Source of the DNA: Tubiluchus corallicola
Lineage: Eukaryota; Animalia; Priapulida
Reading direction: 5' to 3'
DNA length: 64,000 nucleotides
Assembly (NCBI GenBank): GCA_030141605.1
Contig: JAQGDQ010000928.1
Location: forward strand, 15,838 to 79,837
The position numbers and the translations under genes were made by a program. A model generated the notes under the pieces. It did not search any database. It was not told the origin of the DNA and saw nothing but the letters and a program-made list of their open reading frames with translations. This document shows positions 1-64,000 of the stretch, in pieces. The number at the start of each line of letters is the position of its first letter. Position 1 is the stretch's first letter.

Positions 1-644
1 CGAACATTAAAATAAACCTAAATTCCTAGAAGGCTTCGCCTTTCCTTTAATTAGCCCTTCATCCCGCCAAGAAAAATCCACTTCTCAAGGGATATATAAG
101 CAGAGGCGCCGGGATTTAACGGTTACTCTTGCTCTGATGTTTATTGTTTAACTTTTGTGTCGCTACTTATGATGTTAGCTGGATATTATACTACATGCAT
201 ATACGGTCAATTATAGCTTTAGTATTACAACATTCAACTTTATTAGTTTGGTGTTTTCATTATATAACCAAACAATAAAAACCAATATGACATCAACCTT
301 CATTACTGTCCTAAGTACTCGCAAATTTAATGGTTTGGTAGACAGCCAACAATACATGTCAGAGGTCAAGAAACATGACGAGATGATTTAGTCTTTTACC
401 AGTTTCCCCTATAAGTGTCGATTATAAGTGATCTCTTTACACTGACATCCAGCGACGAGACAAACGTAGCCTATTGATTTTAATGAATCGTTAATTTTTA
501 TAAATAATTATTTTGCGTGCTACAATTGGTATGTGAACTCACCTTTTCTCAGTAAAGACCACTCGCTAATTTAACCAATATATTACGATTCCGTAAATAT
601 CTTGAGAGTTCTACAGCAGGAATAAGCATTGATTTTTTTTGTAG

Positions 645-2818
645 TTTGTATGACGGGGAAATCAGTGGAAGAATGGCCCGCGACACCTTAATTTTAGCTG
701 GTTATCGAATACCAAAGAAATCAGTGGTAACGGCTTCGACGAATAATATTGTTTCGAGGAAACATTATGTGAAAGAGTGTGTCGCTTCAAGGAAACGTAT
801 TACTACGAGGAAACGTGTTGTGAAAGCAAGGAAACGGTTTGTTGATGCAAACCTGAAAAGGTGAGAGCACAAAAAGTGAACAGACCTTTAGGCCGTTGTG
901 TTTTATTCTTATACTGTTTCTTGATAATTGCAATCATTATTGTGATTATTACTAACTGGCCCTTATGTTCTTATACACGCCGTTTGAAGATGATGTCACT
1001 ATTTTAACGAACTTTAAGATACTTAAAGGACAAGAAAAGGGGTACCTGAACTATGTTTCAGAAAAATCGCTTTGAAAAATTTCAGACAATAAAACTTCAC
1101 AGTCGTCAGCACTGAAGATATGCCACATTGCCGGTAAAAGAACGTCACAAACTGATATGTAAATGAAATTTTCACTTTATTTGAACTATTTTAGCCATGA
1201 TTTTTCAGCGGTTTTGACATCTAGGAAAAAAGAAAAGGTTTTTTGGATAAATACTAGAAAAACTTCGAAAAAGTACTACCGAAAATTATCTGAAATTTCG
1301 GTTACGAAGCTAAATAAATTTCGTCGAAACTGAAACCTAAACTGAAAGTGCAGTTATCTGCAAACCGAACCGGAAATTTCATTTTGATAACATCCCTGCT
1401 TATAGTTGACAGAAGGTAATTCTTTATAAATTTCAACTTAGAAAAACTTTGCTTACAGCTAGCCACACTGATGGCTTTAGGCAAACTTTTCTCTTTTAGA
1501 CAATTGAAGAAAATTCCTCAGTCTCTTTTTCTTGATCTTGTCTTGTGCCATATTGGCATGAGGTGTGTCATCATATCGATTAACAACTTTCACATTCACG
1601 GATATTTCACATTGCGGGACAGTGTGACAACAAAACAGCACCAAGAAGCCAACTTCAAAATTTAGCCATTTTGGAAAAGAATCGACAAAAAGTACCTCAA
1701 ATCACAAGAAAGTAATAAAATTATATCAAGTGGCACAAAAATGCGCCAAAGTTTTGATCATGATATTATAAGAAGAAAATAACGGAATCTCTTGAAAATT
1801 GCTACGATGATGCAGCAGGCCATTTTGTATAAACAGTAAAAATGTGCCATTTTCTTAGATTTTTCAAAACATATAGCAGTTTTAGAACAAAAAGTGATAG
1901 AAATAAATGCCGGAATAAATTTTGTACGTCACTATTAAAGAAATTTACTTTGTGTCCAAAATTTTCTGAAAATGCTATCATTTATACTTAAGATTATATT
2001 AAACATTGATGCATATCTAGTTTTTTTATCTACCTGTCTATTTTTGTGCAATGCATTCTTTAGAACTGTCATGAATGAGCATTTGAGCATTGTAGAATTG
2101 TTGCAAAATATTTCACTATGCAATGGCCGCAAAAGGGATGGACGATAGATCAGGAATATTATGAATATTTATTGATGGTGTAATTATGTGAAGAGCTTGT
2201 GTTATAGGCTTATTTTAGTGATACAACAACGAATTAAACATTGAATTGAGTGAAAATAGTTCAAATGACTACCATAAGGATGCATACAAATTAGTCCAAT
2301 CCAGATGAGCTCTAGTCTCAGCTCCCAGTGAGCTCCAACTTGGTAAACTTTACATGTTAAGCCTTTTTCATTTAATACAAGAATTCATAAAACCCATGTG
2401 GACCTGTAAGTGTATTGCGGAGTAGGTCCGAATGTGATTAGATTTTCGAGTTTTTCGTCTTCTTTCAGCCTTGCACAGAGGAAGAAAAAATCTGCTGCGA
2501 CCCGAAAATTTAGGTTTAATAACTTACACTCACTTTCAAACTATACCTAACAGTTTGTGCTTTAGGGCCTACTTTAATGTGCTGCTTTCCTTTTTTGTTT
2601 GAAAGCGTATAAATGGACCCAATTGGCTCTTCAAATGTAGAGCGTTTGTGCATTATGGATTATAGTTTTGTACTAGCAAAAGCCAAAAACAGAAGGTCGC
2701 CTTGACTTTTGCATTGTTGCTCATCTCCTCTCTCGCTCTCTCTTTTGCACTCACTCACTCTCTATCTCCCTTTTCCCCTCTCTGTCTTAAATTTCGTACA
2801 CATATACAAGCGCGCACG

Positions 2819-2849
<31 letters not shown>

Positions 2850-2958
2850 TTCTCTCTTACTCTCTCTCTCCCCTGGTTTTTCCCTGCAATTTCTCTCTCT
2901 CTCTCTCCCCTGGTCTTTCCCTACAATTTTCCTCTCTCCCCCCTGGTCTTTCCCTGCA

Positions 2959-3057
<99 letters not shown>

Positions 3058-6000
3058 TTTTTCTTCTCTCTTTCTCTCTCTCACACACACACACACTCTC
3101 TTATTTCCAATATAGTCATTCACCTTTGCCCTGTGAAATCTATATTTATTAAGCATTGCTCATTAGAAGTGTCTGTATCTAATAACTCTAATAAGCCCTT
3201 TCACAGTTCCAGCCATTGATGATGATCTTGAAAAGGTCAAACTGATGAAAAATAAAAACACAGTAGACCATGGCGTAATTTGCAGTTAAACTTAAGTTGC
3301 CTTAACTGTATAATGCATTCAGATCTTAACAAACCAAGACTTTTGAAAATTGGCTCAATATGAGCAAGATATCGAGTACCTACAACGACGCAAATTGATA
3401 TTTATAATCAGTATCACTATTTAGCATTTATGACAGCCCTTCTAGAGCCGTTGCTGCTTAGAAAGTTTTTTCTGCTTGTCTTGTTTTTGGTTTGAGTTTT
3501 AGGCTGTTGTGTAAAGTTTGCTGTAAAAGCTTGCAATGGTTATTAATAAAATTTACTTTTTTCTAGGGAAGCACAGCGGTTGATTTTGCCACGAGAAAGT
3601 TCACCAGCTGTTGATCTCACACTAGTAAAGCAGTTGCAACATCTACAGCGAGCGGCTTCTCTTCGTTTATCTTACGGCCACATGCTAGGTAAATTTTTTC
3701 TCTTGCAAATGTGTTTTGTGCTTGCTTATTAGGTGAGCCACTGTTTAGATGGGTTTAGTCACTGTAGTGTGGTTTGTTGTGGTTTGGTAGTGTAGGAATA
3801 GCTGTGGTGGGTTTGTGTGCAAAATTCTTTTGTGGGGTTTTGCTAGTTGTTTCTGCTGATGTATGTCTGGACAGATTCATTTGCATATATGTGGTTTTTG
3901 TGGCCAAGAAAGATCTCAATCTAATGTGGTCCCAGTGATGGTTTATGTTTTGAATTTGAGCTGCGGGGAAGTGAAGGGGTGAAAAACCACCAAAAATTGC
4001 TGTTTTTCACTTGCTTTTACACAAAACTTATGTTCCATAATTTGAGAGAATGGAAAAGCATCAGTGGTGCGGCCAGTAATGGTTAGAAAGTCCGTACGAT
4101 GGTGGTTGTAGTAGGCAACTTTTCCAAAAAAATTGTGCAAGCAGACACCAAAAAAAATAAATTTGTGCAAAAGTTTGACATCTTTGGAAAAAATTAGACC
4201 ATTTCCAAAAAGAGGAGACAGCCCACATCTATAATCGTTCAAGGTGTCCACTGGATGAAATGGGAAGTGCATATTTCAAAGCTTTATCACCTCCCCAGTG
4301 CTGCTTGCTATTTGAAATACCTATTATTCTTGCCTTTCGAAAATTATTCAGCCATTCTAGGCATTGTCATCACCCAGCATTTTACTGTGTCATAGAGAGC
4401 GATATGTAAGTTGAATCTGTTAGGCTGTTATCACCTGTGAATTAGTAAGCAAAGTAGTAAGCAGTAGAAATGTTATTGATTTTTATTGAATGGGTCTAAT
4501 AGCATTTGTCATTGCACACTATAATGCTTTATTATAACTTTCTGTAAAATGTTTTTGCATGGTTTCTCTATGCTGCTGTGAAGCTGTATTGTTGTTGTTG
4601 TTGTTACTTTGGTGGTAGTGGTGTTGTAGGTATCTTCATCATCATCATCTTCATTGTGTGGTGTAATGTGGTGAGTGTGGTATGATGCGGTGTGGCGTGT
4701 TGTTGTGGTGTGGTGTGGTTTGACTTGTTGGTATGGTGTGGTATGGTATGGTATTTTGTGGTGTGGTATAGTCTGGAGTGGTGTGGGTTGGGCCCTATTG
4801 TTAACTATTTCTTGTATGTACAAATTTTATGTATGTGATGATTTGTTAGTGATATGAGCCATGCCATTCTTAAATGTGCTGTTAGTTGAAACATGATATT
4901 CTAACAAATATTAACCATTTGTATTTAATCAAAGTATGTCATCCGTTCATATTTCTGTTAACTAACTAATGCAGTATGTAATATCTCTAAAATCACCGTT
5001 CTTGGTGGGAAAGTGGTCTGACCACTATAATGTGTCAAACTCAAGCCTTGCAGACTGCGAATATACCTGAGCACAAACTTTTTACAGGGGGATCAAGCAA
5101 TGTTAGAATTATTATTGAAACTTATGAATGTAAAGATATTAAAGTTAAACTATGTACGCATCTTTTCAAGAGTGGACATAATGAGTTTGAGTTGTTTAAT
5201 CTATCCAGATAGTTCATTGGCTAGGATCGTGATGTGACTGTTGCGACACACGGTGTGATACATTTCACCCTTTGTGATGAACATTAGCTTTAATGTTTAG
5301 CACAGCTGCTTACCTTTTCAAAATCTTTGCATTGTTTAAAATTATAATGGTGTTAGATTATGATTTTGGATTAAATTTTTTTTGCCCAAATTTTGTATTT
5401 TTTTACTGCAGAGGAAGACAATATACCAGCAGCACGTTCCATATCTCTCCCAGCTGTAGATAGCAACCAGGGAACTACCAGCAACTCAGGAACAGGTAGG
5501 CAATGTACATATAACATTGTATATAAAATTAACATTAACTTACCATAAAATGAGGTTACTTGAGTCAGCAGGATTAGTTGAAGCAAAACTGGGGACAAGA
5601 TTTATGCGCTGGTTTATAAACTTTGCCCACAGTTTTATCTCAAATAATCCAGCTCGCTTCAATTAACACCATTTTCTGGTACGTCTTATATTTTATTTTT
5701 TGCGTTGTACAAGCAGGCTATTGCAAAGATATGCATGAGTTCACAGTCCAGAATCACCTTAAATATACAAAAAAACAGAAAATTCTCATTTCCCATTTTT
5801 TATCTGTTCAGGTGTCATTACAAGATGATTATAAAATAAGAACTGAATACAAAAATTTAATCATTTAGGTGTGAATTGCAAAAATGTTATAAATTAAAAC
5901 AAAATTGTAAACGTAGTGTTACAAGGTAGAAATGTTACATCAAATAGAAATTGCACTTCTCTTTAACTTGTCTAAAAATAATCCATTTATCTAATGAATT

Positions 6001-9000
6001 TATCTCCAACAGTGGTATTCCAGATTTCAAATTTAAATATTCAAGCAGCGAAAAGATAGTTTTGTGTCAAGCAGTAAGTCCTGTACACCAAGTAATTTTG
6101 TGTCAAAAGTTAAGTATGCCTAACTTCATAAAAATGTTAATTTTGCTGAACATCTATGATAATGCCTAAGGACTCTTTTTTCCTGTTATTGTGACATTAG
6201 TAAATTATTTTTGTATTTAAGTAAAGCGACACATAAATCCTGCATTATTCTCACTAAATGCAGAAAAGTCCTACAGACAGTATATTATTCATGTGTTTCT
6301 AGCAGAATATAGGAATTAGGAATGCAGAAGTAACAAAATGCCTACTACTCATTGATTTCTATTGTCAGTATACCTTAGAGTCATGGTAATAAAATCTCAA
6401 CTGAAAAGTGCAACGATCACCCTGTAAACTTAGAGCGTAGGTAGCTGGACGAAAACGACCACATTCGAGTGAATATGGATCACGCATCACACATTGCATC
6501 TAATTGCGCATCATGTTGCACATGGAAACATTTTCATGTGTTCAAATACAAACTTTTGTACATACGCATTACGGAGCACGCATCACGTACTAATGACCAC
6601 CATTAATGAACAAAAATGCTGTAAGAGCCAAAAATAAACGTGTTTTCATACAACTGCCTATTTTTGGCAAATAAGTATAAATTTTTCAAAATAGAATTTT
6701 ACTGCTGATAGGTTTTGAATAATTACTGCTCATTTGCAAGGCATCTAAGAAGCAAAAGAGTAGCCGATTGTAGAAACAACTTAGAAGTAAAGTATAGGAG
6801 TATTTTCATACACATGTTTCGCAGATTGTAGAAACAACTTAGAAGTAAAGTATAGGAGTATTTTCATACACGTGTTTTGCAGAGTTGTAGAAACAACTTA
6901 CAAGTAAAATATAGGAGTATTTTCATACACGTGTTTAGCTGATTGTAGAAACAACTTAGAAGTAAAGTATAGGAGTATTTTCATACACATGTTTAGCCGA
7001 TTGTAGAAACAACTTAGAAGTAAACTATAGGAGTTTTTTCATACACGTGTTTCGCAGGTTGTGGAAACAACTTAGAAGTAAAGTATAGGAGTATTTTCAT
7101 ACACGTGTTTCGCAGATTGTAGAAACAACTTAGAAGTAAAGTATAGGAGTATTTTCATACACGTGTTTTGCAGATTGTAGAAACAACTTAGAAGTAAAGT
7201 ATAGGAGTATTTTCATACACGTGTTTCGCAGATTGTAGAAACAACTTAGAAAAAAAACAACAGAAGTAAAGTATAGGAGTATTTTCATACACGTGTTTCG
7301 CAGATTGTAGAAACAACTTAGAAGTAAAGTATAGGAGTATTTTCATACACGTGTTTCGCAGATTGTAGAAACAACTTAGAAGTAAAGTATAGGAGTATTT
7401 TCATACACGTGTTTCGCAGATTGTAGAAACAACTTAGAAATAAAGTATAGGAGTATTTTCATACACGTGTTTTGCAGATTGTAGAAACAACTTAGAAGTT
7501 AAGTATAGGAGTATTTTCATACACGTGTTTCGCAGATTGTAGAAACAACTTAGAAGTAAAGTATAGGAGTATTTTCATACACGTGTTTCGCAGATTGTAG
7601 AAACAACTTAGAAGTAAAGTATAGGAGTATTTTCATACACTAGATTGTAGAAACAACTTAGAATAAAGTATAGGAGTATTTTCATACACGTGTTTCGCAG
7701 ATTGTAGAAACAACTTAGAAGTAAAGTATAGGAGTATTTTCATACACGTGTTTCGCAGATTGTAGAAACAACTTAGAAGTAAAGTATAGGAGTATTTTCA
7801 TACACGTGTTTCGCAGATTGTAGAAACAACTTAGAAGTAAAGTATAGGAGTATTTTCATACACGTGTTTCGCAGATTGTAGAAACAACTTAGAAATAAAG
7901 TATAGGAGTATTTTCATACACGTGTTTCACTCACAGATTGTAGAAACAACTTAGAAGTTAAGTATAGGAGTATTTTCATACACATGTTTCGCAGGTTGTG
8001 GAAACAACTTAGAAGTAAAGTATAGGAGTATTTTCATACACGTGTTTCACTCACAGATTGTAGAAACAACTTAGAAATAAAGTATAGGAGTATTTTCATA
8101 CACGTGTTTCACTCACAGATTGTAGAAACAACTTAGAAGTAAAGTATAGGAGTATTTTCATACACGTGTTTCACTCACAGATTGTAGAAACAACTTAGAA
8201 ATAAAGTATAGGAGTATTTTCATACACGTGTTTCACTCACAGATTGTAGAAACAACTTAGAAGTAAAGTATAGGAGTATTTTCATACACATGTTTTGCAG
8301 ATTGTGGAAACAACTTAGAAGTAAAATATAGGAGTATTTTCATACACGTGTTTCGCAGATTGTAGAAACAACTTAGAAGTAAAGTATAGGAGTATTTTCA
8401 TACACGTGTTTTGCAGATTGTAGAAACAACTTAGAAGTTAAGTATAGGAGTATTTTCATACACGTGTTTCGCAGGTTGTGGAAACAACTTAGAAGTAAAA
8501 TATAGGAGTATTTGCATACACGTGTTTCGCAGATTGTAGAAACAACTTAGAAGTAAAGTATAGGAGTATTTTCATACACGTGTTTTGCAGATTGTAGAAA
8601 CAACTTAGAAGTAAAGTATAGGAGTATTTTCATACACGTGTTTCGCAGATTGTAGAAACAACTTAGAAATAAAGTATAGGAGTATTTTCATACACGTGTT
8701 TCGCAGATTGTAGCAACAACTTAGAAATAAAGTATAGGAGTATTTTCATACACGTGTTTCGCAGATTGTAGAAACAACTTAGAAATAAAGTATAGGAGTA
8801 TTTTCATACACGTGTTTCGCAGATTGTGGAAACAACTTAGAAGTAAAATATAGGAGTATTTTCATACACATGTTTCGCAGATTGTAGAAACAACTTAGAA
8901 GTAAAGTATAGGAGTATTTTCATACACGTGTTTCGCAGATTGTGGAAACAACTTAGAAGTAAAGTATAGGAGTATTTTCATACACGTGTTTCGCAGGTTG

Positions 9001-12000
9001 TGGAAACAACTTAGAAGTAAAGTATAGGAGTATTTTCATACACGTGTTTCGCAGATTGTAGAAACAACTTAGAAGTAAAATATAGGAGTATTTTCATACA
9101 CGTGTTTCGCAGATTGTGGAAACAACTTAGAAGTAAAGTATAGGAGTATTTTCAAGATTGTAGAAACAACTTAGAGGTGAAGTAAAGGAGTATTTTCATA
9201 CACGTGTTAGAAACAGTGTGTGAAAGATGACACAAGTGCAAGAAATTGTTTACAACACAACAAGTCACTGGTTAACAGGTTTATTATGAGTAGATTTAAA
9301 ACAGTAGATTATCTTCACATCGACAAAACCGATTAGCGGTTATAGAGTGCAAAGAAACAGAAATTATAGCGAAATTATCAGCTTAAACAGAAAATACTTC
9401 ACAGCAGATTGCCATTTGCATTTCATCTCTGTACTGAGTACACATGCAGACACGCAAAAACTGAAACAACAAGATAGTGAAATCGTTTGGATTAGTGCGT
9501 GAAAATAAGAAATCGAAACGGGAATAAGTGCGTTAACAAACGAAGTCAAATCAAAACAAATGTGTGAATGTGCGGAACTCACACAGTGACTGCATTTAAT
9601 TGTTTTCTTCAAGGCTAACTTCATTTAATATAATATATCAATAATAGGCATTTGGGATGATGGGAACAGCCACTTTCATGGAGTTTGCTTAACTACAGAT
9701 TTGAAGCAGCGTCAAGCTTTATACCTATAACTTCAGGTTCTGTATAAAAAAACAAGCCGTAGTGATTACCACTTGTATAGATACAAAATTCCTAGATTGA
9801 GAACTCACCACAAACTGCAGTTCAATTTAGTACAGTTTTATTGTGAGACACATTTTTTCTTTTTTAGTGAACAGCTTGAACGTGAATGTTCTAAGTCAGC
9901 ATCTCAAGCTCAGAAGTTGAGTGTGGAACTGGAGCGTGTCCGTCAGACATTGGCGATGAAAAATACGGAGAATAGTCGCTTGCAGGAAGAGCAGCTTGAT
10001 TTGGAGAATCTGCTCAGAGATGTACAGACTCAGCAACGATGCGCTGATGAAGCTGTGAGGTTAGAGAAGAATTTGCAGGACACTCTTATCACAAGGTATT
10101 TAAACGATTCTCTTGTTTTATCGGTTTGATGCCAGATACCTTAATGTTAATTCGATAATGATACAATGCCATACTTTTTTGTAACGATACGATAACGACA
10201 AACTACTTTCTAGATGATATGATACGATAAATTATTTCAAACAATAAAAAGGTACTAAAGTTAGACTATATATGCAATAACAAAAGTATTATTAATAATA
10301 AAAATTATTAAGTGCGTTCAGTGTTGTATACATAAATGGTTGCTAGTTATGAAACACAAGTTTGATTGTCATAATGATTTATTATTAAGTAAGCTGCAAC
10401 AATTAAATATATTACTGAAATAAAAATATTTGTCTAATTGAGCTGCACATGACTGAGGAACTGACACTAAGATACAGTACAGTGTATTTGATATCGGCAC
10501 ATCAGTATCAAAGCCACTATACTTTGTCAGTATGATTCAGAATGAACATAGACATTATTGCGAGGCAAAAGTACAAGAAAATGATTTACCATCTGACGAG
10601 CTTATAATTTTTGCAACGTTACGTGCCAAATTTGATACGATAATGATATTCCCAGAATATTATTGAAACTATAGTGACAAAACTGTTATAATGCCCTCAT
10701 TTACAAAGCTAACTGCTCCTTAGTGCCCAGATCTTTAGCAGAACAAAACAGGTTAGACATGTAAATATTAATCCACCTCGGCATATTACCAACTTTTTTG
10801 CAGTGTCGGAATAGGCGGTATAAAAAGATTTGATTGTATGCAGGACAGTAATTAGAGAGAGAAAGCTTTTTAAATAATAATTAAAATGAAAGAGACGGAG
10901 AAAGGGAGAGAACGAAAGAGAGTGTGAAAGTGAATGATGAAAAGAGAAGGAAGTAAATGAGGAAGATGTTTCTGAATATTTTATGTGTAAACCTCCAATT
11001 ATATCCTGCAGTTCTGTAAAGAGATTTTTCTAACGATTTGCTGAGGAAATTTCATATTTGTGAAAATTCTTCATCTAGTAACATGGCGAGAACTTTTGCT
11101 GTATAGGTGGCTGAGCTTGAAGGCGATGAAGATAAAATCTTAGAAGTTCCAGCAAGTGAAGACGAAGTGGATGTCGCAGAATTAAAGAGTGAACATCATT
11201 AATCTGTTCGAAGTATTGCCACAAGACTTGATAAACAATATACTGCAATGGTGGGGAACACCTCATTTTGTTCTTTGTGTCGTCATAGATTTATGCCAAC
11301 TTATATACTAACTAACTATTTATGCCATTTTGTACTAACTAAGCACCTCGATTACGAGTGATTCTATCCAGTTAGTAACACATATTAAGGAAAACTTTCA
11401 TGGAGTAATTTGTTACCCATTTGACCTTTATCTTAATATAAAAATTCCATAGTCAGTTAAGGGTTAATAATAATTTTTTTTCAGAATTCAGGAATTGGAG
11501 GCTGAATTAGTGAAACTGACAACAGTATACACAGAGCAGAAACCAGCGGAGGTATCTGTGTCCAGCAGGTTAGTCAATCTGACATTTTGAGTTGCCATTA
11601 AGATTCCGGCTTGCATTGTGCCATACTCTAGAAAAAATATACTAATACTTTTATAATGGAAAATAGTATGATTTGTCACATCCTTCCTCATTTTGAAATA
11701 TGGTAAAATGCTTACATTTTAACTCATATAATAATGCAAAAGTATTTCTGATAATTAAATAATAGATTAAAAACTTAATTGACAGCAGGCGAGCCCTAAT
11801 GATGATGACTTCACAACTGCACACATTCCACGAGCGTCTTGCACGTGTTTCCGAAAGGAAAAATTGAAGTACAGTGCTACTGTAAAATATTTAGTTTGAT
11901 ATACAAAAACTCGGCAAATTTTAAGTTTACATTTGTGCTCACGCATGAGCTCTCGAACGTATGCAGTACGTCGCAGCTGAATACCTCTGAACTGAGAGGT

Positions 12001-15000
12001 ACAGAACCTGTTTTTTGTGCATCGTGCTTCCTGCCAGAGAAGAAATAGCCGCAAGAATGCGAATTACATTTCTGTGGTAATAATTTTTTCTTGTAAATCA
12101 TTCTTGAAAAAAAGTACTTTCCCTTTCAATAAATAGAATAGATTGCTTTGAACTATAGTTTAAGCTTGGGTCCAGTTTTCCATTAAGATCACTATAAGAA
12201 CGAAGCTTTGATCAATGACACAGTTACCTTTTTTGATTTTATATATCGTTTACAAAAAGTGCTTTTTAATTTTGCCTTCCTGATGGAAAAATTACGCCAT
12301 TCTCCTAGAATTTTGTTTGTTCAGTTTGTCATTCTGACAGACTGTTTACGATGTAGATGATTGTTGGTTTTCAGGTCAGAGGTCGCCTTGCTGATGCAAG
12401 ATTTGAAGAATGAAATACAGAGACAGATTGACACTTCACTATCACATTTGAATAGTGAGAGCAGTAATGCCACCACATTGCAAAGACAGGTTAGTACAGT
12501 TGAGATAAATATCATAGTAGTAAATGTTTCGCAAGTTGAACCTCTTGATACGAAGTGCACAAAAAAGTTCTGATTTTGAGGGTTGATAAACAGATATTAG
12601 AGAAAAATGGATTTTCTTTGCCTTTTTTCACATCTTTTCAAAACTAAAACCAAAGAGAATTGAAAATGTCAACACTAGCATTATTACGATAATCATCTTT
12701 ATTATCAGAAATTGATTCACCCTGGAGAGCCAAAGTGTTTCAGATTAATCCTGTATCATCTTCAGGCAGCACAAAATAAAAAAAACAGAGTGATGGATAG
12801 AATCAACATCAATACCACCCAAATTCACAAGGGGAGTCAGTAATGCTAAAAAGAGAGCTGAAATGGTTTTGTACAACATGATGTATCAGACAAATGCAAA
12901 ATTGTAATAGTAGATCTCTCACTTTGCCTAAGCGATTACAAAATTTTGCTATAAAACATAGTCATCCGATCAGCTTAATGGGATTTATCCAAAAAGTTTT
13001 GGCTGATCGTCTATGGAGCAATTTCTGATAACAAAGATGACTTTCTTATTATTGTTAGTGTTGACAAATGGAGCCAAACCTTGTGCAATGAGAATTTGTT
13101 TTCCAAATGTTTTAGATACACAAGAAGCCTGAGATAGTCCTGTGATATAATGGGTGGTGATTATTTTTATCGTGTATGTCACTCATCATACATTTTGTAC
13201 CTGTGTGCCACTTGCAGCCAGAAAAACAGAAAATTCCCAGTTTTTCCCATTATTCCCAGTTTTTTAGATTACTTGGAAACTCTCACATTGTGTGAATCGA
13301 TCAACCAATTCTGTCGACTTCCACAACAATGATTACAGCAACATAATCTAGTCTCCGTTGGAAATAAAGCAGACTTCCACAACCATGATTACAGCAACAT
13401 AATCTAGTCTCCGTTGGAAACAAAGCAGACTTCCACAACAATGATTACAGCAACATAATCTAGTCTCCGTTACAAATAAAGCAGACTTCCACAACCATGA
13501 TTACAACAACATAATTTAGTCTCCATTGCAAATAAAGCAGACTTCCACAACAATGATTACAGCAACATAATCTAGTCTCAGTTGCAAATAAAGCAGACTT
13601 CCACAACCATGATTACAACAACATAATCTAGTCTCAGTTGCAAATAAAGCAGACTTCCACAACCATGATTACAACAACATAATCTAGTCTCAGTTGCAAA
13701 TAAAGCAGACTTCCACAACAATGATTACAGCAACATAATCTAGTCTCCGTTACAAATAAAGCAGACTTCCACAACAATGATTACAGCAACATAATCTAGT
13801 CTCAGTTGCAAATAAAGCAAAGAATTTACATTTCTTTTTCTGCAAATAGTTAGCCAGTATTGAGCAAGCACTAGACATCGAAAGGGCTGAGCGTCGAATT
13901 GAACATGCAGAAATGCAGACATTGAAGGACAATAATGAACGACTTCGTGAGCAAGTGACTTCTCTCCGCAAGCGTTTCTTAAGCAGCAGTGAAGAAGCTG
14001 CTCAAAGGTACATTGTTAATAAAACCTGTACGCTATATGCAGTGGCAGCTCGTAGCTAAAATTACTGGGGTGCTGCTTCAGAAAATTTTTGGTCATTGTT
14101 TTAAAACTGTGTCAAACGAAACAAACATATGTGATTTTCATGTTGTAACTTGTAATTGTAATTTTAAACAAACAAACATGCGAAAATTTTTGCATAAACT
14201 TGGTAAAATCCTAAACACAAAATATTGTTTGCACTTACAAATAGTCTAAATTGTCACAGTTCAAGAATATGCCAGTACACGACTTTCAACACACACTGCG
14301 AGAGCAACAGTACTCTTTCTACCCAAAGAGCAGCATCGTATCTCAGACATGTTCGCATGGCCTCATGTGCTCAACAGCCACACACCATGTTGCTTGAGCT
14401 GTGAACGCTCTGTGCTGGGCTGTGAAGCAAACAGTACTACCCTCACATGCACAACAGCCACACACCATGTTGCTTGAGCTGTGAATGCACTGTGCTGGGC
14501 TGTCAAGCAAACAGTACTACCCTCATGTGCACAACAGCCACACACCATGTTGCTTGAGCTGTGAACGCTCTGTGCTGGGCTGTGAAGCAAACAGTACTAC
14601 CCTCACGTGCACAACAGCCACACACCATGTTGCTTGAGCTGTGAACACACTGTGCTGGGCTGTGAAGCAAACAGTACTACCCTCACGTGCACAACAGCCA
14701 CACACCATGTTGCTTGAGCTGTGAACGCACTGTGCTGGGCTGTCAAGCAAACAGTACTACCCTCACGTGCACAACAGCCACACACCATGTTGCTTGAGCT
14801 GTGAACGCTCTGTGCTGGGCTGTCAAGCAAACAGTACTACCCTCATGTGCACAACAGCCACACACCATGTTGCTTGAGCTGTGAACACACTGTGCTGGGC
14901 TGTCAAGCAAGCAGTACTACCCTCATGTGCACAACAGCCACACACCATGTTGCTTGACCTGTGAACACTCTGTGCTGGGCTGTCAAGCAAACAGTACTAC

Positions 15001-18000
15001 CCTCATGTGCACAACAGCCACACACCATGTTGCTTGACCTGTGAACACACTATGCTGGGCTGTCAAGCAAACAGTACTACCCTCACGTGCTCTGGTTCCA
15101 TACAAGTACAAAGAAAGAACTAAAGAAAAAAGACTTATTATATTGAATATTATAAATAATATTGAGTGAAAATAGGGGCTGCTGCAGTTCCACATACACG
15201 AGCCGCCAATGGTGTTATTATGCATAACATTCACAACAATGTTATGGGGAATTAAATGTTTACTAAGCTTGTAACCATTTGTCACCTATAAGCCATTTGC
15301 TAGTCTTTAAATGCCTTTTAAAAATTTTGGCTTCAGTGTAGCTATGCTCTTGTTTGGAAAATGTTACACCTGATACCCACCTGAGAAAAATGTTTTGGTC
15401 AGGTGATGCATATTGTAAAAAAAAGTGAATGAAAAGGTGCAATATCAAATAGAACCTAGTAAATAACTTGTTCATGTGATGCAGCGACTTGTTAACATCA
15501 CAAATGCATATATATCACATTCAGAAGTTTGTATTTCCCTTGGAAAACAGCTACTAATGCGTGTGTTTCAACACACGTTTTTGTTTTTAAAGTATTGTAC
15601 TTTCTTTTTTCAAACGTCTTGCATTCCTAAATTTGTACAATTTTGCTTTTAACTGTAGTAATAAGACAAACATAAACTGCACAAATCACCCTACCAAAGT
15701 ATTCCTGACATCAAACTTATGAGTGTTACTGACAAACTTTCATTAAGAGCAAATTATGCGGTAAATTTCCTGTCTTTCGCCAAACTTACTAAATGGAGAG
15801 AATATAATGAACGACAGCACAAAGGTTTTATCTAATAAAAATGATCACTAACATTAGTGGCATAGCTAGGGAGGCAGAGGGGGCAGTCTGTGCAATATGT
15901 GTAAATAATAGTTTGTCTTTGCTTTTAACGTTTCTGTGCAGCATACTTTTCAGTTACCTTGATAAATTGTCATGCCTAGACCTCAATAAATTATTATGCC
16001 TAGACCTTGATAAATTGTTATGCTTAGCCCTTGATACATTGATATGCACTAACTCTCGATAAATTGCCATGCCTAGACCTCAATAAATTATTATGCCTAG
16101 ACCTTGATAAATTGTCATGTCTAGACCTTGATAAATTGTTATGCCTAGCCCTTGATACATTGATCATGCCTAGCTCTCGATAAATTGCCATGCCTGGACC
16201 TCAATAAATTATTATGCCTAGACCTTGATAAATTGTTATGCTTAGCCCTTGATACATTGATCATGCCTAACTCTCGATAAATTGCCATGCCTAGACCTCA
16301 ATAAATTATTATGCCTAGACCTTGATAAATTGTCATGTCTAGACCTTGATAAATTGTTATGCCTAGCCCTTGATACATTGATATGCCTAGCTCTCGATAA
16401 ATTGCCATGCCATGGACCTCAATAAATTATTATGCTCTAGACCTTGATCACAATTGTTATGCTTAGCCCTTGATACATTGATATGCCTAACTCTCGATAA
16501 ATTTTGCTACATCAGGAACCTAGACCACTCAATAACATTATGTATGCTGCTAGGTAAACCTTGATAAATTGTCATGTCTAGACCTTGATAAATTGTACTA
16601 TTGCCTAGTCCCTATGATACATGTGATATGCCTAGCTCTCGATAAATTGCCATGCCTGGACCTGCAATAAATTATTATGCCTAGACCTTGTATAGAATTG
16701 TTATGCTTAGCCCTTGATACATTGATATGCCTAACTCTCGAAATAAATTGCCATGCACTATGACCTTATGCACTAATTTGGTTTGTAATAATAGCAAAAT
16801 AGGAGTATTTCTTAAAGAATATTTTTGTTGATAACCAAACAATTAGCTAGTCTAGTTTAGTTAAAGAATTTTCAATAAGTTTACTTCAAGCTGTGAAAAT
16901 GTCACATTTTACAACACATCAGTAAGAAAGTAAAAATATTCAAGACCAATGCTTGCAACTTAGAAGGTGGCTCCATCTGAGGAAAACCCATAATTTCATT
17001 AGCCTAGAGGCCCCAGAAGGTGTGATCCGGCCCTCACCATAAAGGAACAATTCGTCTTTTGTATTTATATTACTTGAAACCATGAATGAATGTACTAACA
17101 CTAGTAAACTAAACCTTACATACATGTACCCATGTTTACGCAACCTAACAGCAAATTTGCACTTTAGTCTTTTAGCTTATTTCTGTTTTGTCGTGGTGTG
17201 GTCATCTTCAAATTTAGTAATTTGCAAGAAAGTTTTGTAATATACTCTCCGTAAGTCCAGTTTTGACTTTTATTTCTTACACAAAATGAATCAAACTAGC
17301 CTCTTCCGTACAGCGTGTGTGTTTATGTAGCTAGCTTAGTAAACTCAATGATTATAATTCTTATCCTTCAGGTCACCAACGAGATCAAGAACTGAAGAAA
17401 TCAACGAGATAATCTCTCGAGCACAGATGCATGCCAATGAGTATTTAGCGTCATCAACTAGACCGACTGAACAAGATGATCCATTTCGAAACCTCACTGC
17501 TTCTCGAGATTTCCAAGTGCCTAGCTTCTCATCTTCATTGAAGGCTCCACATAACACCCCAATACAACAGCTTAGTCAAGCAAGAGTTCACAACTCTAAA
17601 GTACTTGATCTTGAGTGTTCATTGAATATTCCTTCTAGCCTAGCTTTGCAACGGCCAAGTCAGTCAAGGGGTTATTCCATTTCTCGTGACTCTCAAGTGC
17701 CTAGTTTTGTATCTTCATTAAAAAGTTCTTCCAACGTACCCATGCAGCAGCCTAGCCAGTCAAGGGATTATTCAACTTCTCGGGATTCTCCAGTTCATGG
17801 CCTTGAATCTTCATTGAAAGGTCCTTCTAGCACACCCATCCAGCAGCCTAGCCAGTCAAAGGATTATTCAACTTCTCGGGATTCTCAAGTTCATGGCCTT
17901 GAATCTTCATTGAAAGGTCCTTCTAGCACACCCATGCCACAGCCTAGCCAGTCAAGGGATTATTCCACTTCTCAGGACTCTCAAGTACATGGTCTTGAAT

Positions 18001-18347
18001 CTTCATTGAAAACCCCTTCTAGCACACCCATGCCACAGCCTAGTCAGTCAAGGGATTATTCCACTTCTCAGGACTCTCAAGTACACGGTCTTGAATCTTC
18101 ATTGAAAGGTCCTTCTAGCACACCCATGCAACAGCCTAGTCAGTCAAGGGATTATTCCCCTTCTCGTGATTCACGAGTGCCTAGTCATGTATCATCGTCA
18201 AAAACTTCTACTAATGTGCCGATGCAACAGCCTAGCCAGTCAAGGGATAATTCCCCTTCACGGGATTGTCCAGTGCATAGTCGTGTATCTTCGTTGAAAA
18301 CTTCTTCTAAATCACCCGTGCAACAGCCTAGCCAGTCAAGAAATTAG
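645..18347 (+). CDS. Multi-exon host gene encoding a coiled-coil protein with a Ser/Pro/Gln-rich repeat tail (model incomplete)
   Basis: AG/GT-bounded exons at 645-860, 2469-2513, 3567-3688, 5412-5495, 9868-10095, 11485-11568, 12375-12489, 13850-14007 and 17372-18347 (stop). Phases join correctly at every junction except 5495 (phase 1) to 9868 (phase 2), so an exon is missing. Middle exons are heptad-like (EQLERECSKSASQAQKLSVELERVRQTL; LASIEQALDIERAERR). AATAAA at about 18476. Confidence 0.7.
1385..1484 (-). mobile_element. Degenerate hAT transposase C-terminal dimerisation-domain remnant
   Basis: SVASCKQSFSKLKFIKNYLLSTIS resembles the hATC motif SVASAERSFSKLKLIKNYLRSTM. Confidence 0.7.
2820..3100. 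repeat. (CA)n/(CT)n microsatellite
   Basis: Direct reading. Confidence 0.95.
6766..9208. repeat. Intronic 58-bp tandem satellite, about 42 copies
   Basis: Unit gattgtagaaacaacttagaagtaaagtataggagtattttcatacacgtgtttcgca, head to tail with no spacers. Confidence 0.95.
9868..10095 (+). CDS. Internal coiled-coil exon of the host gene
   Basis: Poly-T TAG acceptor ending 9867, AG|GTATTT donor, E/L/Q/R-rich open frame; phase 2 matches the next exon at 11485. Confidence 0.8.
13316..13819. repeat. 56-bp minisatellite, 9 copies
   Basis: Unit gacttccacaacaatgattacagcaacataatctagtctccgttggaaataaagca. Confidence 0.95.
14361..15090. repeat. 80-bp minisatellite, about 9 copies
   Basis: cctcatgtgcacaacagccacacaccatg... 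recurs every 80 bp. Confidence 0.95.
15956..16770. repeat. 24-bp minisatellite with higher-order structure
   Basis: Unit ccttgataaattgttatgcctaga, with variant monomers recurring in a fixed order. Confidence 0.9.
17372..18347 (+). CDS. Terminal exon of the host gene with about 9 copies of a 32-aa (96-bp) repeat
   Basis: ttatccttcag acceptor, in frame with the 306-aa ORF; unit PSQSRDYSTSRDSQVHGLESSLKGPSSTPMQQ; polyA signal downstream. Confidence 0.8.
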
Positions 18348-18580
18348 TCCCCTTGCCTGAATGGATTGTAGTTTTCTGAACTTCTGACACATAATCCAAA
18401 TGCCAAAAATGTAAATAGTGATATTTTTAATTTTGCTCAATGTATGCACGAAAGGTAATGAAAAGTTCAAATATGAATAAATGTCTTGTGTGTAATTTGA
18501 GTGTTGCTTTTGCCATTTATTTCTTATTAGCCTAACTGATCACCGATTATCATTTTGTTATAATATTGCCATCATAACTG

Positions 18581-19092
18581 TTGGATCACGTGACATCAGC
18601 ATTGGATCACGTGACATCAGTGTTGGATCACGTGACATCAGCATTGGATCACGTGACATCAGCATTGGATCACGTGACATCAGTATTGGGTCACTTGACA
18701 TCAGTATTGGGTCACGTGACATCAGTATTGGATCACGTGACATCAGCATTGGATCACGTGACATCAGCATTGGATCACGTGACAGCATTGGATCACGTGA
18801 CATCAGCTTGGATCACGAGGCATCAGTATTAGATCACGTGACATCAGTATTGGATCACGTGACATCAGCATTGGATCACGTGACATCAGTATTGGGTCAC
18901 GTGACATCAGTATTAGATCACGTGACATCAGTATTGGGTCACTTGACATCAGTATTGGGTCACGTGACATCAGTATTGGGTCACGTGACATCAGTATTGG
19001 ATCACGTGACATCAGTATTGGATCACGTGACATCAGTATTGGGTCACGTGACATCAGTATTGGATCACGTGACATCAGTATTGGGTCACGTG
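18581..19092. repeat. 21-bp minisatellite, about 24 copies, most with TCACGTGA
   Basis: Unit ttggatcacgtgacatcagta. Confidence 0.95.
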
Positions 19093-21019
19093 GTCTTTTG
19101 TACAGTTTACGAACTATTGGCAAATTAAGAGCTGAGATTTTATAATTATTTGTCGTGAAAAAGCATTGCACTTTATTGCACAATTTCAGAACCATATTCA
19201 GAGAATGCTGTACTATAATAACAAACATAATTGCTCTTATAACATTTAATAGTTTAGATCTAATGTCTTTCAACTCTTACATGCCTTGTTACTTTTGTTT
19301 TACTATTATCATATAAAGACAAGTAAATAATTTAAGGTAATAATTTGTAACAAGCGAGAAAAAGCGTCTAAAAAATGAGGTGAGCTGAAGCCACACTGTG
19401 ACAAATGAGGTAGTGATACGACTATCCCCAAAATGTCCTGCAAGTCAAGTGTTTAGGGACTGATCTTAAAAGTGAAGGAAAAGGGGAAGAATAATGTAAA
19501 TAGGTATCTTAAAAAGTCAAACTGTACAAAAGGCAGAACAGCAAAATATTTAAAGTAAAGGAAATTTGTCCCACGAATGTTGAAAGTATAAGAGAAAATC
19601 ATAACAGCTGGCAAACCAAACAAAGTGGTGCTGTGAATTACATAGCATCCATTTCACAACTGGATTTTGAAACTATCTAGATAATCTAAGATAACAAATT
19701 GGTATAATCTTCATCTCTGCTGATAATAGGACCATTTGTTTCATAAAGCGTCTCTCCTCGAGTACTGTCAACTTTCAGTCATGTTTCTTCACTGAGTATT
19801 TTATTATTTATTTATTGACGATTTACAAGCCATACAAATAGAATTGCAGTTACAAGTTACAAACATTACATAAACAATGCAATACATTACAATGAGGAAA
19901 AAACTACGCAGACAAAACCCCGCACGTGGGGTATAATCATCAACATGATACACAATAAAACACAATAATAATAGTAAACGGTGTTTACAGTGGTAAAATA
20001 TTATAATTATGTTATATTATGTTAACTTATTTTACAATGTTTAGTACACAACAAATTTTAGAATTGCAATTACATGTTTCAACAAATTTATACTGTTGAA
20101 CATAATTATATTAAAATGTATTATATTAAAATTACATTTTACAAAATGGTAACATACATTTAAAGTGAAGCGTTAGAATTATTGTATATAATGAAGATCT
20201 TACACTACTAAATAAAACAACAGGTATTATAACTGTGTCGTCCAGAATTGGAATGGTTCATTGTTTTCTATGTGTTTCCCTGCTTTGCAGTGCATTTCTA
20301 ATATTTCCCACCCTGAAAATCACAAAAATCCCATGTTATGTACATAAAAACAATTCCATGGGCTTATATGGAAAACTTGTTTTTTTCAGCCAGCCAGTTT
20401 ACAGAACACTGATACTAAACATTTCACATAGAGTAATAGGTTTAAATAGAATAGAAATTTATGTTTTACTTGGATGCATAAGAATTACACTTACAAGTAA
20501 AACGTGTGATAGATTTTGTACTTTAAACTAGTTTAAATAAGCTCAAAAAATCAGCAGAAGCTCTGAACTAAAAAAAGAAAAATTACCCAGATAAATGTTG
20601 ATATCCATACCAGAATTTGTGTGCTATTATTAACTCTTAAAATGCGATATCTGCATTAACTAAAAAGTCACTAACATGTCTGTTGCTATTGGCAGCAGCT
20701 CCTGACCCACTCCGGTCATTTCTTTTTTTACTTCTGCCATCCAGTACAAGCTGTCTGGCACTCTATATGGACTGGATTCTGAATCTAAATCTGAAATCTA
20801 TACGGTTGGGACAACTTTTTTCAACGTAACTGCAATAGTTTTTATATCCCACAAAACGGTAGAATGTCAGAATGTGTATATAATTAAAGTCAAACTAAGC
20901 CCTCACTAAAAAAACCCTCAATGTCTGTTAGGGTTGTATAGACCTTTAAGTGGTTCTTACTGGAGTGCTTTTTTATAAACTCTATAGTAAAGTTTGCCTA
21001 GGTCTAACTTAGTCTATAC

Positions 21020-21229
21020 TTTCTCTGGATATGTGTTATACTTCCTGGTCCAAGCATCTAATAGTAAATTGCTGTATCTTTTTTTCTCAAAGTATTTTAA
21101 ATATCTATGAGATACTAAGCTGGGAAAGATCCGTTCAAATCCTCCTCGTCTGTGATATTCATCTTCTGCTTCTACTAGTTCACGTACATCAGCTGATGTC
21201 AGGTCATCTAGAATATTTGAACTCACATC
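21020..21229 (-). CDS. TTLL4: Exon of a tubulin glutamylase TTLL4-like gene (possibly an orphan or pseudogene fragment)
   Basis: ILDDLTSADVRELVEAEDEYHRRGGFERIFPS...RYLKYFE..RYSNLL...W..KY matches the conserved post-catalytic block of TTLL4/5 as I recall it; good acceptor (ttattcgcag), weak donor (GTATAG). Confidence 0.75.
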
Positions 21230-21426
21230 CTGCGAATAAATGAAGAATTTTATTTTCTTTCAAGATATTGTTGATTCACGGCTTAAAAAGCCGGATGAAT
21301 TTGGTATAAGTACTACAATTCAAAGCTAAACTGAACATACTGTTTCATCACATGTGTTAAGTATAGTGTGTCATGTAATCATACTGCAGGCAATTGTCAT
21401 GTCGTGCCAGTAATAAAGTAACAGGA

Positions 21427-21955
21427 AAAGTCACAATTGTGGCTAGAAAAAAATCACAGGAAAGCAGTCGCAATTAATTTATGGTGCCTGGTATTAGAAT
21501 ATTGAGAAAAAAGTCACAGGAAGGCAGTCGCAATTAATTTATGGTGCCTGGTATTAGAATATTGAGAAAAAAGTCACAGGAAGGCAGTCGCAATTAATTT
21601 ATGGTGCCTGGTATTAGAATATTGAGAAAAAGTCACAAGAAAGCAGTCCCAATTAATTTATGGTGTCTGGCAATAAGATCACGAGAAAAAGTCACAGGAA
21701 AAAAGCCGCAATTAATTTATGGTGCCTGGTAATAAAATCAGGAGAAAAAAGTCACAGGAAATAAGTCACAGTTAATTTATGGTGCCTGGTAATAAGATCA
21801 CGATACTAAACTCACAGCAAAGAAGTCAAATTATTTTACGGCGCCTGGTAATAAGAACACGAGACTAAAGTCACAGGAAGTAAGTCACAATTATTTTATG
21901 GTGCCTGGTAATAAGATCACGAGAAAAATGTCACAAGAAAAAAAAGTCACAATTT
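21427..21955. repeat. About 60-bp tandem repeat, about 8 copies
   Basis: aaaaagtcacaggaa...aattaatttatggtgcctggta recurs. Confidence 0.85.
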
Positions 21956-23538
21956 TGGAAAGAAAGTCAGTTAGTCAAAGAAAAATGTCCAAGTCAGTAA
22001 CAATATATTTAATTACAATAAACAAATAAAGTAGAAAATATTTTAAATCAGTTATTATTTGGCAATACATGACTTGTATATGTTGACAACAGTATTCTGT
22101 ATGATGGCATTACATCATGTTTTGTTCAATATCTTAGACTTAGAGTTAAAATTATTTCTTTTTTCCTGCGAGTTTTCCATGATTTTTGTCTCAGTATCAA
22201 TATACTTGCCATTGAATTGGTCTCTGAAGTCCTTGAAGTCCCTGAAAAGAGTAGGAGAAATAGCAGAGCCTACTAGTATAGTAGTTCTTTTTAGATTTTC
22301 ATATAATCTGAGAAAAAGAATTGGCCAAGGTTTTGTTCATATATGCCAGTTTTCAAACTTTTTGTTTTGTTTGCTAAAACTATAGAAAATGTAAAGTGCA
22401 TAGTGACTTACGAGACTGAGACTGTACCCAACGGTAATGTTACTGCCAGGTGCCAAGTACTTGAGTTGGTGTCGTCTTCGTGGTTAATTGTACGCTCACT
22501 TGATAAAAATGCTAATGTTTTCTAATGAACGGTCAGATCACGATCAGATCTGGTAGACTTGTACAGAGATTTGGATTCTTTAGCTCGATTTTCGCCCTTT
22601 AGAGAGGGTACTTTTGTGAGTAACTCCCAAAAATTTCAAACTGCTGCTTCATCGCCATTTCTTTGTGAAATTGAACTGAAACTGAAATTAAGCTAAATTG
22701 CACAATATGACATGATAATAATAACAATTACGAAAACAGAGTAGATGTATTTAACTCAATATTAAAACGTAACGGTACTGCTTTACCATAACAGAGCTGT
22801 TGAAAAAAATCAAACAGACTAGAAGGAAATCCTGGAAAGGTGCTTCGATAAAGTTCTGGGGACATTTCTTTCTAGAATGGTCAACAAACCAGACTTATCG
22901 ATTTGATTATGCTGTTTCCTGTGGAAAAGGTCAAAATGCAAACAAAACAAAATGGCTGGAAAGTTTTTGCACAAAATGCACAAATCAAAAGAAATTCAAA
23001 GAAAATTAATATTAGGAGACTATTATGGCATAACTTTTTTTCTACGCTAGCCTTTCTCTGATGTTTCATTAGCCTGTCCCTGGTAAAAATTTGCATAATT
23101 TGCATTTGCAGTAAAAAAATGAACGCTTTTGTTTTTCGTGTGGTGTAAGAGTAGCGTCTATCAGCGGCGGTGGCTCTAATACTGGTCCAATGAAGTCGCC
23201 AGGCGTAATGGATGAATTACTGAAACAGATTTAATTATGTAAATACAAGTACCGGAATTCTTCTTTGGACAGATCACTGACTGAAGTGCTTTGGCAGCTT
23301 TGTGGGTTATTGTGATAATGATGGGATATGTGAGAACACATTGAATTTCGAAAAATGCCACGTGATAGACCTACTAATACATGGTGAATGGACGAGATTA
23401 GTAATGGTATAAAATGGCGTTTTTCGGAGAAAATAACGGATAAGAAATAGATGAAATCGGTTTATGTTGTTTTCAATGCACCCGTTTATACTCTACAAAT
23501 GTGTTGTAGAGTAATACAATTTCATGTAAATGTTGTTG

Positions 23539-23569
<31 letters not shown>

Positions 23570-23854
23570 TGTTGCTGTTGCTGCCGCTGCTGCTGCCTTT
23601 GTACTTGTCGTGGTCGTTGTTGCAGCTGTTGTTGTTGTCATTGTAGTTACTTTTGTTTTTGTTGTGTAGGCAGATGCATAATTTTCGACTTACGATGTAT
23701 CATAGATTACAAGATCTCGAAGTGCAAGTTTATTTATGTACAACAGTTAAAACACACAATGACAAATCTACTATGTCCAGCAACTACTACTTTTGTGTAA
23801 AGCAAATAGTACATAGAATTGCGTAGGTAATTATGACCTTATTTGTTTGTATCA

Positions 23855-23975
23855 GAGGGTTTAGTCTAGTGAAAACGCGCCCGCTTTCTGCCAGGGAGGT
23901 CGTGAGTTCGATACAGCGGCCGAATCATATACAATCTCTAAAAATGGTGCCTGCTATTGCCCTGCCTGGCGTGGT
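23855..23975 (+). mobile_element. Degenerate tRNA-derived SINE, core resembles Meta-type SINEs
   Basis: A-box-like tagtctagtg, B-box-like gagttcgat, then aaaaatggtgcctgctattgccctgcctggcg; no intact cloverleaf. Confidence 0.5.
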
Positions 23976-25204
23976 GTTTATGGTAAAAGTGGGTATCTCT
24001 GTTATGTAGCAGTAGTTTGTTATTTACAATCCGCCCAAAAACTCTTTAGAGCTCATGTTAATTGCTCATCCTAAAATCCGAGTTTAAATAAAAATTGTTG
24101 TTGTTGTTGTTGTTGCTGTTGCTGTTGCTGTTGTTGTTGTTGCTGTTGCTGCTGCTGTTGTTGTTGTTGTTATTATTTTTATAGGGAAGTTCAACAGTTC
24201 CAATTGGTGAACAGGCAGCATTAGTATGAAAACCAACGCATTTGCAACTGAATGTTTGCAGAACTCTATTCCCATATTACGTCCACATGCCAGGTAAAGA
24301 ATATAGTAGTGCTAAAAACTAAAACACTTGTAATAAGTGGTCCAACGTTGCAGTTTGTTAAATGGTGGCAAGAAAGCGAGGCAAGACAAAAGTACCACCT
24401 GTGAGAAAAATGGCCATTTTGATGTCTGACGCTCTCGCAAACTGTTACCTGCAGATGGCGTGTGATCTTGACCTAAAACAGCTCAAGTGCTTTCATTTGC
24501 CAAACATGTTGTGGTACCCCAGGTCATCAACCATCAACCAACCACCCTCTCCCCCTCCCTATCAAATTATTTTTGTTGATGAAACTATAACGTGTGCAGT
24601 AGTAGGCCGAGGGTCCCCCAAAAATAGCAGTCAGTCTTTGGAATACAGCCCAACTCAAACTTAAATCATCAGCCAGCCCAAGAAGCTACAAAAAAGAAAT
24701 TAAAAGATACTTTGCTAACAAATTATTCAAGACCAGCCTATAAAAACGATAAACTAATCAATCCTAGAGACTATCCTTTTATATTACCGGCAATTTAAAA
24801 TATTAATTTTTTTATTTTACAATAAATTTTAGCAACTGACGATCTAAAACAAAAAACAATCAGCCAACTCAATCGAAATTAATTCTGTCATAGTCTTTAA
24901 CCATGTAAAATTAAACGCATGCAAATATAAATGTGATTAAATTTATTTATAAATTTGCGTATTATACGTAAACTTAAATTTAAAAGTATTTTTAACTGTA
25001 TGTAAAAATTTCCGAATTGTAAACCTTTTAAAGTATTTTTCTATTTACTAATATCACTTCATCAATGTTTTTAATCATGTATAATTTACTAATGATCGGA
25101 CACTATTGTAAAGCATCAGTTTAAAGACAGAACATACACATTATTTATATGTATTGTGATTTTGTTACTGTACATTTTGTGTATGTTTTATTACAATAAA
25201 GTAT

Positions 25205-25239
<35 letters not shown>

Positions 25240-26678
25240 TATATATATACGACATACCAAATATCGTGGCTCACGCTCGAAAGCTTTTAAAGGAAAATAC
25301 TAGCCAAAGAAATTTTAGCAGCGCCAATGACCAGTACGAGCAAATACTTTATGAAGATATAAAACCTTATCGCTTAACTTTAACGTTCTTCGTGTCTTTC
25401 TCAGGGTTGTTAATATGTCAACGAGAGAATCACGTCTTAGTGATCTTAAAGTTGTCAGAGAACATCTTCTATCACCTGGTCTTAATGAACAAATCGCCAT
25501 GAACATCGCCAATCAATTTCTAAAGTAAGTGTTTTACATTCCACTATGAAAAAGCATTTACACTAGCAGAACATAACTATGCTACGTTCGGAAAACTTTC
25601 ATCTTTAATTTCCATGCAATATGCAGATGATATTGCTTGTATATCAGCCGCCGTTTAGAGAAATATGATCTTAACGTCAGCAATACAAAAATATCATATT
25701 CGAAGAGGAGTAAATGATGAAAAAGCAGAGAAGTGGGGTCCAAATAAACAAAACGGTTTCTCAAGCTCGAGATTATTAGGATTCGCGCTTTTATTATTTA
25801 CTTCTGCGTAATCTACACAATACACATTTATCTCAGAAAATGATTTCATTTTATTATAATGTAGGGAGTAATTAGTTCAGCTGAATCAAGTTTTTCTGTA
25901 AATGCCAGAAAGACTTTTGAAGTCTTTGTCAGCTATTCATGTGTTTGGCAGCGAGCAGCCTTTCTTTGATATCACATGCGCTTATTGTCATTTCTGCCTT
26001 TACGAACGTCTTCTGTGGCCGTAGTTAATAAGCTATTGTAACAAGAACAGTTGGGTTGCATTACTGAGACGTTCAAACGCAACCGTGGATAATAGCATTA
26101 GCACAATTTAACTCCACATCAGATCAGGACCGCGCCACCTACAATATCTGCAACGGGACAAGAGCAGTTGGGTTGCATTATTGAGACGCTCAAACGCAAC
26201 CGTGGATGATAACGTTAGCACAGTTTAACTCCACATCAGATCAGCACAGCGCCACCTACAATATCTGCAACGGGACAAAATCTGCAACGATTAAAATCCT
26301 CAGTAATCCGCAAAAAAACGAAAAAAACTTAACTGTCAATAAATTATATCTTGTTCTTTTGTGTTTAGCTGTTGCTGACTCCGCGAAATCCTTGAAAAGA
26401 AAAAAAATCCGCGTGTTAATCCGTTTTAGTAAATGTGTAACATTTACTCTTAATTTAAACTCTTAAACCCTGTTTCGCTTAAAGTTCGCAAAAATTCGTG
26501 GACTTCCGGAAAAAACTCCCGTGGACTTTGACTCCGCTAACATGTGATTAAGACTCAATTTCAGAAACATATTGTTATCAATCATAGTTGTTCTTTTGGT
26601 TGCGTTATCGAGACTCTATGACTCTAGAACAAATCAACTGAAGACTATAACTAATTTTTTACACTAACAGTGTAGTCC

Positions 26679-26771
<93 letters not shown>

Positions 26772-26842
26772 TGTAGTGGTGGTGGTGGTGGTGGTGGTGG
26801 TGGCAGCGGCGGCAGCAGCAGCAGCAGTAGTATTAATATTAA

Positions 26843-26876
<34 letters not shown>

Positions 26877-27071
26877 TGTAGTAGTAGTAGCAGTAGTAGT
26901 AGTAGCAGTAGTAGTAGTAGTAGCAGTAGTAGTAGTAGTAGTAGCAGCAGCAGCAGCAGCAGCGGTAGTATTAATATTAGTAGTAGTAGTAGTAGTAGTA
27001 GCAGCAGTAGTAGTAGTAGTGGTAGTAGCAGTAGTAGTAGTAGTAGTAGTAGCAGCAGTAGTAGTAGTAGT

Positions 27072-27160
<89 letters not shown>

Positions 27161-27219
27161 CAGTAGTAGTAGTAGTAGCAGCAGTAGTAGTAGCAGCAGC
27201 AGCAGCAGCAGTAGTAGTA
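26679..27219. repeat. (AGT)n/(AGC)n trinucleotide microsatellite
   Basis: Direct reading; explains the poly-L, poly-V and poly-Y ORFs. Confidence 0.95.
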
Positions 27220-29487
27220 ATGTTTTTTCTCCAAATTTCATAACACCTAGTTTAAATATTACATAACAATTTTTTTATTTACAGAAATACATATGTAGCA
27301 TTTATTACAATTTCGTGACACATACCTCGTGAAATCTGCACCCTATAGTTTTTTAACAAATTATGAATGTAATTACAGGCAACTAAAGAAACCCGAATAC
27401 AAAGCAAACATTCAATGAATTTGTATATATCATCAAAATTACCGATTAAATCTCGAAAGTTACAAATTACAAAATTACATAATTTACGTGCCAATGCTGT
27501 TCTTTTACAATTCAAAATGAAATGTTTTCAACCCTCAATTAGTAACACAGGTTTACTAAACTCACACAATCTATCTTCTCTAGGTTTATGTTGCCAACGA
27601 CATTTTTCGATAGATAAATCGTGAGATATTAATTACAAGCGTACAATGTTTTTATAAGCATCAGTAAAGAATTTTTTCTCATCGCAAAACCCTGACTTTA
27701 AATCTGGATTAATATTTACATAGTTACACGTATTTTGATTTTCCTTGAGAAACCCGTAAGCGTAAACAATTCTTTAAATCTTCTTTTCCGATTCGCTTTC
27801 TAGTAACTGCAGTTCTGTACTTACCAACAAGAGATTTATAATTTACTATCTTTCCTATTCCGTTACATGATACTATTCCAAAAAATGAATTTCGAGTTGT
27901 TCACATCTTTGTCTAAAACACTGATAATGTACAAGCAGCTGGAGAAGTTTTGCACTGTTCTGCAATTTTTAATCACACTGTGTCTTCTCCAGAAAAGCTG
28001 GAGCTGAAAAGGGGTTATGGTTCATAAGATATTTCGCTTAGGTAACGTTATTATGGGTTTCACACGAATTCTGTATGCAAGCCCTATTATTCTCTATTAT
28101 GGGGAAATACGTAACACCTAATCAACAACGATCATGGCAATGCAACAGCTGAATGAGATTGCCCTATTCAGGCAAGTGTTATGATAAGTCTTTATTAGCC
28201 TCTCTTTGCAGGCAAAAATATTTGTACCAACATTATACAATTTTACATAGACACTATACAGTGTGAATTCTACAATATTACATTTACGGATTCTGTAATT
28301 AGCTTTTCTAATTTGTGCATATAACATTTCTTACAGTGATATTAAACAAGAAGTATTGAAGTGCGTGCTAAAATCAAGGTTATTAATGCAGCAAGTTTCC
28401 TGTAAGGTAACGTAAAAATGCAGATGAATCGATATGCCAAATTATTAAATTCCAATTCAATGTTTAAATCCATAAGAGTTACAATAAGTAATCTCTAGAA
28501 CTACACAAATTTAATCACTATTTTACTAAAAATTAACAGCAGGATCTTAAAATAAAAGGGTCCTTTACAAAGTAGGTTAGTGCCGATACTAAATTTTTAT
28601 TTTTGGTCCAATACACAAGATTTAAATTTTCATTTCCCAGTTCGTTTAGTAGTACATTTCGCCTATTGTGTGTGTTAGGCAATCTGTACTGGACAGTGCT
28701 GCTCTCTGAGGCCAGCAGGTAGTTACCTCAACTTACCTGTCAGGTGATTTCATGGTTGATGACTTCAGGTACCTGGCTTTGTGAAATACTGCAGACACTT
28801 GGCCTTGATATTTTGGGTCTGGTCACATGTAATTTATAGATTTGTGTCTTGTTCAGTAAATTATTGTTTCCTGCTGTCTGCAGTTACAATTGGTGTTTAT
28901 TGTCTGTTACAGTTTTCTAATGGTGCTCTAATGTTTGGGCAAGGATGTAAGTTGCTTTTATTTAAATTAAAAATGTTTGCAGTTTTGATTAGCTACTGAA
29001 ATTAACTGTATATGTGAAATATTACTTTATGTAATTTGTTTGTGTATGTACTAATTTTAAGTTATTATTTCCATAAAATATGCAACAATTTATTTACTTA
29101 CATATATGTCTATATTTTTAACAGAATAAACAACTAATTTACACACTTATGTCTGGACTTGATGTTTGGATTGGAGTATTTGAGCATTCTTGGTCATTCG
29201 TGATGAAATGGGTCATGCATGCTATACAATCTGAATATTCATTAAGGCAGGCTCGCCCTAATATTTCTGCTCTGCGTTACTTCAAATGCTGCAAAACTGC
29301 CAAAACATGTTAGATCAGCATGGGTGTTTCACGTACTAGTAAGAAGACACACATGTTATTCTGTGTATGTAGGCGTGGTGTGTGTTTTAAGCCTATGTAA
29401 CAACAACGCGTCCGGCCTACACATCAGCATGTATATGGATGCGTAGCGGAAAGGGCTATTCTGGCTGGGACGGAATCAATCAGGCAT

Positions 29488-29622
29488 GCCACATGTGCCA
29501 GTAATGGTGATGATATCGGACTGGGTGGGTTGAGGACCCCCGGGGTTAATCCCGTGGGTTGCGGGATTAAAAGCCGGGGTCCCTCAACCACTCATTCCGG
29601 TAACATCACTACTACTTGTGGC
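29488..29622. repeat. Imperfect palindrome/hairpin of about 135 bp
   Basis: Arms agtaatggtgatgatatcggactgggtgggttgaggacccccggggttaatcccgt and gcgggattaaaagccggggtccctcaaccactcattccggtaacatcactactact around a 5-nt loop. Confidence 0.8.
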
Positions 29623-30277
29623 GGGTAATGTTTTTACCCTCCCTAGAATAAATTTTCTGTATTATTGATTAGTAACTTGAAAACATTGGCTGTTATTGTC
29701 TATTGCGTGCACGACGGTCATCTCCGGTTAATTAATGCAACAACATCAGTGGATGAACAAGGCGTTTCGTATTAGTCAATTGTTTAGTGAGAGGATTCAA
29801 TACGTGTGGGCGTCACGAAAAACTAATATGTAGCTGATGCCTTGTCTGAGGCAAAAGTTTTTAAAATGTCACTTTTGTAATCAATTTTACTTTTCTCTTT
29901 CAAAAAACTTGTTTTGTTAATTTTGAGAGTAGACTGAAACTTTATATTTCTTTGATCTTCAGTAATAATAAAACACGATATGCTGGCTGACACGGATTTC
30001 ACAATAGGCAGGTGCTGAATTGGTAATTAACACGCTGGGGATTCTCGTGGAATAAGAGGCAGCTGGCTACCTGCGCACAATTCTAGCTAGATGTCATTAA
30101 TTGATGTTCACATGTCAAACGATTCGTATTACATGACATCTAAGAATTGCCAAGCATAGTGATAATAAGTCATTACTGCAAAGGTAATAATATAAGGAGA
30201 CTATTACACCTACACATTGTGTTTCTTTAAGGTGATTAGGTGAAGAAGATGGACAAAAGAGGACGGAAAACTGGAGA

Positions 30278-30430
<153 letters not shown>

Positions 30431-31952
30431 CCACTTTATTATGAATTATTTGAACATTAATCAAAACAGTGTCTGAGTTTACTATAAAATGGTAGTGGAT
30501 AAGCATGTGACTAAACTAACTAAAACATGTAATAGCGAATACTTTCAGCAACATAAGTTAAAGTAGATCAGAATATTTCTTAATGAAATCTCTACTCAAA
30601 CTCTGCCTCACTCTTTCGGGACGTCGCAGACTGATAACTGTAACATTCTTCTTTATAATATTCTGGAGAATCGGTTAGCTAAGCAATAGCAAACTCTTGC
30701 AAACTCTGCAGCTAGATTAGTGTCATTTCCACTCAGATTTGAGCATACTATACATATTCTGGTTCAATTATACTGGTCTTCGTAGAGTTTTGTATAGGAT
30801 TTAAAATCTTACTTATTGTTTTTAAAGATCTTCAAACTTGTGTCAGCGTACAATATGTAACTTCCTTTAACCGGTTAGAAGCTCAAAGTTTGGTCTAAGA
30901 TGTAATTACAGTAAAAAATTTGCCCCTAAAAGTAAATTACCACTTTTGGTCACAAGTCATCACTGTAGAACGACCTACCCATTGAACTTTTATTGATTAG
31001 ATTCTGTTGATAATTTCAGGTTAAACGTTGTTTGAAAACACAATTTTAAACAATTTTTAGCCTAAATTAACGCAATTTGCATTTTTATCTGTATTGTATG
31101 TAACTGTTGTTAGTTTAGTATGTATCACTGTGTAAAGTGCACTAAAATATTGTAACGATAATTAATGCGCTATGAAATTTTTGTTTAATGTAATGTGTCA
31201 CTTACCGATTAAAATTCAGTAGTCAAAGTGTGGAATAAATTAGAATATTGCGTATAAACAGAGCCGCATGTTCAAGCTTTAAACGCGTCAATATATTTTC
31301 TACAGAACAATACATTGATCTTTCCTGGTGGGACCACATACAATTTTGTGCCGAGAGTTTGACCAAAATGACTGTTGTTGATGATGGTGGTGGTGGTGAT
31401 GTTGGGGAACGACCTAATTTGTATAGACCTTCATGAAACTTTATACGAACACGAATTCTGCATCGATTTCAAATACAGAACTTGAATTCTACAAAAATTG
31501 CCGATTGTTGCTAATTATTGTCTGTCAAAATGAGCGAGGATGAGTGTATAAATCAAAAGTGTCTTTGTCTTTTTGACTGACAAAGTCGGGAAACCTATCA
31601 GTCGTTTTGAATTCAAAATGGCAGCTATAACATCATTTTCGAAAAAAGCCTAAAGCTCCAATAGCTAGTCATGAAACTTTACAGGAATATGGCAGACAGA
31701 AAAACGGCATTTATCTGCTATCAGTAATAACACCATTTCCGAAAAAATGTATTGCCCTGCGGAATTGCAAAGGATCGTCATGAAACTTTATAGGATACTG
31801 TTGTGGGTTAAGTTGCAAGCTGAGGCACCTACGCAGTTGTGACATCAGTCCACAAGGTTCCATAAGATTTGTAAAGTTTCTGGAGTTAAGTAATTACGAT
31901 CACAACACAAATATTCGACCGCCTGCACTGTAATATCTGTGTAGTAGATAGG

Positions 31953-32425
31953 AGTAAAGAGAAGATGATAATTGTATGATTAGTATTAGCAGTTCAGTAA
32001 TGAAACGACTCTATGAAGGGGATATGAGAGATATGTAGAAATGAAGCCATGATTTTAGGTGCGGCTGTCATGTGACTGAATTCCATATACGGACATTGCC
32101 CGTCTGAATTGTCAGACTAGCAACAATTATAACGCATGCGCTGTGAGTCCAAAAAGCTGAAGGAAGCCAAGTGGAATGGGAGATCAGATCACGGGGGAAT
32201 CTCGAGGAAGCAGGAACAGATCTTGGGCGGTTCGGCAGAGCTATGATATGTACTTTACCATGTAATATATTATTGTGAAATAAATGTGTTAGTCGCTCAT
32301 CAATCCAGGTCTTATAGCTTTGTCACCACCTCACGTCAATAAACGGCTGCGGCCTCCTCAATAATCCACCAACAAGTACTACCACTATACGACTCAGCTC
32401 ATAAACATAACATATAAATTTTACT
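31953..32425 (+). repeat. 5' LTR (473 bp)
   Basis: Starts AGTAAA and ends TTTACT (6-bp inverted termini); 3 substitutions versus the 3' copy by eye; AATAAA at 32279 and 32338. Confidence 0.95.
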
Positions 32426-32440
32426 GGTACTTGTGACCAG
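32425..32440 (+). promoter_or_regulatory. Primer-binding site, imperfect tRNA-His-like
   Basis: TGGTACTTGTGACCAG overlaps the last LTR base; compare TGGTGCCGTGACCAG, the complement of the invertebrate tRNA-His 3' end as recalled. Confidence 0.6.
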
Positions 32441-32853
32441 TTCCGATTTTTCTACACGGAGAGAGATTCTAGTAACCTGGCTTCATTGCGTCCACAACCG
32501 CGCTGATCCAAGCAAACATGAATAAAGCTGTTTATTGACGTAATTGATCTGCCACACATCTTGACGTCTACAACTTTGTCGTGAGTACATGCACGTTCTT
32601 TCTCCACCCTAATATTTTACTTATGTACCTTTCCTGGTTGTGTCAGTGAGTGTAAGAGATAACGGTTGCTTGTATTTTAAAGTCAAGGAGGGTTGTAGAT
32701 AAACTCTAACTTGTATATCAAACATTTTGGAGGGTTGTAACTCTAACTTGAATATCAAGATATTGGAGGGTTGTAAAGATTAATCCTATAATGCACTGTA
32801 AATTGCGCAGCGCAAATAGATTTCTTAAATTTAATCTCTATTAAACTTTCTCA

Positions 32854-34182
32854 ATGGCGACTAAATCTCCAGCACCTGAAGCTCAGCATGTGTCTATTGA
32901 TACCTATAATGCTTTAGCAAATCAATTTCATGAGTTGAGTCAAAGATGCGAGAATAGTGATAAAATCTTACAAACCCAAGCTGCTCAGATTTTAAAACAA
33001 GGAGAAAGAATAGGTGATTTGAAACGGGCTAGTGATCAGACCCAATTTTTATGTGAATTGGGCACTCATCTAAAAGACACTAAAGTACAACAAACATTAA
33101 TCCACCAAATTCAACACTTACCGAAATTTTCAGGAGAACCCGGCACTCTCAAATATAGAGATTGGATTGATAATATAGAGCAGTCTCTAAACTTAACTCC
33201 TACATTATTGACATCAAGGGACACCGCCTACAAGCATTTAATTTTGGGCACTATTACAGGGGCAGCCGCAAACTTTGTGAGTAAATACCCAAATCTCGAG
33301 ACGAGAACAGCACAGGAATTACGAAACGCCCTAAGAGACCTATACGCGGACCGACTAGAAATTAATAAGGCTTTCATTGGATTAACTCGAGCTAGGCAAC
33401 AGAAGGGGGAGACCATACAGGCTTTTGGCGACAGGATACTCAAATTAGCAAGAATAGCAAAAACGTCAGAAGATGAAATAGTAGACCCAGCCTTTCAATC
33501 ATTTTTGGTACAATTATTTACACTGGGTATACGAGGGGACCAGGCACGTCAATACTTACTTAGAGAGCCTCCCCGAACTCTAACTTTGGCAATCACAGAA
33601 GCCGCTAACAGGGGAGCCCCCGTGGAGATGTGCCAATATCTTAGATCGTGTTTTCCAGATAATTCAGAACCTATGGAAGTTGATCTAATTTCACAAGAAC
33701 TTCATGAAGACCCCTCAGACATGACTCCCCATACATTGCAGCTGTTTGCAGATTCATTACTTAAACAGGGACAAGTTTTAAGCAACGTACAAGAATCGGT
33801 ATGTTCTCTTAATAAAACTGTCGCTACTTTGGCAAAACCAACACAAAATCAACAAGCAAGATTCGGTAAAGGACGTCAATTTGTACCAACGGGTTTTAAT
33901 AATAATAATAACCGACAATTTCGGACAACCAATCGACCTAACGCTCCATTTCAACGTAATTTTAATAACTTTAATAATAGACAGTTCTACAACGAACGAC
34001 CGAACACAGGTTTCAGGTTTCAACCGCGCGCTACGAATAGAAATAACAACTTCAATCAACGCGCGTCATGGATGCCTAGAGAAAACGCCCCGAATTTCAG
34101 ATTTCAGAATAATAGACCATTTATTCCTAGGTTTAATAGGGAAAAACAATCCGGCAATTTTAATAGGAGAACGGCAAACTAA
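32854..34182 (+). CDS. gag: Gag (442 aa)
   Basis: N-terminal coiled coil, LPKFSG...W capsid start, MHR-like QQKGETIQAFGDRI, PMEVD motif, and an N/R/F-rich tail with no CCHC knuckle. Confidence 0.92.
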   Translation: MATKSPAPEAQHVSIDTYNALANQFHELSQRCENSDKILQTQAAQILKQGERIGDLKRASDQTQFLCELGTHLKDTKVQQTLIHQIQHLPKFSGEPGTLKYRDWIDNIEQSLNLTPTLLTSRDTAYKHLILGTITGAAANFVSKYPNLETRTAQELRNALRDLYADRLEINKAFIGLTRARQQKGETIQAFGDRILKLARIAKTSEDEIVDPAFQSFLVQLFTLGIRGDQARQYLLREPPRTLTLAITEAANRGAPVEMCQYLRSCFPDNSEPMEVDLISQELHEDPSDMTPHTLQLFADSLLKQGQVLSNVQESVCSLNKTVATLAKPTQNQQARFGKGRQFVPTGFNNNNNRQFRTTNRPNAPFQRNFNNFNNRQFYNERPNTGFRFQPRATNRNNNFNQRASWMPRENAPNFRFQNNRPFIPRFNREKQSGNFNRRTAN

Positions 34183-35520
34183 AAGCGACCATTCATGAAA
34201 ATTATCGGTCGTCAGAGTGGTCGCATGATCCTAGACCGAATTATTCCAATTCTTCTTTTAATGCACCCGACAAGTCTAAATTTCAACAAACTGTTTCAGA
34301 AACAAAATATATTTCTATTGCATCCATAGAAACGACGGCTCCATTTTGTAATATTAAAGTTCATGATTATCCTTGTACAGCTATCTTAGATACAGGAGCA
34401 GAAGTTAGTGTTTTAGATAGCACCACTTTCCATAAACTCCCAACAGAAGTACAAAAAACCCTTACGTCCCCTGAAGATAATTTTGTTTTAAATACTGCTT
34501 CAAAAAGCACGTTAAAAATATTAGGTAAATGGCATTTTAACTGTTACCATAGGAAAACAGAAATTGGAAAATTTGTTTTATATCGTAGATCAACTTTCAA
34601 AACCTGTAATTTTAGGTTATAACTTTTTCAAAAACACCCAAGCAGCAATAGATATTGCCAACGGAATTTTAGTCATAAATCAAGAGGTACTTAAATTAGC
34701 TCCCCCGAGCGAAAAACGCATCTTTTTGGTCAAAGCCGCCACTGCTTTATTAATTCCCCCAAAATCTTGTGCACTTGGCAAGGCGTATATCACAGGAAAT
34801 TTTCATAAGAATGATGAATGCGTTCATACTTTAGAACTCCTTAAAGCGAACGTATTACCTATTTATAAAGAAACCACATGTGACATAGTTCCCAGTATTG
34901 TGAATATGTATAAGAAACAAGTTTATGTACCCTTATACAATGACGGTGAAAAGGATGTAATTGTATCTCGGAATGACATTTTAAGTCTTGCAGTTGAACA
35001 AGACCCAACAGTTATGTATCAAGTTTCAAATATTGCTAAATGCACGGAAGTTATGAACTCGATACAACAAATAGCTTCGCAACTTCAGAATGAAATTTTC
35101 CCTAAAATAAATACAACGGATAAGGGAAATTCCTTGCCAAAATATGTTCGTAGACTTCACGTTCAGACACTGGACCATGTGACGAAATACGGACCACCAC
35201 AAGATTACAGATTACAACAGACACCTTACAAGACTGAAGCCATCTTGTATAATACTCCAAATATAATACATTCCATTGATGAAAATATAGAAGCTAAACC
35301 TACTTCAAATAAACGAAGACGGAAACGGCTACAAAAGCATATTAAACAACAATTCGTTCGTATGATGTCATCGGAAAGCTTACTAAAAGAATTAAAATTA
35401 GATAACATTACAGATCCCGTACTTAAGGAAAGACTCACTAAATTGCTTCTTAAATATGCAGATTGTTTTGCTGAAGATCCCATAGACGCCCCGGTACGTC
35501 GGAAATTGAATTTAAAATAA
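34167..35520 (+). CDS. pol: Pol N-terminal part: aspartic protease and linker (one-base frameshifts at about 34530 and about 35490)
   Basis: ILDTGAEVSVL at 34383; continues as ...VILGYNFF in the 34564-35520 ORF after a +1 shift. Confidence 0.88.
34173..34239 (+). promoter_or_regulatory. Candidate gag-pol -1 frameshift signal (G GCA AAC plus H-type pseudoknot)
   Basis: The pol frame opens at 34167, -1 relative to gag. Stem 1 is GCGACCATTC (34185-94) with GAGTGGTCGC (34215-24); stem 2 is TCGGTC (34205-10) with GACCGA (34234-39). Confidence 0.7.
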
Positions 35521-35522
35521 GA

Positions 35523-38500
35523 ATGACAGATTATACACCTTATCACGCTAAACCGTACCCTATACCTATAAATTTGGAATCAGTGGTTAAACAGGCTATA
35601 GACACTATGTTAAAGGCAAAAGTCATAGTCCCAGCTGAGAATTCTAGTTATGCAAGTCCCATTCTGTTAGTTCCAAAAAAAGATGGAGGGAAGAGATTAT
35701 GTGTAGATTTGAGACAAATCAATGCACGTACACTCCCTGACCCCTACCCACAACCGAACGTCGAAACATTATTTAAAGAATTAAAAGGTGCTAGTATATT
35801 CTCCTCTCTAGATATGACAAATGCATATTTTCAGATACCAGTTGAACCCGACAGTCAACCTTTTACAAGCTTTGTCAGCCCGTATGGCTTATTCCAATTT
35901 ACAAAAATGCCCTTTGGTTTGAAGAATGCACCAGCTACATTTTCCAGATTAGTAGACCGCCTTTCACGTGACTTAATAACACCCACGGGTAGGAGACGCT
36001 TAATTGCTTATCTAGACGACCTTGTCTGTTGCAGTCCGGATATTGAAACCCATTTTTCCGATTTAGAAGATTTATTTTTGAGATTACGGAAAGCAAATTT
36101 AAAATGCCGACCCAGGAAATGTTTTTTCTTACAAAAATCTATTAAATATTTAGGCCACGTTTTGTCTGAACAAGGCATTGCCACAGATCCGGCAAAGGTG
36201 TTAGCTATTAAGAATGTTTCACCACCCACAGATATTAAAAAGCTAAGAACTTTTTTAGGTCTAGCCACTTATTATCGCAAATTCGTCAAAAATTTTGCGA
36301 TAATAGCTGAACCATTATTAATGTTATTAAGGAAAGAAAATTCGTTTAAATGGACACATTTACAACAAGAGGCTTTTGACAAACTGAAAACAGTTTTAAC
36401 TGAAGCACCAATCTTGAAATATCCGGAGACTAATACAGGTTATATTCTCCATACCGATAGTTCGAACTTTGGCATAGGCGCTGTTCTTTCGCAAGAAGAT
36501 GCAGCTGGAAATATCGGAGTGATCGCGTACATGTCGGAAACACTAAACAGCTCACAAAGATTATGGCCTACATTTCAAAAGGAAGCATACGCCATCGTAG
36601 CTAGCTTTAGAAAATTTAAAACATATCTATATAACGCGCCAAAAATCGATGTTTATACGGATCATGCACCGTTAATTTATTTGTTTACAGGTGCTAAATT
36701 AATGAATCAATTACTGTCTCGATGGGTAGTTGAGCTATTACAGTATAATATTAATATTTATTACCAAAAAGGTTCAGAAAACACAGTTGCAGACGCGTTA
36801 AGTCGACTACCTGCATGTCCAGATTTTATAGGAACGCTCCCAATATCCTTTAGGGATTTTCAACAACAGTTTCTACAATATAATTCGCCTGAAAGATTAG
36901 CAGAGAAATATAAATACTTAGTAGATCAGAAATCTACTTCAGAGCGCAGTAAAGGTATTAAAACTACAGAGATGATTGCCCAAATCAGCCAACAAATGTC
37001 AGGTCAAACTGAATTAGAAAACTACTCAGATCAGACAATAATTAAAAAGGTACTACCTATAGAGGGTAACATTTTAGAAGAAAATATTTGGACAGGTGAA
37101 GACCCATTGTTAAACAGACCAACGGTCGAATCAGCTGGCAATGAAAACGCTCCAACTCAAATTCCATTACCAGCACAAGAAACCTCCTCATCGGACAACC
37201 CAGCCACTCAATTAGAACAAGGTGAAACTGAACATGACCTGGACGAATTCGATGGATTACCTTTAGATCTAACGACAGTACAGCAATGGCAATTATCAGA
37301 TCCTAAATTAGCACCAATTATTCATGCCTTAACCTCACCTACAGAAACTGATATTCAAACAAAACATGCAGAAAATTTCTACATTGATGAGCAGGGATTA
37401 TTGTATAAAGTTGAAAATGACTCCATTAATTTAGAACAGGAAAATTTACGGTTAGCCATTCCAGCGAAATTAACAAGTATTTTAATTAGAGGCTTTCATG
37501 ACGAATTTGCTGGACATTCTTCAGTAAAAAGAACATATGAGCGTCTGAAGAAACGATATTACTGGCCCGGCATGTTTGTACAAATTAAGAAACATGTAGA
37601 TCAGTGTTTGAACTGTCAAACACGGCGTATGAGACCGCATCGTAAACCTTTAGGTATCACAGAATTAGCCAGTAAACCCTTTGAAAATGTATATTTGGAT
37701 ATCTTAATTTTACCCCAGACAGAATCTGGTTATAAATATTTACTAGTTTTAATAGATCAATTAAGTAGCTGGATAGAGGCCTTTCCTTTAATTGATAAAT
37801 CAGCTAACTCAGTTGCTAATGTCATCCTTACAGAATATTTCTCTCGTCACGGAGCAAGTAAAACCTTTTTCAGTGATCAGGGAACAGAATTCAATAATGC
37901 TTTATTAAAAGCTTTACTAAAAGAATTCAGGGTTGTTCAAGTATTAGGAACACCGTACCACTCGAATTCACAAGGCCAAGTTGAACGCGCTAATCGCACT
38001 ATTATCCAACAATTAGCATATGTTTGTCAACAAAAGTCCACAGATTGGATTAAATATCTGCCGCATGTATTATTCGCCCTTAGAACAACTCCAAATTCAA
38101 TAACGGGGTACAGTCCATTTTTTTTAATATATAATCGCCACTGCGATTTGCCACTCGATAATATCCTTCAACTTAGATCTAAATATTACGGATCTGATCC
38201 AATTAGACTGGATCTAAATCGTTTGCATGAAGCCTTTCTGCAAACCCGACAACTGATGCATAAAAATCGTCTAGCCCACAAAAAACGCTATGATAAAAAT
38301 ACGCATATACCTCTTTTCAAAATTGGTGATCCAGTTTTCTTACGTAAAGGTAATTTAGACCCTGCTGAATCACATAAACTATGTCGACCGTGGGCCCCAT
38401 ATTATGTAATAGTTAATAAAATTGATGAATCCCGTCTTAGAATTGTCCATAATAACACAGGCAAGTTTAAAATAGTGCACCCAAACCGGTTACGAAAGGC

Positions 38501-38903
38501 AAATTTGCAAGGAAATCAATGGCTGCTACCAACAGGAACGTCGTCGCATTCCAAGCGAACTTCAAAACGAAAATCCACATTACATTACGTCCCGGAAACT
38601 CTTTCAGACACTGATTCAAATAACCTAATAAATGAGATCCAACCTGACCAAACCCCCATCGCAACCCCGCCCCCGAACTTGGATTTCTATGAAAATGAAC
38701 CCCAACCTCAACCTAACATTTCACCCAGTTCGTCAAATTCTACACTTCATTCTTTGCCAACTTTAGAACGTATAGATCCGATGGAAGAGGAGAATTTAAT
38801 TCAAACCGAAACAGATTATGCAATGCCAGTAGACAACTTAATTCCCCCCCTCGCAAACCGTTCTATAAAACGCTCATCAGACGCCGACACGCNNNNCTGG
38901 TAA
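35523..38903 (+). CDS. pol: Pol: reverse transcriptase, RNase H and integrase
   Basis: RT: YASPILLV, RLCVDLR, MPFGLKNAP, YLDD. RNase H: TDSS, KEAYA, TDH. IN: H..H..C..C, DIL/SDQG/VER and a GPY/F-like PWAPY. The end is uncertain because of NNNN at 38893-96 and may read on to a stop at 38982. Confidence 0.97.
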   Translation: MTDYTPYHAKPYPIPINLESVVKQAIDTMLKAKVIVPAENSSYASPILLVPKKDGGKRLCVDLRQINARTLPDPYPQPNVETLFKELKGASIFSSLDMTNAYFQIPVEPDSQPFTSFVSPYGLFQFTKMPFGLKNAPATFSRLVDRLSRDLITPTGRRRLIAYLDDLVCCSPDIETHFSDLEDLFLRLRKANLKCRPRKCFFLQKSIKYLGHVLSEQGIATDPAKVLAIKNVSPPTDIKKLRTFLGLATYYRKFVKNFAIIAEPLLMLLRKENSFKWTHLQQEAFDKLKTVLTEAPILKYPETNTGYILHTDSSNFGIGAVLSQEDAAGNIGVIAYMSETLNSSQRLWPTFQKEAYAIVASFRKFKTYLYNAPKIDVYTDHAPLIYLFTGAKLMNQLLSRWVVELLQYNINIYYQKGSENTVADALSRLPACPDFIGTLPISFRDFQQQFLQYNSPERLAEKYKYLVDQKSTSERSKGIKTTEMIAQISQQMSGQTELENYSDQTIIKKVLPIEGNILEENIWTGEDPLLNRPTVESAGNENAPTQIPLPAQETSSSDNPATQLEQGETEHDLDEFDGLPLDLTTVQQWQLSDPKLAPIIHALTSPTETDIQTKHAENFYIDEQGLLYKVENDSINLEQENLRLAIPAKLTSILIRGFHDEFAGHSSVKRTYERLKKRYYWPGMFVQIKKHVDQCLNCQTRRMRPHRKPLGITELASKPFENVYLDILILPQTESGYKYLLVLIDQLSSWIEAFPLIDKSANSVANVILTEYFSRHGASKTFFSDQGTEFNNALLKALLKEFRVVQVLGTPYHSNSQGQVERANRTIIQQLAYVCQQKSTDWIKYLPHVLFALRTTPNSITGYSPFFLIYNRHCDLPLDNILQLRSKYYGSDPIRLDLNRLHEAFLQTRQLMHKNRLAHKKRYDKNTHIPLFKIGDPVFLRKGNLDPAESHKLCRPWAPYYVIVNKIDESRLRIVHNNTGKFKIVHPNRLRKANLQGNQWLLPTGTSSHSKRTSKRKSTLHYVPETLSDTDSNNLINEIQPDQTPIATPPPNLDFYENEPQPQPNISPSSSNSTLHSLPTLERIDPMEEENLIQTETDYAMPVDNLIPPLANRSIKRSSDADTXXW

Positions 38904-40755
38904 GCGTGCCAGAATTAATTTAATTAAGTTGCAAAAACCAGGCATCTTTAAAACATTACGCCGAAAATTTTGCAAACAATAACTAAAATAATATTAATGT
39001 TACAGTTAAAGTTACCATGTATTATAAGGTCATACTTTAACGTTTAATATTACTGTTACAATCAAAGCATTTTTATATTATAAGGTAATACCTTAGTGCT
39101 ATAAAATAGAATAGTACCATTTTAAGGACGAGAACGTCATCAATCATGTTTCTTTATGTATAAGGTAAGTACAAGTTTTATGTATAACGAAAGTGTTTAG
39201 AGTATGAACATTTTTCGATTCCCGGGAGAGCATTTCCCGTGTGTGACGTTTAAATGTCACATACGGCATGCTTATGCATATCGAGGCTGTTCATGCAACT
39301 ATTTTATTAAAACATTTAGTACGAGTTCAAAACATTTAGTACCAGTTCAAGCCCGGACACGACTTAACACCACAAGAATATATATCGGTAAGTACATTAC
39401 GAACATTAACATGAAGCCGTCCCCCCCCCTCACTCATGACTTTACATAGAAGGCGATCAGACTTTCATTTTCTTAATTTATGACACGCGGACTCTTAAGA
39501 AGTTTCACTAAGAAACCGCGCTGAGCCACGCAGGCGTCGTGTTTCATTCATGACTTTCACTTTCGTAATTTACGACCCAGGATTCCCAAGCTTTAAGAAT
39601 ACTTCTCTCCTAGAAGCCATATAAAGATCGTGTTTCATTCCTACTGATACATGCTGGGTACATACACGGCAACGAACCATATGAGCGCTAAAAGTCTTAG
39701 CCCATAAAATGGCCCCCCGTGAATGACGCCCAATGTTATGCTTCTAAACGTCACATAAACTTACACTGGGGCTTACCACGCCTAAAGACACTCAGAGACT
39801 TTTATTTAATGCGCTTCCCTTCAGATAATGTAGCGTATAAATTTACTTAACAACTACACAAGTTCCAGAGAGGGATATTGCTTAAATGATTCAAGAATAT
39901 TTGCACAACGTTCTAATGATTGACAGAATAATTGTGTATTGCTGTAACGATTTTAAAGAATATTTCAAAAAGAGTATTTAGATATTGTTTTATCGACATT
40001 AGGAGGATATCTTACGGTATATCACTAAGTGTAATTAAATAAATACTTAACACAGCAACGAACATTTACGCTGTATTACTCTATAAAAAGAATTTCTATT
40101 CAACAAGCCCCATTGAAGTACTAGAACGAATAACCAACATATTAAACTAAGATTATAGCTAGATTAAACTCGGAATTTCTAATTCAGATAACCGACTTGA
40201 ATAAATGTATTGATCAAACGTTTTAGTCTAGAGTTTTAATTACTACAATCATTTCAAAACGGATAAAAATGACCATTTATAACTTATACATTTTAAATTC
40301 TAACGACCATTTACGAGAAAGTTAAAACCAACTAACTGTCAGAAAATATAATCCATCTCACGTTTAGCTATAATTCAACTCACCCCTAGTTAATTACGGC
40401 AAATTACGCGCATCACTAGACAATGATAAAAGATTATATATAGTCTAGACAAGTGTCTGTTAAAACCGAACGCGCGGACTCATCAACGCAGAGTATTATC
40501 ACCAAATTAGTAATTCTTCATGCAGTAGAAAAAAAAAGGTATTTTCCTTGTAGACTCTAATCAGCGAATATTCGATTATTGTATAATGACTTATGATGCT
40601 AAATACAAACATACCTTCCTTGCGATCCGCCTTGATCCATAATGCATAGTCACACTTCTATATATATATGATATGTCCACATAAAGGATAAATATTTTTT
40701 TTTCTTTTCAAATTTTAGGATTTTTTTTAAATTTTTTTTTAATTTTCCACTTTTC

Positions 40756-41310
40756 TTAGCACTTCACCGCTAACCACCTTTCTTCCGTTCCCTCCTCCCA
40801 GTTGCGTTTATATACTCTCATCACCCGTGCCAGGTCCCATATTGTTATTATGTTATGTGCCGCGGTGCAGATACAAAAATTCTCTCGGTTGATAAAGCGG
40901 ACCCGGCCGGGCGCGTATTTGGTCAGTAAATTTGCCATAACTGGCATCCCATGAATACTGCTCAGTTTTAGCACCACTAGTTCTTCCTGTAAAAGGAATA
41001 TAAATCTTTATTAAAAGTCCTCGAGACAAATTTTCTTTTAACTGCAGAATTAGCAATCTAGTGATTTTAACATAATAGTCCTTACCTCAAAAAAAAAAAA
41101 CAAAACAAAAAAAAAACCATTACTTACTCCATCAATGATGGACTTGCCGCAGAAAAGCTCGCATGTGCCAGGCAAGTACGTCATTTTTAGAGCACGACTA
41201 AGTTGGTCATGCAACTGTGCCCGTTCATCCAAAACATCGTAAAAGTTCCCGCTCGTAATTTCGAGCTCTACTGCCAATAAGTAGGCATCTCTCGGTACTT
41301 CACATTCCAT
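40756..41310 (-). CDS. Two-exon antisense accessory gene, 137 aa, unknown function (exons 41310-41128 and 40986-40756)
   Basis: aataataaaaATG start, GGA|GTAAGT donor, ttccttttacag|GAA acceptor; the phase-0 join fuses two ORFs in frame. Confidence 0.75.
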
Positions 41311-42011
41311 TTTTATTATTATTTTGAAACTAGTAAAACTGGTGAAACTAGAAAAAAAACTGAATACTTTGCACAACTGATTAAGACGCCTTGACCACAC
41401 GAACAGAAATTACGAAGAGGGACTGACCAACAACTGCAAGTCTCTTTTATGTGAGAGGCCTGGGAACTTTCGTATACTGCGTATAGAATTTGACTCCGTT
41501 TGGGCCCCAATGCTCATTACTAAGCGATAAAAGTACTAATAGTGAAAACCCTAGACGCAAAACCGAAGCTTAACGACCATTCTGATCTACAACTTATCCT
41601 GAGAAAGGGGACTGCAAAATCTTTTCCCACGGACATTAACTGGCTTTAAGAAGAAAGATGAATTGTTTTTACTATTAGCTGTCCAGGCCAAAATTATTGC
41701 AAGTGGACACGTGCTTCACTCGCCCCCCTTTGATCAACGCTGATCGGATTTCAAGACTCACCAAATAAGTCGAGATTGTTAATTGAGCCACACTTATTTA
41801 CGCATGCGCACATGCGCCAGGGATACACCTTTAAAATAACTGTCCGTTACCTACTAAATCCATTCATCCAGATTTTTCTTATAGTAAGGGACTCTGAATA
41901 GACGTTAAGATAATTTTGCCTTGAATACACATTAATCTTAATAATTTTTGCTGTGAATACATGTTAATCTCACCATCTCATAATTTGAATTTTTGTGAAA
42001 AAAAAAAGAGT

Positions 42012-44749
42012 ATGGAACTTTCAGGAAATACGTAAGTTTATCTTAAATTTATTCTAACCTTACTAATTTAGAGTCATAGAAATGATCTGTATAGGACAAC
42101 CTGAATAATATTCCTTTTGAATTTTTTTTCCAGGACCAGTACTACAAACCTTTTATACAAAATCCTAATATTGGCAATATTCTTAAATCTGTACATTCTA
42201 ATTCCTTACAATCATTCCCAAATCCAGCTCCCTTTAAAACAGGCCCAGGGGTTATATTTAAACAGAAATTAAATACTCCAGTTTCTAATGCAAGATGGCT
42301 ACTTATTGCGCCGATACAGTTGGACCACATTCAAGAATTTCTCACTAGAACGCTTTCCGAAATTCAACAATTAAGATTAATTAAAAAACCTGTCACAGTG
42401 ATTAAAGCCTTTAAAACTGCTATTAAAAATAGAATCAGAAATCAACAATTTCGTTTAAATTCCATTAAGAATTTAATAGCCTCGTCTGCCCATGAATCTC
42501 ACGTCGTCAAACGAAGCATTTTTCCGAATCTAGGAAAGGCATTCAAATTTTTAATCGGAACCGCGAGTGAAGAAGATCTTCGAAATCTTCAAGATCAGAT
42601 TACGAGTATCTTTAATACGCAACAAAACACGCAAGATATTTTAGAAAATAACCTAGCCCTTATCAATAGCTCGCTAATTCGCTCTGCTAGAAATACAGAG
42701 TTAATTTATGACTTAGTGAACGCATCAGTTCAAACTCGACATTACATTAACAAACTGTCAAAACAGTTTACTGATGACTTGACTAAAACTCAACATAAAT
42801 TGTTTACATTCTTGCAAACAAATTTGCTGTTTGATCACTTTATCTATAGCTTAGAAATCATTGATCAAGAATTGAATTCGTTATCCCAAGGTTTACATCA
42901 ACTAATTCTTAATAAATTACCCCCAACTTTAATAACCCCTATACACCTTCAAAAGTCTCTTAAACAAATTGAGGACCAGCTACCACAGAGCCTAATATTT
43001 CCAGCCGATATAAATAATCAATTATTCTATTATTACGAAACAATGTCGGCATTACCTATTCAAATTCCCGGAGGGTTTGCTATCCTAACAACATTAGATT
43101 TATATCATGTCAATCACATCTATCAAATTTTTGAAGCAATATCGATCCCAGTCCGTCGGACATCAACCAATATTAATAAACCTGTTTATCTATATAACCA
43201 AATTGATCATCAGTATATTGCTACGAATATTGAGCAGTCACTATATTTTTTCCCAGCCAAAGATGAAGCCTTTGCTTGTATTCAAAGCCCAAAACGTATC
43301 TGTAAGTTAGCACCAACGCCAATTTTTCCTGCAGATAGAATAGAATCATGTACAGCGGCATTGTTTTTCAAGGACACTATTAAAATAGATTTATTTTGTG
43401 ATCAACGAGCAAGAATTATTAATAAACTTGGACCAGTTATTATACCTCTAACTGAGAATACTTATTATATTAGCCCGAGTTTTGAAATTCAAGCCATAAA
43501 ATCTTGTTACGTACCCCGCCAGGCTCATAAGATTGGCACCCCCCTCACCATCAAGAACCCGATGATCCTGCAGTTAGAATCAGGGTGTGGCCTATCTTCT
43601 AAATATGCAAATTTACCAATATATTTTAAGAATCATTCAGACCTTACTTTAACTCAAACGGACATCCAAACAATCTTAGATACGGCACTTAATTTAAGTA
43701 CTTGGAACGTTGATTTATTAGGAAGTAATTTTACGATAGGAACACTTCAAACACTGCAAGCTCTGCCGTCACGAATGACAGAGGATGAACCACTTGACTT
43801 TTCTCTTAAAGGTAGTCAAAATCTCTTATTAAAACGACAGAAGTTTTTGGACCACACTGATGAATTATTCAAAACCAAACCGGTTGACTTTTCCAATCAT
43901 AAGGGTGCATCATTGACAACATACTTATTTATAGCACTTATTATAATCTTTATTATAATTTATGTGACTTGTCGTACGAAAATTAAGACAGCATGTTGCC
44001 CCCGTCTTATAAACACCAAACCAACTTCTACCAAGGCTAAACCACCCCGCGGTACCCATTCTAACAAACCCAATACTCCGCCTATGACACTTCACCCTAA
44101 CCCAATGACCCGTAATAGACTTCCTCAATACCAGCCTCCCAAGGAATTTATCAAAAAACCCGAACCACGGGAACCAATTGTTCGTTATAACCCAAATAAC
44201 GATTCTGTTGATTTCGTATCCGTCTTTACATTCCATTCAAGAACAGTAAAACTTCGTTTATTTCTTTTATTCTATAGTTTTACCCACGAGGCCGAAGATC
44301 ACCTTTCGAAAATAGATGACAGCATAGATAAATTTCTACAAGAACTTAACGAAACCTACGAAGTCAATTATAACTTGATTCGTAACCTTTCAACACCTGA
44401 GACACCCCAAACGCCCCAATCCAACTCCACCTATGAGAATACTGAACAAATTATGCCTTTAACCTTTTCCCTCGCACCAGACACTCCGTTATCTCCCCAG
44501 GAAATATATCACTTTTTAAAATCACCACTTCCACCAATCCCAGACTCGTTAACAGCTGCTTCCAAAGACACACAGACTGACTTGACTTGTCAACCCAGCG
44601 AAAAAATTGTTTTTACTACAACTAAACTGTCACCCACTGTTTGTACTAAACAGACACAGACAGAATTTTCGTTTCCACCAGATCTTCTTGTTCTTGTGAA
44701 ACGCCCTTTATCGGAAAACGAGTTCTTTCATAAATTCGCTCCCATATAA
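42012..44749 (+). CDS. env: Envelope glycoprotein, class I F-type (leader exon 42012-42031, acceptor at 42133, -1 shift near 42235)
   Basis: Signal-like LLYKILILAIFLNLYILIP, GVIFK...W motif, VVKR|SIFPNLGKAFKFLIGTASEEDL cleavage site and fusion peptide, heptads, Cys cluster, TM YLFIALIIIFIIIYV and a long tail. Confidence 0.88.
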
Positions 44750-44809
44750 TTTATATAAAGTTTGATTCAACGCTAATTTGTGATGTATAGATATGTTTCA
44801 TTTTGCAGC

Positions 44810-44968
44810 ATGAATACGCTACGATCTAACCCCCCTACCGACGAAGTTATATCACGTCGCGCGTATATTACAGTCGTACTTTTGACACTACTTGTATTCT
44901 GCATAATAATAACGGGAATACTGTTTGCAGTCTGGGAAAGAAAATGTGAACTGCTGGGAAAACAATAA
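44810..44968 (+). CDS. Small single-pass membrane protein (52 aa)
   Basis: ttcattttgcag acceptor 1 nt before ATG; RR-AYITVVLLTLLVFCIIITGILFAVW-ERK. Confidence 0.55.
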   Translation: MNTLRSNPPTDEVISRRAYITVVLLTLLVFCIIITGILFAVWERKCELLGKQ

Positions 44969-45419
44969 AAGGGATGAAGAATTGAAATGTTGCCTTGAAT
45001 AATATATGAGTAATTGTATAATGAGTATGACTGGATACCTTAACCTATTTTCCATATATCATTCTTTCCTTTTTTACCTTAACCTTAAAACCCTGCCTAG
45101 CACGTGCAAGAAGCCAGCCGGCTTCATCTCAACAAGACAGCTATCGACCGCCGGAAGTCAGCACGGAAATCCATCGTACACACCGAGCGACGCAGCCAAG
45201 CCAAGCCAGTGATCATAGTAGTACACAAACTTTGCAGCTGTCTTTGCTAATGTTTGCTAATCGCTCTAGAACTAGTCTACGTAAACTACAGAACAACTAT
45301 TTTGTGAAATTGTGTAAACCAGAGCCCTAGTTGATATATGGTGAACAGCATCAAAGAAAACTTTGTTCCGGTGAACAGCATTAAAAATAACTTCGTTCTA
45401 CGTTTCATTTACCAGTGCA

Positions 45420-45779
45420 ATGAAACTAAATATGAAACTAAATATTCGAGTATTAGCAACTTACACATATCAAAAACCACCTTTCAGGAAAACCTACTAC
45501 CTCGTAAATTATAAAGGAGCTCAGTTTATTATCTTAGAATTACTACATACGAAATATTTTAGAAGATATCCGTTGAGTGTAATTAACTTTAAACCGTACT
45601 TTGATCGATATTTAACAATGAGGATGATTAAACATCGTGTTTCGCAAAATGTGAATCAAGCAACTGTACCTACTATAAATTGTCAGGACTTTATAAATTG
45701 TCAGGACTTTATGCGCTGTCAGAACTATTTTAAACACTTAATGGGAGAACCACATATTTGTGTCGACGATATAATTTAA
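45420..45779 (+). CDS. Basic, aromatic-rich accessory ORF (119 aa), unknown function
   Basis: ATG-initiated ORF after the acceptor cgtttcatttaccag (45415), inside the element. Confidence 0.55.
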   Translation: MKLNMKLNIRVLATYTYQKPPFRKTYYLVNYKGAQFIILELLHTKYFRRYPLSVINFKPYFDRYLTMRMIKHRVSQNVNQATVPTINCQDFINCQDFMRCQNYFKHLMGEPHICVDDII

Positions 45780-45874
45780 AAGAAACCTTTAGACTAACAT
45801 ATGTTGATGGTGCAAGAACATTCGGCCTTCGCTACATTATAAAGACGTTTAAAACGTTGTGTAATTGTTTAGCC

Positions 45875-46741
45875 ATGTCAGACACGGTTATACAAAGCTG
45901 CCTAGTCTGTTCTGCAGCAGCTTTCATTAAACACTATGGCAAATTAACGTGTAACGCGTGCCGCTATTTTTTTTACAGAAAGCAGCACGTTAAAAATGTA
46001 TGTTCTAAACGTGGCTGTGTTGGAAATTGTCGTATTACCCCAGACACCAGACGTCATTGTCAACTTTGTAGATTTAACAAATGTATAGCCGTTGGTTTAC
46101 AGCCAACTTCACCTCGTTTTGGGAGGTCATCTAAATCTCGTCAGAATCGTCTCAAAGCTAAACTTAATTATCGGGTCAAATCTATTAACCGGATGGCAAA
46201 CCAACTTCTACCTGTCGCCGTAAGAATCACAATTCAGAAGGCATGCCAACAACCCGAATTACAAACATTACCTGTCGAAGACCAGAAAATTCTACTAAAA
46301 TCTGGCGCTCCAAGTATAATTCTAATTTGGCTAAATACACTTATTAATTTCGTGTCGCTTGCCCAAGAATTAGTGCCGCAACATCAACTCAGTGATTTCG
46401 ATGAGTTTACACAACAACTTTATAGAACTGCACAGGCGATTATGCTAGTTAGACCAACGCAAGACGAGTTGGAAATCTTAACAAACATCTTACTCTATGA
46501 CTCAACTTGCCTTAATTTACAACGTCCAGACCGAGTGGCTCATTTTCACTCTCGGTGGATAGAACGATTTAATTGTGAAATAGCACTTCACTGGCCTTCT
46601 AGATTCACCTCGCAAATGGGGGCTTTAAGCAACTTCCAGGCTTTATATCAAGCAGTAATCGCTTTTGCGACACGACTGAAGTCTGTTCAGCTCAACTTGG
46701 ATCAAAACACTTGTTTTCAGACAGAGGAAGAGAATGAATGA
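45875..46741 (+). CDS. Intronless nuclear hormone receptor (288 aa from GCCATG), NR1-like, carried by the retroelement
   Basis: C-X2-C-X13-C-X2-C-X13-C-X8-C-X9-C-X2-C-X4-C with HYG, FF.R and CRFNKCIAVGL; RFGR box; LBD signature PELQTLPVEDQKILLKSG. Confidence 0.93.
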   Translation: MSDTVIQSCLVCSAAAFIKHYGKLTCNACRYFFYRKQHVKNVCSKRGCVGNCRITPDTRRHCQLCRFNKCIAVGLQPTSPRFGRSSKSRQNRLKAKLNYRVKSINRMANQLLPVAVRITIQKACQQPELQTLPVEDQKILLKSGAPSIILIWLNTLINFVSLAQELVPQHQLSDFDEFTQQLYRTAQAIMLVRPTQDELEILTNILLYDSTCLNLQRPDRVAHFHSRWIERFNCEIALHWPSRFTSQMGALSNFQALYQAVIAFATRLKSVQLNLDQNTCFQTEEENE

Positions 46742-46744
46742 AAA

Positions 46745-47440
46745 ATGAATAACATTACTGTATACTTATATTTTGAACTTTAAGAATAATGTTCAACATT
46801 TTGATCATTTTGATACAATTTTAACATGGAGATTCAATGAATAAATGAATAACATTGTGTGTTCAATGTATAATATGATGTTAAAGGAATAATATTGAAT
46901 AACCGTGTGTATTCATATATGATGTCAAATGAAAGATATTGAATGACACTGTGTACTTATATTATGGATGAAATGATGAAATATTGAACAACCGTGTGTA
47001 CTTATATAGGATGTCAAATGAATGATTGTGTATGTATATTATGAAATGATGAATAACGTTGTATACTTATATTTTGAAATGCGTCCAATAATGTTGTGTT
47101 CCTGTATTTTGAAATGAAATGTTGGATAGTATAATGTTGATTTTGCACGACGTGTGTATTTATATTGTATAATGATTGATGATTCATCGATGTCAGATTG
47201 TCATTTATACTTTTATGACCGTGATGGATGACGGATGATTTATTGATGCAGATTGTCACTTATATTTTATGACGGTGACTAATGATTCAGATTGTCACTT
47301 ATATTTTATGACGGTGACTAATGATTCAGATCGTCACTTATATTTTATGACGGTGATTGACGACTCAGGTGACGACTCAGGTTGTCATTGATATCGTTTG
47401 ATAATGATTGATGATTCAGGTTGTCAGCTGATGACTTATA
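46745..47440. repeat. Degenerate tandem repeats (about 45-50 bp, then 36 bp) in the element's 3' UTR
   Basis: tgaataac..tgtgtacttatatt and gattgtcacttatattttatgacggtgactaatgattca units. Confidence 0.75.
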
Positions 47441-48105
47441 GCTGATGACATATATATATATCTATTTTGCCTTGATTTACGTAAATTTATATCCTGACTT
47501 GACTTGTATTCGGAATGGTATTTTAAATGGTATCAGTTGAACTCATATAATTACTCCTATAACTATATATCTCAATAGCATAGTTGATACGATAAAGAAA
47601 ATCGATTAGGATAGTATACTGCATGATTGGACCTATACACTCGTATATTGTGCGCTTACTTATATAGTTTGCATATATATATTAGAAACTCTGATAAATG
47701 TTACACGTATGTATCAACTGTGTGTTTAATAATATTTGTATATCTCATTAGCCTAGTTATACTTACTAAGGATGATAACATGATAAGGAAAATTGCTTGC
47801 TATACTAGATTTAACCGGTATACCTCACCTGTCCATATTACTGTTATCAATGTTGTAAATGTATAGTTTAGTATAAGGACGAGCAAGCCTCGTGCCTCCA
47901 TACTCACAAGGACATTCGGATTGCCTAGATATTTTAATTAGATATTTTAAATCAGATATTTTACTTAGATATTTTAACTGGATATTTTACTCACATATTT
48001 TAAAAATCAGATATCTTAAATCACATATTGGTCATGTATTTTAGACAGATGATATAATATTAAAATTATCTAATCTGCCAGCCCCGAGGGAACTAACTTC
48101 CTTTT

Positions 48106-48116
48106 AGGAAGAGAGG
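48106..48116 (+). promoter_or_regulatory. Polypurine tract
   Basis: AGGAAGAGAGG directly before the 3' LTR, preceded by a T-run. Confidence 0.9.
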
Positions 48117-48589
48117 AGTAAAGAGAAGATGATAATTGTATGATTAGTATTAGCAGTTCAGAAATGAAACGACTCTATGAAGGGGATATGAGAGATATGT
48201 AGAAATGAAGCCATGATTTTAGGTGCGGCTGTCATGTGACTGAGTTCCATATATGGACATTGCCCGTCTGAATTGTCAGACTAGCAACAATTATAACGCA
48301 TGCGCTGTGAGTCCAAAAAGCTGAAGGAAGCCAAGTGGAATGGGAGATCAGATCACGGGGGAATCTCGAGGAAGCAGGAACAGATCTTGGGCGGTTCGGC
48401 AGAGCTATGATATGTACTTTACCATGTAATATATTATTGTGAAATAAATGTGTTAGTCGCTCATCAATCCAGGTCTTATAGCTTTGTCACCACCTCACGT
48501 CAATAAACGGCTGCGGCCTCCTCAATAATCCACCAACAAGTACTACCACTATACGACTCAGCTCATAAACATAACATATAAATTTTACT
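48117..48589 (+). repeat. 3' LTR (473 bp)
   Basis: Direct repeat of 31953-32425. Confidence 0.95.
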
Positions 48590-51500
48590 CGAATTTGTAA
48601 GTAAGCAAAAAATAGCTACAAGAGCCAAACTGTAAACTGAAAAGTTAAAGGGCATCTTGCGAATTTTCTCAATGTGCGCCATTTTCCAGCGTCTGTCTGC
48701 GCCAGTAAGTGGCGTACTCTACAGGCATTATTTTGTAATTTTTGTTTCTACTTCGAAACGCGGCGCAACCAAGCAAAGCAGGTAGCAGTATATACAACAA
48801 ATATGGGAACGTAGAGTAATTTGAAATAACGAAAAAGGTGACGAGTTCGACAGATTTAGGAGTACAGCAGATTTGGCGGTACAGCAGGTTTTGCCGGCAT
48901 GACAGGATTAACAGTATGGCAGATTTGTCAGAATGGCGGTATGGCCGGTTTGGAGGTACAGCAGGTTTGGCAAGTAGGACAGGTTTGACAGTAAGGCGGG
49001 TTTGGCAGCATGGCGGGTTAATAAGTTGACTTGATAGTAAGCATTTGTTTTACTTATACACGTCATTTGTTCTCTTGTTCTTTTGTTTCCATTTAATTTC
49101 TTTACTCACTCACTCAAGCAAAAAATTAATCATTGATTGACTAACTGCTTAAATAAGTGGCTGGTTAACTAACCAAATCAATGATGAGTATTTATTTAGT
49201 ACTTAATATCAAAGGTGAAATCATTTCCAACTAACTACTGTTTTTGCAGCTCAAGCTAGATCATTGTTTCAAGCATTTTTTAGTGATTTAGTTCGTATTC
49301 TAAGAAACATATGGTTCTTAAGCTAATTTGAAATGATTCGAGATCTACCCAATATATCTTATGTACCCCGACGAAGGATTCTTTTAAGATGCGATAACTT
49401 GGATCTAAAGAATTTTATTTGATTTTACAACAGAATTAGTGTGTTTTGTGAAACTCAAGTAGCTAAACTCAGAGGCTGTAGATATATTTCTTAATTTTTT
49501 TGCTTTCTCGCCAGACTTCGAAACCCAATCTCCTGTATTCTGGAGAGTTTTATATTTAGGCTACCCAATATACTACTACAGGTTTACGATAGATGTAGTT
49601 CTTTACAAATATGAACAAAGCTAGCTATAATGAGATCATTGATCAGCTTAAATGTTTTTATGCCGTATGCTATAGAGCACTGATTGGATATTCACTTCCC
49701 AGTGCCTGCCGGTGCCATAATTATGGTAATTATCAGTTATTAAGTATTGAGATTTGTTCCCAATATCATTACCAACCCTTCACTTCATGCACCGTGTTTT
49801 CATTTTAAATCACCCGCAATACTGTACAGACGGTGCGATTACCTGAAGTCACTACACAAACGTAAATCAGGGGAAGAAAAGGAAATGTTAAATTATGTCA
49901 CAAAAATTTTATGTAAGTGGAGGGTTTCTTGTGCTTTTTATGGAAAATAATCAGTTGCCTTAGTTGCTCTTCTTGCACTTGTTGCCTCTATAGCCAACGT
50001 TGATATCATTTAGCCTTGTTGATCTGTAACTACTCGAGTAGAGGATTTGCAGGATGTTCCCATATAACCCGAGTAACACAGCTCCAATAGTACCATGACT
50101 TACAATATAACAACTTCCATGACTGAAGTCTCCATTAGTCCCACCAAGATAAGAATCGTAAACATGCTATAAGCTAACCAACTGAATAGAAATTGTGCAG
50201 CTCACTGCCATTTGAACAGAACAAATTTCTTTACCTAATCTCCACAGGTATTGCCAGGTATGACTATCTACTCAGGCGGGCAGCTACTGCCCTCTAGTAG
50301 GAAAAATGGTAGACTGTTGTAGCAGACTGTCACACAGGTTTCAGAAAATTGCCTTAAAATTTTTTACTGCTTTACAGCAATTTTGTGTATTTATCGTACT
50401 GAAGGAAATTTTTGTTTGTTTTCATTTTAAATCTACCACTACATGACGTCACTAATACAAACGTAAATCAGCGAAAGAAAAGAAAATGTTAAATTATGCC
50501 CCAAAATACTTCCATAAAACCCTAACCTTGCTTTTCCTGTTTCTGGAAAAAACTATTTTTCTGGAAACAGACTGTCCAGTCCTTTTTTTTTCTTTTGTAC
50601 ATTTGAACATTTGGATGTACTCTATAAATTATGCCAAAATTAAAAAACAAGGCATTAAATTTAACAATGGAATCAATTTTTAGGCACAATTCATCCCTAT
50701 CGATTCAAAGCATTCGCTGAAATCACATATAAAACATATTATTTATAAAAATTTAAATAATTGGCATTGTTCCTAAAATTAGATGCAATTACCTCAATCA
50801 TGATGCTAAGACGCTATTATATTACTCATTATAATTCACCCTATTTGTAGTACAGCATACGTATCTATGGATTCAGCAGAAACATCCATCTTGCATTCAT
50901 CGATTAATGATAAAAGTAAGTTTATCAAACTTATAACAAAGATTCAGTGTAAACACCGATTTATTATCAATTATGTTCATAAAACTGAAGAACATGCATC
51001 AGCTAAAACTGACAAAATTTTTATGTTCAATCACCACAGGCTTTTCGATTTATTGCTAAACTACAATCATCCTGTGTCTCATCTTATACATTTTATTTTT
51101 TATTTATGAAATACATCCACAACGATCATTACAGCATTGCACTTAAAGAATTTAATAACATATTGATTATTATGTACACAAGATGCCAAGCTGCAAATGA
51201 CCCTTGGTGTACTCAAGAATTAGTTACTTGTTGGGAGCACTCTTAGTGAATGTCGATTAAGTGAAGTAGAGAAAAGCAGCAAAGGAATAGAAACGGAAAG
51301 TTAATAGAGAATAGAGAGAAAGTGAAATATATTATGGTATCTGTATGAAGTAATGCGAACTATAGAAATACAATTATCGACATAGCCAGCAATTTGATGG
51401 ATTCCAACAGGGCAGCAGTGTAGTAAGCCAAATTTATTTATTATATATAATTAGAAAAGATTTTACTTTGAAAATTTCAATTCTTGTTATTTATAAATAG

Positions 51501-51799
51501 ACAATTTTTTTATGTATTTGTTGATGTCATTCCAAAGTCTAGGGTTAGTGTTAGTGGTGATGTGCCTTGCCACATCAGTCCTGCGGTACTAAAGTAAAGA
51601 AATTCACTAGATCTGGTTGAGTAATGTCTTACGTTAATGGATAATGGGTTTAAGAAGAAATAGTTTATGTTTGGTTTTGTAGAGGTAAGTAGCGGAATTC
51701 AGATATATTAGATCATTTAGCACTAAGAAAGAATAATTCTTAAAAAGATTAAACCAACATAGTCACGCTTGTACAAATCAGATATCAGTCTCATGAACT

Positions 51800-52450
51800 T
51801 CATTGTAGAGAGTTTAATTCAAAAAGAGATGAATGGTAGTTGTGCCCCCAAAGTATATTACAGTAGATTAAAAATGTCAGTACTAGACAATTGTAAAATA
51901 TGATAAGATGTTCTTTAGAAATACAATGTTTAACTCGACTGATTAACCCGATGTTTTGAGCAATTTTAGAAATAATTATATTTAAGTGTGGTTTCCAATC
52001 AAAGTGTTCATTTAACATAACATCTAACAACTTGATTTCGTTTATTTGTTCTACAACACCACCATAAATTTTTATAATACAGTTCATATTTATAGGTTTG
52101 TTACGAGCTCTGAATAAAATATATTTAGTTTTTTTTAATGCTAATTTATTGATTATAAACCAGGCTGTAATTTTACTATTAATGATGTTAGTGTCCAGTA
52201 GCTTGTTGTTGATCTTGAAGAAAATTCTTGTGTCATCAGCAAATTGGCATCTTTCCATTGTTAGTAATACAGTTTTGTAAGTCATTATTGTATAATGAAA
52301 ACAACAGAAGTTCCAAAATAGATCCCTGAGGTATCTATGTGTGACTATTGCTTCATTGGAAATGACATTGTTACGTTTGACTACTTGAGTTCGACCCTTA
52401 TGGTAATTAGCAAACAACGAGTATGCAACCCCTCTAATGCCATAGTGAAG
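51800..52450 (-). mobile_element. Truncated, degenerate non-LTR (CR1/L2-like) RT fragment
   Basis: HYGIRGVA, FADDT, WFIINKL..KKTKYILF, L.YCNILWG. Confidence 0.85.
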
Positions 52451-55227
52451 TATTCAATGCGTTTCAACAATCTTCGCGAGTATTAAACAAGTTTTGTTTC
52501 TAAGCAGACATACTGTGTACCCACTATGAAAGAAAAAAATCTCTAGACTCAAATTGTTTGCTTTGAAACAACATACCAGCAGAGCTTAAAAATGGAACCT
52601 ATAGTTACATAATGCACAAATATGAGTCTACACTTATGCCTAACTACATAGATAAGTATCCGAGCTCTCGCTATTAGATGGCATTTTGCTAATTATATTC
52701 ATTATTTCTGTTTTCATTAAGCCATTATAATATTCTTTTAACATGGTTTTGCATTGCACTGTGTTTTTTCATTTGTTTTCTTTTCACAGCTAAAAAGAAG
52801 GAAAATGTTAATGCAGATTCATAATTAAAAAAATACAGTTCTTCACATGCTGTTTTATTTGTTTTGTTGATTTTTCTTCCATATTTCTTACATATTTGGT
52901 TGCATATTGTTCTTATTGATATATATTACTTATTTTAATCATTTTCGTTAATTGCTACTACCCATGTTGCTCTCGAAACAAAGTCGATTTGTTTTTTCCT
53001 CAATTTTTTTCTTTAATTGTCTATATTCATTGTATATTGTTTGTTACTATTATATTTCTATTCTATATTCTGTTGTCATATTTTTTAAATTATCACTTAT
53101 TTATTATTTCTCTTTTAATTTTTGCTGTCTTAATTTTTTATTAATTTTATGTGAAAATAGTAGTTTATTTGATTTTCCTTTGCTACCCTTTCTCATACAC
53201 TTCTAATGACACATTTCTTTATTTTTTTCATACTCATACTGCTTGTAATTATTATTTTTACACTGTAAACTGTGTACTTGATAAAATAAAAATGTCTGAT
53301 TCTATTTCAAACGAAATGAGCAAAATAGTAGTAAAGATTTTTTTCGTTTTAAATTGTGTCCTGTACAAAATCAGTGATTTCGTTTCTTAATTTTACTCAC
53401 ATTTTAGGTGCTTCGAACAGAGTTTTAGTTATCTAGCTTGGAAACTAAGACAGCACATCATTGTACTCGACAGAGAATGTACAATAAGCAGACAATCTTT
53501 TTTAAATTATTACTTCAAATAATATACAGCTGATAGAACAATATTTGACAACACCCTTAGTAACAGTCGAAATATTTTCACACCAGCAAGGCAATATAAT
53601 GACAAAAATTGAAATGTTTTGAATAAAGTGCCAATTTGTTTATTTACAGGTTATTATGAGTGGAGCTTCAAACAGTTCATGTGGTTAAAAGTCACTTTAA
53701 AACCTGAAACATTTCACATATTCTACCTACTGTGTCTCACTGCAACGTTGGAAACGTCTAGGAAGCCACAATTACGACAAAATTCGTCTTTTTCTTGAAT
53801 GAATCATGTGCAATGTTGCAAAAAATCAGTTGACTCTGAAATATAACAGACTTGGTCAGATTGATGATTATGTTGAGTATGTATACGGCGTATTGAAGTC
53901 AATTTAAGACATGCATCAACCGACATGTTTTGCAATTTGCTGGAAAGCCGTAAAGAAAGATGGAATTGACAGCAAAACATTTCATGTAGAAGCAGCTCTA
54001 AGAAAATTGATAGAAGCTACAGCTGACAGTTCTGTTCCTTGGAACTTAATACATGATGAAAGAAATTATATCGTATTTATATTGATATGCCAAGATAGTG
54101 AGAAAAAGTTCAAAACCGTCTAAAATGGAGTGAAATCGACATACGTCTATTCAGAGAGCAAATAATCATTGTGGAGTGTCACTAATCAAAAAAAAAGAAA
54201 AACTGATGATTATTGTTAATGATTAATTGATTTTAAAAGGCCTGCAAGAAACACTCAGTTACACTGTTGCTTCAGTGATTAGTGTATTTCACGTTGTCAG
54301 ATTGAGTAAAGCATCTGTAAGTATGTGTAAAAGCTTGCAATGGAAATCTTTTTTGATTTTATATGGGACTTTGTGCTTTGCATAAAAAGACAATACAAAT
54401 TTGTTGTTCAGCATTGTTCACAAGGTATGTGTTGCATATAATTGAGTGGCATGACAGACCCACAATTATTTAATGAACATAGTAAATTGTTTTGTACTAT
54501 GACTTTTTGTTTCTGTTTTATTGTCTTTACATCAATAAAAGTTTAATTAGTAGATTCATTGAATTAGTGCTAATGCTACCATGTTGAAGTCAGAAAAATC
54601 TAAAAGTGTCAGACAGAACTGGGTGTAATCAGCAAGATGTAGACCGTGAGGAGAAAAGCTGCCTGGTAAAAAAAGAACCATAAACAAACAAATAAACAAA
54701 TTAATCAGAAAGTTTCATTTAATAACAAAATATACAAGCATATTTCGCATCAAATTGTGAGATACACAGAAAATTTGTCAACACGTCATCACTGCTTTGA
54801 ACACAATGAAACTTGAATGACAGGTATTTAAAACTAGGATGGTAATATTGAAGCCAGATGTCAGCACCTTACAGGCAAGAAGAGGAAAGTAATCTAAACA
54901 AAAAGCACCTCTAATTATTATTAGTTATATTGTTAGAACAAACTTTTTTGGTTATTTAATAAACAAAAATATTCAACACCTGGTAGTTCAGGTCAGTTGC
55001 TCAGGGTCTCCCTGTATTTTTTGGAGAAAAACTGCTTGCCAGAAAAAAACTTCGCAGAAAGAAATTTGTTAGATTTTTTTTCCTGGAAAACTTTTTCTCA
55101 GGAAACTTTTTTCCTTGGAAATCGTTTCACAGAAAAATCATTTCCTACCTTCTTCCTACCCCTCATCTCTCACTTGCTCTCTCTGCTTGGCTGTCTCTCT
55201 TTTTCTCTCTCTCTCTCTCTCGCTCTG

Positions 55228-55260
<33 letters not shown>

Positions 55261-55624
55261 GTATTTTGTAATACAAATTGTGTATTGTGTACTGTGAAAA
55301 CGAACAACACCAAAATAATCTATCTAAACTGTATGGAGATATTACTGACATACTAAAAGTTTCAGCCACTATCAGTATTCCAGGGATGCGACTTGAGTCT
55401 AATGTAAGTGTCCATGTAAGACGATACCTGGTTGGAATGACTACGTTGCAGATATTCTCCTCAGTGTTTCCTTGCATGGCACATAAATGGTAAGTCTCAT
55501 GGCTACTTAGCTGTCCAGACGGACTTAAAGGTGAACATTTCTGTAATGCATCCCATTTGCTGGCAATCATTTTGGTGCTGCTATTCACGTCCTGTGTAAC
55601 ACACAGTTACCTGCCACATTTGTT

Positions 55625-56570
55625 AATGTTATCTGAACTAGTACCTCTCGTTAAAGACAAAAATGGGGATATTACAGACAAAAACAACTATAGACCTATC
55701 GCTCTTTGATCTGTAGGAAGCAAAGTTATAGAAATACTGCTTCTAAATCGTTACAGTTCTTGTTTGAGTACCACGCCAAACCATTTTAGTTTTGTTGAAA
55801 ACTTAGGCACAGAGATGTGCATCCATGCTTTAAAAGTGGTGCTTGACTATTACATTAGTCGACAAAGCACTGTACATATTCTGTTTATTGACGCATCAAA
55901 AGCGTTCGACAGAGCAAGATATCTCAAACTGTTTCTTAATCTTATCAGTCCTAACATACAAATGTAGTAACTAGATTTTTGGTTTTTTATTACATAAAAG
56001 AACGTATGTTGGTTAGATAGGGTAAATTTAACTCTGATGGTTTTGCAGTAGGTAACTGAATTCGTCAAGGTGGAAAAATGTCTCCACTGTTATTCAACTT
56101 ATATTTTAAAAATCTTAGTGCTCCTAGTGGGTTGTCATATTGCTGAAACCTGCATTAATCACTTGATGTACGCTGATGACATATGTCTTTTAGCAACAAC
56201 CTCGACGGCTTTACAGAAACTGCAAGATATTTTTAATAAATTTGCTAAAATATATGATATTCTTCTAAGTGTGAATAAGACTAAACTTGTCACGATTCAC
56301 TCCGCCCACATGCAGCAGTTTACTTTTGGGTCTGTTGTTTTGCAGAGTAAAAAAGAAAAATATCTGGGTCATAAAGACAATAGAGTAATTAGACATATTG
56401 CGACAATATTCAATTTACTATGGCAGAGCAAATAAATTACTCATGAAATTTATTCACTGTTCAGTTAACTTGAAGAGACAACTGTTTAATGCTTACTGCA
56501 CTACTTTTTATTGTATGTCCACTTGGAGACATTTTTATTATTACAATCTTACCAAAACACAATGTTGCAT
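55625..56570 (+). mobile_element. Degenerate non-LTR retrotransposon RT fragment
   Basis: LVKDKNGDITDKNNYRPIAL, FIDASKAFDR, HLMYADDICLL and KYLGH across stops and frameshifts. Confidence 0.85.
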
Positions 56571-59500
56571 ATAATGTATCAAGACGAAAGCATTTTAACT
56601 TATTATCTTATTTGCTTTGATGTCATACTGTTTGCACTTTAGGCTAAATAACATTGAAAATTTTATATGCAAAAGTTTTTTAAACAGTGATGTATACTTT
56701 ACTTGTGTAATTAGACATTATTGGCGCAATTTGTTATATCGCTAAATGTTATGTGTGCTATTGTTGTGTGTCATGGTTTATTATATTATTTGTATTAATT
56801 TGTGATATGTATATGAAGTTTGTAAAGTTTGAAATAAAATATTAATACTAAAATCTAAATCCCCCAATTCTCTATCACCTTCTCCTTCTTTCCCTTTCAC
56901 CCCTTTCTCCCTCCTGTTTTTTCCTCTATCTACCCATTGGTCCTCTCTCTTGCTTTTCCTCGTTCTTTTTCTGTCTGCTTCCACTAGTTATCTATTTAAT
57001 GTTTAAAGTAATTCCTCACAAACTTTTCTTGGACATTATGTTATAGGGTAAAAGTTTTATTAGGCAAAACATGCAATTCTTTTGTTTCGGATAAACTTTT
57101 CATCTACATTTTAGAGTCTGTTGAAAACATTTTAGATATTATGAAAGTAAAACAAAATGTCCAGTTGTTCTGATGAAATTTTTCATGGCACTTTATAATT
57201 ATGGGGTAACAAGTGAATATTCATCAGCTCTTCACTCATTATTACATAATACAAGCAGAGGCTATTATTAACACCATAAACGGTAATTTTCGTTGCCGTG
57301 TGATGAGTGTTCACAGAATGTAACAACAGCATGTGCTGACAGTGAGCAGTACTCCACATTTGAATAATATTATGCTTTACGAAAAATGAAAAAATAATAA
57401 AGACCGTTTTGGTGTGTTTTTTTTGAAATGTTGGATAAATTTACAACTGTACTTTTCTCTTGCGTAACACTCAGTTACATGAGTAGAACTGGTGATAAAT
57501 TTTGTGCGTTTCACTTGTTAATAATTCTGCGCATGTCCTACCAAACCTTCAGCATTTGAAAAATCTGTTGCAAGTAAACAAATTCCCAAAAACAATGCTA
57601 TGAATGATAATTTACTGTTCAACTTCTGTTGCTTCCAATCATGCTGGGAGGGCTGCTTGTCAATTCAATAGCTGAGCAGGGCAGACCTTCTTGCAGCTAG
57701 TGGTCACCTTCAAGTGCAACCTTCATTTCGTGGCAACATGTGCCTTTCAATTTACAAAGTTGGAGTTATTTGAAGACTTCTTACAAATTCTAGTGCAGAA
57801 AAGAATGCTGTACAATTTATGTTTGAACAGTTTTAGATACAATCTAACATTTGGAAACTATAAGGTTTTGAAACGAAATTATTTTGAAAAATCTACATAC
57901 ATTTCGTATCATACTGTTAATTACTAAACTAAATAAAAACATTTTAATAATTTTATTTACAGCGCTAGAAAATCATTAGCAGACAAAAAAGGATATGCTT
58001 GATCTAGGAACATATATAGAACTTCCGTTCCGCTTGTGTTTCGTACAAAATGAACGCAAAAACAATTAGCTATTCTGTGTTCAAAATAAAAGAATGACTT
58101 AAGCACAAACTAGAGGAGTTCTTATTATTTGTTCAAAATGCGATTTAAACGTTTCGCGTTCATTTTTGTTCAAACTTTCTTCATTTTGTTCTTTGCCAAA
58201 GTCATTTTTTGCATTCTGTTCATAGTCCAAGTATTACACGAAGCACCTAGGTAAGATGTAAACATACCACCACAAAATCATACGTTTTGCTTTTTTCACG
58301 AAATGGGTTTATTGACCTCTAATATTGATGCTAAAAAGGTCAGACGTAAACAAAACAAGCCCAAAAATAGCCAAAAAGCAGTTTTTATAATTGCACTGTT
58401 AGTTCGGCTGGCGTATGTATGCAAAAGTAGGTCGTAATTGCAAAGTTTAAAACGCAGCTTGTAACTTAAATGCTGCAAAAGGTTGTGCACAATTCAGGTA
58501 TCTTCTGTAATGGCCCTTGCATACAGGGGCAGACCATAGGGGCCAATTAATGGTAGTCGCTGCTAAGATCGATCAGTTCCTTGGCCGAGCTAGGGTCACT
58601 AACCGACTGCCCACTAGAGAAAACAGACAATAGCTGAGCCTAGGCAGACTCTACGGGGGCTCTACCTAAATAACATGGATTCTTTTGTGGTGTGATGAAT
58701 GAAAAACAGGCTTTTTAACTATACCTCAAAAATCAAACTGTCAGCAGTCAAAGAAGTAACAAGATATTAAGTTTAATGACACAATATAAATACCAAACAG
58801 TCATTAAATTTAGTTATCTGCAAACAATGGAAATTATTAATATGCAAAAGTGAATCTGAAAACGCTACTAAACAGCATGGCATGAAATGAATGCAATGGC
58901 AAAAGTCATACAGTGTTCCTAACTATTTAAAGGGGTTCTACTTACTCTACCAGCCACACTTGAACGCGTACGCTAGCATAATATATTCTGCAGACAAGTG
59001 TAGTTTGCGGTCATAGTCCTTTAGAACGACTAAAGTATGGTTCAGACTTCATCTAACGGGTTCACGACTCCCACAGTAACGACGCAAAAAGTCTGAGAGA
59101 AACGTAGTCAAATGTTTAACATAAGTCTATCAAGACGTGTGAACGGAGCTGTAGGCACACATGCGTTCGGTAATTCACATCACAAGTTCTCCCTCTGGCG
59201 CCAATTAACGATAACGTAAGTAAACAGGTACCTTTGTCGTCCGGTTTATTGGCATAAAGTTCCTACCTGGGCGGTGACGACTTCTCCGTCCCATGCGATG
59301 GACTATCGAGCTGGGCACCTTTCCAACTGCACGACGGTGCTCTCACATGATCCGAAACGACATCTTCCCGGCATGGTAAGATTAGCAAAGCCATGTAAAC
59401 CAATGAGTGGACATCTTCCACCACCACAAATAGATCATTAAATTTTCAAACGTCAGCTAATGGACAATCAGGTAAAACGTAAAAACGCAGTTTAACCAAC

Positions 59501-59889
59501 CAAACTCAAGTTGCATATCTCGTGTCCGTGAAATCTGTGTCATGAACGTACAGAAATCTATGCGTTTGGCTTCAATCCGATTAAATGTACAAACGTACAG
59601 TTACACGTTTAACCCAACCCAGGGGGGGGGGCTAACATTCCCTAAACTAACAAATAGTGTTACCTTGTTGATTATAACAATCTAGAAACAATTTACACTT
59701 AGTGAACATAAGTAAAGAAAAGCTGGTGTCAAAATACGAAAATAAAGTTTAATGTTTATCTGCAAGTTAAAGTACGGCTCTAAGATTTAATCTGGGACAT
59801 AACATCTTCAAGTTTGCTTTGCCTTGGTTTTAAGGCGTTTACAAAGCAAAAACTTTTGTTTTACTTTGTTTTGCTAGTTGGAAAATCAT

Positions 59890-60690
59890 TTGCGAGAGCT
59901 GCTGGTTTTGAATGCATCCTACTGTTTTGTGCACAGTAAGACCATGTGAACCAGCACTGTGCTGCCGTCTGGCAATGAATACAATATGGAAACAGCTTAC
60001 ATAACAAAGTTTCATAATTTTTTTAGAGTAATGCTTTCAAATGCATCGGCTGTTGTGCGTGCAGTAAGCCCATCACACCTTGCATGGTGCATCTATCTGG
60101 CACGAAAATAATAAGAAAACAGTTTATGTTGCCCTATAACAAAGCTTTATATTTTTTGCCGACTTTAAATGCACGCGATGGTTGTGCACTGTAAAACCAT
60201 CTGAACCTACACTGTGCTGCCATCTAGCAACAAAAATAATATGACAACAGCTTATGCTGCCCTGTAACTTAAACTTCGCAATTTCTGTGGAGTACTGGTT
60301 TTAAATGCTTTTGATGTTCTACGCACACTAAGTTCACCAGAGACTGCACTGTGCTGCCATCTAGCAACAAAAATAATATGGCAACTGTTTATGCTGCCCT
60401 GTAACTTAAGCTTGGCAATTTCTGTGGAGTACTGGTTTTAAATGCTTTTGACTGTTCTACGCGCACTAAGTTCACCAGAGCCTACACTGTGCTGCCACCT
60501 AGCAACGGAAATAAAATGAAAACAGCTTATGCTGCCTTGTAAAAATGCTTCTTAATTTCTGTAGACTGCTTATTTTAACTGCACTTGACTGTTATGCACA
60601 CGGTAAGTTCATCACACTTTGCACGGTGCTGCCATCTGGCAACGGAAATAATGTGAAAACATCTTATGCTGCTGTGTAACAATAATTTCA
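59890..60690. repeat. Diverged tandem repeat of about 130-138 bp, about 6 copies
   Basis: actgtgctgccatctagcaac...acagcttatgctgccctgtaac recurs. Confidence 0.8.
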
Positions 60691-63014
60691 GACACAATTA
60701 TAAGGGATTAAAATCTTTCTTTGTTGGCAGGGAGTAACCTACCACTCAGGTAAATACTTCAAAAAGATTCATTATTATTATCAGCTTATCAATCGTTATT
60801 AAATTCCAGACACAATTTTAAGGGATTAAAATCTTTCTTTGTGTGCAGGGAGTAACCTGCCTCTTAGGTAAACACTTCAAAAGGATTATAAATAAGCTGC
60901 TCTTTTGTGTGGAGAGAGAGCGCGTCTCAAGATGTCTGCAATTTAATGTTTTGCGAAGTTTGCTGCAAAGATTATAAACTAAAAAAGTCGGTGTTATTAT
61001 TTTCGGTTCGTTTCAGTCATTATTAAATTTCAGATAAAATTGCTGAAAGCTATAATCTTTCTTTGTGTGCAGGGCGTAAACTGAATCTCAGGAGAAATAC
61101 TTTAGAAGATTTTAATAACCATCGGGCTGTTCTCTGTGAGCAGAGAGAGCGTGTATCATGATTTTGTCATTTTAGAAAATCTGCCGGCAGGATTATAAAC
61201 TTTAAATGTAAATTTCAAATTGTTGAAGACTAAAGCTTTCGTTATCCGTAGATTGTCAGCTCTATCCGTAGCAGCTCATATAGTAATAGTAGTTGTTGTA
61301 GTGGTTTATTAACGTAAAATTAATATTTACAATCTTTGACATTGATAGCCGAATTGAAATATTTCATTGACAAAAATTTTGCCTTTTCACAGCAAAATTA
61401 TACAAATAATGGAAATGAGCTTAAAGAATTTTTCAAAGTTGAAACACTTTTTTATGATTTCTTATTCATAAACTTTCGAAATATTCTAACAAATTTAACT
61501 AAACTAGTACAGCTAATATCTTCGCTAAACGAATCAGTTTTGCGCAATCTGTGCGCAGTTTTTGCGCAATCTGTGCGCAGTTTTTGCGCGATGTTTGCGC
61601 AGTTTTTGCGGGCGTTCTTGACGGAAAATTTCTAGTGAGTATGAACGTTGGGCGGAGCTAAACAGTTGCTAAATGTACCACCTGGCATTTCACCGTGACA
61701 AAATCCTATCACTTTCATAGGAATCATATCCTTGAATGAGACAGTTGAAATCATTTACCGTGCAATCCTGCTATGACATTTGCTATGAAACTGCCAACTA
61801 AAGTTTTTTGCGATAATATCAAGTGCAGTAAGAGAGTCTGAGTACAAATCTGTGATTCCATTCAAAAAGTGAAAATTTCGCTTCTGTGAAAAGTTAATTA
61901 TTTTTCGTGCTGCGATCGTTCGCGTATTATAGAGCATTCGTGTTCGTTTTGCCTGAGAAATAAATTGTGGCTGTATTGTGCTTTTTAGTTAATTCAAGCG
62001 AGGCTATTCAACACTTTACTTGGCCTAGCGCTAAACAAATATTTTAGTACTGTTTATTATGAAACAAGTTTAATGTAATATCATTTAAAGCATCAGTTCT
62101 GTTACCATATTTAGAGTTTTAACCAATAACTTTCCTTCTCTTATTCATACATCAGTTGTCTACGTTTTTAGTACCATAGTTATTGAGATACTTACTACAC
62201 TTACTTCAAATTTCATCAGTTTTCCAGCATATTCTCTTAAGGGTCAGTCAAATAATAATGTGGTCTTCTAAGAACCACGAGTCTTTTGCTACCGTGTGAG
62301 CACGAACATAACTAAGTGACTACAGTTGTGTTCGGAAAAATATCCAATCAACCTATTTGGCACTGCAATTACTGTAAGTTTTTTTTTAATTTATTTGTTA
62401 AAAATCGATTTTTAATTTGACTTATCTGTAAGCAAGTACATTCTCATACACTTTTGCATGAAAACACATTGTGTGAAGACTAGAAACCAATAAAAATTAT
62501 TCAATGTAATGTAATGGCTGCTTAGTGATAGCAGTTTTTTCATGAAGCCTTACAAAAGGTAGCAAATGCCTTCTGTCCAGAAGAAGTAAAGCAGTATTTG
62601 TCCACAGACCCTGTTATGACCCTCTTTCTAATAACAACCTGAAAATGTTGGCATCGTCGTCATCTAGAAATGATTTCTTGGAAATTAAAGAAAGTTTGCA
62701 TATGAAATTTGACAACACACTGTTCAACACGATTTCTTAAAAATGTAATTTACCATAGTGATGGTTCTATATGCTCAAAATTTTTTTGTCTATTGAAATA
62801 AAATTTTAATGTTTGTCGTTTATGTAAATATTTCTAACTACTTTCTCTTTTTATTGTTGCATAAAGTAAGTTTTATGATACATGTAGTTTTATTTGTTTT
62901 ATTAGTAAATTGATTTATATGATTTAGGTCGAACAAAGTCTAGTAGCTCAAATAAATAATAATAAAATAAATAAGTAAATAATAGTAAAGAAATATCACA
63001 TTATATAGCTACAT

Positions 63015-64000
63015 CATCTTTGTTCGGTTTTCTTCTTTGTTTTTGCGTTCGGTTTTCATCTTTGTTTTTGCGTTCGGTTTTCTTCTTTGTTTTTGAATTC
63101 GTTTTTCATCTTTGTTTTCGCATTCGGTTTTCTTCTTTGTTTTTGCGTTCGGTTTTCATCTTTGTTTTTGCGTTCCGTTTTCTTCTTTGTTTTTGCATTC
63201 GGTTTTCTTCTTTGTTTTCGCATTCGGTTTTCTTCTTTGTTTTTGCGTTCGGTTTTCTTCATTGTTTTTGCGTTCCGTTTTCTTCTTTGTTTTTGCATTC
63301 GGTTTTCATCTTTGTTTTCGCATTCGGTTTTCTTCTTTGTTTTTGCGTTCGGTTTTCTTCATTGTTTTTGCGCTCGGTTTTCATCTTTGTTTTTGCGTTC
63401 GGTTTTCATCTTTGTTTTTGCGTTCAGTTTTTATCTTTGTTTTTGCGTTCGGTTTTCTTCATTGTTTTTGCGTTCGGTTTTCTTCACTGTTTTTGCATTC
63501 GGTTTTCTTCATTGTTTTTGCGTTCGGTTTTCTTCTTTGTTTTTGCATTCGGTTTTCTTCATTGTTTTTGCGTTCGGTTTTCTTCATTGTTTTTGCATTC
63601 GGTTTTCTTCACTGTTTTTGCATTCGGTTTTCTTCATTGTTTTTGTGTTCGGTTTTCTTCACTGTTTTTGCGTTCGGTTTTCTTCATTGTTTTTGCGTTC
63701 GGTTTTCTTCATTGTTTTTGCGTTCGGTTTTCTTCATTGTTTTTGCGTTCGGTTTTCTTCATTGTTTTTGCGTTCGGTTTTCTTCATTGTTTTTGCGTTC
63801 GGTTTTCTTCATTGTTTTTGCATTCGGTTTTCTTCTTTGTTTTTGCGTTCGGTTTTCTTCTTTGTTTTTGCGTTCGGTTTTCTTCTTTGTTTTTGCGTTC
63901 GGTTTTCTTCATTGTTTTTGCATTCGGTTTTCATCTTTGTTTTTGCGTTCGGTTTTCTTCTTTGTTTTTGCGTTCGGTTTTCATCTTTGTTTTTGCGTTC
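63015..64000. repeat. 25-bp satellite running off the window end
   Basis: Unit gcgttcggttttcttctttgttttt. Confidence 0.95.

Follow-up and report, generated by a model that had tools for sequence, protein, structure and literature searches.

The question raised by this locus is why an intronless nuclear receptor gene should lie within an LTR retroelement, and whether it works for that element or has only been carried into it. The 64-kb stretch of DNA that was analysed (the window) contains a 16,637-nt LTR element of the Ty3/gypsy type, at positions 31953–48589, with an ORF in the gag position, pol, an F-like env and a nuclear receptor ORF (Table 1). The position of this last ORF within the element, the two receptor domains in its product, its presence in other copies and the excess of silent changes among its variants are direct observations, and we think it highly probable that the receptor is an element-borne gene maintained by selection. 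With moderate confidence we propose the fuller reading, that an env-bearing Ty3/gypsy element has captured a receptor which is under selection and likely acts as a hormone-independent repressor or dominant-negative regulator.

Table 1. Features of the element, in window coordinates
Feature	Position	Strand	Basis or remark
5′ LTR, 473 nt	31953–32425	+	AGT...ACT ends; TGG-starting primer-binding-like site immediately 3′
gag-position ORF, 445 codons stop to stop	32845–34182	+	gag label by position alone
Protease, RT, RNase H, integrase	34167–38903	+	Pfam; three frames in the window copy
pol–env spacer, 3.2 kb	38904–42094		Contains possible antisense two-exon ORF
F-type env-like frame	42095–44749	+	Without own upstream start; Baculo_F match below cut-off
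52-aa ORF, one hydrophobic helix	44810–44968	+	3′ of env; acceptor-like site before it
Nuclear receptor ORF, intronless, 288 aa	45875–46741	+	Pfam, profile, alignment, model
3′ non-coding region	46742–48116	+	Tandem repeats, then polypurine tract at end
3′ LTR	48117–48589	+	470/473 identical to 5′ LTR

The pol domains stand in the order protease, RT, RNase H and integrase, which is that of Ty3/gypsy elements (Pfam E-values: RVP, 9e-5; RVT_1, 3e-32; RT_RNaseH_2, 3e-30; Integrase_H2C2, 2e-17; rve, 4e-10), and the best pol relatives among the matches listed come from many taxa and are at most 46 % identical. Paired LTRs, a primer-binding-like site and a polypurine tract are all present; the ORF in the gag position has no Pfam gag match, and no tRNA genes were found within the 64-kb window. 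In the window copy the pol frame is broken near 34.5 and 35.5 kb, and a gap of four Ns lies near 38.9 kb, at the end of pol. Contigs from public sequencing runs differ from the window copy by small indels at a number of places along the element, so that the frame breaks may have arisen in assembly or belong to this copy alone. A stretch of about 240 aa (about 36750–37450, + strand), partly acidic and of low complexity, separates the RNase H-like match from the zinc domain of the integrase; a bridge region is described in the available part of a survey of metazoan errantiviruses (PMC13524379). The env frame matches Pfam Baculo_F over aa 100–642 (E 1.6e-4) at 20.8 bits, against a cut-off of 24.1, and it has acceptor-like sites near its 5′ end, a dibasic site and a transmembrane helix, a strict RxxR motif being absent. 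The small ORF 3′ of env gives only weak Pfam matches (E about 0.06).

The counted identity of the LTR pair, 99.4 % with three differing sites, agrees with the figure given in a preliminary description of the locus. No target-site duplication was found in the window copy, whose flanks differ (31944–31952 and 48590–48600), so that it cannot be called an intact single insertion. Together with the N gap, this means that the two halves of the element may stem from different copies, by recombination or by a join at the gap, in which case the identity of the LTRs dates the family and not the insertion. A short purine-rich stretch, like the tract 5′ of the 3′ LTR, stands at the end of the left flank.

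The receptor ORF is open from ATG to stop on the sense strand of the element, about 1.1 kb past the env frame and 1375 nt before the 3′ LTR, and its stop-to-stop frame is 335 codons long, whereas 500 shuffled versions of this region never gave more than 167. Residues 8–76 match Pfam zf-C4 at 54.1 bits (E 2.3e-14), above the cut-off, and the best solved-structure matches of the product are the DNA-binding domains of nuclear receptors. Two C4 zinc fingers are present, with nine cysteines that are invariant across a 29-row alignment, and an RFGR motif lies directly past the second finger. Coordinates, zf-C4 match and RFGR motif thus all agree with the original claim of an intronless, sense-strand receptor ORF between env and the polypurine tract and 3′ LTR. 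The P-box reads N-A-C-R-Y, as against E-G-C-K-G in most rows of the alignment, and the first cysteine is at aa 9, with no N-terminal activation region. Just before the receptor is a 134-codon stop-to-stop frame (45375–45779, + strand) with no Pfam match, probably a chance product of a repeat-containing spacer.

A ligand-binding-domain signature had also been claimed for this ORF. Pfam bears out the zinc fingers only, the Hormone_recep match (15.4 bits, E 0.014) falling below the cut-off of 23.5 bits, but a profile made from 24 receptor ligand domains aligns over most of the domain and scores the C-terminal part of the product at 35.5 bits, whereas none of 2000 shuffles exceeded 10.6, which upholds the signature. 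The model predicted from the 29-row alignment has a mean pLDDT of 82, while a single-sequence model (pLDDT 36) was uninformative. Model residues 105–272 match RXR-alpha 265–436, which we take to be helices 3–11 by RXR numbering, with Z 15.3 and rmsd 5.0 over 162 aligned residues, and LXR-beta with Z 15.5 and rmsd 4.9 over 164; this likeness is partly circular, as the model was built with receptor homologues. The top fold matches, which include LXR, TR, RXR and PXR, are tied within Z 1. The fold covers about aa 105–278, the last modelled helix ending at 278, with neither a separate helix 1 nor an AF-2 helix (helix 12), and is followed by a short, acidic tail that is disordered in the model. A cysteine occupies the column of the helix-3 clamp lysine in the 29-row alignment, and neither this lysine nor the hydrophobic-Glu motif of helix 12, the two marks of AF-2, is found in the model or the alignment. 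As modelled, then, the ligand-binding fold is real but minimal.

Other copies of the element were surveyed in contigs of public runs, three of which (X1, X2 and X3) come from one sample and the fourth (X4) from a second study. Two further runs, X5 and X6, gave no matching contigs and weigh neither way, and no RNA run was listed among those that contain the region. An X1 contig of 598 nt (45576–46173) bridges the spacer and the receptor ORF with no differences. Depth in X1 is 60.7 in the receptor ORF bin and 65–97 in the env bins, and the contig depth in X2 is 1078–1144 for the receptor ORF, 805–1041 for pol and 939 for env. In the X1–X3 sample the ORF is about five times as deep as the flank contigs, although contig depth does not equal copy number and 'about five copies' is a rough estimate. 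Given the bridging contigs and a depth equal to that of pol and env in one sample, most young copies of the element likely carry the receptor ORF, and that the ORF belongs to the element family and is no one-off insertion is borne out by read depth and bridging contig alike.

The gene is nevertheless dispensable for at least some copies. A joint that deletes 859 nt of the ORF occurs in X2 and X4, that is, in both studies, and represents a loss and not the state before capture, since the last codons of the ORF are kept. Depth in the receptor ORF bin of X4 is 14, where most of pol has 169–177 and env reaches 206; X4 is uneven elsewhere also, with 13 in late pol and 7.8 in the spacer, and may or may not contain many receptor-less copies. 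In one diverged contig of X2 the zinc-finger region is interrupted by gaps that break the frame; this contig rejoins the element spacer upstream (joint at 45815–45868), so that at least one diverged copy is in an element context. The expectation that other copies would have the ORF thus holds for the near-identical family and fails for some copies in which it is deleted or broken. The same contigs leave almost no room for a misjoin of the receptor ORF into the element during assembly. Suspicion of such an artefact might be raised by the N gap, by the missing target-site duplication and by the fact that no single run contig spans the element, or even the part from env to LTR; the gap, however, is 7 kb away on the upstream side of the ORF, and X3 and X4 contigs run across it. 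Spacer and ORF are linked by independent short-read contigs, and the deletion joint connects the spacer with the 3′ end of the ORF in two studies.

Older variants of the receptor ORF, about 85–90 % identical, are found in X2 and X4, representing both studies. Only contig stretches at least 80 % alike to the ORF were compared, and in these the diverged contigs show 20/178, 24/249, 21/204 and 35/279 differences. Forty of the 160 variant sites are listed; 26 of the 40 are silent and 14 change an amino acid, none creates a stop, and 25 are third codon positions. With the sites scored one at a time and pooled over lineages, this exceeds the neutral silent expectation of 0.22–0.30 (p at most 4e-6) and gives a pN/pS of 0.15–0.23 for these 40 of the 160 sites. 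The region of the ligand domain (46406–46684) has 11 silent sites among the 17 listed. As read from the sequences, this pattern shows purifying selection on the receptor ORF among the variants, although part of the signal could be host-gene history, one diverged contig alone being placed in an element context. The suggestion that the gene has been kept under selection therefore stands on the variants, with pN/pS about 0.2; the argument from 99.4 % LTR identity on which it was first based is weak alone, as an element with an N gap and no target-site duplication may combine two source copies.

The silent bias would have another meaning if the receptor were a recent passenger from a fast-evolving, intronless host receptor family, for it would then reflect selection on host paralogues. 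The diverged copies are seen in run contigs only, deleted and frameshifted copies exist, and there are many divergent receptors with odd P-boxes among the protein matches, all of which would suit a passenger. We nevertheless consider this unlikely, because the near-identical family carries the full ORF at element depth and one diverged contig joins the element spacer. The codon-position composition of the ORF is also close to that of pol and env (GC3 0.34 as against 0.29), in host DNA that is AT-rich too.

No close relative of the receptor was found at E 1e-30 among 4125 matches (E 0.001) in 1.84 billion protein representatives, and none of 421 candidates passed in a word-based protein search with the receptor ORF. 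The viral contigs searched held no relative of the ORF, nor did metagenome contigs searched with a two-row alignment; with a wide alignment, 80 of 277 confirmed metagenome loci were examined and none had element gag, pol or env, a weak test in which only 22 were of at least 4 kb. The word-based protein search, repeated with the two-row alignment, returned only P0139 and six receptors that match in the zinc fingers; five of the six are named NR1I3. P0139, a 316-aa protein from a 2046-nt Logan contig, is the only full-length look-alike; it is 24 % identical to the receptor ORF product over 306 columns and is the best over the ligand domain among 150 matches (25.5 bits, with 18.1 for the next). 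It groups with the receptor ORF with SH-aLRT support of 99 and 95, both sequences being on long branches that may have been falsely joined. One of these trees, built by a quick method, comprised 27 of 45 rows, those left out being mostly long-branch or redundant.

In topology tests on 19 rows, with group labels partly assigned by reading sequences, the p-AU value was 0.49 for a placement with NR1C/D/E/F-like receptors and 0.16 for one with NR2/6-like receptors, and a grouping with NR1H/I/J-like receptors was present with support of 84. The trees put the receptor ORF in neither NR1D nor any other subfamily with support, and so the phylogeny against NR1–NR6 that had been called for, run on these 19 rows, did not yield a single-subfamily clade. 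It is plausible, as was first suggested, that the gene was captured from a spliced host mRNA, although the protein searches found no host donor gene and the trees assigned no subfamily. A separate cluster, P0134, comprises 28 zinc-finger receptor proteins of 220 aa with a non-canonical P-box, encoded on ENA/Logan contigs of up to 19 kb, and is possibly another intronless or mobile receptor family.

In the mechanism that we propose, the receptor was likely captured long ago from a spliced host mRNA and would now be expressed either by splicing of an LTR transcript, the route that env must take, or by a promoter of its own within the 0.9-kb spacer. The donor-like sites in the LTR and leader and the acceptor-like sites near the env start make spliced subgenomic RNAs likely; the site before the receptor ATG failed the acceptor filter, which makes an internal promoter as open as splicing for this gene. 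In nuclear receptors, a changed P-box on intact fingers directs binding to a new half-site, and a receptor that has lost AF-2 and the clamp lysine does not recruit ordinary coactivators. In the element receptor the intact zinc fingers and the basic extension would be expected to contact DNA, and the half-site would differ from AGGTCA since the base-reading residues of the P-box are changed; the protein would recruit no ordinary coactivators, the AF-2 helix being missing and the helix-3 clamp lysine replaced. By binding DNA without such recruitment it could occupy the sites or partners of host receptors, and so tune when and where the element or host targets are transcribed. If the receptor is indeed an element-borne, selected gene, its sequence and model somewhat favour a repressor or dominant-negative mode, although the replaced helix-3 lysine would weaken corepressor binding too.

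The main rival makes the receptor the element's own transactivator, binding the LTR or the 3′ repeats and acting through its acidic tail or a host partner, much as Tax or Tas switch on their elements in complex retroviruses. Selection on the ORF, a position beside the 3′ LTR like that of retroviral accessory genes and the acidic C-terminal tail would all fit such a role, as would TGTCA-containing motifs, three in the LTR and eight in the 3′ region, although these lie mostly inside tandem repeats that inflate such raw counts. A model lacking the AF-2 helix and a protein lacking an N-terminal activation region argue in the other direction, as does the absence of AGGTCA half-sites from the LTR, which says little since the P-box is non-canonical. 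We rate a transactivator as a rather unlikely but serious candidate. Much fainter is the prospect that the receptor still responds to a steroid or lipid ligand of the host and thereby ties element activity to moulting or reproduction: the ligand-binding fold has been kept, with the same silent bias as the rest of the ORF, and its top matches include LXR, TR, RXR and PXR, but neither helix 1 nor the AF-2 helix is in the model and the fold may be kept for dimerisation alone.

Several known systems invite comparison with the repressor or dominant-negative regulator proposed here. Rev-erb and other NR1D-type receptors lack helix 12, and they have an RFGR extension after the fingers and a ligand domain that ends at helix 11. 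The element receptor shares this extension and this ending, and departs from the NR1D type in its changed P-box and in having no hinge and no helix 1. The v-ErbA protein of avian erythroblastosis virus, which has lost AF-2, is likewise a nuclear receptor borne by a retroelement, although v-erbA arose recently as a fusion with gag, in a tumour virus that is defective and depends on a helper, and is close to its host gene. The receptor described here is, in contrast, a separate ORF with its own ATG in an element that keeps gag, pol and env, no close host relative was found for it, and its variants show purifying selection. A separate ORF beside gag, pol and env does not fit an acutely transforming capture of the v-erbA type, in which a cellular gene is fused to viral genes or replaces them. 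Among 500 matches counted in predicted viral structures, the avian erythroblastosis virus fusion with v-ErbA (BFVD Q64895) is the only one with E ≤0.001, and v-ErbA is described, in the part of the source available, as mainly repressive, a constitutive repressor (PMC2194726).

The capture of genes by retroelements is already known; it is a receptor cargo, together with a selection signal, that we did not find described for Ty3/gypsy elements, and the literature searched, mostly outside subscription journals and listed by title and abstract start, describes no LTR retrotransposon with a receptor in it. LTR elements of bdelloid rotifers carry extra ORF3s, for a GDSL esterase and a DEDDy nuclease, which according to the available part of the source are also family-specific captured genes 3′ of pol and show no significant departure from neutrality (PMC5408684). 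Those ORF3s encode enzymes that replace env, whereas the present element keeps env and has a transcription factor in addition. As far as the available part of the survey goes, metazoan errantiviruses have in common with this element the order LTR, gag, pol and env, the env being F-type in the survey and F-like here, and several near-identical copies, and a priapulid assembly was among those screened; neither 'nuclear' nor 'hormone' appears as a word in its text or in the seven supplements searched (PMC13524379). The element described here differs from them in adding a fourth, probably host-derived gene for a transcription factor.

Errantiviruses have been taken to have three genes, and a selected, host-type transcription factor would be the fourth. 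We suggest, tentatively and at slightly less than even confidence, that a lineage of enveloped retrotransposons has long encoded its own minimal 'viral receptor', which rewires host hormone-controlled transcription or switches the element itself, with P0139 as a second member. If so, such elements would be the complex retroviruses of invertebrates, regulating transcription themselves beyond borrowing host factors through the LTR, and would be a vehicle for the spread of intronless receptors with odd P-boxes among animal genomes. The protein would be a natural minimal receptor with a predicted new DNA specificity, and its element a testable source of divergent intronless receptors in invertebrates.

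The spacer between pol and env contains a possible antisense ORF of two exons (61 and 76 aa; 41310–41128 and 40986–40756, minus strand), whose GT and AG boundaries were assigned by eye and which has no Pfam match; its second piece gives a weak WD40 lead (atlas score 0.94; PDB E 1.4), and the ORF could be a second captured host fragment. Outside the element, decayed fragments at 51800–52453 (minus strand) and 55494–56574 (plus strand) resemble non-LTR reverse transcriptase by eye. Minisatellite arrays with periods of 9 to 96 nt occupy 6700–9300, 13200–19200, 26600–27300 and 62900–64000, and a 329-codon open frame at 17358–18347, for which there is no credible Pfam match, is made by the 96-nt array.
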